Part shown: positions 1-64,000 of the stretch, piece after piece | Numbering within the stretch: the stretch's first letter is position 1 | How the letters are laid out: each line of letters starts with the position of its first letter | Source of the DNA: Acidobacteriota bacterium | Lineage (GTDB): Bacteria > Acidobacteriota > UBA4820 | Assembly (NCBI GenBank): GCA_029559035.1 | Contig: JAKQCT010000014.1 | Location: 11,520 to 75,519 of the forward strand | Direction of reading: 5' to 3' | DNA: 64,000 nucleotides | The notes under the pieces: generated by a model | Database searches by the model: none | The model's input: the letters and a program-made list of their open reading frames with translations, nothing else | What the model was told of the DNA's origin: nothing | Position numbers and translations under genes: made by a program

Positions 1-337
1 CGAAAGGCGAGAAGGCTATGGGACAGGGGAAAAGGCTGTCCGAGCAGTTAAAAATGGCTTTTTCCGGAAGCCCTTTCCCTATCCTCGTCCAGTTTTTTCC
101 GTAGTCCCTGCTTCTGAGGAGGGTTCCCGAAACATAGGCGAAGAGCCATCCCTCGTGGTTCGGGTCGGCCGCCACCCAGGGCTTCTTGAAATGCCAGGGG
201 TCCGTCAAGAGGATCTCTTCGGAACTCGTCGGCCACACCTTTTCCGGAACGGGAGGCTGCCGGGGATGAGAGGGATGACCCGGGAGCGCGGTAAAAAGAA
301 TTAAGGAAAAGAGAATGAAAAGAACCGGCCGTTTCAT
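1..337 (-). CDS. Partial CDS (3' end outside window): secreted BNR-repeat (Ycf48-like/sialidase-like) protein. The start overlaps the folA stop as ATGA.
   Basis: My own translation of the minus strand from ATG 337 gives MKRPVLFILFSLILFTALPG... (a signal peptide) ...RSRDYGKNWTRIGKG (BNR-type S-x-D-x-G-x-T-W motif). There is no stop down to position 1. This ORF is not in the ORF track because it is open-ended. The track ORF 48..386 in another frame has a non-protein-like composition. Confidence 0.5.
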   Translation of the reverse strand, partial: MKRPVLFILFSLILFTALPGHPSHPRQPPVPEKVWPTSSEEILLTDPWHFKKPWVAADPNHEGWLFAYVSGTLLRSRDYGKNWTRIGKGLPEKAIFNCSDSLFPCPIAFSPF

Positions 338-882
338 TTACTCTTACCAAGAGAACCGCTCGAGAAACTAAGAGGATCAGAGTCATAATTGTTATTAATG
401 TATTTCACGAATCTAAGCTTGACTCCGTTTTCCAGCTCTTCCTTCACTGAAGCAGGCGAGAAATTCAGAAGCCCGTCCAGCGGAAAATACCTGTCCCCGG
501 TGAATTCCTTCTCTATGTGGGTGATGTAAGCCTCCGCCGAAACGGGCAGGAAGCGGCGGAAAATCGATTCCCCTCCCGCAACAAATAATATATCCTTTGA
601 TGAGAGGTAGTTATCGATTAATATCTCAACTTTATTTACGATAATAATTCCTTTACGCCTGTAATTACTGTCATTTGTGAGGATAATGATCTTGCGGCCG
701 TTCAGCGGCTTGCCGATCGATTCGAAGGTCTTTCTACCGAAAAGGACCGCGTGTCCCATAGTAACTTCTTTAAAATACTTGAGATCCTTAAAAAAATGCC
801 AGGGAAGCCCCCCGCCGTTTCCGATCACTCCGTTAGAGGAGACCGCCGCGATCGTTGCTATCAATGTAAGCTCAACCTCCAC
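334..882 (-). CDS. folA: Dihydrofolate reductase
   Basis: LIAAVSSNGVIGNGGGLPWHFFKDLKYFKEVTMGHAVLFGRKTFESIG is the canonical DHFR N-terminal motif. The protein is 182 aa with a GTG start. Confidence 0.9.
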   Translation of the reverse strand: MEVELTLIATIAAVSSNGVIGNGGGLPWHFFKDLKYFKEVTMGHAVLFGRKTFESIGKPLNGRKIIILTNDSNYRRKGIIIVNKVEILIDNYLSSKDILFVAGGESIFRRFLPVSAEAYITHIEKEFTGDRYFPLDGLLNFSPASVKEELENGVKLRFVKYINNNYDSDPLSFSSGSLGKSK

Positions 883-953
883 AAGAAGTTAACATTTTAA
901 TGAAAATCAAAAGGGTAAAATCTTGAATGTTGCGTAACCTTCTCAAAATAAAG

Positions 954-1412
954 TTATTTTTTTACCGCGTTTTTCAGGAGGAAATCCTTAACCTTAACTT
1001 TATCATAGGATTGCCCCTTTTCGAGGACATCCGTTCTCTGGGAGATCAAGAGTTCGCCCTTTTCGCTGAGAACATACAGATGAGGATATCCATCCGGGCT
1101 CGGGAATTTTGCCATGAAAAGTCCGTTGGGAGTCAGGTCGGATTCCGCATAAATCTTCAGAACGACATAATTCTTTTCAAGCAACACGGCAAGTTCGGGG
1201 TCGTTTTTCAAGAAATTGTCCAATATGACACACCACTTGCACCACGGCCCTCCCACGAACATCAGGATCCTTTTCCCGTCCGCGGCGGCGGTCTTTTTCG
1301 CTTCAGCGAGGTCTTTGAACGGGTCTCTCTCCCTGCCGTAGGGCGGTATGGCAGCGTTCAGCAAGACTGACGCTGTAAGAACAAGAAAGAACAAAAGGAC
1401 AGTCTTTTTCAT
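954..1412 (-). CDS. Secreted thioredoxin-fold protein (Thioredoxin_7-like, WCxWC motif)
   Basis: An internal ATG at 1412 (preceded by a GGAGA RBS) gives MKKTVLLFFLVLTASVLLNA, a signal peptide. This is followed by GGPWCKWCVILDNFL, a CxxC thioredoxin-like motif. The 77 aa upstream in the track ORF are Arg/Pro-rich and not protein-like. Confidence 0.65.
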   Translation of the reverse strand: MKKTVLLFFLVLTASVLLNAAIPPYGRERDPFKDLAEAKKTAAADGKRILMFVGGPWCKWCVILDNFLKNDPELAVLLEKNYVVLKIYAESDLTPNGLFMAKFPSPDGYPHLYVLSEKGELLISQRTDVLEKGQSYDKVKVKDFLLKNAVKK

Positions 1413-1455
1413 CCGGTTCTCCCAAGTATCCGATTTTATATGAACTTCGCCCGGT

Positions 1456-1923
1456 TTGGCAACATGCCGCGCGCCGCGATGTTTATTTGAAGAAGGCATC
1501 GGGGGTATAATGATGATGCGCGGGGAGCGCTTGAAGAGGAGGACGAACATGGCCGAACGGCGAGGGGAAAAAGCCGGGTGGACGATTGGTTTTCTCGGAG
1601 GCTTCGCATGGGTTGCGGTTCTTTCCGTCGTTTTCCTCCTCAAGGGGAAGCCCTCGGCCGGGGCTATCGGACTTCTCCTGTTCAGCGCCGCGATAGTCGC
1701 GGTCCTGTATTTTGCCCCGTGGCGTCATCCGAGGACGAGCGCCTGGAAGCTGATGCTGGTGCCATACTTTTTTCTTGCGCTCTCTTTCGCGTGGGGAGCC
1801 TGGGCCTACGGCGGCCTTGCGCCGCTGGGGCTCGAATGGTGGAACATCGTCTGGTTCGTGCCCCTTCTGCTTCCCTTTTTCACGGGCGGGAACAGAAAGT
1901 GGTCTGACGGAGGTAACGGCTGA
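1456..1923 (+). CDS. Small integral membrane protein (hypothetical). The true start is probably the internal ATG at 1510 (MMMRGERL).
   Basis: It has four predicted TM segments (GFLGGFAWVAVLSVVFLL, AIGLLLFSAAIVAVLYF, LMLVPYFFLALSFAWGAWAY, WWNIVWFVPLLLPFF). Its stop overlaps the next gene's start as ATGA. Confidence 0.4.
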   Translation: MATCRAPRCLFEEGIGGIMMMRGERLKRRTNMAERRGEKAGWTIGFLGGFAWVAVLSVVFLLKGKPSAGAIGLLLFSAAIVAVLYFAPWRHPRTSAWKLMLVPYFFLALSFAWGAWAYGGLAPLGLEWWNIVWFVPLLLPFFTGGNRKWSDGGNG

Positions 1924-2945
1924 TGGAAGCTTTGAAACTCCTCTCCACTCTTTTCCCCATGGCTCTCGCCGCGGGCATAAACATCTACGCGACGATACTC
2001 ATCGCGGGAGCATCATTGAGGCTCGGGCTGATCGATGACCCTCCCGAAGCGCTCCGGATCTTCGAATCGTGGCCGATACTTATCACCGCGGGCGTTTTCT
2101 ACCTGCTCGAATTCTTCGCGGACAAGATCCATTTCATCGACGATATCTGGGATTTCATCCATACTTTCGTCCGCCCCATAGGCATTTCCGTCCTGGTCCT
2201 GGCGTCCGTGTCAACGCTCGATCCGAACGTGGCGGTCTTCGCGGCGATCGCGGCCGGCGGGGTTTCTTTCGTTTCCCACACGGCGAAAGCAGGGACCAGG
2301 ATGTCCATGAACGTGCTCAGCCCCTTCGAGAACTTCAAGAACATAGCGGTGAGCCTTCTCGAGGATATCTTTTCCGCGGGGCTCGTTTTCATGGCGATGA
2401 AGTACCCGTACTTCACCGCGGCCGTCGCCCTCGCGATCTTCGTGTTCCTTCTCGTGATGCTTCCGATCCTCTTCCGCTGGATGAAGTTCATCTTCACCGC
2501 GGTCTTCCTGAGGCTCAAGTCTTACGCGGCCCGAGTGGAGATCCCGGACGTACCGCCGGGGGGGCAGATTAGACTTCTGGATCACGAGAAGCCTTCCGTC
2601 TCTTCCAAGTGCAAATCGCAGGGCGTCCCCAGTGCCGGAGGCCGCAGGGGATTCCTCTCCGTTTTCCCCGGAAAGATGGTTTTCACTTACAGGAAATGGT
2701 TCCGGGACCGCGCCTGGACCCTCTTGAAAGCGGACATCGAGGGCGCCTATATCAGGAGAAGGCTGCTCGTGGATGTGCTCGAGGTCCACTACCTGAATGC
2801 GAAAGGGAAAAAGAAGACCGCGAGGTTCGTCTTTTACAAGGACCGTTCGCCGCTTCTCGAAATGATCGGGGCAGTCCTGGAGATCCCGTCCGACAAGAAC
2901 GGGGCCGGAGGCGCCTTTTCCCCGGCGGAAGCGTCCGCCGGCTGA
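1923..2945 (+). CDS. Polytopic membrane protein (DUF4126-like) with a C-terminal soluble extension
   Basis: The protein is 340 aa. The N-terminal 190 aa have multiple TM helices (MEALKLLSTLFPMALAAGINIYATILIAG...) and resemble the DUF4126 family as I recall it. The C-terminal 140 aa are basic and soluble. Confidence 0.45.
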   Translation: MEALKLLSTLFPMALAAGINIYATILIAGASLRLGLIDDPPEALRIFESWPILITAGVFYLLEFFADKIHFIDDIWDFIHTFVRPIGISVLVLASVSTLDPNVAVFAAIAAGGVSFVSHTAKAGTRMSMNVLSPFENFKNIAVSLLEDIFSAGLVFMAMKYPYFTAAVALAIFVFLLVMLPILFRWMKFIFTAVFLRLKSYAARVEIPDVPPGGQIRLLDHEKPSVSSKCKSQGVPSAGGRRGFLSVFPGKMVFTYRKWFRDRAWTLLKADIEGAYIRRRLLVDVLEVHYLNAKGKKKTARFVFYKDRSPLLEMIGAVLEIPSDKNGAGGAFSPAEASAG

Positions 2946-3061
2946 ACCCGTTCTTCGTAACCGCATGTCGTGCCGCCAGGCAACCGGCGTCCGGCGGTGT
3001 GCCGCATTTTTGCAAGCGGGGCGGGGATTTGGTAAAGTATAGCTTGGGAGAAGCAGAAGAA

Positions 3062-3364
3062 ATGGACGATCAGGAGCTTTTCAAGGTCACATGCCCGCAC
3101 TGCAGGGCTCTTCTGGAGATAGACCCGCGGAACAAGCTTGTCGTCGGAGGCGAAGCCCCGCCCGCTCCCAAGGAAGGCCTCTCATTCGACGAGAGGCTGA
3201 AGAAACTGGAGGAAGACAAGAAGAACGCCCAGAGCAAGTTCGAGGAGTCCGTCCGGGCGGAAAAAAGCAAGAAGGAAGTGCTGGAAAAGAAGTTCAGGGA
3301 GCTTTCGGAAAAGGCGAAAGATAGCAAGGATATGCCCATGAAGAGGGATATCGATCTCGATTGA
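3062..3364 (+). CDS. Small zinc-ribbon (CPHC) and coiled-coil protein, hypothetical
   Basis: MDDQELFKVTCPHCRALLEID... is followed by a Lys/Glu-rich coiled-coil tail. GGAGAAG lies upstream of the ATG at 3062. It is the only protein-like part of track ORF 2609..3364. Confidence 0.4.
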   Translation: MDDQELFKVTCPHCRALLEIDPRNKLVVGGEAPPAPKEGLSFDERLKKLEEDKKNAQSKFEESVRAEKSKKEVLEKKFRELSEKAKDSKDMPMKRDIDLD

Positions 3365-3379
3365 CGGAGGAAATGAAAG

Positions 3380-3901
3380 ATGAAGATCGTCAAAGTGGCG
3401 CTGATAATCATTCTCGCGGCCGCCGTGCTCGTCTCCTGCAACAGGAAGAAAGTGGAGCCGCCCAAGGAAGTGGATGTGTTCTCATGCAACACGGCCGAGA
3501 GGGTCGTGGCGAAGGAACTCGTGACCGTCGACAAGGGAACGTCCGTCGACGGCGACGGCTCCATCATGATCGCTACGGCGGAACCCGTGACCGTGCGTTT
3601 CTTCGAAGCCAAGCTTCCCGGGGAGAACTGCAAGTACACTTATAAAGTGAAGATGAAGACCGACACTCTCAACGGGGACGCCTACCTCACGATGGACGTG
3701 AATTATCCCAGCGGCGGAAAGCAGACCGTCCAGCAGGACATCCAGAGCTATCTCTCGGACACGAACGACTGGACACCGATGGAGATAACCATCTCGGCGC
3801 CCAACCAGAAGCCCGCTTCCGTCACTCTCAACGTCATCGTCGACGGCGACGGGATGGTGTGGGTTGACGACCTGCACCTCATCGCGACGCCCCTGGGCTG
3901 A
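3380..3901 (+). CDS. Lipoprotein (signal peptide with LVSC lipobox), hypothetical
   Basis: MKIVKVALIIILAAAVLVSCNRKK shows the type-II signal peptide and lipobox Cys. The mature domain has an all-beta composition. Confidence 0.55.
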   Translation: MKIVKVALIIILAAAVLVSCNRKKVEPPKEVDVFSCNTAERVVAKELVTVDKGTSVDGDGSIMIATAEPVTVRFFEAKLPGENCKYTYKVKMKTDTLNGDAYLTMDVNYPSGGKQTVQQDIQSYLSDTNDWTPMEITISAPNQKPASVTLNVIVDGDGMVWVDDLHLIATPLG

Positions 3902-3903
3902 TC

Positions 3904-4737
3904 GTGCCTTTCAAGCTCAAGGTCTATCACAGCCCCGATTCGGACGACGCCTTCATGTTCTACGGCATCTCAGAGGGCCTGCTGAAGGACCCTTCGCTGG
4001 AGGTCTCGTGCGAGCTCATGGACATCCAGAGCCTGAACGAGAAGGCGCTTAAAGGGGAGATAGACTGCACCGCGATATCTTTCCACGCGTACGCGCACTG
4101 TTTCAGGGACTATCACATACTCGCGCAGGGCGCCTCCTTCGGGGACGGGTACGGGCCCCGGCTGATCGCGAGTACTCCCGTCAGGCTTGAAGATCTGAAA
4201 GGCCGAAAGGTAGCCATGCCCGGTGCGCTCACCACCGCCACGCTGGCTTTCAGGATGCTCGGCATCGATTGCGAAGAGATAATGGTCCCTTTCGACAGGA
4301 TCATGGACGAAGTACGGGAAGGGCGCGCGGACGCGGGTCTTCTCATCCACGAAGGTCAGCTCACATACGCCGCCGACGGGTTCCATCTTGTCCTGGATCT
4401 CGGAGAGTGGTGGAAGGAGAGGACGGGCCTTCCTCTGCCTCTGGGCGGGAACGTCATCAAAAAAAACCTTGACCCTTGCGTCCTGAAGGGCTTCCCCCTG
4501 CTTTTCAGAAGGTCGATAGAGTACTCCTTGGATAACAGGGAAAAAGCCCTCGCTTACGCGAAGCAGTTCGGCAGAGGGCTGACCTGGGAAGACGCGGACC
4601 GTTTCGTTGACATGTACGTTAACAAGTGGACCCGCGGATACGGCGAAACAGGGAAGCTCGCGGTCGGAAGGTTCCTCGATGAGGCGTTCGGGATGGGGCT
4701 GATACCCGAAAAGGCGGAACCCTCTTTCCTCGATTGA
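3904..4737 (+). CDS. MqnA/MqnD (VitK2_biosynth) family protein, MqnD-like (futalosine-route menaquinone biosynthesis)
   Basis: The N-terminal KLKVYHSPDSDDAFMFYGISEG resembles the MqnD-type motif (GxSPCPNDTFxFYAL) that I recall. The protein is 277 aa with a periplasmic-binding-protein-like fold composition and a GTG start. Confidence 0.5.
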   Translation: MPFKLKVYHSPDSDDAFMFYGISEGLLKDPSLEVSCELMDIQSLNEKALKGEIDCTAISFHAYAHCFRDYHILAQGASFGDGYGPRLIASTPVRLEDLKGRKVAMPGALTTATLAFRMLGIDCEEIMVPFDRIMDEVREGRADAGLLIHEGQLTYAADGFHLVLDLGEWWKERTGLPLPLGGNVIKKNLDPCVLKGFPLLFRRSIEYSLDNREKALAYAKQFGRGLTWEDADRFVDMYVNKWTRGYGETGKLAVGRFLDEAFGMGLIPEKAEPSFLD

Positions 4738-4745
4738 GCTTTTTG

Positions 4746-4776
4746 TTGACAAAAGGTGGTGTTTCAAGGCGATAAT
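4746..4776 (+). promoter_or_regulatory. Putative sigma70-type promoter for cheY-cheA (TTGACA-N19-GATAAT)
   Basis: TTGACA at 4746-4751 and GATAAT at 4771-4776. The 19-nt spacer is suboptimal. The next ATG is 17 nt downstream. Confidence 0.3.
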
Positions 4777-4793
4777 ATGATCTTGGAGTTGGG

Positions 4794-5162
4794 ATGAAGA
4801 CCAAGATTCTAGTGGTGGAAGACAGCGGACCGATGAGGAGCCTCATTACCGCCGCGCTCGAAGAACATCTCGATGTCGACGTTTACGAGGCGGAGAACGG
4901 CTTCGCGGCGCTCAAGCTGATCCCCGACAACCAGTTCAAGGTCATCGTCACGGATATAAACATGCCGGACATCAACGGGCTGGAACTGATCGTTTTCCTC
5001 AGGCAGCATCCAAATTTCAAGGACGTCCCGATCCTGATAATCTCCACCGAAGCCGGTGAAGAAGACCGCCGCAGGGGTCTGGAGATAGGCGCGAACGGCT
5101 ACCTCGTGAAGCCGTTCACCGAGGGCCAGCTCGTGGAAACGGTCCAGAAGTTCCTCGTCTGA
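4794..5162 (+). CDS. cheY: CheY-like single-domain response regulator
   Basis: The 122-aa receiver domain contains ILVVEDS, the phospho-acceptor DINMPDINGLE and LVKPF. Confidence 0.9.
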   Translation: MKTKILVVEDSGPMRSLITAALEEHLDVDVYEAENGFAALKLIPDNQFKVIVTDINMPDINGLELIVFLRQHPNFKDVPILIISTEAGEEDRRRGLEIGANGYLVKPFTEGQLVETVQKFLV

Positions 5163-5171
5163 GGGGCGGCA

Positions 5172-7235
5172 ATGGAAAAACCCCAGGTCAAGGCGATCAA
5201 GGATTTCATCGGCGAAGCGGAGGAGATCCTCGAATCTCTCAGCGAAGATGCCGAGAGCGCCAGGTCGCAGTTCGAAGCCGGCGGCAAGATCCGTCCCGAC
5301 ATAATAAACAAGATATTCAGGGAGATGCACTCGCTCAAAGGGCTTGCGTCGATGCTCGCCCTCGAGAAGATCACGGTCGTCAGCCACGACATGGAAAGCC
5401 TTCTCGACAAGGTGCGGATGGGGAAGGTCAAGTTCGGGCCTCCCATATTCGAGATCCTTGATGAATCGAGGAAGGTCCTGAGGCAGCTGGTCGTGGAAGT
5501 CGGACAGGGTGGAGAGAAAAGCGGCACCGAAGACATACTTGCCAAGATCTCCGCCGCGTCAGGCGCGCCGCCAAAGCCCAAGGACCCTCCCAAACCGAAA
5601 TTAAGGCTCGAGGAGGAGACGCTCAAATCCTTCACCGAATACGAAGAACACCGCCTCAAGGAGAACCTCGAGGAGGGAAACAACATATTCGCGATACAGG
5701 TGGGTTACGACTTCACCGATTTCGACACCCGGCTGAGAGCTCTTACCGAGGCTCTGAATGAAAAGGGTGAGGTTATCAGCACGCTCCCCGTCATGGATCC
5801 GTCGCTGCCCGAAGGCATCCATTTCAGGCTGATCTTCGGGACGGACCTGAGCGAGGCAGGGGTGAAGGCGTTATCCGGGGTTTCTGAAGGGACCGTCACC
5901 AACCTGCTGGAGGCAGGAGGAGAGAGCGCGGAGCCTTCCGCCAAAAAGGAAGAGAGAAAAAACGAGCCTTTGCGCGAGGCGGAACCAGCGGAGGCGAGAG
6001 AAGAAGGAGCTGCCGTCTCGGATGAGGCCGACGAGATAAAAGGGATCTCCAACACCGTGAAGGTCGATATCTTGAAGCTCGACGAGGTGATGGGTCTGGT
6101 CGGCGAGCTAGGGCTTATCAGGGCTTCTTTCAGGAAGATCGCCGACAACCTCGCGGGCGTCGAGGAGATGGAGGAGACGAGGCAGGACCTGGTCCGCCAT
6201 GTAAGGTCCATGGAGAAAAAACTGGAAGAGCTTCAGCGGTCGATAATCGACATAAGGATGGTCCCCATAGGCCAGATATTCACCAAGCTCAACAGGACCG
6301 CCCGCAGGCTGGCCCGCCAGTCGGGCAAGGAGGTCTCCATCCAGCTTTTCGGGGGCGAGACCGAGCTTGACAAGAGAATCATGGACGAGCTGGTGACCCC
6401 CCTCGTCCACCTGATAAGGAACGCCATAGACCACGGCCTCGAACCCACGCAGGACAGGCTCAAGGCGGGAAAATCTACCGAAGGCAGCCTCGCGATATCG
6501 GCCTTCCACAGGGGGAATTCGATTGTCATCGAGGTGACCGACGACGGAAAAGGGCTCGATTACGAAAAGATAAGAAAGGTAGCCGTTGAGCGGGGTATCA
6601 TCAGCGAAAGCGCGCTGCTCTCCCCGGAGGAATGCCTCGACCTGATCTTCCAGCCGGGGTTCTCGTCGGCCGACAAGGTGACCGAAGTCTCCGGTCGGGG
6701 CGTGGGCCTGGACGCGGTCAAGACCACCGTCGAGGGGCTCAAAGGCTCCATCTCGGTGTGGACAGAAAAAGGGAAAGGCTGCACTTTCCAGATCATCCTT
6801 CCGATAACCCTCGCGATAATCCAGTCGCTCATAGTCAGGTGCTGCGAGCAGTTCTTCGCGATACCGATATCCTCGATCGTAGAAAGCTTCAGGATAAGCC
6901 CCGAGGAAATAGAATTCGTGGACCAGAAGGAGGTATATAACCTCAGGGGGATAACGCTTCCGATAATGAGGCTGGAGAACCGCTTCGCGCTGAAAAGGAA
7001 TGACGGCCGCGCTCTCAGCTCTCTGTTCGTCGTCGTGGCGAAGCGCGGCGACAAGGTGGCGGGGATAATCGTGGACGAGCTCGAAGGGGAGCAGGAAACG
7101 GTCATTCACCCGATAGGCCAGAAGCTGGGGCACATTCCCGGCATCGCGGGAGCCACGGAGATCGGGGAGAACCAGGTGATCCTCGTGATAGACACGGCGG
7201 GGCTGCTCGCTCCGCTGGAGGCCGTCCGTGTTTAA
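5172..7235 (+). CDS. cheA: Chemotaxis histidine kinase CheA (Hpt-dimerisation-HATPase-CheW-like)
   Basis: The Hpt motif MHSLKGLASMLAL is followed by a PKPKDPPKPK linker, the HATPase N-box LIRNAIDHGLE, G-boxes and a C-terminal CheW-like domain (FFAIPISSIVE...IIVDELEGEQE). Confidence 0.92.
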   Translation: MEKPQVKAIKDFIGEAEEILESLSEDAESARSQFEAGGKIRPDIINKIFREMHSLKGLASMLALEKITVVSHDMESLLDKVRMGKVKFGPPIFEILDESRKVLRQLVVEVGQGGEKSGTEDILAKISAASGAPPKPKDPPKPKLRLEEETLKSFTEYEEHRLKENLEEGNNIFAIQVGYDFTDFDTRLRALTEALNEKGEVISTLPVMDPSLPEGIHFRLIFGTDLSEAGVKALSGVSEGTVTNLLEAGGESAEPSAKKEERKNEPLREAEPAEAREEGAAVSDEADEIKGISNTVKVDILKLDEVMGLVGELGLIRASFRKIADNLAGVEEMEETRQDLVRHVRSMEKKLEELQRSIIDIRMVPIGQIFTKLNRTARRLARQSGKEVSIQLFGGETELDKRIMDELVTPLVHLIRNAIDHGLEPTQDRLKAGKSTEGSLAISAFHRGNSIVIEVTDDGKGLDYEKIRKVAVERGIISESALLSPEECLDLIFQPGFSSADKVTEVSGRGVGLDAVKTTVEGLKGSISVWTEKGKGCTFQIILPITLAIIQSLIVRCCEQFFAIPISSIVESFRISPEEIEFVDQKEVYNLRGITLPIMRLENRFALKRNDGRALSSLFVVVAKRGDKVAGIIVDELEGEQETVIHPIGQKLGHIPGIAGATEIGENQVILVIDTAGLLAPLEAVRV

Positions 7236-8022
7236 GGAGTTCTACGGCTTCAGGGAACGCCCGTTCGGAAAGACCCCCGACCCGAGGTTCCTATTCCCCT
7301 CCGCGGAGCACGAAGAGGCGCTGGCGAGGCTCGAGTACGCCATAGAGGAAAGGGACATGGCCGTCCTGACCGGGGAGATAGGTTCGGGAAAGACGACGAT
7401 CTCCAGGGCCCTCATGGACAGGAACGACAACGACCATTTCATTCTGATCGTAAACCCGAGGCTGAGCCCCAACCAGCTCCTGAGGGAGATAGCGAAAAGG
7501 CTCGACATCGAACCGAAGCATTACAGGGCCGACCTGCTCGACGACATCTCCACCAGGTTCATGGAGATGAACGAGGAGAAGAAGGCCGTGGTCCTCGTCG
7601 TGGATGAAGCCCAGCTGATACCTGGGAAGAACACTTTCGACGAGCTCAGGCTGCTCTCCAATTTCCAGCTCGACGACTGCAACCTCGTCTCCATAATCCT
7701 CATCGGACAGCCGGAACTGAGGGAAAGGCTCAAGCATTCCACATATTCGGCGCTCAGGCAGAGGATCGGAATGTGGTACCACCTCGGCAACCTGAACGCG
7801 GAGGAGACTTCCGCCTACATCAAGCACAGGATGAAGGTCGCGGGAGGAGGAAGGGACATCTTCAGCGCCGAGGCGACGAGGCTCATAGCCGAAAAGACGA
7901 AAGGAATACCGAGGCTGATAAACTCCCTCGCGACAAACTCGCTTCTCACGGGCTTCCAGAAAGAGGAAAAGCCGATCTCCGCCGCCACCGTCAAAGAGGC
8001 CGCGGCGGAAATGGTCTTTTAG
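7228..8022 (+). CDS. ExeA/GspA-like AAA ATPase (AAA_22 type) consisting of the ATPase domain only
   Basis: FYGFRERPFGKTPDPRFLFPSAEHEEALARLEYAI matches the ExeA N-terminal signature. It also has the Walker A motif GEIGSGKTT and a Walker B motif VVLVVDEAQ. The GTG start overlaps the cheA stop by 8 nt. Confidence 0.75.
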   Translation: MFKEFYGFRERPFGKTPDPRFLFPSAEHEEALARLEYAIEERDMAVLTGEIGSGKTTISRALMDRNDNDHFILIVNPRLSPNQLLREIAKRLDIEPKHYRADLLDDISTRFMEMNEEKKAVVLVVDEAQLIPGKNTFDELRLLSNFQLDDCNLVSIILIGQPELRERLKHSTYSALRQRIGMWYHLGNLNAEETSAYIKHRMKVAGGGRDIFSAEATRLIAEKTKGIPRLINSLATNSLLTGFQKEEKPISAATVKEAAAEMVF

Positions 8023-8032
8023 GGAATACCGT

Positions 8033-8716
8033 TTGGAAAAACCCACTAAAGCCGAACAGGCCGCTGGATATACATTCAACGACTCCTCGTTGCTGAGCCA
8101 GGCGCTGTCCCACAGCTCCTTCGCGGAAGAGAAAAGGGGAGGGCGGAAGTTCTCCAACGAAAGGCTGGAATTCCTGGGCGACGCCATAATCGGATTCCTC
8201 GTTGGTAAGGCCGTCTACACACATTTCCCCGAGGAGGACGAAGGAGTGCTTTCAAGGCTGAAGGCCCACTGGGTATCCACATCCGCGCTCGCCGTCATTT
8301 CCGAAGAAGCGGGCGTAAGGGACGCCCTGATGATGGGCGCCGGCGAAGAGAAGAGCGGCGGCGGCGGGAATCCCAGGAACCTTGCGGGAGCCCTTGAAGC
8401 ATTCCTCGCTGCGATCTATCTTGACGGGGGCATGGCCGCCGCGGAAAAGTTCGTTTCGAGGTTCTGGGATGAAAAGATCGGGCGCGAAGGGACCGGAGTG
8501 CTGAGACTTGACTCGAAGACGCTGCTTCAGGAAAAGCTTCAACTGCGGTTCAAGGAGATCCCGGAATACCTGGTCGAGGAAGACGGTTCGGAATTCCTTG
8601 CCACGGTCCGCTTCAGGGGTAAAAACCTCGGAAATGGAAGGGGAAACAGCAAGAAAAAGGCGGAACAGGAAGCCGCCGCGAGAGCTCTTGAAAACGACAG
8701 TTTTGATCATGAGTGA
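8033..8716 (+). CDS. rnc: Ribonuclease III
   Basis: It carries the RNase III signature ERLEFLGDA, plus EAFLAAIYLDGG and a C-terminal dsRBD. The start codon is TTG (or one nearby). Confidence 0.9.
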   Translation: MEKPTKAEQAAGYTFNDSSLLSQALSHSSFAEEKRGGRKFSNERLEFLGDAIIGFLVGKAVYTHFPEEDEGVLSRLKAHWVSTSALAVISEEAGVRDALMMGAGEEKSGGGGNPRNLAGALEAFLAAIYLDGGMAAAEKFVSRFWDEKIGREGTGVLRLDSKTLLQEKLQLRFKEIPEYLVEEDGSEFLATVRFRGKNLGNGRGNSKKKAEQEAAARALENDSFDHE

Positions 8717-8739
8717 TTAAGAAAGAGAGGTGACCGTTC

Positions 8740-10710
8740 ATGAGGAAGAGAATTCTGCTTCTCATTTCCGTTACGCTCCTGGCATTCTCGGGCGTATCGG
8801 CACAGACGAGCCAGTCCGGCCTTGAACAGACGCTCGCCGGGATAACCGCGGAAAAATACCCGGGATCCCCCGCCGTCATAGTTTTGGACGAAACGAAGGT
8901 GGATGTCGAAGATTCGGGGCTTTCCCATGTAAACCGCAGGATGGTGGTGAAGGTCCTCAACGAGGAGGGATGCCTGAGGTATTCCACCTACAGGCTGGAT
9001 TACGACCCGGCTTCCTCGTTCGCCGAGATAAGGTCGATCGAGACGATAAGGGACGGCAAGAGGGAGAAGCTTCCCGCAGGCAGCATCCTCGACCTGCCCC
9101 AGCCCCAGATGATGATCTACTGGGGCCCCAGGATGAAGCTGGCTTCCATCCCGAGGCTCAACCCGGGAGACGCCGTGGAGATCAACACCTACTCCAAGGG
9201 CTTCGTCATCGCGTACCTTACCGCCGGAGAGGCGGCGCGGGACGACGAGAGGTACATCCCCCCCATGAGAGGCCATTATTATGACGTGGTGCTCTTCCAG
9301 GGAGACCTGCCGATCGTCAAGAAAAGCTACGAACTGATCATGCCGAGGGACAAGTTCCTGAACGCCAGGGTATATCACGGCGAGGTCGGCTTCGAGACCT
9401 CCTACGACAAGGAGAAGGTGAGATACCTCTGGTCGAAAGAGAACGTCTCTCCCATCGAGGAAGAACCTAGAATGGTCGAACCCACCGATGTCGCAACAAA
9501 AGTGGTGCTCGCCACTGCGGAAGACTGGCCCGCGAAGTCCAGATGGTTCTACGAGGTGAACGAGAACGCCAAGGCGTTCGAATGGGACGGCGACATCAAG
9601 AAAAAAGTGGACGAGCTGACCTCCGGCCTCGGGACCGACGACGAAAAGCGGAAGGCGCTGCTGGCTTGGGTCGCGAGGGAGATCCGCTATTCCGGGATAT
9701 CCATGGGCAAGGGCGAAGGGTACACCCTTCATCCGGGCACGATGACGTTCAACGACAGGGCGGGCGTCTGCAAGGACATCGCAGGGATGCTCATCACGAT
9801 GCTTAGGTGCGCCGGATACACCACCTATCCCGCCATGACCATGGCCGGCGCCAAGGTCGAGGACGTTCCTGCCGACCAGTTCAACCACTGCGTCGTAGCG
9901 GTCAAGCTCGGGCCAGGGCAGTACAAGCTCTACGACCCCACCTGGTGCCCCTTCAGCCGGGAGGTGTGGTCTTCCGCGGAAAAGCCGCAGAACTATGTCA
10001 TCGGGACTCCCGAGGGCGAAGTTCTCATGGAGACACCTCTAGCTCCTCCTGAGGACAATTTCATCAAGATCGTTTCAACGGGAAGGCTTGATTCCGACGG
10101 AAATCTCGCTGGCAGGATGCACATCACCGGGGGAGCCTACAGCGAAACGAACCTGGTCTGGGCCGTCACTTCTACGGACAAGAACGAGGTGAGGCACGTT
10201 TTCGAGGAGTGGATCCGCAGGATCGCACCCCAGGCGGAACTGGTCTCCTTCGCCAACGAAGATCCCGTGGACGTGGACAAGCCGTTCTTCATCACCCTTG
10301 ATTACAGGGTCCCGGGTTACGCCATCAAGGCCGGCAGGGAACTCCTGTTCAAGTCTCCCGCTGCGCAGAACATCCTTTCGAACAGGCGCCTTACCGACTT
10401 CGTGGCCGCCGTCGAGGGCGACAAGAGGGAACACGACATATACCTCAGGTCCACCAGGAAGTTCATCTTCGAAGAAAAGATCGAGCTTCCCGCCCTCAGG
10501 AAGAATACCGATGCCAACCATCCCGACCCGGTAGACGGCCCTGCCGCGGCTTTCGACGCGAAGGCTTCCTCGTCGGGCAAGTTCTTCGAGCTCAAGGAAA
10601 CATTCTCCGTGAAGAAAAAAATAGTCCCGGCCTCGGATTACGGAAACCTGAAGGAGGCCTACGAAGCAATGAAGGACTTCGGATCCCGCTATTACAGGGC
10701 GGCGTACTAG
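8740..10710 (+). CDS. Secreted DUF3857 and transglutaminase-like (Cys-protease core) domain protein
   Basis: It has a signal peptide (MRKRILLLISVTLLAFSGVSAQ). The transglutaminase core motif NDRAGVCKDIAGMLITMLRCAGY contains the catalytic Cys, and the downstream FNHCVVAV...YDPTW region contains the His and Asp. Confidence 0.7.
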   Translation: MRKRILLLISVTLLAFSGVSAQTSQSGLEQTLAGITAEKYPGSPAVIVLDETKVDVEDSGLSHVNRRMVVKVLNEEGCLRYSTYRLDYDPASSFAEIRSIETIRDGKREKLPAGSILDLPQPQMMIYWGPRMKLASIPRLNPGDAVEINTYSKGFVIAYLTAGEAARDDERYIPPMRGHYYDVVLFQGDLPIVKKSYELIMPRDKFLNARVYHGEVGFETSYDKEKVRYLWSKENVSPIEEEPRMVEPTDVATKVVLATAEDWPAKSRWFYEVNENAKAFEWDGDIKKKVDELTSGLGTDDEKRKALLAWVAREIRYSGISMGKGEGYTLHPGTMTFNDRAGVCKDIAGMLITMLRCAGYTTYPAMTMAGAKVEDVPADQFNHCVVAVKLGPGQYKLYDPTWCPFSREVWSSAEKPQNYVIGTPEGEVLMETPLAPPEDNFIKIVSTGRLDSDGNLAGRMHITGGAYSETNLVWAVTSTDKNEVRHVFEEWIRRIAPQAELVSFANEDPVDVDKPFFITLDYRVPGYAIKAGRELLFKSPAAQNILSNRRLTDFVAAVEGDKREHDIYLRSTRKFIFEEKIELPALRKNTDANHPDPVDGPAAAFDAKASSSGKFFELKETFSVKKKIVPASDYGNLKEAYEAMKDFGSRYYRAAY

Positions 10711-10719
10711 GAGGCGAAG

Positions 10720-12606
10720 ATGAAGAACAACGCTTTGAAAATAATCCTGCTTGTCCTGGCTGCTGCCCTCCTGAGCCTCTCTTTGTCGGCGCAGCCCGTT
10801 TACGGTTCAGCGCCCGGAGCGAGAGAGTATCCTGACGCCGACGTCCTGATCCTTTCGGAAAAGATATCCCTCACCCTCATGCCGGACGGCAGGATCGAGG
10901 AGAGCCGGCACAAGGTTGAAAAGGTCCTCACATACAACGGGATAGACACGATCGGCGACCCCAAGATCGCCTTCGACACGGCGACCCAGGCGCTGGCCAT
11001 TGACAAATGCACGACCTTCAGCCCGGACGGAAGGGTGACCGAGGCGCAGAAGAACAGCTTCACGGAGATGACGCCATTCGAGCTCGAGAAGTCCCCGGAC
11101 CACGTTTCGATAAGGCAGATGGTAGTCACGAAGGTGGGAATGGAACTGGGTTCGGTCGTGGAGTTCGGGTACACGGTAAAAGACACCAAGCCCTGGAGGA
11201 AATACCTGCAGGGAAAGATCCTCGTTCAGAACGAATACCCGACTCTGGTCAAGGAGATCACGATCAGGGTCCCCCGCGGGACCTCCCTGCTGTTGTCGGG
11301 AGGAGTCGCCGTGGAGCGGTCCGACGAATCGGACTTCACGGTGTACAGGGCCGCGCTCAGGGACCTTCCGGCGCTCAACTTCCACGAGTTCGTGAATCAC
11401 GAAGAGTACCTTCACCCCTGTCTTGTCTATTCCACCGCGCCCGGTTGGGCCGCGCAGGCGGCTCATCTCGGCACGATGTTCAGTGAAGCCGCGGGCAAAA
11501 GGTCCGGAGCGATGGAGAAAAAGGCCAAAGAGCTGACCGAGAAAAAGCTTTCCGACAGAGAAAAGGCCCTTTCGATCCACGATTTCGTGACGACGAAGAT
11601 GAGGGCGGTCGATTGGGGGCTTGACGCCTTCGACTATTCAGCCAGGGACGCGTCAAGGGTCTTCGAAACCAGCGGGGGACACAAAATGGACCTCGCCGTG
11701 CTCTTATCGGCGATGCTGGATTCTGTCGGGCTAAAAGCGGAACCATGGCTCGTGATGAACGCCCCGTTCGGCGATGAAGAAGCGAAGATCCCGGCTGTTT
11801 CGCTTTTCGACGATGTCGTCATGACGGTGGGTACCGGGACAGGGACCCTCTTTCTAGGCTCTGATGCTCCCGCTTCGTCGGCATCCCTCAGGGACTGGAC
11901 GGGGTCCAGGGCGCTGAAGATATCGTCTGCCGTATCAGGATTGTCGGTTTTTCCCGCTCTTTCCGAGGGCAATTCGGCGAAATGCGCTTTCTCGCTCGAA
12001 CCCCTGGATGGCGCGGTGGTGCGGGGGACAGGTTCTGTCCTGCTTACAGGAGGCTACGCGAATTACGAATCCGCGAGGACCGGGATCGAAGGAGAGATAA
12101 TCCCATACGTGAAGGGTGCCCTCCCGGACGCGGCCGATATAAAAGTCACCGCCAGGAACATCTCGGCCGACCACCTCGACGCGGAAGTGGAATTCACCGT
12201 TGACCTGAAGAAAGCCGCAGGGAAGACGGGTTTGCATGCCGTCCTGAACACGGGCCTTCCCGGGGCGTCCATCGTGAACTGCAACCATCTTGCGGGCAGG
12301 GAAAAACGAACTTCGCCGATGATCCTCTCGATGACCGGAAATGAAAGCTACGAGATAAGGATGAAGCTCCCCGACTGTTTTGCCGGAGCCGGCAACAGGC
12401 TCGTGTCTTTCAGTCACGACACGCCCGCGCTGAAAGCGTCGCAGGATTTCACCGAAGGGGAAGGAAAGGTCACAGTCAGCTACTCCGTTTCGACTGACCG
12501 GGAGATCATCTCCGCCGGCGACTACGGGAAAGCCAGGCAGGCCGCGCTATCTCTTCTGACGGAGCCGGCTAGGAAGCTGGTCCTCGAGGAGAAAAAAAAG
12601 AAGTAG
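10720..12606 (+). CDS. Secreted DUF3857/DUF3858-family partner protein lacking the catalytic core
   Basis: It has a signal peptide (MKNNALKIILLVLAAALLSLSLSAQ). Its size and composition are like the preceding gene, but it has no Cys-His-Asp core. This is the typical paired arrangement of the family. Confidence 0.55.
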   Translation: MKNNALKIILLVLAAALLSLSLSAQPVYGSAPGAREYPDADVLILSEKISLTLMPDGRIEESRHKVEKVLTYNGIDTIGDPKIAFDTATQALAIDKCTTFSPDGRVTEAQKNSFTEMTPFELEKSPDHVSIRQMVVTKVGMELGSVVEFGYTVKDTKPWRKYLQGKILVQNEYPTLVKEITIRVPRGTSLLLSGGVAVERSDESDFTVYRAALRDLPALNFHEFVNHEEYLHPCLVYSTAPGWAAQAAHLGTMFSEAAGKRSGAMEKKAKELTEKKLSDREKALSIHDFVTTKMRAVDWGLDAFDYSARDASRVFETSGGHKMDLAVLLSAMLDSVGLKAEPWLVMNAPFGDEEAKIPAVSLFDDVVMTVGTGTGTLFLGSDAPASSASLRDWTGSRALKISSAVSGLSVFPALSEGNSAKCAFSLEPLDGAVVRGTGSVLLTGGYANYESARTGIEGEIIPYVKGALPDAADIKVTARNISADHLDAEVEFTVDLKKAAGKTGLHAVLNTGLPGASIVNCNHLAGREKRTSPMILSMTGNESYEIRMKLPDCFAGAGNRLVSFSHDTPALKASQDFTEGEGKVTVSYSVSTDREIISAGDYGKARQAALSLLTEPARKLVLEEKKKK

Positions 12607-12621
12607 GGTCGTTTCCATAAG

Positions 12622-13785
12622 TCATGAACCGACGGATCTTCTGAGGGCGGCTATGTTCTCCAGCCGCCCTCTTATTTCAACTTCCAGGAAATCGGTGCCG
12701 TACTCTTCCCTGAGTACCGTGAAAAGGTTCCTCATCTTCAGGAATTCGATGATCCTTGAGTAGGGGACGGATATCGTCGTTCCTCCGAAACGCTTGTGGA
12801 CTTCGCATGCGATCGCGGCTTTCAACGTTCTTACACCGGAGCCTGTCTTAGCCGAGACCGCCAGTGCCCCGGGGAAAAGCGATAAAGCCCTATCCCTGAA
12901 GGAGGAAGGGGAGATGTCCGTCTTGTTGAGGACGGTGATGGTCGGGATGTCCGCCCCTCCAAGCTCCGACAAAGACTTTAAGACAATATCGCCTTGTTCC
13001 TCGAAATCGGGATGATTGATGTCCAGCACGTGAATGACGAGGTCGCTGACGGCTATCTCTCCGAGCGTGGAGCTGAATGATGCCACGAGGCTGTGGGGAA
13101 GCTTGCGTATGAACCCGACGGTATCTACTAGAAGGACTTCCTGGAGGATCCCGGGAATGTGGACCCTTCTGAAGGTGGTGTCCAGAGTGGCGAAAAGACG
13201 GTTCTCTGAAAAGAGCCTCGAGTTCGTCAGCGCGTTCATGAGGGAAGATTTTCCAACGTTGGTATAGCCGGCGAAAGCCGCGACGAAGGCGTTCTCCCTT
13301 CTCCCGGCCTGCACTTTCCTTCTTTGAGCCAGGTCCGCTATCTCTTCGGAGAGCCTCGATATCCTGGCTCTTATGACGCGCCTGTCGGTTTCCAGCTGGG
13401 TCTCTCCCACGCCCCTGGTGCCGATGCCTCCCGCCTGTCTTGACAGGTGCCCCCACGCTCTCGTCAGCCTGGGAAGAAGGTAGTTGTACTGCGCCAGCGA
13501 GACCTGCGCCTGCGCCTCCCTGGTCCTGGCCCTTTTGGCGAATATGTCGAGGATCAGGCCCGTCCTGTCAAGGATTTTGACGCCTATCGCCTTTTCAAGA
13601 TTCCTGATCTGGGCGGGGGAAAGCTCGTCGTCGAAGACAACGAGCTGGATCTTCTTTTCCCTGCATGTCCCGGCTATCTCGTTCGCTTTTCCCTCGCCTA
13701 TGAAAAAAGCCGGGTCTACCGACTGTTTTCTCTGGATCACCCTTTCTTTTTCATCGGCTCCCGCGGTGTCAGCCAGAAGCGACAA
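12622..13785 (-). CDS. hflX: GTPase HflX
   Basis: The N-terminal domain reads FFIGEGKANEIA...LSPAQIRNLEKAIGVKILDRTGLILDIFAKRARTREAQAQVSLAQ. The G-domain has the P-loop GYTNVGKSSLMNALT, plus DTVGFIRKLPH and NKTD. The track start is TTG. Confidence 0.88.
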   Translation of the reverse strand: MSLLADTAGADEKERVIQRKQSVDPAFFIGEGKANEIAGTCREKKIQLVVFDDELSPAQIRNLEKAIGVKILDRTGLILDIFAKRARTREAQAQVSLAQYNYLLPRLTRAWGHLSRQAGGIGTRGVGETQLETDRRVIRARISRLSEEIADLAQRRKVQAGRRENAFVAAFAGYTNVGKSSLMNALTNSRLFSENRLFATLDTTFRRVHIPGILQEVLLVDTVGFIRKLPHSLVASFSSTLGEIAVSDLVIHVLDINHPDFEEQGDIVLKSLSELGGADIPTITVLNKTDISPSSFRDRALSLFPGALAVSAKTGSGVRTLKAAIACEVHKRFGGTTISVPYSRIIEFLKMRNLFTVLREEYGTDFLEVEIRGRLENIAALRRSVGS

Positions 13786-13865
13786 TTCGTCGAGGTGCTC
13801 TTCAGCTTTGTGGTAGGGTAGATATGGAAGGCTGAGGCCGACAAGAAGGCAGGGAATCCTCGTCT

Positions 13866-14354
13866 TCAGCCTCCGGAGGGAAAGAAATTCCTGAGGTGGT
13901 TGTAGCTCGACTCGAGGTCTTCAGGAATAACCCGGAGCTCTCCGATAACCGTCACGTAATTCGTATCGCCATGCCATCTCGGCAATATGTGGTAGTGCAG
14001 ATGATCCACGATACCAGCGCCAGCGGCCCGACCGAGGTTCATACCGATATTAAGGCCGTCAGGAGAATAGCAGGACCTGATCGCATTCTCACACAAGGCG
14101 ACAGCGTCCGAAAGAGCATGTTGTTCTTCCTTCTCCAGCATGGTGAGCGAGTCTTTGTGGGAATGGGGCACCACAAGAATATGCCCGTTGTTATACGGAT
14201 ATCTGTTGAGCATGACGGCGACGAGTTCGTTCCTGAAGATCACGAGGTTGTCAAAAGAGGGCTGATCTTCGAACGCTCTGCAGAAGACACAGCCCTCTTC
14301 GTTTTTATCCGACTTGATGTATCCCAAACGCCACGGCGCGAAGTTCGTCTCCAA
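13866..14354 (-). CDS. HIT-family (histidine triad) nucleotide hydrolase
   Basis: It has the HIT motif HLHYHILPR and NNGHILVVPHSH. The protein is 162 aa. Confidence 0.85.
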   Translation of the reverse strand: METNFAPWRLGYIKSDKNEEGCVFCRAFEDQPSFDNLVIFRNELVAVMLNRYPYNNGHILVVPHSHKDSLTMLEKEEQHALSDAVALCENAIRSCYSPDGLNIGMNLGRAAGAGIVDHLHYHILPRWHGDTNYVTVIGELRVIPEDLESSYNHLRNFFPSGG

Positions 14355-14364
14355 GCTGCCGTCC

Positions 14365-14646
14365 TCAGCCGTTGATCAGCCCCTTCAGCTCGCTTCCGGG
14401 CTTGAAGTGAGGGATCTTTTTCGCTTCCACGAACACTTTGTCCCCGGTCTTGGGGTTCCTCGCCTGGTGCGATTTTCTTTCCTTCATCTTGAAAGACCCG
14501 AAGCCTCTGAGCTCGACCTTGTCGCCTGTTTCCAGCGCGCTCATTATCGAGGAAAAGACAGTGTTGACGATCAGCTCCGCCTGCTTTTTCGGGATGGAGG
14601 ACCTCTTGGCAACGAGTTCGATGATATCCGCTTTCGTCATCGTCAT
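14365..14646 (-). CDS. ihfB: HU/IHF-family DNA-binding protein, IHF-beta-like, immediately downstream of rpsA as in the proteobacterial rpsA-ihfB arrangement
   Basis: GFGSFKMKERKSHQARNPKTGDKVFVEAKKIPHFKPGSELK matches the IHF/HU arm motif. Its ATG overlaps the rpsA stop as ATGA. Confidence 0.7.
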   Translation of the reverse strand: MTMTKADIIELVAKRSSIPKKQAELIVNTVFSSIMSALETGDKVELRGFGSFKMKERKSHQARNPKTGDKVFVEAKKIPHFKPGSELKGLING

Positions 14647-16409
14647 TCACCATCCTTTTTCTGGAACTGGCTGAGGTCGAAGATGTCGCCCAGGGAGACC
14701 CTGCCGTCCTTGCCGGCCGGCTTGTCGGAACTCTTGGGTTCTTCTTCCACGGGCCGGTTCTCCTTGAGAGAGAGGCCGATCCTCTTTTCGTCCCTGTCCA
14801 TCCTTATGAGCTTGAAGCTGTATGCCTTGCCGACTTCCACCACCTGCGAGGGGTCCTCTATGTGGTCCTCGGACAGCTCGGAGATGTGCACGAGGCCTTC
14901 CACTCCGTCGCCGAGGTCGACGAACGCGCCGAAGTCGACTATCTTCGTGACAGCGCCTTCCACCGACTCGTTGAGGGAATGGGAAGTGAAGAACTTCTCC
15001 CACACGTCGGGAAGCACGTCCTTGATGCTGAGGGAGATCCGCTTGTTGACGACATCGATGTTCGTTATCTTCGCCTCGACCTGGTCGCCCTTCTTGTAGA
15101 GCTCGGAGGGGTGGGCGATCCTTCTCCAGGAGAGGTCGGAAATGTGGACCAGCCCGTCGACGTCGGGAAGGACCTCGATGAACACTCCGAATTCGGTGAT
15201 GTTCTTCACTTTTCCTTCGATTATGTCGCCGACCGCGAAGCTGTCCTTGATGGTTTCCCAGGGATCCTCCTCGATCTGCTTGAGGCCGAGGGATATCCTC
15301 TTGGAATCCTTGTCTATCTGGAGCACGGCGACTTCCACTTCGTCGCCTATGTTAACAAGGCTCGACGGGTTCTTGATCTTTTTCGTCCAAGACATTTCGC
15401 TCACGTGGATCATGCCTTCGATGCCGGGTTCGAGCTCGACGAAAGCGCCGTAGTTGGTGAGGGAGATGACCTTCCCCTTGACCCTGCTTCCCGGGGGGAA
15501 CTTTTCTTCGATGTTGCCCCAGGGGGAAGGCTCGAGCTGTTTCATACCGAGCTGGAGCTTGTTGTTCTCCTCGTCGTAATCGAGGACAAGGACGTCGATC
15601 TCGTCACCGACCTTGAAGAGCTCCGACGGATGAGCGACCCTGCGCCACGACATGTCCGTCACGTGCAGCAGGCCGTCTATCCCGCCGAGGTCCACGAAGA
15701 CGCCGAAGTTCGTTATGTTCTTGACGAACCCCTTGATAGGCTTCTTGGAATCCTTGGCTTCTATGAGGCGGTCCTTCTGGCCCGACATCCTCTCTTCGAG
15801 GAACGCTTTCCTGGAAAGGACTATGTTGCCCCTCTTCCTGTTGACCTTGATGACCTTCATCTCGTATTCCTGGCCGCGCAGGGCGCGCAGGTTCCTCACC
15901 GGCTGTATGTCGGCGAGGGAACCGGGAAGGAAAGCCCTCACTCCCACGTCAACAGCCAGTCCTCCCTTTACCCTGTCGAGGACGACGCCCTTTATGGCGC
16001 GGTTCTCCTTGAAAGCGTTCTCGACTTCTTCCCACGCCTTCATTTTCTGCGCCTTTACCTTCGACAGCACCACGTAGCCGTTCGCGTCCTCCATCCTTTC
16101 CAGGAAGACTTCGATCTGATCGCCGGGCTTGACGAGGATCTCGCCCCGGGGAGTGGTGAACTCCTCGATCGCGATTATGCCCTCGCTCTTGAGGCCGACG
16201 TCCACGAGAACGTCCGTCTCGGTGACGGCCACGACCCTGCCTTTCAGGAGCTGGTGCTCCATCGAATCGGTTGAAGGGATCTCCAGGAACTGCGACATGT
16301 CGATGGGACCCGTCTCGTCGATGTTCGCCGACGTCAGTTCAAGGGGATGGATGGATGCGGAAGTTTTCTTGGACTCCTCTCTGGTGTCCTTTCGTTCCTC
16401 GGAAGTCAT
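14643..16409 (-). CDS. rpsA: 30S ribosomal protein S1 (six S1 domains)
   Basis: The 588-aa protein has repeated S1 OB-fold motifs (GxV...G.FV..G..GL.H.S). Its architecture is canonical for S1. Confidence 0.9.
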   Translation of the reverse strand: MTSEERKDTREESKKTSASIHPLELTSANIDETGPIDMSQFLEIPSTDSMEHQLLKGRVVAVTETDVLVDVGLKSEGIIAIEEFTTPRGEILVKPGDQIEVFLERMEDANGYVVLSKVKAQKMKAWEEVENAFKENRAIKGVVLDRVKGGLAVDVGVRAFLPGSLADIQPVRNLRALRGQEYEMKVIKVNRKRGNIVLSRKAFLEERMSGQKDRLIEAKDSKKPIKGFVKNITNFGVFVDLGGIDGLLHVTDMSWRRVAHPSELFKVGDEIDVLVLDYDEENNKLQLGMKQLEPSPWGNIEEKFPPGSRVKGKVISLTNYGAFVELEPGIEGMIHVSEMSWTKKIKNPSSLVNIGDEVEVAVLQIDKDSKRISLGLKQIEEDPWETIKDSFAVGDIIEGKVKNITEFGVFIEVLPDVDGLVHISDLSWRRIAHPSELYKKGDQVEAKITNIDVVNKRISLSIKDVLPDVWEKFFTSHSLNESVEGAVTKIVDFGAFVDLGDGVEGLVHISELSEDHIEDPSQVVEVGKAYSFKLIRMDRDEKRIGLSLKENRPVEEEPKSSDKPAGKDGRVSLGDIFDLSQFQKKDGE

Positions 16410-16590
16410 AAATTTGTTACCTCCTGTTTCTTCGGATTTTGACCCTCAGGCAGTGCCCTGTGTCGAAACAAATCTACACGAATTGCCTTTGATTGTCAAT
16501 ACCGCTGAAGGCCCGGGAAACCCGCTCCCCGTCCGCGGAGATTGTAAAAACGGCGGTTCCCGTTTAAACTAACGAATCGGAGATGATTCG

Positions 16591-19500
16591 ATGGACCTGA
16601 GGAACTCTCTTGCGGCGTTCGTTCCGAGGACGGTATGGCCCCTCGTGGGCGGCGCCGGGAACGGATCGAGGAAAAGCGGATCGGTACTTTTCGCGGACCT
16701 GGCGGGCTTCACCAGGCTTACCGACAGCCTCGCGAGCATCGGAAAAGAGGGCGCAGAGGAGCTCACCAGGATACTCAACGAATTCTTCTCGTCCATGATC
16801 AAGATAGTCCACGAGGACGGAGGCGACGTCCTCAGGTTCGGCGGCGACGCGATGACGATCTTCATTCCGTCGGGTCCCGGCGAGGCGCTGAAGACTGCCC
16901 TGAGGCTGCAGGCCGAAACGGCGAAGTACGGGGCGGTGGAGACGAGGGCGGGAGTTTTCGCGCTCGGGATGAAAATAGGCGTTTCATGCGGCGACACCGT
17001 GTTCTCGATAGTGGGCGACGGGTCCGTGGGGTTCGACTATTTCGCGGCGGGAAGCGCGCTGGACCTGTCGGCGGAGTGCGAACACCGGGCGGGCCAGGGC
17101 AATATCGTCGTCTGCCCGAGGGCGTCCGAACAAGTCGATTTCAAGGGCCTCAGGACCGTCGCTCTCGAAGGCGGGTTCACACTGGTGGAGGGGCCGGAGA
17201 AAGAAGCGCCGCTGGAAAATGGCCCCGCGCGTTCGGAAGAACTCCGGCCTCCCTCTGAACAGGCGCTCTCGGAGTTCCTTCCGTTCTACATAAAGGACAA
17301 GCTGGAAACGATCGAGTCGCTCCTGGTAGGCGAGCACAGGCGCACGACCGTTCTCTTCCTGAGCTTCAAGGCGACGGATTACGAACACGACCCGTCGGCG
17401 GTGGAAACGGCGCGAGTCGTATACAGGGAGGCGGCCAGGCTCGTAAAGAAGTACGGGGGCTTCATAAACAAGATAGACATGGGCGACAAGGGGAGCAAGG
17501 TCCTGGCCATCTTCGGGAGCCCTCTTGCCGTGGAGCGCCAGGAAGAGATGGGGTGCAGGTGCGCGCTCGACATAGTCTCGAGCCCGGAGCTTTCGGGAAT
17601 AAACGAGAACATCAGGATCGGTCTCACCGTGTCCAGCGTTTTTTCGGCATACGTGGGTTGTCCCGAGAGGCGCGAGTACACGGTCATGGGCAACGGGATA
17701 AATCTGGCTGCGAGGCTGATGGCGGCCTGCGCCCCCGGGTCCGTGCTCGCTTCCGAAGAGGTGTACGAAAAGGCATCGTCGGCGATCGAGTTCGACGTCC
17801 TTCCGCCCATAAACGTCAAGGGCAAGACGGAGAAAGTGGCTGTCTTCGCGCCCACGAGGAAGACCCGGGGGGCGTCCGAGGCATCGGGCTGTTTCGTGGG
17901 GAGAAAGAAGGAACTTTCAGAAGCGCTTGAAGCTTTGAGGACGGGATCAAGCTCGCCGGGCATCGCTGTCACGGGAGCGGCCGGCGTGGGGAAGAGCCTG
18001 TTCCTTTACAGCCTGAAAGACAGGTTGCATGAGGAAGGACTGGAGTGCATCGTCACGAACCTGGCGTCGTACGACCGTGACAAGTACATGGGCGCCTGGC
18101 GGGGGATCATCCTCCATTGTCTCGGTGCCGGGGATGGCGGAAGCGCCCCCGTGCGGGTGGATGCGATCCTCTCCCAGATGAACGAGGAGGACAGGGAGTA
18201 CCTTCCTCTTTTCAACGACATCCTCAACATCGAAGTTCCCGAGAACGCCTCCACGAAAGCGCTTTCGTCGAAAGACAGGAAGGACGTATTCTTCGCCATA
18301 ATCTCCAGGCTCATCCTAAGAAACACCGCGGACGCTCCTCATCGGATCTTCATTGATCACATGGATTACGCAGACCCGAGCTCGGTCGAGTTCCTGGGAG
18401 AGATCGCGACCGACCTCAAGGGGACGCAGTTGAAGATAGCCTTCACTCTCAGGGATTCTGCCTCCCAGCTGCTCAAGGATGCCGCCGAAGGGTTCGGGAC
18501 GCTCCAGCTCGGCCCTTTCAGCGAAGAAGAGGTCAGGTCATTCCTTCTCGACGTAGCCGGATTCGCTCCGCCGACCGAAACATTCGTTTCTTTCCTTCTG
18601 AAGAAGACAGGGGGGAACCCGAAATTCCTGGAAGAGGTCCTCCAGATAATGACGAGGGAACAGCTGGCCTTCAAGGGGCCGTCATCTCTGCTCGAGGTGG
18701 ACGAGGACCACCTTTCGTCAGCGAGCTTTCCCGACACTCTGCAGGGCCTTTTCCTCTCCAGAGTGGAAAGCCTTCCTGAGACCGAAAGGCAGATCCTCAA
18801 AACTGCCTCTATACTCGGCCCTTCCTTCTCGATCCATTCGCTCAGCTCCATTCTGGAAAAACCGGCCGTCGACGTCGCGGACGAAATATCGGCCATGGAA
18901 AGCTCCGGGTTGATAAAGATGGACACTTGGGGCGAGCGGCCGTATGCCTCGTTCACCGACAACCTGCTGAGGGACGCGATCTACGATTCACTGAATTTCC
19001 AGATCAGGAGGGAGATGCACAGAAAGGTGGCAGAATCGCTTGAATCGTTGGGCAGCGAGGAGCCGAGAATAAACCCCGTGCTGGCAAGGCATTTTGAATT
19101 TGCGGGAGAAGAGGAGAAAGCTCTCGGGTATCTCTGGAAATCCGCTGAATTTTCGAGGTCCTTCTACGATAACAGGTCGGCTTTCGATTTTCTCGGAAGG
19201 TTCGTGGCCATCTCGGAAAAGAGGGGAAAGACGCCCTCGGCCGACCGGCAATTCCTTGACGCTCTGATGTATTACGCGGACGTCCAGCAGGAACTCGGAA
19301 GGATACAGGAGGCAGACCTTCTATACAAGAGGATCCTGGACGAGATAAAGGAAGTAAGCCAGGACACGGTGAAGGCCACTTCGAGACTTGCCGACAACAA
19401 GAGGAGGACGGGGGCGGTCAAGGAATCTCTCGAACTATTCGACAAGGCCCTCGACGGAGCTAAACAGCTCAAGGATGAAGCCTTGCAGTGCAGGATCTTC

Positions 19501-20760
19501 CTCGATTCGGGAGTACCCCTTGCGATGACCGGCAAGATGGGAAAAGCGATGGACCATTTCCAGCGGGCGGAGAACCTGGCGGCGAAGATCGGGGATTTTC
19601 CATCCCTCGTTTACGCCCTGATGAACAGGGGACTGGTCGAGTATTTCAAGGGAAAGCTGGAGGGCGCGAAAAGCCTCCTGCTGAAAGCAAGGGAGGTCGC
19701 GAAAGAGCACGACCTCAAATCATACCTCGCACTCATAACCGTCAACCTGGCACAGGTGCATTTCGAGATGGGAGAGTATGAAAAGGCTCTTGCGATCTGC
19801 AGGGAGGCGGTGGAGGTTTCCAGGCAGTTCGGCTACAGGAACCACCTGGTCCTCGCCATGGCGAACCAGGCTTTGTACGAAACGATGCTCTGTGAGTGGG
19901 ATGACGCCGGCAGGTCCGTCGAGAAAGCGCTTACTCTCGCGAGGCATTACGAAATGGCGTATCCCATGGCGATCAACCTTCACACCAAGTCCCTGATACT
20001 CTTCGGCGAGGGATGCTTCACCGAGGCCGTCAAGATGCAGCTGTCGGCTCTCGATATCTACATGGCGAACAATCAGACGAGCGAAGCTCTCGGCTGCCTG
20101 AGCGAAATAGCTTTCATTTCAAATTTCCTGAGGATGCCTGAACTGATAAACACTACGCTGGAAAAATTCATCCCGGGGCTGCAGAGCGAGTTGCAGAACG
20201 TTACCAGGACTTGGACGATTGGGTTCACCGCGCACCAGGCTTTCCATAAATATATAACCGGGGAGGCGGACCTTTACGACTCAGTGGAAAGCATGGAGAA
20301 CATACTGGAAAGAGCGAGGGAAAGCGGCATCCTCTGGCTCGTCGCGGATGTCGGGAAGGTCCTCATAAATCTCCATCAATCGGATGGGAACCATGCGAAG
20401 GCCGCCGAGACCGGCATGGATCTTTTCCCGCTCCTTTCGACACATTTCTGTCCGCTGATCCTGCCCCGGTTCATGATCTCGCTTGCCGAGTCGCTTCTCG
20501 AAACCGACGGGAGGGAAGACCTTTCCTCGGTACTTGACAGCCTCAAGACCTACGATAAATACCTGGAAAAAGGCCCCTTCGGCCTTGAATACTGCCTGCT
20601 CAGGAAAAAGCTGGCCGAGAAGGATGGTGAAGATCCCGCCCCGTTCACTGAAAGAGGCCGGAGACTGGCGCGGCTGATGATCGAATCGGAAATGGATGAA
20701 GAGGTGAGAGAAGCGCTGATGAAGCTTCCCGCCTTCGCCAAATTCGGCGCGGGAACATAA
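16591..20760 (+). CDS. Multidomain signalling protein with tandem class-III adenylate/guanylate cyclase (CHD) domains, a P-loop NTPase (AAA/NB-ARC-like) and a TPR/MalT-like repeat region
   Basis: CHD1 starts at VLFADLAGFTRLTD...FGGDAMTIF. CHD2 starts at TVLFLSFKATDY and includes YTVMGNGINLAARLM. The Walker A motif is VTGAAGVGKS. The C-terminal region of about 700 aa is helical repeats. Confidence 0.8.
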   Translation: MDLRNSLAAFVPRTVWPLVGGAGNGSRKSGSVLFADLAGFTRLTDSLASIGKEGAEELTRILNEFFSSMIKIVHEDGGDVLRFGGDAMTIFIPSGPGEALKTALRLQAETAKYGAVETRAGVFALGMKIGVSCGDTVFSIVGDGSVGFDYFAAGSALDLSAECEHRAGQGNIVVCPRASEQVDFKGLRTVALEGGFTLVEGPEKEAPLENGPARSEELRPPSEQALSEFLPFYIKDKLETIESLLVGEHRRTTVLFLSFKATDYEHDPSAVETARVVYREAARLVKKYGGFINKIDMGDKGSKVLAIFGSPLAVERQEEMGCRCALDIVSSPELSGINENIRIGLTVSSVFSAYVGCPERREYTVMGNGINLAARLMAACAPGSVLASEEVYEKASSAIEFDVLPPINVKGKTEKVAVFAPTRKTRGASEASGCFVGRKKELSEALEALRTGSSSPGIAVTGAAGVGKSLFLYSLKDRLHEEGLECIVTNLASYDRDKYMGAWRGIILHCLGAGDGGSAPVRVDAILSQMNEEDREYLPLFNDILNIEVPENASTKALSSKDRKDVFFAIISRLILRNTADAPHRIFIDHMDYADPSSVEFLGEIATDLKGTQLKIAFTLRDSASQLLKDAAEGFGTLQLGPFSEEEVRSFLLDVAGFAPPTETFVSFLLKKTGGNPKFLEEVLQIMTREQLAFKGPSSLLEVDEDHLSSASFPDTLQGLFLSRVESLPETERQILKTASILGPSFSIHSLSSILEKPAVDVADEISAMESSGLIKMDTWGERPYASFTDNLLRDAIYDSLNFQIRREMHRKVAESLESLGSEEPRINPVLARHFEFAGEEEKALGYLWKSAEFSRSFYDNRSAFDFLGRFVAISEKRGKTPSADRQFLDALMYYADVQQELGRIQEADLLYKRILDEIKEVSQDTVKATSRLADNKRRTGAVKESLELFDKALDGAKQLKDEALQCRIFLDSGVPLAMTGKMGKAMDHFQRAENLAAKIGDFPSLVYALMNRGLVEYFKGKLEGAKSLLLKAREVAKEHDLKSYLALITVNLAQVHFEMGEYEKALAICREAVEVSRQFGYRNHLVLAMANQALYETMLCEWDDAGRSVEKALTLARHYEMAYPMAINLHTKSLILFGEGCFTEAVKMQLSALDIYMANNQTSEALGCLSEIAFISNFLRMPELINTTLEKFIPGLQSELQNVTRTWTIGFTAHQAFHKYITGEADLYDSVESMENILERARESGILWLVADVGKVLINLHQSDGNHAKAAETGMDLFPLLSTHFCPLILPRFMISLAESLLETDGREDLSSVLDSLKTYDKYLEKGPFGLEYCLLRKKLAEKDGEDPAPFTERGRRLARLMIESEMDEEVREALMKLPAFAKFGAGT

Positions 20761-20781
20761 CATAACGGGCCTGCGGCGCTG

Positions 20782-20812
20782 AAAAAAAAAGGCGGGGGCA
20801 TGCTCCCCCGCC
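20782..20812 (-). terminator. Rho-independent terminator for giant gene B. On the minus strand the hairpin GGCGGGGG-CATG-CCCCCGCC is followed by U9.
   Basis: An A9 run at 20782-20790 and a perfect GC-rich inverted repeat at 20791-20812 lie 24 nt downstream of the stop at 20836. This could also act weakly for the convergent plus-strand cyclase gene. Confidence 0.7.
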
Positions 20813-20835
20813 CGTATATCGCAGAAAAATCCGGG

Positions 20836-23800
20836 TCACCATTTCCAGACAGTGCTCTGGCTCCCTCCGTCGGGATTGACGATGTTCAGAGTGACCGGCA
20901 TACCCTTCGGAACTTTCGCCTTGAGGGCCGGCCCGCCTTTTATGACGATCCTTCCGCTGTTCTTCCACCTGACATTGGTCCACGGGTCGCCGTTTATATA
21001 GACCGACACGCCCGGCTGGAGGTTGGCGCCTGAAACGACGAACCTGAAGGGGTCTCCCTTTTTGGAGACCGATGTTATCACTGGAGCCCTGACGACCGAC
21101 ACGACGGACTGCGCGCTCGTCTCCTTTCCGGAGCTGTCGACGGCGGTTGCAGAAACCACATGAGTCCCAAGCCCGGAAGCTCCGCTGTTCCACGACCATA
21201 TGAAGGGGAAAGCGGAGACCGTCGCCTGATGGGCGCCGTCGAGGGCGAACGAAACCGATTCGATCTTCACGTCGTCGACTGCGTTGGCCGTGACGTTGAC
21301 CGTTCCGCTGACGACCGAACCGTCCGAAGGCGATTCGAAAGAAACCATCGGAGGCGTGTCCGCGGCGACAAGCAGCACGTCTTTCAAAATCCCGCTCCTC
21401 CCGTCGGGGTTGATAATCTTCACATCACGGAAACCGGGGGCGCTTGAACCTGAAACGCTTATCGTAGCGAAGAAAACCCTGTTGTCATAACGCTGTGATC
21501 CGACGACGGAAATGGATTGGTCGAAAACCAGCGTCGCTCCTTCATCGAAATTCTTCCCGGTGATGGCGATGTTCACCGCTGTCCCGACAGTTACTTTCGA
21601 GGGGGCAATGTTTGATATGACTGGGGAAAGGGGAGCAGAGGAACAGTCGAACGTGCCGGCCTGGTAAAGCCCTGTCGAGATCTCTTCGTTCCATACGTCC
21701 AGAGGCCGGAGATCGTCGCCGTCCAGGATCTTGAGGCCCGAGACCATGAATTTGCCGCTGAACTGCCCGCAATGAACTCCCCCGAGGTCGAAGGGCAGGT
21801 CGAAGGATTTCGTTCCCTGAGAATCCGCTTCCAGGCTGGCAGATGAATGCGACACGAAGTTGCCTCTTGAGTCGTAGAGGTCGGCCGCGACCGTGTGGTA
21901 CCCGGCCGAGGGAAGGGCCGCTGAACAGGAGAATACGATCGAGTCGTATTTGCCGTCGCCATCGGAATCCGACGGGAAGTCTGCGAAGGCTCCGGTGAAA
22001 AGCCTGGAGGTTCCCAGTACGTTCATCGTTTCGAACTCGACCCGTGTGAATCCCGCGCCGTTGAAGGTACCCGTCGCCTGGATGAAAACTTCGTAGGACC
22101 CCTGGGCGTCTGGAGCGGAAAGAAGCCCGCTGAAGAAGCCACCTTTTTCATCAAGAGCGACCGTCCTGAGCAGCGTTCCATTCTTGTCGTAAAGAAACGC
22201 CTGGACGGACTGGGGAGTTACAAGGCTCCAGTCCCCCTTCTTGTCGACTCTCACAATCGTGGTTTCCCCGGGAAGAAGGTTCTGGCTGGTAAGGTAGCCG
22301 GAGATCCCGAAGATCGAGTTGTCTATCACGACGGCGCTGAACGAAACTCCCGAAGGGCCTGGAAGGACTTTCAGCGAACAATTTCCCGGCGCGGGAGCGG
22401 CTTTGACGAAGAGGCCGTCCCGAATGAGGCTTTCCGCACCCGCAGGATCGACGAAACTGAATTCGGCGGAGCCCTGCGTCAGGTTTATCACTATGGCGAT
22501 CCCGTCGCATTTGGAAACGGTGAAGGGGTAACTCATCTCGCTTCTCGCAAGGAGAGAACCAGCGTTGGTCGTCATCGCCGTGGATGTGTGGCCGACGGTG
22601 CCCCATCCCACTCCTCCCACGGGAGCTTCCGGGCGGCGCGCCTCGATCTTGCCCTCCCCGGACAAAAGGCCGAAAATGTCTTCGGCCGATCCCGGGCTGC
22701 CAAGCTCCCAATGATCGTAGTTGAAGAGATGGCCCGGACCGCTGTCGAGAGTCAAGGCAGGATAAATGACGCAATCCTCGCCGAGGCATGCTATCCTTCT
22801 GACGCTGAAGACCGATCCCGTCGAAACAACTCCGTCGTTGTTGTCCGTGTTCCACCATCCACCGGTACCTGCAACCGCGTGAACGTCCAACGCTCCGAAA
22901 TCGGGGTAGACCTCGTTGAAGTACCTTATTATCGAATTAGGCCCCAGGAGAGAGCTTCTTCCGAGCCTCGCGTTGTAATCTGCGCCGCTGTTGGGAACTC
23001 CGAGAAGATACGCCTTTTCCATCTTGCGCACGACCGGGTCTCCGGAATGCGGCCCGCTTCCGAGCGCCCTCGCGACGAGCCCTCCCATGTCGTGGGTGAC
23101 GAGGATATAGGGAGGCATGCCTGAAGCGCATAGCGACGACATGTCCTGGCTGACCTGGTCCAGGACCTCCGAGACCCTTAGGCTCCAGGAGCCGCTCCAC
23201 CAGTTGTAATTGGGGGTGAAGGAGATCCTTCCCAGGGACCTCGCGTAATTGTCGAAATGCCTGTAATAGTCGGCGTCGGAGCCGTCCGAAGCGTACCATT
23301 TGGAGTAGCAGTCGAAAATTCCGTGAAGCATTACCATGGGAGGAGGGAGAGTCAGATCCGCAGCGTTGTGCGTGTCGCACTTGACGGCCGCCGTCCGGGG
23401 CGGGATTGTCAATGTCTTCACGATCCGCTTTTGCGAGGGAGCGGCACATCCATATGAAAGCAGTTCGGCGTCGTAAAGTATGTGGTCCGTGTAATTGATG
23501 ATCGCGGATAGTGAGTAGTTCCCCGCAGGGATCGTTCCGAAAGAGTAGCTTCCGTTGACAAGATCCGTCGTGTATACGCTGCCTGAAGCTCCCGAAGCCG
23601 TGACAATGCCCGTTACTCCATCGCCGTTGAGATGGCAAAGAGCCCCGGATTCTTCGTCCCTGATCCCCGCGCGCCCGGATAGCGTTCCGTTCCCCGTAAG
23701 GCAGTCGACGCTCACGGCGTATACCATTTCGCCACTGCACCGGTTCGCGTCGACCGCAGAGACGTAAAAGGTGAACTTGCCCGGTTCTTCCGGCGTCCCG

Positions 23801-24639
23801 GCGAGAATCCCTCCGCTGCTGAAAGAAAGGCCAGGAGGAAGATCTCCCCTTGTCAAGGAATAGGCGTAGGGGGGATACCCTCCGGTGGCTGTTATCCTCT
23901 GAGAATAAGGCTCTCCGAGGACCGCGTCGGGAAGGTCGGACGGTTCTAACATTATCACGGGGCACTGCCGCCTGACCGTGAGCAGTACCTCCGTTCCGTT
24001 GGAGCAGGGGTAAGGGGAGGAAGAATCTTCCACATACACGTAAACCTGCCATTCGCCTTCTTCCGTGGGAGTGCCGGAGACCACGCCCGATGAAGTCATC
24101 GAGATCCCGGGAGGCCAGCCCCATGAAGGCTCGAGGGGAAGTGAATCGAAGAAAGAATAAGGAGGAGTGCCTCCGCTTGCCGAAAAGGATTGATGGTAAT
24201 ATGATCCGACATAGGCGTCGGGAAGGGATTCGGGGGCTATCATCAGAGAAGAACACGGGTCCTCGATCGTGAGCGTGTAGTTCCTGGAGCCCGTGGTGTA
24301 GCAGTAATAGTCGAAAGCGGAAACCTCGAAATTGTATGTCCCCCCGGAATATGGAGTTCCCGATAGGAGCCCGCTGTAGCTGTCCAGGCTGAAACCGTAC
24401 GGTAGGGAGCCGGAAGAGACGGAGAAGGAGTAGCTTCCCATGCCGCCCGTCGCTGAAATGGTCGCATTGTAAGGGACATAAACCTCTCCGTTCGGAAGAG
24501 AAGAGGGAGATACGACTATCGGATCGGCACATGACTGGGCGAAAGCGTGCCCGCAGGCCGCGAGGCATAGAACAAAGACGATCGCCGAGACGATGCACGC
24601 TTCAGGACGCTTTTCTTCAACAAACAGTTTTTCTTTCAT
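20836..24639 (-). CDS. Giant secreted multidomain protein B (about 1267 aa): signal peptide, three Cys-bounded He_PIG-like putative Ig repeats, Lipase_2-like alpha/beta-hydrolase core with Asp at the nucleophile elbow, Ig-like and IPT-like domains, and a conserved IPT-like C-terminal module
   Basis: The internal ATG at 24639, with a GGAGG RBS, gives MKEKLFVEEKRPEACIVSAIVFVLCLAACGHAFA as a signal peptide. The 44 aa upstream in the track ORF are non-protein-like. The protein is paralogous to gene A across the hydrolase and C-terminal regions. Confidence 0.8.
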   Translation of the reverse strand: MKEKLFVEEKRPEACIVSAIVFVLCLAACGHAFAQSCADPIVVSPSSLPNGEVYVPYNATISATGGMGSYSFSVSSGSLPYGFSLDSYSGLLSGTPYSGGTYNFEVSAFDYYCYTTGSRNYTLTIEDPCSSLMIAPESLPDAYVGSYYHQSFSASGGTPPYSFFDSLPLEPSWGWPPGISMTSSGVVSGTPTEEGEWQVYVYVEDSSSPYPCSNGTEVLLTVRRQCPVIMLEPSDLPDAVLGEPYSQRITATGGYPPYAYSLTRGDLPPGLSFSSGGILAGTPEEPGKFTFYVSAVDANRCSGEMVYAVSVDCLTGNGTLSGRAGIRDEESGALCHLNGDGVTGIVTASGASGSVYTTDLVNGSYSFGTIPAGNYSLSAIINYTDHILYDAELLSYGCAAPSQKRIVKTLTIPPRTAAVKCDTHNAADLTLPPPMVMLHGIFDCYSKWYASDGSDADYYRHFDNYARSLGRISFTPNYNWWSGSWSLRVSEVLDQVSQDMSSLCASGMPPYILVTHDMGGLVARALGSGPHSGDPVVRKMEKAYLLGVPNSGADYNARLGRSSLLGPNSIIRYFNEVYPDFGALDVHAVAGTGGWWNTDNNDGVVSTGSVFSVRRIACLGEDCVIYPALTLDSGPGHLFNYDHWELGSPGSAEDIFGLLSGEGKIEARRPEAPVGGVGWGTVGHTSTAMTTNAGSLLARSEMSYPFTVSKCDGIAIVINLTQGSAEFSFVDPAGAESLIRDGLFVKAAPAPGNCSLKVLPGPSGVSFSAVVIDNSIFGISGYLTSQNLLPGETTIVRVDKKGDWSLVTPQSVQAFLYDKNGTLLRTVALDEKGGFFSGLLSAPDAQGSYEVFIQATGTFNGAGFTRVEFETMNVLGTSRLFTGAFADFPSDSDGDGKYDSIVFSCSAALPSAGYHTVAADLYDSRGNFVSHSSASLEADSQGTKSFDLPFDLGGVHCGQFSGKFMVSGLKILDGDDLRPLDVWNEEISTGLYQAGTFDCSSAPLSPVISNIAPSKVTVGTAVNIAITGKNFDEGATLVFDQSISVVGSQRYDNRVFFATISVSGSSAPGFRDVKIINPDGRSGILKDVLLVAADTPPMVSFESPSDGSVVSGTVNVTANAVDDVKIESVSFALDGAHQATVSAFPFIWSWNSGASGLGTHVVSATAVDSSGKETSAQSVVSVVRAPVITSVSKKGDPFRFVVSGANLQPGVSVYINGDPWTNVRWKNSGRIVIKGGPALKAKVPKGMPVTLNIVNPDGGSQSTVWKW

Positions 24640-24723
24640 TTCCGCCTCCCGCAAAAGGGTTCTTGCTGAAACTAAGCTAGCACCGCGGCTGATATCTGTC
24701 AATAGCGAAAACGCTGAAGCGGT

Positions 24724-24756
24724 AAAAAAAGGCGGGGACCTCAGGTCCCCGCCTTT
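24724..24756 (-). terminator. Rho-independent terminator for giant gene A. On the minus strand the hairpin GGCGGGGACC-TGA-GGTCCCCGCC is followed by U7.
   Basis: An A7 run at 24724-24730 and an inverted repeat at 24731-24753 lie 23 nt downstream of the stop at 24776. This terminator separates the two paralogues into distinct transcription units. Confidence 0.7.
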
Positions 24757-24775
24757 CGAACCGAATGTCAAACGG

Positions 24776-27700
24776 CTACCATTGCCATACCAGGACCTGT
24801 TGACCTCCGTCGTCGTTGACGAACGTGAAAGTAGTGGGGGTTCCTTTTGGCACCTTTGATTTCAGGAGGCTGCCCCCCTTTATGACTATCTTCCCGCTGC
24901 TCTTCCACGCGACGTTGGTCCACATCTCGCCGTTGATGTAAACCGTTATGTCCTCCTGGAGGTTGCTTCCGAGCGTGACGATGCGGAAGGGGCTTCCCTT
25001 CTTGCTCATCATTGAAACCACGGGCGGCTGGACTACGCTCACCACGGCTTGGGTCGAGGCCTGGTGACCGGCGGAATCGGTCGCCGTCGCCTTTACCGTA
25101 TGAGTGCCCACGGCCGAAGCCGAAGTGTCCCAGTACCAGATGAACGGGAAAGAAGCCGCTACTTTCTGCAGAGCCCCGTCGAGCTCGAAGGAGACGGAAG
25201 CGACCTTGACATCGTCCGAAGCGTTCGCGATTATGTCAAGGTACCCACCGACCACGGAGCCGTTCTCCAGGCCGTCGAAACTTACCTCGGGCGCGGAATC
25301 CTCTTCGGAAACGAGCACCTCGTGCAATACGCCGTCGCTGCCGTCGGGATTCGTCACCCTGACGTTCACGTGGCCGACAGCCGAAGCCGGTATGGATATG
25401 GTCGAATATATGACGCGGTTCTCAAAATTTTCCTTGTGGAGGACGCTTATCAGTTTGCCGACCCCGGCGTCGAAGGTGACGATGGCGTTCTCGTCGAAGT
25501 TCCTGCCCACGATGGCCATGTTAGGTGTCGTTCCGGCGACGACACTGGAGGGAGTCACGTATAAAACCTGAGGCGCGGGCTCCGATGGATCGCAGCAGAA
25601 TTGCGAAGAAGAATAGCTCTGTGTCGAGACCTCCTGCCCCCACACATCCACGGCGCGAAGCGAATCGGCGTCAAGCACCCTTAGGCCCCCAACCTGAAGA
25701 GGAGAGGAGAGCTGGCTGCATTTCAGGTCTTTCAGGTCGAAGAGGAGAAGCGCCTGGCTGGAAGCCCTGCCTGCGGAAATGGAGGCCGTCGAATGCGAGA
25801 GGAAATTGCCGGACGAATCGAAGAGGTCCGCGGATACCACGAAATAGCCCTGCCCGCTGATCAGAACATCTGCGGAGAAGGCTAAACCGTCGTACTTGCC
25901 GTCGCCGTTGCCGTCCACCGGGGAGTCTGAGAACGTCCCCGTGAAATAGTGGGATGAGGGAAGCACGTTGAGCGTCTCGAACTCCACCCGCGTGAAAGGA
26001 TCTCCTCCGTATGTCCCTTCAGCTTTGACCACGATCTGATACGTGCCGGGGGACGAGGGGGCACCGAACTCGTGACTGAAATATCCGCCGTTGTCAGCGA
26101 GGTCTAAGGACTGGACGAGGTTGCCCGAGCCGTCGTACATGAAAGCTTTAACAGTGGAGGGCATTACAGCCGACCAGTCGCCGTCGCGGTCAGCCCTGAG
26201 GGTCGTCTTCACTCCTTCGCCGACGTATTCGCCGGTAAGATAAGCCTTTATCCCGAATATGCTGTTGTCAACGGCGGAGGCGTCGAAAGTCATCCCGGAC
26301 GCCCCGGGGTTCGCTCTCAGGATCCAGGTCCCCGGTTCGGGTGCGGGCTTTATGAAAGCGTTGTTGTCAAGATCGTGCTGGAACCCTGAGGGATCTATAA
26401 TCTTGAAACTACCCGATCCCGATGTCACGGTGACGAAAACCGCCATCCCGTCGCAGTTCGATACGGTGAAGGGGTAATCCTGGGAGGCTTCGCTTCTCAG
26501 GGAGGCAGAACCGGTCCCCATCGTCGCGGAGGACCTTCCCACCGTTCCCCATCCGACTCCGCCGACCGGCGCTTCAGGAATGCCTTTTTCATCCATCCGC
26601 CAGCGCGACCTTCCTGTCAGCAGGATGACATTCTCGAAGATCTCCTCCACGGATTCGGGAGAACCTAGCTCGTTGTGCCTGAAGCGGAAAACATGCTCGG
26701 CGCCGCTGTCAAGGCTCAGCGCGGGATAAGCGACGCAGTCTCCTCCCTTGCAAGCCACCCTGGTGATCGTGAAGGCCGAGCGGAGGGAGACCTTTCCGTC
26801 GTTGTTGTCCGTTCCCCACCAGCCCCTGTTACCGGCTATCGCGTACACGTCAAGGTTCCCGAAGTCGGGGTACGCGTCGTTGAAGTACCTGATTATGGAG
26901 TTGGGTCCCAGGAGGCCGTCCTTTCCCGAACGGGGATTGAAGTCGAAGCCGCTGTTGGGAGTTCCTATTATAAAGGCAGTCCTTATCTGCCTGACCGCCG
27001 GATCGTCCGAATAGATTGGGCTTCCAAGTATCCTGGCTATCAGGCCGCCCATGTCGTGCGCGACCAGGGTGAAGGGAGGGACTCCCTGATTGGTGAGCGA
27101 TGCCATGTCCCTATGAACCTGGTCAAGCACTTCCTCTGTCCTGGTGATCCATGAGCCGGCGTCTCCCCACCATTCGTAGTTGGGGGTGAAGGAAATTACG
27201 CCCTGCCTCCTGGCGTAGTTATCCCAGTAACTGTAAAAATCAGGGTCGGCGGGATCTCCTCCGTACCATTTTTCGTAACATCCGAACATACCATGGAGCA
27301 TGACGATCGGTTTCTCGAAGTCGACCATGGCCGAATTGTCTTCGTTGCAGGCCACATCCACGTACAGGGGGGGGGAAGAGACGCTCTTCACGATAACGCC
27401 GTTCAGCGGTGAGGGGCACCCCAATGCGAGGAGGCTGGCGTCATAGGGTATGTGGTCGGTGTAGCGGATCGTCGCCACGAGGCTGCATGGTCCGTATGGC
27501 AATTCTCCGAAATCGAAATACCCTCCCGATATGTCGGCGACATGAGTTCCGCCTTTCGAGTCGGTCGCGGTCACCGTTCCTGACACTCCCGGACCGTCGA
27601 GAATGTAATATTCCTCTCCCTCTTCGTCGGAAACTGTTATGAATCCGTCCAGAGCTCCTGTCGTCCCGTCGCATCCCACAGCTAAAGAGTATGTCCTGCT

Positions 27701-29599
27701 TCCGGAACACGCGGCCGAGTCCGTTGCGGTCACGGCGAAACTGTAGCTTCCCGAAACCGATGGAGTTCCGGTAATCGTACCGTCGTCTGCAAGCACGAGT
27801 CCTGAAGGAAGAGACCCGCCGGTCAAGGAAAAAGCATAAGGAGGCGTTCCTCCGGAGGCTGATATCTTTTGGCTGTATACGGTGCCGGGGATCGCCGTGG
27901 GAAGTGTTTCCGGGGAAAGAGTTATAGCGGGGCAGCTTCCGCCTCCGACCGAGAGCGCGTAAAGATTCGATCCTGCGCATCCGTCCTTGTCGTAGGCGTA
28001 AACAAGCAAAGGATAGTTTCCAGCGGAAACAGGGGTCCCGGACAGGATCCCGTCCTTAGACAGGGTGATGCCTTCGGGAGGAACGGTGTATCCGAGAGCG
28101 TATGTGTATGGCGATGCTCCTCCGGAAGCGGTTATGGCCTGGTAGTATTCAACGCCGGTCTGGGCTTGCGGAAGCACCGACGGAGAAAGAGTTATGGATG
28201 GACAGTATCCCGAACATTGCAGCTGAACGACTGCGGAAGTAGCGACGGGAGAGGCTCCGGAATCAGTCGCGGAAAAGGAAGGGGTCTCAACTTCAGCGTA
28301 TGAAGGGGCCGGCGATACAGCTGTCGCCTGGGCGGTCAGCGATGTTGAAAAAATGAAGGAGCACCCTGTTCCTATGCCGCCTGTCGTATTAAGCCTCATT
28401 ATCCACCAGTCGGAACCGTACGAAGCGGGATTGTACGAATCTCCGCCGACGATGTAGCCTCCGTCGGCAGTCTGCGCCGCGCTCTTCGCCAGGTCGTCCC
28501 CGGCACCCGCGTACCCTTTCTGCCAGGCTATGTTACCGAGGGAATCCAGCTTCACGATCCAGAAGTCGTTGTCTCCGGCTCCGATGGAATTCGATGAGCA
28601 CGCCATGATGAAACCGCCGTCCGTCGTCTGCCTTATGTCGTTCGTCTGATCATCCCCGGGTCCTCCGTATTTTTTCTGCCATGTGACCGCACCCGAGGCG
28701 TTCAATTTCAGCACCCAGCAGTCATAGTCATACTGTCCGCTGAAGGAATTGGAAAAACCGCCAACGATGTAACCTCCGTCGCTGGTCACCCGGAGGGAAG
28801 TGGAGACATCCTCGCCGGAATCGCCGTAAAAATATTCCCAGATAACGCTGCCCGCGGAATCGGTCCTGAACACCCATGCGTCCATCGGGCCGTTGGCGTA
28901 GTTCTCGCCCTTGTCCATGAGGCCGCTCGAACCCGCTACGACATAGCCTCCGTCCGAAGTCTGCCTTACCGCGGTGCAGGTCTCTGCGTCGGTCGAAGTG
29001 CCGTATGTCTTTTTCCAGGACAGCTCGCCCCCGGCGCCAAGCTTGAGGAGTAGAATGTCCGAGTTTCCCGCGCCGAAGCTCTCGGTGTCGCAGGCCACCA
29101 TGTAACCGCCGTCGGAGGTTTGAATTATCGAGGCAGAGCTGTCTCCGTTGACTCCTCCGTATGTTCTCTGCCACCCGATTATTCCCGCGGGATTGAGCTT
29201 TAAAACCCACACGTCGCTGGAACCCGCTCCGAAAGCGTATGTGAACCCCGCCAGCACGTAGCCCCCGTCCGAAGTCTGGATGACGCTCAAGGCTCCGGAA
29301 GGATATGTGCTCCCGTAGTACGCGTTCTGCCACGCGATCTCTCCTGCGGAATCAAGTTTTACCACCCAGACGCCTCCGGAAGACGCACTGAACGAATAAG
29401 TGGATCCGGCTGACAGAAAACCGCCGTCTGCTGTAGGTATGACCTCGGAGATCTCGTCATACCCGCTTCCGCCGTAAGTCCTCGACCAGGTCGTCTGCGC
29501 AGCCGTAGCGATGCCAGGTACCATGAACAATGCCAACAGAAGGGCTATCGCGGGCAGAAAATCTTTCCGTAAAACGTTGCAAGAGATTCTAGCTGACAT
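24776..29599 (-). CDS. Giant secreted multidomain protein A (1607 aa): signal peptide, seven ~50-aa propeller-like repeats, three He_PIG-like Ig repeats, Lipase_2-like alpha/beta-hydrolase core with Asp at the nucleophile elbow, IPT and Ig-like domains, and a conserved IPT-like C-terminal module
   Basis: The ATG at 29599 has a GGGAGGTG RBS. The signal peptide is LPAIALLLALFMVPGIATAAQ. The propeller repeats follow the pattern W..TYGG.G.D......QTSDGGY...G.T.SFGAG..D.W..KL...G. The hydrolase core reads PIVMLHGMFGCY...FTLVAHDMGGLIARILG. Confidence 0.8.
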   Translation of the reverse strand: MSARISCNVLRKDFLPAIALLLALFMVPGIATAAQTTWSRTYGGSGYDEISEVIPTADGGFLSAGSTYSFSASSGGVWVVKLDSAGEIAWQNAYYGSTYPSGALSVIQTSDGGYVLAGFTYAFGAGSSDVWVLKLNPAGIIGWQRTYGGVNGDSSASIIQTSDGGYMVACDTESFGAGNSDILLLKLGAGGELSWKKTYGTSTDAETCTAVRQTSDGGYVVAGSSGLMDKGENYANGPMDAWVFRTDSAGSVIWEYFYGDSGEDVSTSLRVTSDGGYIVGGFSNSFSGQYDYDCWVLKLNASGAVTWQKKYGGPGDDQTNDIRQTTDGGFIMACSSNSIGAGDNDFWIVKLDSLGNIAWQKGYAGAGDDLAKSAAQTADGGYIVGGDSYNPASYGSDWWIMRLNTTGGIGTGCSFIFSTSLTAQATAVSPAPSYAEVETPSFSATDSGASPVATSAVVQLQCSGYCPSITLSPSVLPQAQTGVEYYQAITASGGASPYTYALGYTVPPEGITLSKDGILSGTPVSAGNYPLLVYAYDKDGCAGSNLYALSVGGGSCPAITLSPETLPTAIPGTVYSQKISASGGTPPYAFSLTGGSLPSGLVLADDGTITGTPSVSGSYSFAVTATDSAACSGSRTYSLAVGCDGTTGALDGFITVSDEEGEEYYILDGPGVSGTVTATDSKGGTHVADISGGYFDFGELPYGPCSLVATIRYTDHIPYDASLLALGCPSPLNGVIVKSVSSPPLYVDVACNEDNSAMVDFEKPIVMLHGMFGCYEKWYGGDPADPDFYSYWDNYARRQGVISFTPNYEWWGDAGSWITRTEEVLDQVHRDMASLTNQGVPPFTLVAHDMGGLIARILGSPIYSDDPAVRQIRTAFIIGTPNSGFDFNPRSGKDGLLGPNSIIRYFNDAYPDFGNLDVYAIAGNRGWWGTDNNDGKVSLRSAFTITRVACKGGDCVAYPALSLDSGAEHVFRFRHNELGSPESVEEIFENVILLTGRSRWRMDEKGIPEAPVGGVGWGTVGRSSATMGTGSASLRSEASQDYPFTVSNCDGMAVFVTVTSGSGSFKIIDPSGFQHDLDNNAFIKPAPEPGTWILRANPGASGMTFDASAVDNSIFGIKAYLTGEYVGEGVKTTLRADRDGDWSAVMPSTVKAFMYDGSGNLVQSLDLADNGGYFSHEFGAPSSPGTYQIVVKAEGTYGGDPFTRVEFETLNVLPSSHYFTGTFSDSPVDGNGDGKYDGLAFSADVLISGQGYFVVSADLFDSSGNFLSHSTASISAGRASSQALLLFDLKDLKCSQLSSPLQVGGLRVLDADSLRAVDVWGQEVSTQSYSSSQFCCDPSEPAPQVLYVTPSSVVAGTTPNMAIVGRNFDENAIVTFDAGVGKLISVLHKENFENRVIYSTISIPASAVGHVNVRVTNPDGSDGVLHEVLVSEEDSAPEVSFDGLENGSVVGGYLDIIANASDDVKVASVSFELDGALQKVAASFPFIWYWDTSASAVGTHTVKATATDSAGHQASTQAVVSVVQPPVVSMMSKKGSPFRIVTLGSNLQEDITVYINGEMWTNVAWKSSGKIVIKGGSLLKSKVPKGTPTTFTFVNDDGGQQVLVWQW

Positions 29600-29784
29600 G
29601 GGCCACCTCCCTTTGCGTTAAAAAACTCCATTATATACTAAGCTCTGCGAAAGAGCTTGTCAAATCTGGCTCGCGGGCGAAAATAAATGATTTTCCCCGA
29701 ATCCTCGAACATGAAAAAGACAAGGGAATGATTCTCTTGGAATATAATAATTAATCAAATAATATCAATGTGATACCCCACATC

Positions 29785-29813
29785 TTGACAATTCAATACG
29801 CAGATATTATTAT
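29785..29813 (+). promoter_or_regulatory. Near-consensus sigma70 promoter (TTGACA-N17-TATTAT) upstream of clpB
   Basis: TTGACA at 29785-29790 and TATTAT at 29808-29813 with an exact 17-nt spacer. It lies about 30 nt upstream of an AAGGAGG RBS and the GTG at 29844. No CIRCE-like inverted repeat was seen. Confidence 0.5.
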
Positions 29814-29843
29814 AAGACTTGGCTTAATGTATAAGGAGGAACC

Positions 29844-32436
<2,593 letters not shown>

Positions 32437-32466
32437 TGATCGCTTGACTGTTTCCCGGAGGTGAAG

Positions 32467-33321
32467 ATGTTCGGTAATTGGGCGAAAACTGCTTTCCTGC
32501 TGACGGCAATGGCGGCGCTTTTCATGATAGTCGGGTATCTGCTGGGCGGCCCCGGAGGGATGGCCATAGCTTTCATTATCGCCATCGTCATGAACTTCGT
32601 GTCTTACTTTTTTTCTGACAAGATAGTAGTCAAGTCTTACGGCGCGAAACCGCTTTCGGAGAGCGAAGCTCCAAGGCTCCACGCCATAGTGGCCGAGCTT
32701 TCGGCGGCCGCCGGGATCCCCAAGCCTCCCCTTTACATGATGCAGCAGAGCGCGCCGAACGCCTTCGCCACGGGAAGGAACCCCAGGCACGCGCTCGTCT
32801 GCGTTACATCGGGCCTGGTGGAACTGCTGAACGAGGAGGAGGTGAAAGGGGTCATCGCCCACGAGATAGGGCACATCGTCAACAGGGACATACTTCTTCA
32901 GACGATAGTCGCCTCGTTCGCATCCGCGATAATGTTCCTCGCGCAGATGGCCAGGTGGACCGCCATGATGGGAGGCGGGAGAGACCGCGAAGGACGGGGA
33001 GGCGGGATCAACCTGATCGCAATGCTGGTAGCAGTCATCCTCGCCCCGATAGCGGCAATGCTTATCCAGATGGCGATCTCCCGGTCGAGGGAGTACGGCG
33101 CGGACGCCACAGGCGCGAAGCTCGCAGGGACGCCCGACGGCCTGGCGAACGCCCTCAGGAAGCTTTTCGCAGCCTCGAAAAGAGTACCGCTGAACGCGGG
33201 GCCCGCCACGGCGCACATGTTCATAGTGAAGCCCCTCACGGGCGACGCGCTGATGAACCTCTTCTCGACCCATCCGCCTCTTGAGAGAAGAATAGAGAGG
33301 CTCTTGGGCAGAACCGAGTAG
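32467..33321 (+). CDS. htpX: Membrane zinc metalloprotease HtpX (M48)
   Basis: HEIGHIVNRD is the HExxH zinc-binding motif. There are two N-terminal TM helices. ATG at 32467 is correctly spaced from the GGAGG RBS, whereas the track GTG at 32461 directly abuts the RBS. Confidence 0.88.
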   Translation: MFGNWAKTAFLLTAMAALFMIVGYLLGGPGGMAIAFIIAIVMNFVSYFFSDKIVVKSYGAKPLSESEAPRLHAIVAELSAAAGIPKPPLYMMQQSAPNAFATGRNPRHALVCVTSGLVELLNEEEVKGVIAHEIGHIVNRDILLQTIVASFASAIMFLAQMARWTAMMGGGRDREGRGGGINLIAMLVAVILAPIAAMLIQMAISRSREYGADATGAKLAGTPDGLANALRKLFAASKRVPLNAGPATAHMFIVKPLTGDALMNLFSTHPPLERRIERLLGRTE

Positions 33322-33334
33322 CGGGTAAGCCACG

Positions 33335-34660
33335 ATGAGAAAATTCCTTTTTCCCTTCATCATCGCAATAGCCGCGTTCGTCAGTGCTTACTCGCAGGAC
33401 GTCCAGAGAGAGAACGCGGTCGTGAGGGTCGTAAAGAAGGTAAGCCCGGCGGTAGTTTCGATTTCGGCCACGCAGCGCGTCCAGAACCCTTTCTTTTTCG
33501 GGGATTTCTGGGACCTTTTCGGCTTCGGAAGGCAGCAGCAGTTCGACTGGGAAGGGCCGCCTTCCCTGGAAAACTCCCTCGGAAGCGGGTTCATCGTGGA
33601 TTCCCAGGGTTACATCCTGACGAACGAACACGTCGTGCTCAGCGGACAGGAGATAAAGGTGACCCTGAGCTCGGGAAAAAGCTACTCGGCAAAGCTTGTA
33701 GGAGCGGCTCCCGAGGCAGACCTGGCGCTTTTGAAGATCGAGGCGGGCGCGCCCCTGCCATACGTCGAGCTGGGAAGTTCCGATGATCTCATGATAGGGG
33801 AGAACGTGATCGCCGTCGGAAATCCCTTCGGCCTTTCAAAGACCGTTACGGTCGGAGTGCTTTCCGCCACCGGCAGGACGGTCAACGCTGGAAGCAGAAG
33901 CTACTCCGACTTCCTCCAGACTGACGCCGCGATAAACCCCGGGAACTCGGGGGGCCCGCTCCTTAACATTCTGGGAAAGGTCATAGGAGTCAACACCGCG
34001 ATAATCAAGAACGCCGAAGGGATCGGTTTCGCCATACCGGTGAGCAGGGCGAAAAGGGTCATGGACCAGCTCAAGAACTTCGGAAGGGTGAGGCCGACCT
34101 GGATCGGCGTCCTCGCAGTCGATCCTTCCGCAGCGTACCGGTCGAGATCCGGGATCGACGGCGGAGTAGTCGTCGCAAGGACATATCCTTTCGCGCTTCC
34201 CGCGGCTTCGCAGCTTCAGAAAGGCGACATCATAACCAAGCTGAACGGCAGGGAGATCAAGAGCGTCGGAGATTTCAACGCCCAGCTCGCCCTGATGAAC
34301 GGGGGAGAGACCGCATATCTGGAGATCGTCCGAAACAAGGCGAGGCAGAACCTCTCCCTGAAATGCGCCCTTCTTCCAGAATCGCTGACGGCGGCTATGG
34401 GATGGGAACTTCTCGGACTGAGAGTCTCGGACGGCAGGAACGGCGTCGCCGTCGCTTCTGTCAGGGAAGGTTCTCCCGCCGAATCCGCGGGCCTCAGGAC
34501 AGGTGATGTCATAACCGCGATAGAGGACGAGCGGATCGCCACTCCATCCCAGTTCCTGTCGCGAGCCAGATCGGCTTTCACGTCCACGGGTCTTCCCATA
34601 ACCGTCGCTAGAGGAAGATGGAGCTATTACGTGTCTTTGAACATGGCGCAGAATGATTGA
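33335..34660 (+). CDS. Periplasmic serine endoprotease DegP/HtrA family (trypsin-like plus PDZ)
   Basis: It has a signal peptide. The catalytic triad context is TNEHVV, DLALLKI and GNSGGPL. PDZ-like regions lie at the C-terminus. Confidence 0.88.
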   Translation: MRKFLFPFIIAIAAFVSAYSQDVQRENAVVRVVKKVSPAVVSISATQRVQNPFFFGDFWDLFGFGRQQQFDWEGPPSLENSLGSGFIVDSQGYILTNEHVVLSGQEIKVTLSSGKSYSAKLVGAAPEADLALLKIEAGAPLPYVELGSSDDLMIGENVIAVGNPFGLSKTVTVGVLSATGRTVNAGSRSYSDFLQTDAAINPGNSGGPLLNILGKVIGVNTAIIKNAEGIGFAIPVSRAKRVMDQLKNFGRVRPTWIGVLAVDPSAAYRSRSGIDGGVVVARTYPFALPAASQLQKGDIITKLNGREIKSVGDFNAQLALMNGGETAYLEIVRNKARQNLSLKCALLPESLTAAMGWELLGLRVSDGRNGVAVASVREGSPAESAGLRTGDVITAIEDERIATPSQFLSRARSAFTSTGLPITVARGRWSYYVSLNMAQND

Positions 34661-35210
34661 GAACATGGAAAACGAAAAAAAGAACAGGAAAGTGAAGGTC
34701 ATAGACAGGAGAAGGGTAGGGCTGAACGATGACGCCCCTTCGGAAGAGCCGTCCCTCAAACCGAGCTATGTCGAGCAGCTCGAATCCAAAGTGTCAAGGA
34801 TGGAAACCGCCCTCAGATCTAAGATGGAAGAGCTGGAGGACGAAGCGGCAAGGTCCAGGGAAAGGGTGGCCAGGGACGCGGAGAAAAGGTTCGAGGAAAA
34901 GGCCGACGCTCTTCTCCTCGATGTCCTTGATATCCTTGAGACAGTTGAACGGGCGGCGAAGCTTGTCTCCCAGGATCCAACGACCCGCGAGGGATTCGAA
35001 CTGCTCCGTCAATCCCTGGAAAGATTCCTTGAGAAGAACGGGCTGGAAAAGATCTCCGCGCTCGGCGAAGATTTCGATCCCAACATGATGGAGGCTCTTT
35101 CCATGGCGCCGGGGCCCAGGGGCAAGGTCGTGGAGATCTTCCAGAACGGTTATTTCAGAGGGGACAAGCTTCTCAAGCCGGCCCGCGTGGTCGTGGGTTC
35201 GGGAGGCTGA
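34653..35210 (+). CDS. grpE: Nucleotide exchange factor GrpE
   Basis: LLLDVLDILETVERA is followed by a long N-terminal coiled coil, then GYFRGDKLLKPARVVV. The gene overlaps the htrA stop by 8 nt. No dnaK lies adjacent. Confidence 0.82.
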   Translation: MIENMENEKKNRKVKVIDRRRVGLNDDAPSEEPSLKPSYVEQLESKVSRMETALRSKMEELEDEAARSRERVARDAEKRFEEKADALLLDVLDILETVERAAKLVSQDPTTREGFELLRQSLERFLEKNGLEKISALGEDFDPNMMEALSMAPGPRGKVVEIFQNGYFRGDKLLKPARVVVGSGG

Positions 35211-35215
35211 GCGGA

Positions 35216-35956
35216 TTGGAACTCGTCTTCTCATCGGGCCCTCCTCTCAGCGATCTGGCTTTCGAGAGAGACATCCTCGCAGCAGCGGTGGCCGAACCGG
35301 TCCTCTTCATTTACGAATGGAAAACCCCTTTCCTCGTGATGGGTTATTCACAGGACTTCGCCGGGATCAGGATCGATCACCTCCGCTCTTCCGGGATCAC
35401 GGTACTCAGGCGAATGACAGGAGGCACGGCCGTTCTGGGCAGGAAAGCGCTCTCGGCGAGCCTCGTCGTTCCTGCCGGAAAAGAAGGGAGGAGAGATCTT
35501 TCCATAACCGGGTGCTACGACCTTTTCACGTGTTCTATCCGCGACGGACTTAAAGAGGGCGGGGTAATAGCTGAAAGATGCTCAGTCAGAGAAAAGAGCG
35601 GTTCTCCGGTATGCTTTTTCGGCAGAGGTCCGGAGACGCTGCTCGTCGAAGGGAGAAAAATATTCGGCGGGGCCCAGAGAAGGATCTCGGGCCTGGCTCT
35701 TGTCCATGGCGTCCTGCTGCTGGACGAGGCGCCCGACCTCCATGCGCTCGTCTTCGGCGTGACCGAGGAAGAAGTTCAAAGAAGGATCGCTTCCGTTGGG
35801 GTGAACGACATCGGAAGGCTGAAACGGAACATCGGACTTGCCTTCGCCCAGAGGCTGGACGAAAAGATAACAGGCATTTTCAAAGCCGAACCGACCCTCG
35901 CGTCGATCAAAGAGCAGAAAAGCGGCAAGTGGTCCCCACTTTCCGGCATCCGATAA
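35216..35956 (+). CDS. BPL/LplA/LipB-family lipoate-protein ligase or octanoyltransferase (LplA/LipM-like)
   Basis: It has RRMTGGTAV and the catalytic-lysine motif RKIFGGAQRR. The protein is 246 aa, catalytic domain only. Confidence 0.65.
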   Translation: MELVFSSGPPLSDLAFERDILAAAVAEPVLFIYEWKTPFLVMGYSQDFAGIRIDHLRSSGITVLRRMTGGTAVLGRKALSASLVVPAGKEGRRDLSITGCYDLFTCSIRDGLKEGGVIAERCSVREKSGSPVCFFGRGPETLLVEGRKIFGGAQRRISGLALVHGVLLLDEAPDLHALVFGVTEEEVQRRIASVGVNDIGRLKRNIGLAFAQRLDEKITGIFKAEPTLASIKEQKSGKWSPLSGIR

Positions 35957-36032
35957 CCCCCCCCTTCGACATGCTCTTCCTTGAAAAAGGACGAAGAAGG
36001 GAATAGCATGAAAACTTGCAAGGGGGAAGAAA

Positions 36033-38267
36033 ATGAAAAAAAGTGTCCTCTTGATGGCTGTGGTGTTGCTTATCGGCATCGCTTTCCGGGCTTCGGACAG
36101 GACCGGCGGAGGGGGAACGGGGCCGGTCCCGGACAGGTTCTTCAACCCGTCATGGTCACCGGACGGGAAGTACCTCGCCTTCACTGGGCCCCACCATAAA
36201 GGATTGTATGTCCTGGCCCCGCGGACAGGGAATGAAGTTATTGTCGTCTCGGACCTGGGATCCGGTTATCGTTTCAACTGGTCGCCAGACGGAAAGAAGC
36301 TCGGCTTCAAGGACTTCGAAAAAAAGGCGGACGGCAGGTATCTTCAGATCCCATCGGTCTACGAGATCGGGACTGGAAGAGTCACCCGGCTGACAGATCC
36401 CGTGGAGGCGGCTGGGGTGCCTTCCTTCTCCGAGGACGGAAAGACGGTTCTGACCGTGGAGAACGCCATCATAGTTATCGATCCTTCCGGAGCCGTCCGC
36501 TCAAGCCACGACATCGGCCTTTACGTGAATCTCGCTCCCGTCTCCCCTGACGGGACGAAAGCGTTGTTCAACGATAACGAAGATAAGCTCTGGATGATAG
36601 ACCTGTTTTCTTCCGGAAAAACGCGCGTCACGGGAGGGGAAGAGGGCTACTTCGGGCCCCGCTGGTCGCCGGACGGAAGGTCCATCGTCTATTCCAGGCC
36701 TGAAGGGGAACCGGGAAGGGACATGAAAGGCAGGCACATCTGCCAGATATCGCCGGATGGAGGGCGATTTGAAATTCTCACAGATTCTTCCGCCGAATTC
36801 TTCGACGAGCCCTCGTTGTCGCCTTACGGAGAAATCGCTTTCTGCACGGCGGAGACGGGAAAGATCCTTCTGGCCGGACTCACCGGCATGAAGAAAGAAA
36901 GCACGGCGGCGGGAAATGGTACCCGGGAAATGCGCTTCGATGGTTATAGTTTCAGGAACCCCGTTCCGTCATCGCCCGTGCCGGTCATCCCCGGGTCCGC
37001 ATATGTTCCGCCGGAGCCGGCCGCGGACACGGTTATTCCCGGCGTGCCTTACATGCACCAGGTGTACGACACTCCAAACTGGTTCAACGGCCACTGGGCG
37101 TGCAACGCCACCTCCGCGATGATGTGCATAGCCTACTACAAGATTCTTCCTTTCTGGGACTGCGTCGTTTCCGTTCCTTATTCGCACGTCAGCCACTACG
37201 GGAACTATGTCTCGGAGATATACAGCTACAACGGCTACACTTACGACATCTCATCACCAGATCCGAGCGGCGATCCCGCGTGGGGAGGCTACGGTTACAT
37301 CGTCCGCAACGATTGGGAGGAGACCAGGGGTTACATGAGGGACTACTTCTACCACAACGGCCTCGATTACGCCGCGGTGGACTGGTCGCCGACCTGGGCT
37401 GAATACCAGGCGGAGACGAGCGCGCTCCATCCGACGGTCTTTCTTTCATTGATAACTTCTTCGGGTCACTATACGGTGGGCAGGGGAAACATAACCAACT
37501 GGCACACCGCGATATTCAACGACCCTTACGGTGACAAGAACGAAGGTTACATGAACTACAACGGGGAATACGTCTATTACGACTGGCCGGGCTACGACAA
37601 CGGCTACGAGAACCTCAACACGATGTCATGCTTCATTTACGCCAGGCACGCCCTCTGCGCAGAGCCGTCCGCTCCGGTGATCGCTTCGGTGAACGACACC
37701 GATCCCTGTCAGCAGAACGGAGTCCGGATCAATTATTCTTCAGGCGCCCCGGCTACCAGGCACGACCTGTATGTCGACGGCTCCCTTGCGGTGGAAGGCT
37801 GCGCGTCCGGAACTACCTATGATCCGGGAGACACTGCGGAACACAGCTACACGGTGAGGGCGCTCAACTCCGTGCCGGGATGTTTCACCGATTCAAATTC
37901 GCTCCCGGGAACGGATGTTCACATTACCTGCTCCCCTCCCACAATGCCTGTCGTCGAGACAGTGAACACCGACAAGAGCGGTTTCGGCTGGGGAACGGTA
38001 GATGCCGATCATGTAAGGGCCCTGCGCGGACTTGGCTCGGACCTTCCCGCGCTCTGCACCACTTCAACGGATTTTTCATGTTACGCCATAGGCCTGACAA
38101 GCAGTCTTTCTATCAATTCTGATGATCCGTCGGCCGTGGAGGGAAGGTGCTTCTATTATCTTCTTCAGGGCTACAACGGAGGAGACGCCGACGCTTACCT
38201 GGGTCCCATCGGAGACGCCACTCCTCCGTGCGTGAGGCAGGTCCAACCTCCCGAGGATTGCGACTAA
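36033..38267 (+). CDS. Secreted TolB-like PD40 beta-propeller fused to a Peptidase_C39_2-like domain and a Cys-rich, Fn3-like C-terminus
   Basis: It has a signal peptide. The PD40 repeats include PSWSPDGKYLAF, FNWSPDGKKLGF and PRWSPDGRSIVY. The C39-like motif is YMHQVYDTPNWFNGHWACNATSAMMCIAYY. The C-terminal 200 aa carry at least 10 Cys and an HSYTVRALN Fn3-like strand. Confidence 0.6.
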   Translation: MKKSVLLMAVVLLIGIAFRASDRTGGGGTGPVPDRFFNPSWSPDGKYLAFTGPHHKGLYVLAPRTGNEVIVVSDLGSGYRFNWSPDGKKLGFKDFEKKADGRYLQIPSVYEIGTGRVTRLTDPVEAAGVPSFSEDGKTVLTVENAIIVIDPSGAVRSSHDIGLYVNLAPVSPDGTKALFNDNEDKLWMIDLFSSGKTRVTGGEEGYFGPRWSPDGRSIVYSRPEGEPGRDMKGRHICQISPDGGRFEILTDSSAEFFDEPSLSPYGEIAFCTAETGKILLAGLTGMKKESTAAGNGTREMRFDGYSFRNPVPSSPVPVIPGSAYVPPEPAADTVIPGVPYMHQVYDTPNWFNGHWACNATSAMMCIAYYKILPFWDCVVSVPYSHVSHYGNYVSEIYSYNGYTYDISSPDPSGDPAWGGYGYIVRNDWEETRGYMRDYFYHNGLDYAAVDWSPTWAEYQAETSALHPTVFLSLITSSGHYTVGRGNITNWHTAIFNDPYGDKNEGYMNYNGEYVYYDWPGYDNGYENLNTMSCFIYARHALCAEPSAPVIASVNDTDPCQQNGVRINYSSGAPATRHDLYVDGSLAVEGCASGTTYDPGDTAEHSYTVRALNSVPGCFTDSNSLPGTDVHITCSPPTMPVVETVNTDKSGFGWGTVDADHVRALRGLGSDLPALCTTSTDFSCYAIGLTSSLSINSDDPSAVEGRCFYYLLQGYNGGDADAYLGPIGDATPPCVRQVQPPEDCD

Positions 38268-39061
38268 CCGGCCTTCAACTCCCTCGAGATGTATTCGACC
38301 GAAAGGCATCTGCCGGTCGACGCGTCGAGTTCGGCGAAAACCGCGGAGAGCGCCGGGCGGCCTTTTGCGACTTCCAGGACATTTGGCATCCCTGTGACGA
38401 TCCTTTCGATGGAGCCTTCCTTCTTCATCCCGATGACGGAATCGTAGGGACCGGTCATTCCGACGTCGCTTATATAACCGGTGCCGCCTTTCAGGATCTC
38501 GAGGTCCCTGGTGGCGACATGTGTGTGCGTCCCGAGAAGGAGGCTCACCCGTCCGTCGAGGCAGTATCCCATCGCTTTCTTTTCGCTGGTGGCCTCGGCG
38601 TGGAAATCCACGACGATCAGCTTTTCTGACGGCGGCAGGCTTTTCAGGAACGATTCCATCGCTAGAAAAGGGCAGGCGATGGGAGGCATCATCACCTTTC
38701 CCTGGATGTTGACGACCCAGAAAGGGATGTCTATCACATTCTCGAGCCTGACGGAGCCCCTGCCTGGAACTCCCTCGGGGAAATTCATCGGCCTGATTAT
38801 GTCTGGCCTCTCCCGGAAGAAGGGGATGATCTCCTTCTTGTCCCAGACGTGGTTGCCGGTCGTTATGACGTCGACTCCGATGTCGAAGAGTTCCGCGGCC
38901 GTCTCCGGCGTCAAACCGAAGCCTCCCGCGGCGTTCTCGCCGTTGGCGATGGTGACGTCCACGGATCTTTCGGCCTTTATGCCGGGGAGGAAATGCCTGA
39001 CGACCCTGCGGCCTATCCTTCCGATTATGTCGCCTATGAAGAGAACCTTGACAGTAGCCAT
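38264..39061 (-). CDS. YmdB-like metallophosphoesterase (TIGR00282 family)
   Basis: VLFIGDIIGRIGRR, NGENAAGGFG and GNHVWD are the canonical YmdB motifs. The gene lies downstream of rny, as in the conserved rny-ymdB pair. Confidence 0.88.
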   Translation of the reverse strand: MATVKVLFIGDIIGRIGRRVVRHFLPGIKAERSVDVTIANGENAAGGFGLTPETAAELFDIGVDVITTGNHVWDKKEIIPFFRERPDIIRPMNFPEGVPGRGSVRLENVIDIPFWVVNIQGKVMMPPIACPFLAMESFLKSLPPSEKLIVVDFHAEATSEKKAMGYCLDGRVSLLLGTHTHVATRDLEILKGGTGYISDVGMTGPYDSVIGMKKEGSIERIVTGMPNVLEVAKGRPALSAVFAELDASTGRCLSVEYISRELKAG

Positions 39062-39086
39062 CTTAGAAGTGATTCCCCGTCCCTGC

Positions 39087-40655
39087 TTACGTCGCGAAAT
39101 CGATGTGGCGGGTCTCCCTTATGACCTGGACCTTTATCTGGCCGGAGAACCTCACTTCCTGTTCCAGTTTTTCCGCGATCTCCTTGGAAAGCCACATCGT
39201 GTACTCGTCGTCCACTTCCTTCGGCTTGACGTAAACGAGCAGGTCCCTACCCGCTTTCATCGCGAAGACCCTGTCGACGCCGCGCATCTGGTGGACCATT
39301 TTTTCGATCTGGTCGAGCCTCTCGATGTACTTTTCGAGGCCGTCCCGGGAAACTCCCGGAACGCTCACGGAGAGGTGCTCGGCGACATCCAGGATCCTGG
39401 CTTCAAGCAGGGTCGATTCGGACTGCTTCACCAGGTTGGAGACTATGTTGACGACAGCCTGGGGCTCGCCGTACTGCTTGGCGAGCTGCGAAGAAAGAAG
39501 GACCGGGTTCGTGTCTCCCGTCTGTTCTTCCACGTGCCCTATCTCGTGAAGGATGGCGGCCCTCTTGATGTGTTCCACGTTGGCTCCCAGCATCTGCCCG
39601 ATATAAGCGGATATCTTTGCTGTTTCCATCGAGTGCTCGAGGAGGTTTCCCGCCGAATAGCCTGAGCGGAGCTTGAGGCGTCCGACGGACCCGACCAGCT
39701 TGTCGTGCATGTTGTGGATGCCGAGCTGGTAGAGAGCCTCCTTTCCCACCTCATAAAGGGTTTCTTCGACGATCAGGCAGGCTTTTTCGTAGAACTCCTC
39801 TATTCTCGCTGGGTGTATCCTGCCGTCCTCGACCAGCTTGTCAAGCGTGATCTTGGCGATCTCCCTGCGGAGGGGATTGTGGCAGGCGAGGAGAAGCATC
39901 TCGGGCGTGTCGTCCACGATCACGTCCACTCCGGTTATCCTTTCGAAAGCCCTGATGTTCCTGCCTTCCCTCCCGATCACCCGTCCCTTCATCTCCTCGT
40001 TCGGGAGCTTGAAAGTTATGACCGAAGATTCGAGCGGCAGGTGGGGCAGAACCTTCTCTATCGACTGCATCAGTATGAAACGGGCGAAATTCTTCGCCCT
40101 TTCCCTTGCGCTCTCCTCGATCTTCTTGATGATGCGCGCCGCCTCTTTCCTCGATTCGGCTTCCATCTGCCTCATCAGCTCGATCTTCGCCTCGTGGGAT
40201 GTCATGGAGGCGATCTCCTCCAGCTTGGCCTTCTGGACCTTGGAGAAATCCTCCGCGTCCCTTAGGAGCTTCTTGAGTCTTTCCTCCTCCTCCCGGTGCT
40301 TTTTTTCGCGCTGCTCGAAGTTCGCCTTGTCTTCTTTCAGCTTCTGGGAGATCCCCTCGATCTTCTCTTCCTTGGCTTCGAGGTCGGACTCGATCTTTGC
40401 GAGGTCCTTGCGCTTCTGTTTCCAGGATTTCTCGAGCGCCTGCTCCTCCGCCAGGAGTTTCTCCTTGCCCCGGAGCTCCGCCTCTGTGAACCGCCTCTGC
40501 GCTTCCTGCTTGGCCCTTTCCAATATTATTGACGCCTCGGAGGAGGCTTTCTTTATCTCCGATCGTTTCTGAAGAGTGTAGAGCACGCTGGTTATGGCCG
40601 CCCCGAGCACCAGGAAGAAGACGCCGAATATGATGTAATAGACTACGCTGTTCAA
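39087..40655 (-). CDS. rny: Ribonuclease Y
   Basis: It has an N-terminal TM helix, a coiled coil, a KH domain (IGREGRNIRAFE) and an HD domain (HSMETAKISAYI...LHEIGH). The protein is 522 aa. Confidence 0.92.
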   Translation of the reverse strand: MNSVVYYIIFGVFFLVLGAAITSVLYTLQKRSEIKKASSEASIILERAKQEAQRRFTEAELRGKEKLLAEEQALEKSWKQKRKDLAKIESDLEAKEEKIEGISQKLKEDKANFEQREKKHREEEERLKKLLRDAEDFSKVQKAKLEEIASMTSHEAKIELMRQMEAESRKEAARIIKKIEESARERAKNFARFILMQSIEKVLPHLPLESSVITFKLPNEEMKGRVIGREGRNIRAFERITGVDVIVDDTPEMLLLACHNPLRREIAKITLDKLVEDGRIHPARIEEFYEKACLIVEETLYEVGKEALYQLGIHNMHDKLVGSVGRLKLRSGYSAGNLLEHSMETAKISAYIGQMLGANVEHIKRAAILHEIGHVEEQTGDTNPVLLSSQLAKQYGEPQAVVNIVSNLVKQSESTLLEARILDVAEHLSVSVPGVSRDGLEKYIERLDQIEKMVHQMRGVDRVFAMKAGRDLLVYVKPKEVDDEYTMWLSKEIAEKLEQEVRFSGQIKVQVIRETRHIDFAT

Positions 40656-40664
40656 GATACAAAC

Positions 40665-40964
40665 CTAACCTTTCTGGTTGGTTATCGCCTGGTCAAGGAT
40701 CTGCGAGAGCTCCTGGGAGACCTTCGCGACCTCTCCCTCTCTAGCCTTGTCTTTCTCGATGAAGGAAAGCAGCCTGTCAGCCAGGTTGAGAGCGGCAAGG
40801 ATGGCTATCCTGGTAGTGTCGCTCTGGTGGGTTCCCTTCTGCAGCTGGCGCATCGTGTCGTCCACGAGCTGGCTGACCTTCCTGGCGTATTCCGGAGACC
40901 CTTTTACCCTTACCTGGTAAGGCTGCCCGAGGATGATCAGTTCCAGGAGCTGCTCGTCCTTCAT
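40665..40964 (-). CDS. zapA: Cell division protein ZapA
   Basis: LLELIILGQPYQVRVK...TRIAILAALNLADRL matches the ZapA family pattern. The protein is 99 aa. Confidence 0.75.
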   Translation of the reverse strand: MKDEQLLELIILGQPYQVRVKGSPEYARKVSQLVDDTMRQLQKGTHQSDTTRIAILAALNLADRLLSFIEKDKAREGEVAKVSQELSQILDQAITNQKG

Positions 40965-41212
40965 TGCTGTTCCTGCTCGAACTCCTCGATAAGCCCCTTG
41001 ACGAGCCCAGTGAGTTCCGAGCGCTCCGACTCGTAGAACTCAAGCCTTCTGAGGAGTTTTTCCTTCTCTTCCTTCAGGAGGTCGATCTCCTTCAGGAGCT
41101 GTTCGTTCTCGCTCCTGATGCTGCGCATGTTCTCGGCGATCTTCTTCGCCTTCTCCTTGAGTTTTTCTATCGCTTCTTTTCCGAGACCTTCCTTGTTCTC
41201 TTCAAACAACAT
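40961..41212 (-). CDS. Small coiled-coil protein (ZapB-like, speculative), translationally coupled to zapA
   Basis: The 83 aa are almost entirely heptad coiled coil (LLKEIDLLKEEKEKLLRRLEFYESE). It overlaps the zapA start by 4 nt. Confidence 0.4.
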   Translation of the reverse strand: MLFEENKEGLGKEAIEKLKEKAKKIAENMRSIRSENEQLLKEIDLLKEEKEKLLRRLEFYESERSELTGLVKGLIEEFEQEQQ

Positions 41213-41215
41213 CTT

Positions 41216-43261
41216 TCACTCCTGCCTGATCAAAGCGCCCAACCTGTCCCTGAGCGCGGAGATGACGACGGCCATGTTCGTTTCGACTTCCTTGTCCGAT
41301 AGTGTCCTGTCATTTGCCTTAAAAAACAGCGAAAGCGTGACCGACTTCATTCCCTCGCCGATCTTCATGTCTTCGTAGATCTCGATCAGCTCGACCCTCG
41401 AAAGCGTCTCTATTCCCTGTCCCTCCGCGGTCTTCCTGACGGATTCCCACGATGTTGATGAAGGCACCACCAGGGAGATGTCCCTTTTTGAAGCGGGGAA
41501 CCGGGAAAAGGGTTTGAACTGCGGGAGTTTCGCTCCATGGAACGATCCTGTGTCGAGCTCCGCGGCCGAGACCCTATTCCTGATGTCCATCGCATGCAGG
41601 CTCGCGGGATCGAGGTACGCCAGGAAGCCGGCCTTTTTCCCGCCGACAATAATTTCCAGGAAGTGGTCTTCCGAGAACACCTTCATCGGAGGAGTGCTCT
41701 TAACGAACTCCGCATCTATCCCGAAGGAACCGAACAGGAATTCCAGCACCCCCTTCAGGGCAAAAAGGTCTCTCGAGGGAGGTTGATTGAAACTTCTCGA
41801 CGATTCGTCTTCCGAGAAGATGAGCGCGAGCCTTGGTTCCTCCGTCACAGCCCCAGGCCCCCGTGCAGTGTAAACGCGGCCGGCCTCGAACAATGACAGC
41901 CCGCGGCGTCCGTAGGAAAGGTTCCTTTTAACGGTCGTCAGGAGATTCGGCAAAAGGCTCCTCCTCAGAACCGAAGAGGCCTCGGAGAGGGGATTGCTTA
42001 TCTTGACGGTCCCCGGCCCGTCCGAGAAAAGGCTGTTCGTTTCGGGATCGGTCATGCTCAGATGGATCGCTTCGGAGAGCCCTTTTGACGCGAGCCTTGC
42101 CTTGACCTCGTCCTCGATGGCCACGGCGGGGTTTCTTCCCGATTCTGCGTCTATGTTGACCGGAAGGTTGGAGGGGAGCTTGTCCAGGCCGTGGATCCGC
42201 GTCACCTCCTCGATAAGGTCTATCTCCCTCGAAACGTCGACGCGGAAACTGGGGGATTGAACCTGGTAGAGGCCTTCCCCCTGTTTTTCCAAAGTGAACC
42301 CCAGGCTTTCGAGTATCGAAACTGCGTCTTTTTCGGGGACGTCGATCCCGAGGATCTTCTTCAGCCTCGCCGTCCGGAGAACAATCTTTTCCCTGCGCGG
42401 CGGCGAGGGAACCACATCGATGCATCCTTCCGCCAGTTTCCCGCCGCACAGCTCCGTTATCATTTCCGCGGCTTTTTCGAGCGCAAGCACCGGGCCGTCG
42501 AAATCGACGCCTCTTTCGTACCTGTGGGAAGCGTCGGTGTGGACATTCAGGGCCTTGGAAGTCCTGCGGATCGAAGACGGATCGAAGACAGCCCCTTCCA
42601 GCAGGATATCCCTCGTCAGGAAAGTCACTCCGGCCTCTTCTCCGCCCATGACGCCGGCGACCACAAGAGGCCTTGATCCGTCGGCGATGACGAGCATCTC
42701 TTCGCCGAGTTTCCTCTCGACGCCGTCCAGCATGAGCAGTTTCTCTCCCGGCAAGGCCCGCCTCACGACGATCCTGTTCCCCTTGATGAACTTCATGTCG
42801 AAAGCGTGAAGAGGATGACCGTACTCCAAAAGGACATAGTTCGTCGCGTCCACGACGGCGTTTATGGGGCGGAGCCCGCAAGCCAGGAGCCTTTTCTTCA
42901 TGGCGGGGGTGCTTTCGCCGACCTTAGCCCCTCTTATCAGAAGCGCCCTGTACCTGGGGCAGAGGGCGGGATCGGCGATCTCGATGGATAAGCTCTTCCC
43001 GATTGGTTCGCCGGAATGAACGGGGGAAGCTCCGTAGGCGGGGCGGGGGAGGCCGAATATCGAACTGGCTTCCCTTGCGAGGCCGAAAACGTTCATCAGG
43101 TCGGGCCTGTTGACGGTGAACCCAAAATCGAAGATGGTATCGCCGTCCTCCTCGATGGCCTCGTCCACTTCCGTGCCGGAAAAGGTGAATCCTCTCGAGA
43201 GCTTTTCGATGTCTTCGGGGATGGGGACGAATTGCCTGATCCATGACAGCGGGAAGCGCAT
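41216..43261 (-). CDS. pheT: Phenylalanine--tRNA ligase beta subunit
   Basis: The protein starts at MRFPLSWIRQFVPIPEDIEKL, and the ATG at 43261 shares one nt with the pheS stop (TGATG). The B3/4, B5 and FDX-ACB domain order is present. The track's 70-aa upstream extension is Arg-rich, overlaps pheS and is rejected. Confidence 0.9.
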   Translation of the reverse strand: MRFPLSWIRQFVPIPEDIEKLSRGFTFSGTEVDEAIEEDGDTIFDFGFTVNRPDLMNVFGLAREASSIFGLPRPAYGASPVHSGEPIGKSLSIEIADPALCPRYRALLIRGAKVGESTPAMKKRLLACGLRPINAVVDATNYVLLEYGHPLHAFDMKFIKGNRIVVRRALPGEKLLMLDGVERKLGEEMLVIADGSRPLVVAGVMGGEEAGVTFLTRDILLEGAVFDPSSIRRTSKALNVHTDASHRYERGVDFDGPVLALEKAAEMITELCGGKLAEGCIDVVPSPPRREKIVLRTARLKKILGIDVPEKDAVSILESLGFTLEKQGEGLYQVQSPSFRVDVSREIDLIEEVTRIHGLDKLPSNLPVNIDAESGRNPAVAIEDEVKARLASKGLSEAIHLSMTDPETNSLFSDGPGTVKISNPLSEASSVLRRSLLPNLLTTVKRNLSYGRRGLSLFEAGRVYTARGPGAVTEEPRLALIFSEDESSRSFNQPPSRDLFALKGVLEFLFGSFGIDAEFVKSTPPMKVFSEDHFLEIIVGGKKAGFLAYLDPASLHAMDIRNRVSAAELDTGSFHGAKLPQFKPFSRFPASKRDISLVVPSSTSWESVRKTAEGQGIETLSRVELIEIYEDMKIGEGMKSVTLSLFFKANDRTLSDKEVETNMAVVISALRDRLGALIRQE

Positions 43262-44274
43262 CAGAACTGCTCCAGGAATCTCATGTCGTTCTCGAGAAGG
43301 TACTTGATGTTGTCTATGCCGTACTTCAGCATCGCCATCCTGTCTATCCCGAGGCCGAAAGCGAAGCCGGTGTACTTCTCGGGGTCTATCCCGACGAATT
43401 CGAAAACCTTCGGGTCGACCATCCCGCATCCGCCGACCTCGAGCCACCCGGTCCTCTTGCAGACCTTGCAACCCGATCCTCCGCAGATCACGCAGGTCAG
43501 ATCCGTCTCGGCTGAAGGCTCCGTGAAAGGGAAATAGGACGGCCTGAACCTTATCGCCAGTTCCTTCTTGAAAAGCTTCCTGTAAAAAGTCAGCAGCGTC
43601 CCTTTCAGGTCCGCCATCGTGATGTCCTCGTCCACGACGAGCCCCTCCACCTGGAAGAACATTGGCGAATGACTCACGTCGTCGTCCCGCCTGAAGACCC
43701 TTCCCGGGGCTATGAGCTTCAGAGGCGGCTTTCTAGTTTCCATCGAGCGGATCTGCACGGGGGAGGTCTGCGTCCTGAGGAGAAGATCTCCCTCTTCGAG
43801 GTAGAAGGTGTCCTGGATGTCCCTGGAGGGATGGTCCGCCGGCGTGTTGAGCGCTTCAAAATTGTGGTAAGGGTCCTCCACTTCGGGGCCGGAAGCCACC
43901 GCGTATCCCATGGAAATGAATATCTCCTCTATCTCCCTCCTTACGGTCGTCAGGGGATGAAGGTGCCCGCGATGGGATCCTTTTCCCGGGAGGGTAAGGT
44001 CCATTTTCGGTATGGCGGATTTTTTCGCGTTCAGACCGGAGAGCGCACGGTTAAGGGCCTCCTCGACCTCCTGTTTGAGGAGGTTTACCGACTGCCCGAA
44101 AGCTTTTCTTTCTTCGGAAGGCAGGGAAGGGATCCGGGCGAGAAGATCGGCTATGACGCCCCTTTTCTTGCCTACATAAGCCCCTTTAAGCTCCAGAAGG
44201 GAGCCTTCGGTGTTCGCCTTTTCAAGCGCTTCGAAAAAACCGCTTTTTATAGAGGCAAGCTCCCGGATGTCCAT
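43261..44274 (-). CDS. pheS: Phenylalanine--tRNA ligase alpha subunit
   Basis: It contains the class II aaRS motifs (FRPSYFPFTEPSAE, GWLEVGGCGMV). The protein is 337 aa. Confidence 0.92.
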   Translation of the reverse strand: MDIRELASIKSGFFEALEKANTEGSLLELKGAYVGKKRGVIADLLARIPSLPSEERKAFGQSVNLLKQEVEEALNRALSGLNAKKSAIPKMDLTLPGKGSHRGHLHPLTTVRREIEEIFISMGYAVASGPEVEDPYHNFEALNTPADHPSRDIQDTFYLEEGDLLLRTQTSPVQIRSMETRKPPLKLIAPGRVFRRDDDVSHSPMFFQVEGLVVDEDITMADLKGTLLTFYRKLFKKELAIRFRPSYFPFTEPSAETDLTCVICGGSGCKVCKRTGWLEVGGCGMVDPKVFEFVGIDPEKYTGFAFGLGIDRMAMLKYGIDNIKYLLENDMRFLEQF

Positions 44275-44477
44275 GGCCCTCCCTAAAAAAGAATTATTTT
44301 CTCACATTTTTATAGCTGTTTCAATAGGTTAAAGAACTTAATCCCAACCAGTTTCTTCGTTTTGACCCGAACGATCGAAAAAAGCTGGAATCTTCTTCTG
44401 TCAGTTGGATAAAATCGAACATCCTCTTGTTCCTGAACGGGGGAGGTGATAAATTTACTGACTGGCGCGGAGGCGAT

Positions 44478-46928
44478 ATGTCAATGTCCGATGAATCTAG
44501 GAAAATTGGGCGTTACCGGATCGAGGAGAGGCTCGGGAGCGGGGGCATGGGAGACGTGTACCTCGGCGGGGATGAAACCCTGGAGAGAAAGGTCGCCCTC
44601 AAGTGCATAAATGCCGAGAACAGGCTGGACGACGAGGCGAAGGGCCGCTTTCTCAGGGAGGCGAAAGTCCTCTCCCAGCTCGGCCATCCCGACATCTGCC
44701 GGATCTATGACTATGTCGAGGCTGAAGACGCCGATTACCTGGTCCTCGAACTGATAAACGGAAAAAAGCTGAGGGATTCCATAGAAGAAGGACGCCTCGG
44801 AAAGAAGCAGAAGCTCGAGATCATAAAAAAGATCGCCTCCGTCCTTGAGATAGCCCACGAAAAAGGGATAATACACAGGGACCTGAAACCCGACAACATC
44901 ATCGTGACCGAAGAGGGCGGCATAAAAGTGTTGGACTTCGGCCTCGCGAGGCAGATCCTGATTGACGACCAGCCGGCACAAGAAGAGCGTCCGAACGTCC
45001 CCGTCGTTCCGAAGAACAGATCGACTGACTTAACTCTCGCCCTCGGAGGTTCGGGCGGTTCGGACGTGAAGAGCACGACCGGCCTTACCACAGTGGGCGT
45101 CGTGATGGGGACTCTCGGGTACATGAGCCCAGAGCAGGCCAGGGGCGAGGACGTCACTTCCTTCAGCGACATGTACTCTTTCGGGATCATAGTGGAGGAG
45201 ATCTTCTCAGGAAAGACATCCTATAACCTGGAAAGCAGTTTCAATGTCCTGCTTGAAAAGAACCAGAAGGGGGAAAGGGAGGAGCTCCGCCTGGAAGAGC
45301 CCGACATCTCAACATTGGTGGACGACCTGACCGCTTTCGAACCGAACGCGAGGCTGACGGCGCGCGAGGCCGCGAGAAGGATCGAAGAGATCATCGGAAA
45401 ACCGGCGAAGAAAAGGAAAAGGGTCCTTGTCGCCTCGGCCATCACGCTTCTTTCCGCCTTCGCCGTGATTGCGACACTTTTCTGGATAAAAGCGGCGCGC
45501 GCAGAAAAGAAAGCGCTGGAGGAAGCCGAAGCCGCGAAGCAGGTGTCGGATTTCCTCGTGGGGTTGTTCGAAGTCTCTGACCCGAGTGAGGCCAAAGGCA
45601 ACACGGTCACGGCGAGGGAAGTGCTGGAAAAGGGTTCGGAGAAGATCGAGAGCGAGCTCTGCTCCCAGCCGAAGATCCAGTCGAGGCTGATGATGACCAT
45701 GGGTGAAGTTTTCATGAACCTCGGACTTTACAAGGAAGCCCGGCCGCTGATCGAAAAATCGCTTCTCCTAAGGGAAAAATGCTTCGGCCCGGGAAGCGGG
45801 GAAATGGCTGAGATCTACAACAGCATGGGGCTTTTGGAAGAGATCCAGGGGCGGTATGACAAGGCGGAGTATCACTACCGGAGATCCCTTGATATCAACG
45901 CTAAACTATTCGGCGAAGACAGCAACGAAGCAGCATCTATACTTAACAACATCGCCGGAATTTACGTCAAGAAGGAAGAATTCGAAAAAGCGCTGGAAAC
46001 ATACAATAGATCCCTCGCCATCAGGAAGAATTTGAGAGGAGAGACTAGCGCCGACATAGGCTTCACCTACAACAACCTAGGGAGCCTCATGAGCAAGCAG
46101 GGTAAATTCTCCGAAGCGGAGAAGCACTACCACCAGGCCTATGCCGTGTGGAAAGAGAAATTCGGGGACCTTGACCCGAACGTCGCCAAATGCCTGAACA
46201 ATCTCGCGCTCGTATGCAAGAAACAGAAGAAATTCAAAGAAGCCGCGGGCTACTACAACCAGAGCCTGAAAATAAAGGAGAAGATCCTGGGCAGTGACCA
46301 TCCGGAGACCGCCTCCACGCTCAACAACATCGCCTCGCTCTATTATTCCGAACAGAAGTTCGAAGAAGCTGAAGAAGGTTGGCTTAAGGTCTATGACATA
46401 TATTCAAGAAAATTCGGCCCGGATCACCCCAACCTGGGATTGATCAGCAACAACCTCGCTCTGGTCTACAAGGCCAAGAAGGACTTTCCCAAGGCTCTTG
46501 AATACTATTCGAAAGCCCTCGCCATAACGGAAAAAGCCAACGGCAGGGATTCAATAGACGTAGCGAAGATACTCAACAATATTTCCAGTCTCCAAAGCGC
46601 TCAGGGGCGGTTCAGGGAAGCCGAAAATACTCTCACCTCGGCAATAGCTGTCGTTGAGAAAAAACTTGGGCCGGTCCATCAGACTACTCTGCAGTTCAAG
46701 ACAAACCTGTTCCAGCTTTACCGTGATGAAAAGGATTATGCCACGGCGGAAAAAACCCTGCTTTCCGTCCTTGATGAAGTTCGATCTTTCAAGGGTTCCA
46801 AGCCGGGCGACATCGAAGCGATCATCGAGATGGTCGTAGATTTCTACGAATCGATCGGCGAAAAAACGAAGGCGGAAAAATACAAGACGATGAAGGGCGG
46901 AAACAAGGTTCAACCGAAGAAGGACTGA
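44478..46928 (+). CDS. Ser/Thr protein kinase (Hanks-type) with a TM segment and a C-terminal TPR-repeat domain
   Basis: It has GSGGMGDVY...VALK, HRDLKPDNII, DFGLAR and SPEQ. A TM helix (VASAITLLSAFAVIATLFWI) is followed by about eight TPR units. The start ATG is at 44478 (MSMSDESRK). Confidence 0.85.
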   Translation: MSMSDESRKIGRYRIEERLGSGGMGDVYLGGDETLERKVALKCINAENRLDDEAKGRFLREAKVLSQLGHPDICRIYDYVEAEDADYLVLELINGKKLRDSIEEGRLGKKQKLEIIKKIASVLEIAHEKGIIHRDLKPDNIIVTEEGGIKVLDFGLARQILIDDQPAQEERPNVPVVPKNRSTDLTLALGGSGGSDVKSTTGLTTVGVVMGTLGYMSPEQARGEDVTSFSDMYSFGIIVEEIFSGKTSYNLESSFNVLLEKNQKGEREELRLEEPDISTLVDDLTAFEPNARLTAREAARRIEEIIGKPAKKRKRVLVASAITLLSAFAVIATLFWIKAARAEKKALEEAEAAKQVSDFLVGLFEVSDPSEAKGNTVTAREVLEKGSEKIESELCSQPKIQSRLMMTMGEVFMNLGLYKEARPLIEKSLLLREKCFGPGSGEMAEIYNSMGLLEEIQGRYDKAEYHYRRSLDINAKLFGEDSNEAASILNNIAGIYVKKEEFEKALETYNRSLAIRKNLRGETSADIGFTYNNLGSLMSKQGKFSEAEKHYHQAYAVWKEKFGDLDPNVAKCLNNLALVCKKQKKFKEAAGYYNQSLKIKEKILGSDHPETASTLNNIASLYYSEQKFEEAEEGWLKVYDIYSRKFGPDHPNLGLISNNLALVYKAKKDFPKALEYYSKALAITEKANGRDSIDVAKILNNISSLQSAQGRFREAENTLTSAIAVVEKKLGPVHQTTLQFKTNLFQLYRDEKDYATAEKTLLSVLDEVRSFKGSKPGDIEAIIEMVVDFYESIGEKTKAEKYKTMKGGNKVQPKKD

Positions 46929-47317
46929 ATGTTCCTGACGACCTGCCCCCAACCCTTGTCCCAGTATAGCCCCACCTGGGCGATGAGCGAATAGGCGAGC
47001 CCTATCTGGCATACCGCGAATCCCGCGACCGTGAACTGCGAAAGGCTGAAAATCCCGACCCCGAACTGGGATATGTTTATCACTCCCGCGCCGAACTGGC
47101 CGATGGAAATGAACCCTCTCGCCGGTACCGGGACATAGTTGGGGCGGAACTTGAAGGAAACGTGCAGCAGGGGCATTCCGAGGATCCTCGTTTTTGATTT
47201 GTATTCATATCCCCAGCCGTCCCATTTCTCCTTGTAAGGGAACGGCGCTCCGCAGTGGGGACATGCGAGCGCGCTCTCGCTTATCTCCTTTCCGCAGTCG
47301 CGGCAGTTTTTCATCAT
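46910..47317 (-). CDS. Zinc-ribbon (CRDCGKEI...CPHCGAPF) membrane protein, hypothetical. The start overlaps the upstream sugar-transferase stop as ATGA.
   Basis: The internal ATG at 47317 gives MMKNCRDCGKEISESALACPHCGAPFPYKEK followed by a hydrophobic, Gly-rich C-terminal half. The upstream track extension overlaps the preceding gene and is rejected. Confidence 0.45.
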   Translation of the reverse strand: MMKNCRDCGKEISESALACPHCGAPFPYKEKWDGWGYEYKSKTRILGMPLLHVSFKFRPNYVPVPARGFISIGQFGAGVINISQFGVGIFSLSQFTVAGFAVCQIGLAYSLIAQVGLYWDKGWGQVVRNIQSFFG

Positions 47318-48759
47318 TTCGCTCCGCGGGTCGATAGAACGGCGGGAACTGTCTTCAGGAGGATTATCAGGTCGAGCGTGAGGGACCACTCCTCGATGTA
47401 CTTGAGGTCCAGTTTCATCCATGTGTCGAAATCGAGGTCGGACCTTCCCGAGATCTGCCAGAGGCAGGAGAGCCCGGGCCTCATGGAAAGGCGGCGCCTC
47501 TGCCAGCGGTCGTATTTTTCAACCTCGGCCGGGATCGGAGGGCGGGGACCTACAAGGGACATCTCGCCCCTGAGGACGTTCCAGAGCTGGGGAAGCTCGT
47601 CTATCGAGGATTTCCTCAGCAACCTTCCTATGGGAGTCAGGCGGGGGTCCCTTTCTATCTTGAAGACGGGTCCGTCCACTTCGTTGAGGTGCTTCAGCTC
47701 CTCGAGCTTCTTTTCGGCGTCCTTCACCATCGTCCTGAACTTGTAAAGCCTGAACCTCCTTCCCCTCAGCCCCATCCGCTCCTGGATAAAAAAGACCGGC
47801 CCGGGGCTCGTCAGCTTGACGAGGGCCGCCGTGAAAAGAAGCAGGGGAGATAGGAACAGAAGGCCGAAGAATGCCCCGCAGATATCCATCATCCTCTTGA
47901 CGAAAAGAGCCAGGCCCGCCTTCGGCGTCGTCGCGAAATGGAGGAGAGGGATGTCGCTTAGCCTTTCGAAAAAGATCGGCGTGTTGATGTGGGGAAATAT
48001 CCTGAGGGACATGATGAGCTCGACTCCGAGTTCCTCGCAGACGAGGAAGAGCTCCTCCAGGCTGCTCACCTTTCCCGGCTCTTCGGCGACCACCACGGCA
48101 TCGATGACCTCCCTTTCGAGGAACTTCGGGATATCGTAAACGTTCCCGAGAAATGCGACTCCCTTCTTGAGAAGTTCTTCCTTCGCTTCGGGGCATTCTT
48201 CTCCGCCCGGAAGGAAAAACCCCCTGACCGAAAATCCCACCTCGGGGCTGGTTCCCACGGAATCGATGAATTCGTGCGCCTGCGCGCTGCATCCCACGAG
48301 CACCAGGTTCCTGTGATGGATTCCCTCCCTGACGCTCTTTCGGAACCTTAGGGAAATCAGATGCCTGAAAAGCGTCCCGAGGAAGAGTATCGTGACGAAG
48401 TAGATCGCCACGAAGGTCCTGCTCACGTAGACCAGTTTCAACAGGTAGATGAGCGCGATCGTCATCAGGAAGCCAAAGAACGCCGCCTTTGAAAAAGTCA
48501 TGAAGGTCTTGTGGAGAGCGACCCCCAGCGGGAACTTGAAAGCGCCCAGCAGGAAAAGGCACAGGAGCAGGAAAAAAGCGGAAATTATCGCGACGGGGAT
48601 GTACTTGTCGATCGAGAAGAAAACCCTTTTCTCGAAAGAGGGGATCATCGGAAGCAATACAGCCCTGACGAAATAGGCGGCGAAGAAAGAAACGACCAGG
48701 TTCACGAGATCGGAAGCAAGGCATGCGAACCCGAAATATTTTTTTGCGGCTCTGAGCAT
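47314..48759 (-). CDS. Polyprenyl-phosphate glycosyl-1-phosphate transferase (bacterial sugar transferase, WbaP/EpsB-like initiating enzyme)
   Basis: It has N-terminal TM helices. The C-terminal Bac_transf domain contains FKFRTM, GPVFKIERDPRLTPIGRLLRKSSIDELPQLWNVLRGEMSLVGPRP and DLKYIE. Confidence 0.85.
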   Translation of the reverse strand: MLRAAKKYFGFACLASDLVNLVVSFFAAYFVRAVLLPMIPSFEKRVFFSIDKYIPVAIISAFFLLLCLFLLGAFKFPLGVALHKTFMTFSKAAFFGFLMTIALIYLLKLVYVSRTFVAIYFVTILFLGTLFRHLISLRFRKSVREGIHHRNLVLVGCSAQAHEFIDSVGTSPEVGFSVRGFFLPGGEECPEAKEELLKKGVAFLGNVYDIPKFLEREVIDAVVVAEEPGKVSSLEELFLVCEELGVELIMSLRIFPHINTPIFFERLSDIPLLHFATTPKAGLALFVKRMMDICGAFFGLLFLSPLLLFTAALVKLTSPGPVFFIQERMGLRGRRFRLYKFRTMVKDAEKKLEELKHLNEVDGPVFKIERDPRLTPIGRLLRKSSIDELPQLWNVLRGEMSLVGPRPPIPAEVEKYDRWQRRRLSMRPGLSCLWQISGRSDLDFDTWMKLDLKYIEEWSLTLDLIILLKTVPAVLSTRGAK

Positions 48760-48799
48760 TGATTTTCTCCAGAGCCTATTATCTCAGACTTTCGGGAGT

Positions 48800-49999
48800 T
48801 TATGAACCCCGCGTCCGCTCGCGTCGGGTGTAATGGTCCGCCAGAAAAAGAAGAGCGCCGGCAAGGCTTATCAAGGCGGCGAGGCACGCGGCGTTCCTGT
48901 AATCTCCGAACCTGTCGTACATGAGACCTCCCGTGACGGGCCCCGATAGGCCTCCGAGGGCATAGCCGAAGGAGACGTAAGGGTAGACCGCTCCGAGGTT
49001 TCCAACGCCGTAAATTTCCGCCGTCTCCTTCGCGAACAGGACGAAATTCCCGCCGAAGCCGAACCCTGCGAGCATCGAAAGCACGAGAAAAGAAATATCG
49101 GAGAGTTCCACCGTGCCCAGCAGGAGAATGAAAAAAGCCTGGAAAGCGAGAGCGATGAAAATTGTCAGGCTCGCTCCGATCGTGTCGCTGACGAACCCCC
49201 AGGAGACCCTTCCCGCGAAGTTTGAAATGGCGAAGACCGAGACCCCCAGTATCAGGATGTTGTCCCCGATGCCGTGTCCGGCGCCGATCGGCTTAAGACT
49301 GCCGACTATTAACAGCCCCGCGAAGGTCCCGAGGAAAAAGCCCGAAATGAGCTTGTAAAGCGGGGGGGAGCTCCATATTTCACGGGCGCTCAAATCTTTT
49401 TCACGGAAGGAGGACTCATATCCGTCAGCCTTCAGGAAGAAAGCCGATACCGCTATGGCTGTCCCGTAAACGGCGCCGACTATCAAGAAGATCTCGAGTA
49501 TACCGCGCCCCGAGCTAGTAAGCCCGTGAACGATGTAGGAAAGAGCCATTGCGGCGAGGCCGAAGCCCCCGACCGCGATTCCCGTCACGAGGCCCTTTCT
49601 CGATGGAAACAGCTTCACCGGCACGGTCAGCGCCGCGAGGTATCCGAAGCCGGTTCCCATCCCGGCGAAGATCCCGTTGCCGAGAAGGACCAGCCAGAAA
49701 TTCCCTCCCGAGAATCCCGAGAGGAGATACCCCCCGGAGAAAAGGCCCCCCGCGATCCAGGCGATCGCCCGAGAGCCGTATCTTCTTTCGACTTTACCCG
49801 CGAATATCATCGTGACGGGAAGGATCCCGATGAGCAGGCCGAAGATAGACTGGCTCTGCGCCGAAGAAAAGCCGTGCTCCCTGGAGAGTTCCGGGGCGAC
49901 CACGCTCCATGCGTAAACCCCGCCCAGGCAGAGCATTATGACGAAAGAGGCGAGTACGGCCAGGTATTTTTTCATCATTCCCTTAAAGTCGCTCCTCAA
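48800..49999 (-). CDS. MFS transporter (OFA/oxalate-formate antiporter-like)
   Basis: It has 12 predicted TM helices and MFS motif-like GKVERRYGSR after TM2. Confidence 0.75.
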   Translation of the reverse strand: MRSDFKGMMKKYLAVLASFVIMLCLGGVYAWSVVAPELSREHGFSSAQSQSIFGLLIGILPVTMIFAGKVERRYGSRAIAWIAGGLFSGGYLLSGFSGGNFWLVLLGNGIFAGMGTGFGYLAALTVPVKLFPSRKGLVTGIAVGGFGLAAMALSYIVHGLTSSGRGILEIFLIVGAVYGTAIAVSAFFLKADGYESSFREKDLSAREIWSSPPLYKLISGFFLGTFAGLLIVGSLKPIGAGHGIGDNILILGVSVFAISNFAGRVSWGFVSDTIGASLTIFIALAFQAFFILLLGTVELSDISFLVLSMLAGFGFGGNFVLFAKETAEIYGVGNLGAVYPYVSFGYALGGLSGPVTGGLMYDRFGDYRNAACLAALISLAGALLFLADHYTRRERTRGS

Positions 50000-50202
50000 G
50001 AGCGCTCATTTTACCTCAATCTCATTCAGGTCCGGAAATTTGGTGTTTTCAATGCAGGCGTGTTCTTGGGACAGGCTGAAGGCTTAAGGCTGAAGAGCTG
50101 AAGGATAATAGAGAAGATGATTTGAACGTCATTCCGAGGTTGCCTTCGAGGGTTCCGAAAACGAGGGGATCTCCCTCATCCTAAAGGCATCCTTCAGTCA
50201 AT

Positions 50203-51237
50203 TTGCTTTTTTATCCGCGAGGTCTTATCATTTCCTGTTTAGGAGAACTGATGGTAATCGGCGCCGACATTCTTAGCTTTCTCAAGGAGAACGATTCCTT
50301 TGTCATCACCACCCACATCTCTCCCGACGGCGACGGGATAGGATCGGCCCTGGCACTTTCGAGAGGGCTGAAAACGCTCGAAAAAAAAGCGATCATCGTG
50401 GATCACTCTCCGACGCCATCTAACCTGAAGTTCCTTTTGGAAGACGATTCCGAGATAATACAGCCGGCTGGGCTGCCGCGAGGTTTTAACCCGGAAGACC
50501 ATTTCGCCCTCGTAGTGGACATGGGGGCTTTCGACAGGCTGGGGTCGGTACTTCCCATCATTCAGAGATGCAAGGGGATGCTGGTGATAGATCATCACAT
50601 CGTCGACATACCTGAAGGCGTCCATTCCCTGATCGATCCCGGCGCCTGCGCGACAGGCGAAGTTATATATAAACTTTTGAAACGCATGGACTTGAGGATA
50701 ACCAGGCAGATAGCCGACCCGCTCTACGCCGCGATCGAAACCGATACGGGAGGGTTCAGGTTCGCCGGCACAAGTTCAGCGACCCACCTGCTTGCCTCTG
50801 AACTCCTGGCTGCGGGAACCGATCCTGCAAGGGTATATTCCGAGATCTACGAGAAACAGTCGGCGCTAAGGCTCAGATTGACCGGGGAAGTGCTTTCCAC
50901 GCTCTGGGTCTCACCACAGGGAAAGGTCGCCACTATAGAACTGACACAGTCCTTGTTAAAAAAGCTTAACGCGAGGATCGAGGACGGGGACGACCTGGTG
51001 AACCATCTCATGACGATAGACGGCGTAAAAGCGGGGTTCTATTTTAAAGAGCTGGGCACGGAAAAAACAAAGGTATCCTGCCGGTCTCGCAACGGCCTAA
51101 ATCTTGGAGAGTTCCTTTCGGAATGGGGCGGAGGAGGACACGCTTACGCTGCCGGGCTGCTTATCGAACAGAATATCTCGTCCTCTAAACGAATAATTGT
51201 TGATAAAGCTGTTCATATACTTGAGAATAAAACATGA
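50203..51237 (+). CDS. DHH/DHHA1 phosphoesterase (NrnA-like oligoribonuclease/pAp phosphatase)
   Basis: It has HISPDGDGIGS, LVIDHH and the DHHA1 motif GGGGHAYAAG. The start is probably the ATG at 50251 (MVIGADIL). Confidence 0.75.
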   Translation: MLFYPRGLIISCLGELMVIGADILSFLKENDSFVITTHISPDGDGIGSALALSRGLKTLEKKAIIVDHSPTPSNLKFLLEDDSEIIQPAGLPRGFNPEDHFALVVDMGAFDRLGSVLPIIQRCKGMLVIDHHIVDIPEGVHSLIDPGACATGEVIYKLLKRMDLRITRQIADPLYAAIETDTGGFRFAGTSSATHLLASELLAAGTDPARVYSEIYEKQSALRLRLTGEVLSTLWVSPQGKVATIELTQSLLKKLNARIEDGDDLVNHLMTIDGVKAGFYFKELGTEKTKVSCRSRNGLNLGEFLSEWGGGGHAYAAGLLIEQNISSSKRIIVDKAVHILENKT

Positions 51238-51857
51238 AACATCGTGTCCTTCTCCTTCTTTCAGGCTGTGGGAATCTTGACGGGAGCGATCCCTTTGAGT
51301 CCGTTTTCTGCCATTACTGGCTTGAAAAGAACGGCTGCGAAGTTATTTACGCCGCTCCTTCAGGCACTCAGCTCCACAGCGTGAACCATATTGACGGAAA
51401 GAACAGCCGCACGCAAAAAAGAGTGATCTTGCAGGAAGCGGCACGCCTTGTCCGGGGAAAACTTTTTCCCCTTAAAGAGTTATCGCCTAAATTGATGGAC
51501 GGGATAGTTATCCCCGGAGGCCAGGGGACGCCAAAGAATTATTTCTCCTTAAATAAGAATAAGATACCTGAGATAAGATCCGAGATCCGCCTTTTTTTAA
51601 AGAGACATGTTGAAAGTAGGGGAACTGTCCTGGCTATCTCGCTGTCGGAATTTGTCGTCCGGCGATCATTGCCGGATCTGATGGACGCGCCGGACCTCCT
51701 TGCTCTGAAGCCCGGCCAGTTCGTTTCGAACGAAGAATTTGGAGTTGTGCTGGCTCCAGGATCGCTTCTGACTTCCAACATAACGACTTTATTTATTGAA
51801 ACAGAACGAGTCATCAATGAATTCATAAACATAATGATGAAAAGAAAAAGCTCATAA
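51234..51857 (+). CDS. ElbB-like DJ-1/PfpI-family protein
   Basis: LLLSGCGNLDGSDPFES...APSGTQLHSVNHIDG...DGIVIPGGQGTPKN parallels the E. coli ElbB N-terminal pattern as I recall it. The gene has low GC relative to its neighbours and overlaps the nrnA-like stop as ATGA. Confidence 0.65.
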   Translation: MKHRVLLLLSGCGNLDGSDPFESVFCHYWLEKNGCEVIYAAPSGTQLHSVNHIDGKNSRTQKRVILQEAARLVRGKLFPLKELSPKLMDGIVIPGGQGTPKNYFSLNKNKIPEIRSEIRLFLKRHVESRGTVLAISLSEFVVRRSLPDLMDAPDLLALKPGQFVSNEEFGVVLAPGSLLTSNITTLFIETERVINEFINIMMKRKSS

Positions 51858-52183
51858 ATGTTACATATCTTATTGATAATAAAATAATAAATCAGGAACA
51901 TTGAAAAATGTAAGCCCTGATAATTATCGAATAAGGTAATGATCAGAAATAGTAAGTTACCATAAATCGAACAAAAACTTTAAAACAATCAGATAAAATA
52001 TTTAACGGATCGCCCAGTCAAGGTAAGAGAAAAGGACCGGGCCCGCCAGATATTCACGAAAAGAACGCTAGCCCACCACAATTATTTTAACATAAGATAT
52101 CTTATCGGACGTAATATTGCCCAAAAAAAGGGAGCCACGAAGACTCCCCGTCAAGCGCTCACGGCGCTTCCGTTTCTTCAACC
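51858..52183. other. AT-rich (roughly one-third GC) 326-bp non-coding island between convergent genes. It contains a 14-nt perfect palindrome and a repeated half-site.
   Basis: No protein-like ORF occurs on either strand. ATAAGATATCTTAT at 52092-52105 is a perfect palindrome. The related ACATATCTTATT lies at 51864-51875. CGGGCCCG and AAGCGC-TCACG-GCGCTT inverted repeats are also present. Confidence 0.6.
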
Positions 52184-52408
52184 TCAGGTGAATTTGGATT
52201 TTGATGGCGGAGCTCCGCAGCAACCTCCGCTACAGCTATGGCTTGTTCCATTGCCACCGGTTCCGACCGATCCTGGAGCCGAGATCAGCTTTTCGACTTC
52301 AGACGAATTGCACTTCGGACAATCGAACTTGTATTCTCCAAGAGGTTTCAATGTGATCCTCTCGAATTCGCAACCGCATTTAAGGCAACGGAACTCGTAT
52401 ATCGGCAT
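52184..52408 (-). CDS. FmdB-family zinc-ribbon protein
   Basis: MPIYEFRCLKCGCEFE...CPKCNS is the FmdB signature, followed by a Gly/Cys-rich tail. The protein is 74 aa. Confidence 0.8.
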   Translation of the reverse strand: MPIYEFRCLKCGCEFERITLKPLGEYKFDCPKCNSSEVEKLISAPGSVGTGGNGTSHSCSGGCCGAPPSKSKFT

Positions 52409-52422
52409 CTGCCACCCCCGGA

Positions 52423-52749
52423 CTATAAGCTGTTCTCAATCATGGACTTAAGTGTCGACTTGGGTACAGCGCCAACTTGCTGACCGACGATCTGCCCTCC
52501 CTTTACGACAAGGAGCGTCGGAATCGACATGATCCCGAAACGCGACGCTGTGTTCGGGCTTTCATCGATGTTGACCTTTGCGAACTTGACTTTCCCCTTC
52601 ATCTCACCTGCCAGCTCATCCACGACGGGGGCGACCATCCTGCACGGGCCGCACCAGGGGGCCCAGAAATCAAGGAACACCGGCAGGGACGAGTTGGTTA
52701 CTTCGCTGTCAAAATTTGAGTCGTTGACTTCGATGACGAATTCGGACAT
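52423..52749 (-). CDS. trxA: Thioredoxin
   Basis: It has the WAPWCGPCR active site, plus [25 protein letters not shown]. The protein is 108 aa. Confidence 0.92.
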
Positions 52750-52896
52750 TTCATTTCCTCACTTTCTCTTCAGGGCCGGACCCGGCCCCGCATCTGTCAG
52801 CCATTCAGGTAGGGACCCCGAGCCTGGGCAGGAGGTACCTGTTAAGCAGGAACCAAACGGCAAATACTCCAATCATTAATAATATCTCTTTCATCT

Positions 52897-53094
52897 TCAA
52901 TCCTTTACGCCTACCTGTTTCAAAACCGCGATCATCGGGCACCAGTTGGAAAACGCAGATTGGAACAGATTCAACCCGACGAAAGCCGTTATGAAATAAA
53001 AGCCGGGATGAACGAAGTGTCCCATAACGAATCCAAACAATATCAAAGCTCCCGCTATTCCCCTGAGGATCCTGTTGACCATAATCTCCTCCAT
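52897..53094 (-). CDS. DUF2892-family small membrane protein (YgaP-like TM domain)
   Basis: The protein is 65 aa. It has RILRGIAGALILFGF...WCPMIAVL and a two-helix hairpin with a conserved C-P motif. Confidence 0.55.
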   Translation of the reverse strand: MEEIMVNRILRGIAGALILFGFVMGHFVHPGFYFITAFVGLNLFQSAFSNWCPMIAVLKQVGVKD

Positions 53095-53134
53095 AAAAAC
53101 TTAAGGATGCGGCAATCCTTAAAAAGTAACAATC

Positions 53135-54364
53135 TTACAGCTTTTCGATTATCCATTCAACGGTCCTGTCGATGCCGCCACTTACATTATTCATGTATTT
53201 CAAGTTATTATATCCCATAACCTGACGCTTGGATTCATCTTTGAAAAGCGCTATGATCGTAGGGGCTATTTCTTCCGGATTGGATATTTGAGCGGCCCCG
53301 CCGTGATCAAGGAGAGCTTTTGATTCGTCGGCAAAATTTTCCATGTGGGGCCCGAAGATTACCGGCATCCCCCACCCTGCCGGTTCTAGCGGGTTCTGCC
53401 CGCCAAGTTGAAGGATCGATCCTCCCATGAAGGCGACCTTTGCAAGTCCATACGTTTCATGAAGTTCGCCGTAGCTGTCCAAAATAAGAACGTCCCAATC
53501 TCTTCCGGGAAGCTCGCTTCTGAGCTTCGGGTTCAACCCCCGTGACCAGCATCCTTCAAGAATTTTCCCCACCCTTTCCAGGTGCCTCGGAGCGATTATT
53601 AACCTCGATGAACCGATCTCGTTTTTAACTGCCACGTGAGCATCGAGAAGAATCTCCTCCTCTCCCTCTCTTATGCTTCCTCCTATCCACAAACTCCCGC
53701 TGTCCGGGGGCATGAATTCGGAAAGAGTGCTGACATCGCTGACTTTTTTGTTTTCCTTGGGCGCGGCGATATCGAATTTCAGATTCGAGGATACTTCAAC
53801 TCTATCCTTTTGGATTCCCAGAGAGCGGAACCTGTCCGCGTATTCTTCGGACGAGGCAGAGATCCATGACGAGGCAAGTGAATTCTTAAAGAAGTTCCTG
53901 AATAGCAGGTATTTGGATAGTTTTTTCGTGGAAATCCTTCCATTCACGATGAATGTGGGAATCTCTTTCTTACTGAGCGCTCTCAGCAGCGAAGGCCAGA
54001 TCTCGGTTTCAAGAAAAATTACCGCTTTCGGCCGGACCCTCCTAACGGCAAGAATTTGATACAATATCGAATCAATAGGAAAAGCTGAAAACGGGAACTT
54101 CTCTTTTTCAAGTTGTTCAAGCCCCGCCCTGGTTGCTGAGGTTAGGAACGCAGTATATCCGTTATTTATGAGCTTATAAGCAAGTCTTATCGCAAGTTTT
54201 ACTTCACCTAAAGAGACCCCGTGTATCCAGATAGGCTTGTTGTCTCTTTTCGGTAACATTCCAACTCTTTCTCTAATCCTCGACCATCCTTTTTGACGCC
54301 TTGCGATAATGAAGAGCCAGATCGGGGTCAACAGTATTATCAAGATGTTATATAATAAATACAT
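53135..54364 (-). CDS. waaA: 3-deoxy-D-manno-octulosonic acid (Kdo) transferase
   Basis: It has an N-terminal TM helix, IWIHGVSLGEVKLAIRL and GGQNPLEPAGWGMPVIFGPHMENF, and it aligns with E. coli WaaA along its length. Its GC content is lower (about 49%) than the flanking sequence. Confidence 0.85.
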   Translation of the reverse strand: MYLLYNILIILLTPIWLFIIARRQKGWSRIRERVGMLPKRDNKPIWIHGVSLGEVKLAIRLAYKLINNGYTAFLTSATRAGLEQLEKEKFPFSAFPIDSILYQILAVRRVRPKAVIFLETEIWPSLLRALSKKEIPTFIVNGRISTKKLSKYLLFRNFFKNSLASSWISASSEEYADRFRSLGIQKDRVEVSSNLKFDIAAPKENKKVSDVSTLSEFMPPDSGSLWIGGSIREGEEEILLDAHVAVKNEIGSSRLIIAPRHLERVGKILEGCWSRGLNPKLRSELPGRDWDVLILDSYGELHETYGLAKVAFMGGSILQLGGQNPLEPAGWGMPVIFGPHMENFADESKALLDHGGAAQISNPEEIAPTIIALFKDESKRQVMGYNNLKYMNNVSGGIDRTVEWIIEKL

Positions 54365-54365
54365 T

Positions 54366-55154
54366 TCACACCTTCATCGTCCTGAAATCATCCGCCACCT
54401 TGTAGAGACCCCACAGGACGGACAGCATGCTTATGGATGTAAATATAATGATATGAGGGGCTTCCAACAGGTAATCGCACCCGTTGGTCAGGATGCCGCC
54501 TAGCGAAGGAGCGGGAGGCGGAACTCCGAGTCCCAGGAATGAGAGACCTGATTCCGCCATGATGATCGACGCCGCCCCTATCGTCGCCTGCGCACCGAGG
54601 ACGGGAAAAATGTTGGGGAGCAGATGTTTCCTGAAAATAAAAAGAAATCCCCCGCCCGAGAGGCACGCCGCCTCCATAAAGCTCTGATCTCTAAGCTGCC
54701 TTGCCATTGCCCTGGCCGTCCTCGCGTAGCCTACCCAGGATGAGATGGTCAGAGCGAGCACGAGGGAGAACTCTCCCCGCTTGAAAAACGCGAGGATGAG
54801 GATCGCCAGCAGTATCCCCGGCAGAGCCAGCAGCAGATCTATCAGCCTTGATATCGCGAGGTCCGCGACGCCGCCCTTGAACCCGGCCAGCGCCCCCAGC
54901 AACCCTCCCAGCAGGAGGGAAAGGCTGAGGGAAACTATCGTCAGCTTCAGCGACAGCCTCGAACCGAACACTATCCTGGACAACAGGTCTCTGCCCAGTT
55001 CGTCGGTTCCAAGCGGAAATCCGGAAGAAGGGCCCTCCAACCTCCTCTCCAGATGTATCTCCGAAGGATGCAACGAGAGCGCCAGCGGGCCCGCGGCGGT
55101 GAGCAGGAGCCAGGACAGTAGGAGGAGGACAGGGAACGACATCTTTTTACGCAT
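54366..55154 (-). CDS. ABC transporter permease, DppC/OppC-like
   Basis: GTDELGRDLLSRIVFGSRLSL and the BPD_transp_1 signature region are present. There are six TM helices. Confidence 0.85.
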   Translation of the reverse strand: MRKKMSFPVLLLLSWLLLTAAGPLALSLHPSEIHLERRLEGPSSGFPLGTDELGRDLLSRIVFGSRLSLKLTIVSLSLSLLLGGLLGALAGFKGGVADLAISRLIDLLLALPGILLAILILAFFKRGEFSLVLALTISSWVGYARTARAMARQLRDQSFMEAACLSGGGFLFIFRKHLLPNIFPVLGAQATIGAASIIMAESGLSFLGLGVPPPAPSLGGILTNGCDYLLEAPHIIIFTSISMLSVLWGLYKVADDFRTMKV

Positions 55155-56076
55155 CTCTGAGCCTCGGGTCCACCAATGGAGAGAGGAGGTCGGCCAAAAG
55201 GTTTCCCAGCAGGTAAATGAAGCTGAAGACGATTATCAGGGCGGTTATGAGAGTGTAGTCCCTCGAGAAGACGGATCTCGCCAGAAGGCTTCCCAACCCT
55301 GGGATGCGGAACACTTTTTCGGTTATTATCGCCCCTGTCAGCAGCGCGCCGAACTCGAGGCCCGCCACCTGCACGAAAGGGATCAGGGCGTTGGGGACCA
55401 TGTGCGCGGCGAAAGCACGAGAATCCCCAGCGCCTTTTTCCCTTGCCAGCAGGACATAGGCCTTTCTTTTTTCCTCGCATATCGAGACCCTCAGGACGCG
55501 CCCCAGGTATGCGGAAGCCGGGATGGACAATACCAGGGCCGGGAGCACGAATGACAGGGCCGTCCCGTCTCCCGAAACGGGAAAAATCGGCAAACTGACC
55601 GCGAAAAAAAGCAGGAAGACCGGCCCTGTCAGGAATGAAGGCGAAACCATCATCACTGAAGAGGCCAAGCCGAAAACCCTGTCAGGGGGCCGTCCCTCGA
55701 AATAAGCGGATGCGGCACCCGAGAACAATCCCGCAAGGATCGAGAGCAGGAGGGCGGAAAACCCCAGCGCCAGGGTGTGGGGCAGGGCTTCGAGGATCTC
55801 GGTCGATACCTTTCTCTTCGTTACTAAAGATTCTCCGAAGTCCAATTCCAAAAGCCCCGCGAGGAACGAAGCGTACTGTGCAGTAAGCGTCAGGTCGAGC
55901 TTCAGCTCCTTCCGGAGGGCCTCCCTGTCCACGAAAGTTGCGTTCTCTCCCAGAAGGATCTCCACAGGGTCCGAGGGGGCGAGTCGCGACAGGAAAAAGA
56001 CCGCGCTCGAGGCTGCGAACAGGGTGAAGATGAATTCGAGGACCTTCTTTGCGGCGCGAGAAGACATAGGTTCCAT
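55147..56076 (-). CDS. ABC transporter permease, DppB/OppB-like
   Basis: It is a typical DppB-type permease of 309 aa. It overlaps the downstream permease by 8 nt. Confidence 0.85.
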   Translation of the reverse strand: MEPMSSRAAKKVLEFIFTLFAASSAVFFLSRLAPSDPVEILLGENATFVDREALRKELKLDLTLTAQYASFLAGLLELDFGESLVTKRKVSTEILEALPHTLALGFSALLLSILAGLFSGAASAYFEGRPPDRVFGLASSVMMVSPSFLTGPVFLLFFAVSLPIFPVSGDGTALSFVLPALVLSIPASAYLGRVLRVSICEEKRKAYVLLAREKGAGDSRAFAAHMVPNALIPFVQVAGLEFGALLTGAIITEKVFRIPGLGSLLARSVFSRDYTLITALIIVFSFIYLLGNLLADLLSPLVDPRLRDA

Positions 56077-56124
56077 TTTACCTTATCGTCGAGTTGAGGT
56101 AAATTGGTCTTTTAAGGGGAGAGA

Positions 56125-56853
56125 ATGAGCCACGGACAACGATTCTTCAGGCCGGACGCCCTGGACGGGGATTCGTTCTTCCTCTCGGGGGACGAGGCAA
56201 GGCATGCGGCCAGGGTCCTTCGGATAAGAGAGGGAGACCGCGTAACTCTGATGGACGGGCGCGGATCCACGAGGGAATTCTCGGTCATCTGCGCAGGACG
56301 GGAGGGCCTCGAAATAAAGGCCGCATCGGAAGCGGTCAGGGCACCGCTTCCGGCGGTCAGGCCGCACCTTATCCTCGGCGCTCCCGACATGAAGGCGCTC
56401 GAAGAGGCTCTTCTCCACGCGGTAGAGCTGGGAATGTTCCGGATGGCCCTGGTTCAGACGGAGCGGTCTCCGTCCCCCATCCGCGCTTATGAGGCCAGGA
56501 CGGAGCGCTTCATGAAGATCGCGGCATCCGCCATAAAGCAATCGGGGAACCCTTTTCTTCCTGAGATATCCTTTCACCGCCATCTTTCGGAAGCTCTCGG
56601 GACCGCGCCGGAGAAAGGCTACGTTCTCGATCAAAAAGGAAACCGTGTCAACGCGGCACTTCTATTGACGGGAGAGATCGGACTCGCGGTGGGGCCCGAA
56701 GGGGATTTCACGGAAGGGGAAAAAAGGATGCTGGAAGAAGCCGGTTACGCGCGGCTGTCTGTCTCTTCAAATACGCTGAGGGTCGAAACGGCTGTTCTCG
56801 CGGCCCTGTCGCTGGTCACATGTCCGGGGTTTTTCTCAGGCTTCGAGGGTTGA
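56125..56853 (+). CDS. rsmE: 16S rRNA (uracil1498-N3)-methyltransferase RsmE
   Basis: It has RFFRPDALDGDSFFLSGDEARHAARVLR at the N-terminus and LAVGPEGDFTEGEKRMLEEAGYARLSVSSNTLRVETA at the C-terminus (SPOUT fold). Confidence 0.8.
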   Translation: MSHGQRFFRPDALDGDSFFLSGDEARHAARVLRIREGDRVTLMDGRGSTREFSVICAGREGLEIKAASEAVRAPLPAVRPHLILGAPDMKALEEALLHAVELGMFRMALVQTERSPSPIRAYEARTERFMKIAASAIKQSGNPFLPEISFHRHLSEALGTAPEKGYVLDQKGNRVNAALLLTGEIGLAVGPEGDFTEGEKRMLEEAGYARLSVSSNTLRVETAVLAALSLVTCPGFFSGFEG

Positions 56854-57259
56854 CGTAGACGAGGATGTTGTTGTCGTCGGGATCAAGGACCTTAAGGAAG
56901 AATCCCTTTGAAAAATTGGTATCCTCGGCCACCTGCCCTGCAAGCACCTCTCCGTCGCTGAAGTGAAGCCTGACGAAACGCCCGTCGGTCTTTTTCCTGA
57001 GGTTCTCCTCGTCAAGAAGGGCCTGGTAGGATGGGTTTCCCAAATAGTCTTTCACGAAGAAAGCGGCTTTGAGTTCCGAAACCGCGACGCACAGGGGGGA
57101 TCCGTCGGTCTTTATGGCGGAGATCGGGTCCGTGCCGTTCTCGAAGAATCCCACGAGCGCCGGGACCACGTTCCCGTCAAGGTACCTGAGTATCAGCTTC
57201 CTGTACTCCATGGCCAGCCTCTCCGGATAAATTATCATACCGGACTGAAAAAATTGCAA
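56816..57259 (-). CDS. Hypothetical protein (147 aa)
   Basis: Its composition is protein-like, but I recognise no motif. The 3' end overlaps convergent rsmE by 38 nt, so the true stop or start is uncertain. Confidence 0.35.
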   Translation of the reverse strand: MQFFQSGMIIYPERLAMEYRKLILRYLDGNVVPALVGFFENGTDPISAIKTDGSPLCVAVSELKAAFFVKDYLGNPSYQALLDEENLRKKTDGRFVRLHFSDGEVLAGQVAEDTNFSKGFFLKVLDPDDNNILVYVNPRSLRKTPDM

Positions 57260-57357
57260 GAGGCGCTCCTGCCGCTCCGGCGGATCGCCTCAAGGGGTCC
57301 CTCCGGACGGCTGCTTTATTTTTCAGCACATTTGTCGGATAATACCGCTTTGAGGTT

Positions 57358-58008
57358 TTGATGCCGGAACGAAAGCTGAAGTTCAAACACGTTGCCATCG
57401 AAGGCGCGATAGGCGTCGGGAAAAGCACGCTGGCCCGGCTTCTGGCCCAGCGGACCGACTCGAAGCTGATCGAAGAGGAAGTGAACAACCCCTTCCTCAG
57501 GGATTTTTACCAGGGGAAGAAAGGCTCCGCGTTCCAGTGCCAGCTGTACTTCCTGCTGACGCGCTACCAGCAGCAGCTTCCGCTCGTCCAGCCGACTCTT
57601 TTCGAAAGCTCCGTGATCTGCGATTACATCCTCGAGAAGGAGCTCATATTCGCCCAGCTCACTCTCGACGAAAAAGAGCTTTACCTTCACAGGAAGATAT
57701 TCCAGTTCCTCCTCGGCCCCCTGCCGGGCCCGGAGGCGATCGTGTATCTCCAGGCATCGACGGAAGTGCTGAAGAAGAGGATAAGGAAAAGAAGCAGGGA
57801 GAACGAGAAGAACATCTCCGAGGAGTACATCGAGAAGCTCAACGAATCCTACAACCACTTTTTCTTCCACTACAAGCGCACTCCTCTCCTCATCGTCAAC
57901 GTCAACGACACTGACTTCGAAAAGAACCCGGAAGAGATGGACCGCCTCGTTGCAATGATAAATTCTTTGGAGTATGGTGTAGTCCTGTACAACCCTCCTG
58001 CATCCTGA
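57358..58008 (+). CDS. Deoxynucleoside kinase (dCK/dGK family)
   Basis: It has the P-loop IEGAIGVGKSTL and LFESSVICDY. The protein is 216 aa. Confidence 0.8.
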   Translation: MMPERKLKFKHVAIEGAIGVGKSTLARLLAQRTDSKLIEEEVNNPFLRDFYQGKKGSAFQCQLYFLLTRYQQQLPLVQPTLFESSVICDYILEKELIFAQLTLDEKELYLHRKIFQFLLGPLPGPEAIVYLQASTEVLKKRIRKRSRENEKNISEEYIEKLNESYNHFFFHYKRTPLLIVNVNDTDFEKNPEEMDRLVAMINSLEYGVVLYNPPAS

Positions 58009-58088
58009 GCGAGCGGGAAGGGCTGCGATATGAAGGCGAAGATCGCTTTCCCCCGACCGCAAAGGCGGCGGGGAGAAAGGAAGGATAG

Positions 58089-58955
58089 ATGTCGAAGATA
58101 ACCGTCCCCCCCTTTAAAAGCGTAAGCGTCCCTGCGATAAGGGATAAAAAGCGTTCCGGCGAGAAGGTGGTTATGGTAACCGCCTACGACTTCCCCTCCG
58201 CCAAGGCGTGCGACCAGGCGGGAGCCGACCTCATACTTGTCGGGGATTCCCTGGGGATGGTCGTCCAGGGCAACGAAGACACGCTGTCGGTGACTCTGGA
58301 AGAGATGATCTACCACACTTCCATGGTGGCCAGGGCCGCGAGGAGGGCGCTGGTGGTCAGCGACATGCCCTTCTTGACCTACCACACGGACGAGACCGAA
58401 TCGGTCAGGAACTGCGGGAGATGCATAAAGGAAGGAAAAGCCCAGGCCGTGAAAGTCGAGGGCGGAGCCAAGAGGGCCTCTCTGGTGAGGACCCTCGTGA
58501 ACAACGAGATACCGGTGATGGGACACATCGGCCTCACCCCCCAGTCGATCCACAGCCTCGGAGGGTTCAAGGTCCAGGGCAAGGACGAAGAGTCCGCAAG
58601 GATGCTCCTGGAAGACGCACTGGCGCTGGAGGACGCGGGAGCCTTCTCAGTCGTTCTCGAATGCATGCCCTCCGAGGTCGCCTCGAAGATAACCGCTTCG
58701 GTGAAGATACCTACTATCGGCATAGGCTCGGGGCCGCACTGCGACGGGCAGGTGCTTGTCTTCCACGACCTGCTCGGGATCTCCGACCCTCCCCACCCCC
58801 GCTTCGTCAAGAAATACAAGAATCTCAGGGACGAGATGGTGGAAGGGCTCTGCCAGTTCGCGAAAGAGGTCAGGAAAGGCGTTTACCCCTCCGAAGAACA
58901 GTCGTACCACCTGCAGAAAGATCCCCGGGGGGAGGAGAAGGAAAGAACCAAGTGA
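58089..58955 (+). CDS. panB: 3-methyl-2-oxobutanoate hydroxymethyltransferase
   Basis: It has MVTAYDFPSA, LVGDSLGMV and VKVEGG. The protein is 288 aa. Confidence 0.9.
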   Translation: MSKITVPPFKSVSVPAIRDKKRSGEKVVMVTAYDFPSAKACDQAGADLILVGDSLGMVVQGNEDTLSVTLEEMIYHTSMVARAARRALVVSDMPFLTYHTDETESVRNCGRCIKEGKAQAVKVEGGAKRASLVRTLVNNEIPVMGHIGLTPQSIHSLGGFKVQGKDEESARMLLEDALALEDAGAFSVVLECMPSEVASKITASVKIPTIGIGSGPHCDGQVLVFHDLLGISDPPHPRFVKKYKNLRDEMVEGLCQFAKEVRKGVYPSEEQSYHLQKDPRGEEKERTK

Positions 58956-59818
58956 TAATTTGCGGTTCCGTGAGAGAGATCAGGGAAACGAGCCGCGCCG
59001 TCAGGAGGGAAGGCAGGAAGATAGCCCTCGTCCCTACCATGGGATACCTTCACGAGGGGCACGTTTCTCTCGTGAGGAAAGCCAACAACCGCGCGGACTT
59101 CGTCGTCGTATCGATCTTCGTCAACCCGACCCAGTTCGGCCCCGAAGAGGATTTCGACAGGTACCCGAGGGACTTCGAAAGGGACAGGGTCATATGCGAA
59201 GAGGCCCGCGTGGACGCTCTCTTCTGTCCTCAGGTCGAAGAGATCTACCCCAGGGGGTATTCGACGTTCGTCGAGATAGAGGGCCGGATCGTGGACACCC
59301 TCTGCGGCGCCAGGAGGCCGGGACATTTCAGGGGCGTGGCTACGGTCGTTTCGAAGCTGTTCCTCGCGGTGGAGCCCGACATCGCGGTTTTCGGACAGAA
59401 AGACGCACAGCAGTGCGCTGTGATAAAGAAAATGACGCGTGACCTCGATTTTCCGGTCGAGATAGTCGTTTCCCCCATAGTCAGGGAAAAGGACGGCCTA
59501 GCCATGTCGAGCAGGAACAAGTACCTCGACCCCGGCGAGAGGCAGGCCGCTCCCTTAATCAAGAAGGGGCTGGACCTGGCTTCCAAGGCGTTCGGCGGGG
59601 GTGAGCGCTCGCCTGCGAAACTGAAACAGGCGGCGCTCGCCGAGATCGGTCGTTCGGCACTCCTGAAGCCGGATTATCTGGAAATAGTGGACTGCGGGAC
59701 ACTCGAGCCGCTCGAAACCCTTTCAGGGAAAAGGCCCGCCCTCCTTGCCGCGGCCGTCTTCTGCGGAAAAACGCGGCTGATAGACAACATAATCCTGGGA
59801 GCTCAGAATGGCAATTGA
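58952..59818 (+). CDS. panC: Pantoate--beta-alanine ligase
   Basis: It has ALVPTMGYLHEGHVSLV (HIGH-like) and FGQKDAQQ. The GTG start at 58952 overlaps the panB stop as GTGA. The first 248 codons of track ORF 58208..59818 are an alternate frame of panB and are rejected. Confidence 0.88.
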   Translation: MIICGSVREIRETSRAVRREGRKIALVPTMGYLHEGHVSLVRKANNRADFVVVSIFVNPTQFGPEEDFDRYPRDFERDRVICEEARVDALFCPQVEEIYPRGYSTFVEIEGRIVDTLCGARRPGHFRGVATVVSKLFLAVEPDIAVFGQKDAQQCAVIKKMTRDLDFPVEIVVSPIVREKDGLAMSSRNKYLDPGERQAAPLIKKGLDLASKAFGGGERSPAKLKQAALAEIGRSALLKPDYLEIVDCGTLEPLETLSGKRPALLAAAVFCGKTRLIDNIILGAQNGN

Positions 59819-60158
59819 GATGCTTGCGTCGAAGATACACAGGGCGAGGGTCACCGACTCGAACCTCGATTACGAAGGTTCTTTCACCATCGATTCCGAC
59901 ATCATGAAAAAAGCGGGGATCATCCCCTATCAGGCGGTCGAAATATACAACGTCACGAACGGTTCTAGGCTGAAGACCTACGCCATCGAGGGCGAGCCCG
60001 GCTCCAGGACATTCTGCGCGAACGGCGCCGCCGCCCACCAGATAAAGAAGGGGGATGTCGTCATAATATGCGCCTACGTCCAGGTGGACGCGAGCGAGGC
60101 TGCCGGTTTCAGGCCCACGGTCCTGAGGATCGGCGATAACAACGAAATTGCCGGATAA
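59808..60158 (+). CDS. panD: Aspartate 1-decarboxylase (pyruvoyl-dependent)
   Basis: KIHRARVTDSNLDYEGSFTIDSD contains the G-S self-cleavage site. The protein is 116 aa. The gene overlaps the panC stop. Confidence 0.9.
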   Translation: MAIEMLASKIHRARVTDSNLDYEGSFTIDSDIMKKAGIIPYQAVEIYNVTNGSRLKTYAIEGEPGSRTFCANGAAAHQIKKGDVVIICAYVQVDASEAAGFRPTVLRIGDNNEIAG

Positions 60159-60170
60159 GGAGAATTCGAG

Positions 60171-61934
60171 ATGAAAAGGACCATGATCTTTCTCGCAGTG
60201 ATGTTCTTCGCGGTATCCGCGGTCTTCGCGGGAGGCCCCGCGGACAGCGACCCGATTAAAGCCGTTTCAAGGCTGAAGGAGTTCAAGGCGCAGGAATCGC
60301 TGAGAAAAGCGGCGGCCGTGGAAAAGATGAAGCAGGCCGCGAAATACGGCCAGCAGGAAAAACAGAACATCGACATGCTCCACTACGACCTCGACCTCTT
60401 TGTCGACCCGAGCCAGAGGTTCATCAGCGGAACGGTAACGCTGACATTCTCCCCCACCGCCGCTCTTTCCTCGATCAGCTTCAGGCTGCACAAAAAATTG
60501 AACCTTGTCTCGATCATCGCGACCCTCGACGACGGAGTCACGTTCAATTTCAAAAGAAAGAAAGATGATATCAAGATCGACTTCACTTCCCCGCTGCAGA
60601 AGGACGCGATTTACCAGATCTCTCTCACGTACCGCGGTGCTCCGCAGATGACAGGGGCCCTCGGCGGCGGCATGCTTTTCAGCGATCATGACGGGGTGAT
60701 GTCTGCCACTACGCTCTCGGAACCGTTCGAAGCTTATGCTTGGTGGCCCGTCATAGACGAGGTTTCCGACAAATTCACCGCAGATATAAACCTCAAGACA
60801 CCCGCGGGGATGGTCGGAGCCTCCAACGGCACCCTTGAGGGAACAGTTACCAACCAGGACGGCACGGTCACTTACATGTGGAGCGAAGACTACCCGATCC
60901 CCGCCTACCTGATCTCGGTAAACGTCACCAACTACGAGCATTTCAGCGATTCCTACACCTCGCTGGACGGCAGCACGGCCATGCCGCTCGAATACTACGT
61001 CTATCCCGAGCACCTTTCGGAAGCGCGGACGAACTTCGAGGACATCCCCGAGATGATCTCTCTCTACGCGGGCCTGGTCGGAGAATATCCCTTTATCGGC
61101 GAGAAGTACGGGCAGGTGGAGTTCCCCTGGGGCGGCGCCATGGAGCATCAGACGCTGACGAGCATGGGAGATTACTTCGTCGGCTATTCCGATTATTACA
61201 ACAACCTCATTTACGCCCACGAGCTGTCCCACCAGTGGTTCGGCGACGAGGTGACCTGCGGGACCTGGCATGACATATGGCTCAACGAAGGGTTCGCCAC
61301 CTACTTCGAGGTTCTCTGGATGGTGCACGAATACAGCAGTTACGGATTGACAGTCGGCGGAGTGCTCGGCTCTTATTATGACGACGGCCTCGCGAACGGC
61401 GCGCTCCGGGGAACGGTCTACGTGAAGAACGAGAACAAGCCTTTCGCTGATTCAGACGCCATATACACGAAGGGGGCCTGGGTCCTGCACATGCTCAGCC
61501 GCGTCATGGGAGAGGAGAAATTCTGGCAGGCCATGAGGGCTTACCGTGAGAGGCATTCCATGTCCTCGGCGGTCACGGATGATTTCATGTCCGTGTGCGA
61601 AGAGTTCCACGGTTCCGACCTGAAATGGTTCTTCGACCAGTGGGTGTACACGAAGAAAAGGCCGGTCTATTCCTGGACGTACTCGCAGAGCGGGAACACG
61701 CTCAACATTAGCGTGATGCAGAAGCAGAAACACAAGATCGCCAACCGCTCCGAGAACAACGACCGCTACATAATGCCCATCGACATCACCGTTTACTATG
61801 ACGACGGGAGGGAGGAGACCGTTGTCATCAACAACGACGAGCGCTCGCAGGATTTCTCCGTCGCCGTCTCCGGAACCGTGAGCAACGTCGATTTCGACAA
61901 AGGCAATTTCATCCTCAAGGAGATGAAGGACTAG
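60171..61934 (+). CDS. Secreted M1-family zinc aminopeptidase
   Basis: It has a signal peptide, the GAMEH exopeptidase motif (GAMEN-type) and HELSHQWFGD...WLNEGFATYFE (the HExxH-18-E motif). Confidence 0.85.
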   Translation: MKRTMIFLAVMFFAVSAVFAGGPADSDPIKAVSRLKEFKAQESLRKAAAVEKMKQAAKYGQQEKQNIDMLHYDLDLFVDPSQRFISGTVTLTFSPTAALSSISFRLHKKLNLVSIIATLDDGVTFNFKRKKDDIKIDFTSPLQKDAIYQISLTYRGAPQMTGALGGGMLFSDHDGVMSATTLSEPFEAYAWWPVIDEVSDKFTADINLKTPAGMVGASNGTLEGTVTNQDGTVTYMWSEDYPIPAYLISVNVTNYEHFSDSYTSLDGSTAMPLEYYVYPEHLSEARTNFEDIPEMISLYAGLVGEYPFIGEKYGQVEFPWGGAMEHQTLTSMGDYFVGYSDYYNNLIYAHELSHQWFGDEVTCGTWHDIWLNEGFATYFEVLWMVHEYSSYGLTVGGVLGSYYDDGLANGALRGTVYVKNENKPFADSDAIYTKGAWVLHMLSRVMGEEKFWQAMRAYRERHSMSSAVTDDFMSVCEEFHGSDLKWFFDQWVYTKKRPVYSWTYSQSGNTLNISVMQKQKHKIANRSENNDRYIMPIDITVYYDDGREETVVINNDERSQDFSVAVSGTVSNVDFDKGNFILKEMKD

Positions 61935-61951
61935 GAGGCCGCTCCCTGAAC

Positions 61952-61980
61952 TTGAAAATTTGCCCGCTTGGTAATATCAT
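61952..61980 (+). promoter_or_regulatory. Putative sigma70-type promoter (TTGAAA-N17-TATCAT) upstream of the histidine kinase gene
   Basis: TTGAAA at 61952-61957 and TATCAT at 61975-61980. The ATG at 62004 follows. Confidence 0.3.
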
Positions 61981-62003
61981 TTAACCGACAAGCGAGGTGA
62001 AAC

Positions 62004-63122
62004 ATGTCAGACGTCGGAGAGCATGTGGGGAAAAAGCGGGCCCTCAGGCCCCTCGAGTCTTTCGGCATTGGCAGACTGATAACTGACGAGGACTTCAGGG
62101 TCGTGGAGATCTCGGAACAATCGGCGCGGCTGCTGGGCGCGGAGCCCGAGGATCTCCTCTCGAAGAGACTGACGGGAGAGATCGGCCCTAGGCGCGAAGT
62201 CCTCGAAGAAGCCGCCCGCGGCAAGATACATCTTTCGGAATGCAGGACGGCGGACGGCGGCACCATAAACGTCTGTTTCCGGGTGATGAAGCTCAACGGC
62301 GGAAGCGATGCCGAAGGCTTCGACGTGATCTTCCTGAAGGAAAGCGATACCCAGAAATGTTCCGGCGGAGAAAGCGTCCATTTCCACGAAGTGATCCACG
62401 AACTCGATTACAACCACGCGCAGACGATCTTTCTCGAGAGGCTTCTAGAATCCACGGGGCACGACCTGAAGACGCCTCTGGGCGTGGTCCTCGGTTATTG
62501 CGAGCTCCTGTTCAAGGGGAAAGCGAACGGAGCCGGCGATTCGGACCGCATACACAGGACCATATACAGGAACTGCGCCTGGATCTCGGAGATGGTGGAG
62601 AGGCTGGAGGAGTTCACCTCGATCGTCAAGCATTGCAAGGACGAGAAAAGAAAGCCGGTCAGCTTCACCCAAGCCCTTAGGGACTCCGCCGGGAGGCTTT
62701 CAAGGACATCCTTCGCGACAAAGGTCAAGCTCCACATCGAGGGTCCCGAATCGTCCGATACCGAAATCTCGGAGCCGCCGAACCTCATCGCTTCCATGGC
62801 GGACGAGCTTCTGAGGAACGCCATCCTGTACAGCAGGAGCGACAGGGAGGTCGCGATCTCGGTGTCGCGCGACGGGAAGAAAGTCTGCGCCGCGATGCTC
62901 ATCCCGGCAATGGAAGAAGATGCCCCGACCATGAACCATCTCATGGAGAGAGTCTTTGTCCAGCCTCCGGATTTTCACAAGGAGTCGGCAGAACAGAAGC
63001 CTGTCTGCCTGGGGCTCGGAGCGGTAAAATATCTCGTCATGATGATGGGAGGCACGATGAACGCCTCGAGCGGCCCGGGCGAAAGCGCCAGGATCGTCGT
63101 CGAACTGCCGGCCCAAGCATGA
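62004..63122 (+). CDS. Cytoplasmic sensor histidine kinase (PAS-like N-terminus, HisKA, HATPase_c), with no adjacent response regulator
   Basis: The H-box is STGHDLKTPLGVVLGYCELL, the N-box is LLRNAILYS and the G-box is GLGLGAVKYLVMMMGG. Confidence 0.75.
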   Translation: MSDVGEHVGKKRALRPLESFGIGRLITDEDFRVVEISEQSARLLGAEPEDLLSKRLTGEIGPRREVLEEAARGKIHLSECRTADGGTINVCFRVMKLNGGSDAEGFDVIFLKESDTQKCSGGESVHFHEVIHELDYNHAQTIFLERLLESTGHDLKTPLGVVLGYCELLFKGKANGAGDSDRIHRTIYRNCAWISEMVERLEEFTSIVKHCKDEKRKPVSFTQALRDSAGRLSRTSFATKVKLHIEGPESSDTEISEPPNLIASMADELLRNAILYSRSDREVAISVSRDGKKVCAAMLIPAMEEDAPTMNHLMERVFVQPPDFHKESAEQKPVCLGLGAVKYLVMMMGGTMNASSGPGESARIVVELPAQA

Positions 63123-63899
63123 TCAGTCCTGCCGCGGCTCAACAGCCTGATGCTGTTTTTTCCTTAGAAGCACCCTTATCGGGCCGAACGGGGCATCCTG
63201 AAAAAGGCTCACGACCCGTTTTTTCGCCATCTCCAGGACAGTCACGAAAGTAAGGACCGTGCCGAACCTGCCTTTGTCTTCCCCGAGAAGTTCCGTGAAC
63301 AGCGCAGTCCCTCGCTCCCTTATCAGCGCCAGGACCTCCTCCATCTTCTCGGCTATGTTCTTCTCTTCTACGAGGATTATTTTTGTTTCCTTGTTCTCGA
63401 TCCTCTGGATGACGTTCTTGATCGCCCCGACGAGATCCCATACTTCGAGGTCGTAGGTGTCCAGGCTCCCCTCCCCGGCTATCTCCCTGCGGTGGAACTG
63501 GCTGATCGCAAGCGCTTCCTTTTCGCCCAGAATGTGCCCCGCCTCTATCAGCTTCCTGTGCTCCAGGAGCTGATCCACGAGAGTTTTGCGGGGATCCTCG
63601 GCTACGGCTTCCTCCCGCGTGTGCCTCGGAAGAAGCATCTGGCCCTTGATGCTGATCAGTGTCGCGGCCATCGTTATGAAGTCGGCTGCGATGTAGAGGT
63701 TGAGGTCCTTCATCTTCGATAGGTACCTGTTGTACTGCTCTGTTATCTGCGCGATAGGGATGTCGTAGATGTCCAGCTCGTTCTTGTCGATAAAGTAAAG
63801 GAGCAGGTCAAGGGGGCCTTTGAAGACGGGAAGGGAATAGCGCGGCTCCGTACCGTCCCCTGCCTCGACGAATTTTCCTGGTTCCGTTATCGCGTCCAT
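63123..63899 (-). CDS. scpA: Segregation and condensation protein A
   Basis: It has FKGPLDLLLYFIDKNELDIYDIPIAQITEQY. The protein is 258 aa. Confidence 0.85.
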   Translation of the reverse strand: MDAITEPGKFVEAGDGTEPRYSLPVFKGPLDLLLYFIDKNELDIYDIPIAQITEQYNRYLSKMKDLNLYIAADFITMAATLISIKGQMLLPRHTREEAVAEDPRKTLVDQLLEHRKLIEAGHILGEKEALAISQFHRREIAGEGSLDTYDLEVWDLVGAIKNVIQRIENKETKIILVEEKNIAEKMEEVLALIRERGTALFTELLGEDKGRFGTVLTFVTVLEMAKKRVVSLFQDAPFGPIRVLLRKKQHQAVEPRQD

Positions 63900-63968
63900 G
63901 CCGTATCCAAAAAAAGCTATTATATATTATAATGCCTGATTGGCAAACCGCTAAGGAACGGAGGAAAA

Positions 63969-64000
63969 ATGCCCCGTGAAAAAGAACTCTCCAGGAAAGC
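63969..64000 (+). CDS. 5' end of an unidentified CDS running off the window
   Basis: ATG at 63969 is preceded by GGAGG and by a TATAAT box at 63928-63933. Only 10 codons are visible. Confidence 0.25.
   Translation, partial: MPREKELSRK

Follow-up and report, generated by a model that had tools for sequence, protein, structure and literature searches.

We identify in an Acidobacteriota genome a cheY-cheA-ATPase gene trio. In both identity and evolutionary origin it very probably derives, by reduction, from an Esn-type cluster, a widespread kind of chemotaxis-like gene cluster with an "alternative cellular function". The third gene of the trio encodes an ExeA/GspA-type AAA+ ATPase, which we take to work with CheA, as its conserved partner, in a chemosensory pathway of non-flagellar type. 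For origin and ATPase role combined, we put the probability of this explanation at roughly 0.55, a compromise figure: the origin is much the firmer part, and the mechanistic role proposed for the ATPase, an oligomerizing partner of the CheA complex, is tentative, with the odds somewhat against it. Chemotaxis-like pathways of this kind are common and their accessory proteins mostly unexplained. The ExeA-type AAA+ ATPase described here is a near-obligate neighbor of CheA in a cluster class known from three or more bacterial phyla: it spans Acidobacteriota, Nitrospirota and Desulfuromonadales and takes in the Esn cluster of Geobacter.

A tightly packed trio with intact CheY and CheA

In the window (the whole 64-kb stretch of DNA that was analyzed), cheY (4794–5162), cheA (5172–7235) and the ATPase gene (7228–8022) follow one another on the forward strand. 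Their packing reads in the sequence as originally predicted, with a 9-nt gap from the end of cheY to the start of cheA and an 8-nt overlap, GTGTTTAA, between the GTG start of the ATPase gene (7228) and the cheA stop codon TAA (7233–7235). A GGAGG motif (7217–7221) lies 6 nt 5′ of the GTG, completing what the sequence presents as a translational-coupling junction (7217–7235, forward strand). The homologues support the GTG start: the N-terminus of the protein, FKEFYGFRERPF, lines up with the first residue of each of them (M[FY]xxF[FY]G...PF), and ATG is the start codon in most. Loci from several phyla, 31 in all and including Nitrospirota and Desulfuromonadales, share the same 8-nt cheA/ATPase overlap, in agreement with the predicted co-expression and tight coupling of the three genes; in most loci the junction is at most 12 nt. 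Promoter and terminator scans of positions 1800–13000 gave sites no more numerous than in shuffled sequence and did not define the operon ends, and scans for tRNAs and Rfam families found nothing in the window.

The cheY product is a single-domain response regulator of 122 aa consisting of a receiver domain only (Response_reg, E = 1e-27), and its translation contains the acidic pair E9/D10, the phospho-acceptor D54, S84/T85 and K106. It is the counterpart of the CheY gene found immediately 5′ of cheA in full clusters (probably the GSU2223 position), with 75–79% identity to the loci of its own reduced lineage and 48–55% to those of other phyla. CheA (687 aa) is by Pfam a five-region histidine kinase (P1 Hpt, linker, P3, P4 and P5), with Hpt at residues 9–102, H-kinase_dim at 293–361, HATPase_c at 411–545 and the CheW-like P5 at 552–680. 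Its motifs comprise the phospho-His HSLKG (53), the N box HLIRNAIDHG (413), G1 DDGKG (457) and G2 GRGVGLD (508). It is 36–45% identical to full-cluster members and about 40% identical to the Geobacter CheA. As translated, CheA and CheY retain every residue for autophosphorylation and phosphotransfer.

A short ExeA/GspA-type ATPase without a periplasmic part

The third protein is a short cytoplasmic AAA+ ATPase of 264 aa (AAA_22, 2.6e-24), belonging to a che-linked subfamily whose homologues carry the database name "ExeA family protein". Its identity is 63–67% within the reduced lineage, 48–58% to full-cluster members and 53% to the che-linked ATPase of Geobacter. Across 20 homologues, Walker A (G49-x2-G52-x-G54-K55-T56-T57), Walker B (D126-E127) and R229 are all invariant; at the residue level, the ATPase retains all nucleotide-binding and hydrolysis positions.

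The protein is homologous to the N-terminal AAA_22 domain of canonical ExeA/GspA and MshM and shares their N-terminal FGLxxxPF motif. Over its full length it is 41% identical (266 columns) to the N-domain of a 667-aa GspA-type protein with PG_binding_1. It differs from ExeA/GspA and MshM in being cheA-linked and in the absence, by Pfam, of any TM segment, GspA_C39-like or PG_binding_1 domain, which the long relatives carry; there is likewise no gspB and no T2SS or MSHA neighborhood. The description of an ExeA/GspA-type ATPase lacking the periplasmic extension was thus accurate. The XrtA/PEP-CTERM-associated ATPase model TIGR03015 has the same short ATPase-only architecture, about 265 aa, and aligns end to end (protein 1–262 against model 1–266 of 269). 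The match, however, scores 240.2 bits, under the cut-off of 324.5, and no exosortase or PEP-CTERM genes lie nearby.

An AlphaFold2 model of the protein (pLDDT 89) contains an AAA+ base and lid only. Foldseek matched it to 8xvb (E = 5.5e-11, TM 0.72–0.77), the best fold matches being the MuB filament, ORC/Cdc6 and TnsC, and a profile search of the PDB gave weak matches to MuB (E = 7.8e-5) and TnsC. As modeled, the ATPase shares the AAA+ initiator/loader fold of ORC/Cdc6, MuB and TnsC, with its Walker A/B and sensor residues, a likeness of fold only that does not imply DNA binding. The PDB search brought up no structure of an ExeA ATPase domain. Since AAA_22 also covers TniB, MuB and TnsC, a mobile-element reading was weighed; it was rejected on the absence of transposase genes, the stable chromosomal context and the strict che synteny.

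CheA and the ATPase travel together across phyla

Genomes with this ATPase subfamily belong to Thermoanaerobaculia, Vicinamibacteria, Nitrospirota and Geobacter/Desulfuromonadales. The cheA gene lies immediately 5′ of the ATPase gene in 74 of 75 species-level GTDB genomes, and one locus, L028, carries the ATPase but no cheA. Together with the overlap shared by 31 loci, this confirms that the adjacency exceeds chance. Kept in nearly all relatives, the cheA-ExeA-like synteny is the opposite of what the original prediction named as evidence against itself. On the other side of the ATPase gene, cheW follows immediately in 71 of 73 genomes, both exceptions coming from the window's lineage. Pairwise distances of the ATPase and CheA correlate closely (r = 0.89), with the ATPase evolving more slowly (mean distance 44% versus 54% for CheA).

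The usual order is PATAN-REC, CheY, CheA, ATPase, CheW, (MCPs), REC protein, HEAT protein, CheR and CheB, a composition established by Pfam in loci from Thermoanaerobaculia (L008), Nitrospirota (L010), Geomonas (L055) and complete Geobacter genomes (L092 and L093). Of 58 loci, 21 have MCP genes inside the cluster, and in most full clusters the ATPase is translationally coupled to cheA. By gene order, the full cluster is the Geobacter Esn cluster (GSU2212–GSU2224). Judging by where it lies and how the locus tags of Geobacter genomes are numbered, and not by its own sequence, GSU2221 probably belongs to the ATPase subfamily. Going by locus tags and the Myxococcus Che8 gene list, the cluster is probably the beta-group "cluster 5" of Tran et al. 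2008. The window shares with Esn the CheY-CheA-ATPase order, an equally tight cheA/ATPase junction and the lack of an mcp in the cluster. It differs from Esn in having no PATAN-REC, CheW (present in two copies in Esn), extra CheY, Zn-ribbon-REC, HEAT, CheR, CheB or GAF gene, in the rnc gene directly 3′, and in its host, an Acidobacteriota MAG without a known link to electrodes.

The only species with a known phenotype for such a cluster is G. sulfurreducens. There, electrode Tn-seq gave log2 values of -2.4, -2.1 and -2.8 for GSU2220 (esnB, CheW), GSU2221 (annotated "ATPase") and GSU2222 (esnC, CheA), respectively, and clean deletions of esnB and esnC abolished electrode colonization with normal Fe(III) oxide reduction (PMC5585712). 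GSU2221 thus came up beside cheA and cheW and was never followed up. Its Tn-seq effect could be polar on esnB, which would count against a role for the ATPase. Tran et al. describe beta-group che clusters without mcp genes and mention unpublished knockouts of the G. sulfurreducens beta-group cluster that are said to alter extracellular matrix expression (PMC2577667). Literature searches combining ExeA or COG3267 with CheA, chemosensory or chemotaxis returned nothing relevant, leaving the ATPase undescribed as a Che component in the papers searched, and a Geobacter review contained nothing on this cluster (PMC8396549).

CheA and CheY are canonical in domains and motifs, as they would be in a fragment of an ordinary flagellar chemotaxis system that the ATPase had joined as an unrelated hitch-hiker. 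We regard this as highly improbable: 74/75 species from different phyla keep the ATPase next to cheA, and the overlapping junction is conserved as well. The cluster type moreover carries PATAN, HEAT and GAF proteins and no flagellar genes, and Pfam found no flagellar gene within the 64 kb. The phenotype of the Geobacter counterpart, which governs electrode colonization, is also unrelated to motility (PMC5585712), so flagellar chemotaxis is most likely not what the pathway serves, in line with the original prediction.

The Che8 system of Myxococcus xanthus seems to belong to this cluster type and has the skeleton of the full cluster, CheY-CheA-CheW-CheW-...-CheR-CheB-CheY without an mcp (locus tags, PMC3945109). 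It differs in that cheA8 (MXAN_4758) adjoins cheW8b (MXAN_4757), apparently without an intervening ATPase gene, in which case clusters of this type do not all have the ATPase. The HEAT protein of the full cluster echoes the HEAT-protein theme of M. xanthus Che7/Cpc7.

A reduced form in one Acidobacteriota lineage

The reduced cheY-cheA-ATPase form occurs in six distinct loci (the window, L007, L012, L013, L095 and L096), whose ATPases form one clade in a neighbor-joining tree. The lineage is a monophyletic, Thermoanaerobaculaceae-like group of Acidobacteriota. It would have lost the upstream PATAN-REC gene and the downstream run from cheW to cheB from the locus, and kept cheY-cheA-ATPase with rnc next. 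The minimal module of the original description is not a primary design; the trio derives by reduction from a complete Che cluster with CheW, CheR, CheB, HEAT and PATAN-REC, and with MCPs in some phyla.

The rnc gene for RNase III (8033–8716, forward strand; TIGR02191 204.8 bits, above cut-off) starts 10 nt after the ATPase stop in the window and lies immediately 3′ of the ATPase gene in all six loci. It also adjoins the Geobacter cluster, just upstream; these two placements led us to weigh a functional link with rnc, and we report them without claiming one. On the other side of the trio, an MqnA-like gene of menaquinone biosynthesis by the futalosine pathway (3904–4737, forward strand; VitK2_biosynth 4.5e-64) is a neighbor also in L007, L095 and L096, on the opposite strand in L096, and is probably not functionally linked to the trio.

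With most of the ancestral cluster missing at the locus, the trio might be no more than functionless leftovers of a lost system. Such decay is improbable in the extreme: catalytic motifs are intact in all three proteins, there are no frameshifts, six diverged species retain the arrangement at domain identities of 58–76%, and the trio shares an operon with the housekeeping gene rnc.

The predicted absence of MCP, CheW, CheB and CheR from the 64 kb was upheld by a Pfam scan of all ORFs of at least 150 aa. Phmmer searches with CheW, CheR, CheB, PATAN, HEAT and an MCP hairpin against six-frame segments of at least 40 aa matched only cheA-P5 and cheY, and the same MCP probe detects MCP genes in related loci. 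A CheA without local MCP or CheW could belong to a self-sufficient receptor-less CheA-ATPase-CheY unit, in which the ATPase replaces MCP/CheW as regulator of CheA and controls it through ATP-dependent oligomerization. The three proteins would then sense a cytoplasmic cue; examples are nucleotide state or a ligand that alters ATPase oligomerization. Exactly cheY-cheA-ATPase came through deletion or rearrangement on two or more separate occasions and is intact in six diverged species, and P5 of CheA is about as conserved as P4 in the reduced lineage (66–72% versus 69–76%), so P5 still binds something. Against this, MCP and CheW genes often occur as orphans, and the cognate MCP of the Geobacter system, EsnA, is itself encoded away from the cluster (PMC5585712). 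The ATPase coexists with CheW in 71 of the 73 other genomes and is thus no general substitute for it. A self-sufficient unit of this kind is accordingly quite unlikely, and the intact, conserved P5 suggests that receptors and CheW, or another P5 partner, are still used and encoded elsewhere. Were the receptor-less unit real, CheA-class kinases would have a new mode of input, seen in pure form in the Thermoanaerobaculaceae-like lineage, and the cytoplasmic domain of ExeA/GspA would be a signaling switch in general.

Output machine or partner of CheA

Canonical ExeA/GspA and MshM drive the assembly of envelope machines, and the original prediction had proposed pili or secretion as the output. 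By the same logic, CheY~P or CheA would regulate the ATPase as an effector that promotes assembly of an envelope machine, such as a secretin, a pilus or an exopolysaccharide exporter. Several observations are consistent with such an output. Outside its subfamily, the closest relatives of the ATPase are genuine GspA-type proteins that carry GspA_C39-like and PG_binding_1 domains, the ATPase matches the PEP-CTERM-associated model over its full length, and in the reduced lineage the only single-domain CheY has stayed together with the ATPase. The Geobacter cluster affects surface colonization (PMC5585712) and possibly matrix (PMC2577667). The full cluster starts with a PATAN-REC gene; in Synechocystis, regulators of the PATAN class bind the motor of the type IV pilus (bioRxiv 10.1101/2021.06.11.447907).

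The window and the gene-called related loci, however, hold no gsp, pil, msh or exosortase gene, which leaves the proposed pili or secretion output without support. The ATPase also has no membrane or periplasmic part and so cannot reach a secretin in the manner of ExeA. Its gene position, flanked by cheA and cheW and translationally coupled to the former, is what is typically seen for a core-complex subunit and not for an output. We consider an effector role of this kind unlikely, and the protein is probably not a free-standing secretion ATPase. The sole indirect hint of pili, the PATAN-REC gene of the full cluster, is missing from the window.

In the explanation that we favor, the ATPase is a partner within the CheA signaling complex. 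Produced in fixed proportion to CheA, it would oligomerize in an ATP-dependent manner and serve in assembly, in scaffolding or as a kinase-control switch; CheA would phosphorylate CheY, which would act on a non-flagellar target. MuB, TnsC and ORC/Cdc6, structural relatives of the ATPase, show ATP-dependent oligomerizing behavior. The best 150 matches in a representative library of 1.84 billion proteins contained no CheA-ATPase fusion ("Rosetta stone"); the long matches were either two ATPases in tandem or proteins of the GspA type that bear PG-binding domains. The tandem double-ATPase proteins among close relatives fit with self-association. The existence of a natural, minimal CheY-CheA-ATPase lineage argues that these three proteins are the functional core, and makes the window's lineage a simple system for probing the role of the ATPase. 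The result could also illuminate the unexplained cytoplasmic ATPase domain of the ExeA/GspA secretin-assembly factors.

ParA-like ATPases that position chemosensory arrays, such as Vibrio ParC and Rhodobacter PpfA, are also encoded in che operons. They have the deviant Walker A of ParA/MinD and no homology to the ORC/MuB/TnsC-type AAA+ protein described here, but the two cases share an accessory NTPase gene inside a che cluster and may be functionally analogous in organizing the signaling complex.

A compact cheY-cheA-ATPase module

The window carries three tightly spaced forward-strand genes: cheY (4794-5162, 122 aa), encoding a lone receiver domain; cheA (5172-7235, 687 aa), with Hpt, dimerisation, HATPase_c and CheW-like P5 domains; and an ExeA/GspA-type ATPase (7228-8022, 264 aa; AAA_22, E 2.6e-24), all by Pfam. 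Their packing agrees with the original prediction. A gap of 9 nt separates cheY from cheA, and the ATPase GTG at 7228 lies 8 nt within the 3' end of cheA (junction GTGTTTAA; cheA stop TAA, 7233-7235), with GGAGG 6 nt 5' of the GTG. This start is correct, because the resulting N-terminus matches the start of all homologues residue for residue; the equivalent codon in 80 other genomes is almost always ATG.

All three products are predicted to be catalytically competent, judged by their motifs. The phospho-His motif HSLKG (H53) and the N, G1 and G2 boxes are intact in CheA; E9/D10, D54, T85 and K106 are retained in CheY; and the ATPase has its Walker A lysine (K55), Walker B pair (D126/E127) and conserved arginines, R229 among them. 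Within the reduced lineage, where only these three genes are left, P5 is conserved at 66-72% versus 69-76% for the kinase domain. Positions invariant in CheAs of the full, larger Che cluster are changed at 4/27 in P5 versus 7/55 in the kinase domain P4, showing no excess. By these sequence measures the three retained genes are not decaying. The conserved P5 implies that some partner remains, either an unlinked CheW/MCP or the ATPase itself.

Pfam scans of all ORFs of at least 150 aa in the 64-kb window found no MCP, CheW, CheB or CheR. Likewise, phmmer searches of all six-frame segments of at least 40 aa with CheW, CheR, CheB, PATAN, HEAT and MCP-hairpin probes gave no match in the window beyond cheA-P5 and cheY. 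The MCP probe, built on the conserved hairpin, is valid because it detected MCP genes in related loci. The two checks agree with the earlier claim that these four partners are missing from the 64 kb.

Conservation of the cheA-ATPase pair

A scan of GTDB genomes, one for each species, with an ATPase alignment as query gave 80 loci (ATPase identity 48-66%) in Thermoanaerobaculia, Vicinamibacteria, Nitrospirota/Thermodesulfovibrionales and Desulfuromonadales (including Geobacter, Geomonas and Oryzomonas). With neighbours mapped by tblastn, cheA lay immediately 5' of the ATPase gene on the same strand in 74 of the 75 loci with enough upstream DNA, confirming that the coupling first proposed for the window is conserved in related genomes. 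The sole exception of the 75 is L028 (2276-5419 of a Thermoanaerobaculia contig), which reads PATAN-CheY-ATPase-CheW, so that cheY is followed by the ATPase gene without an intervening cheA. On the 3' side, cheW followed immediately in 71/73 loci; a PATAN-domain protein was encoded upstream in 47/56, and a HEAT-repeat protein and CheR downstream in 52/58 and 49/58. The same 8-nt overlap of cheA stop and ATPase start occurred in 31 loci, Nitrospirota and Desulfuromonadales among them, the other junctions being mostly -1 to +12 nt. Pairwise ATPase and CheA distances were correlated (r = 0.89), with the ATPase evolving more slowly (mean distance 44% versus 54%). The cheA-ATPase coupling is ancient and near-universal in this ATPase subfamily. 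Junction architecture indicates that the two genes are co-transcribed and translationally coupled, an arrangement that is deeply conserved.

Gene calls and Pfam annotation of L008 (Thermoanaerobaculia), L010 (Nitrospirota), L055 (Geomonas edaphica) and L092/L093 (complete Geobacter genomes) gave the order of the full cluster: PATAN(DUF4388)-REC, CheY, CheA, ATPase, CheW with an N-terminal extension, (CheY, CheW), a REC protein (Zn-ribbon-REC in Geobacter), a HEAT-repeat protein of 650-750 aa, CheR, CheB, (GAF protein, CheY). One to three MCP genes lie 3' of the first cheW in Nitrospirota/Thermodesulfovibrionales and Vicinamibacteria clusters (for example L049 11553-16527, L056 11585-18683, L065 8419-13995 and L067 12561-14942); among the related loci probed, none was found inside the cluster in Geobacter or Thermoanaerobaculia.

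A probably derived, reduced form of the cluster

Only cheY-cheA-ATPase is left of the cluster in six loci: the window, L007, L012, L013, L095 and L096 (ATPase identity 63-67%). Their ATPases form exactly one clade in a neighbour-joining tree without an outgroup root. Reduction in the window's lineage is the parsimonious reading, because the full cluster is common to other Thermoanaerobaculia and other phyla. To leave just these three genes takes at least two events: a loss 5' of cheY and a loss 3' of the ATPase gene. Contigs of the MAGs GCA_035341055.1 and GCA_032942435.1, and several metagenome assemblies, encode the exact ATPase protein in the same gene order. Its close homologues carry the taxonomic labels Acidobacteriota, Thermoanaerobaculia or Thermoanaerobaculaceae.

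In all six reduced loci the next gene after the ATPase is rnc (RNase III; forward strand, 8033-8716 in the window, directly 3' of the ATPase gene), at a spacing of -4 to about +210 nt; in L095 rnc overlaps the ATPase stop by 4 nt. In the four gene-called reduced loci the module is preceded by an MqnA-like gene, which is on the opposite strand in one of them; the remaining flanking genes vary. Linkage of rnc to the che cluster is seen in two phyla: in Geobacter/Desulfuromonadales, rnc-radical SAM-era-der lies directly 5' of the cluster on the same strand (L092/L093 1698-5721).

An ExeA-family ATPase as a putative CheA partner

The best 150 family representatives of the ATPase were drawn from a library of 1.84 billion proteins. 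Source names for homologues include 'ExeA family protein' and 'general secretion pathway protein A'. Among the matches listed, the top-scoring relatives beyond the che-linked subfamily are proteins of 500-870 aa with an N-terminal ATPase followed by GspA_C39-like and PG_binding_1 domains, both of which the window ATPase lacks. Over its full length it is 41% identical to the N-domain of one PG_binding_1-type relative and has no added domain, as the original prediction of an ExeA/GspA relative without the canonical extension had it. Sequence comparison thus places it in the ExeA family, minus the envelope-spanning part. The NCBIfam model TIGR03015 (PEP-CTERM-associated ATPase) aligns end to end but scores 240 bits, below its cut-off of 324.5. 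Three of the closest family representatives (P0241, P0250 and P0254; 600-690 aa) carry two tandem ExeA-type ATPase domains, an architecture compatible with self-association of the ATPase.

An AlphaFold2 model of the ATPase (pLDDT 89, pTM 0.82) consists of an AAA+ base, a helical lid and a short conserved N-terminal arm, with no further domain. Its closest structural matches, at TM ~0.7, are the MuB filament of phage Mu (8xvb), archaeal/eukaryotic ORC/Cdc6 and the transposon protein TnsC; MuB and TnsC also ranked top, weakly, in a profile search of PDB sequences. Rather than unfoldases, these proteins are switches or loaders that oligomerise in a nucleotide-dependent manner.

We infer that the ATPase joins the CheA signalling complex in fixed stoichiometry, where it may serve in ATP-dependent assembly, as a scaffold or as a kinase-control switch; CheA would phosphorylate CheY, which would act upon a non-flagellar target. 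The main rival makes the ATPase an output under CheY~P control, feeding envelope assembly like ExeA. We rank the CheA-partner reading above it because the ATPase gene is flanked by cheA, to which its junction couples it, and cheW, and because the protein has no membrane or periplasmic part and the gene no secretion or pilus neighbour. In the reduced lineage, the ATPase possibly stands in for receptors.

Relation to Geobacter Esn

This cluster type is already known as the Esn electrode-colonisation cluster of Geobacter, and is probably also the beta group of Tran et al. The 13 cluster genes in Geobacter genomes match the locus-tag run GSU2224-GSU2212, and gene order and numbering point to GSU2221 as a member of this ATPase subfamily. 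Chan et al. 2017 list GSU2222 as CheA (esnC), GSU2221 as 'ATPase' and GSU2220 as CheW (esnB), with transposon insertions lowering electrode growth by log2 -2.8, -2.1 and -2.4, respectively (PMC5585712). The GSU2221 result might reflect polarity on esnB. When esnB, esnC, esnA (an unlinked GAF-MCP) or esnD (a diguanylate cyclase) was cleanly deleted, electrodes were no longer colonised but Fe(III) oxide was still reduced (PMC5585712). On this literature the Geobacter counterpart is a non-motility pathway required for electrode colonisation. Tran et al. describe the beta-group che clusters as having no mcp genes, and cite unpublished knockouts tying the G. sulfurreducens beta-group che cluster to extracellular matrix expression (PMC2577667). 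Myxococcus Che8 seemingly has a skeleton in common with the full cluster, but its cheA8 and cheW8b have no intervening gene, judged by locus tags (PMC3945109).

The ATPase gene had already appeared in print as that 'ATPase' entry of a Tn-seq table, with no further study there (PMC5585712). In our literature search, no paper treated an ExeA-type ATPase as a conserved part of Che clusters, and none reported the three-gene reduced form. The significance is moderate, that of a well-defined question open to experiment and not of a new system class.

Multihaem c-type cytochrome genes adjoin the full cluster, which is suggestive given the Esn phenotype. Three lie directly 3' of cheW in a Nitrospirota MAG (L010 9613-14160), and one encoding 711 aa lies past the last cheY in Geobacter (L092 18704-20804, L093 18879-20804).

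Other features of the window

No tRNA genes, and no Rfam families at gathering threshold, were found in 1-64000. Beyond rnc, two adjacent forward-strand genes (8740-10710 and 10720-12606) encode paralogous secreted proteins with DUF3857 and a transglutaminase-like core; the pair also occurs in L007, and not in L095 or L096. Two very large adjacent reverse-strand products, of 1311 aa (20836-24771) and 1607 aa (24776-29599), carry He_PIG and Big_7 Ig-like repeats, the shorter also a TIG domain, and are probably surface or adhesin proteins. Large signalling proteins on the forward strand comprise an adenylate/guanylate cyclase-AAA_16-TPR (MalT-like) protein (16591-20760, 1389 aa) and a Ser/Thr kinase-TPR protein (44427-46928, 833 aa). 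G+C falls to 0.48-0.50 across 50001-54000, versus about 0.57 elsewhere; this segment encodes a DHH/DHHA1 phosphoesterase, a 207-aa protein without a Pfam match and several small ORFs; on visual inspection, one of these resembles a thioredoxin and another has CxxC pairs.
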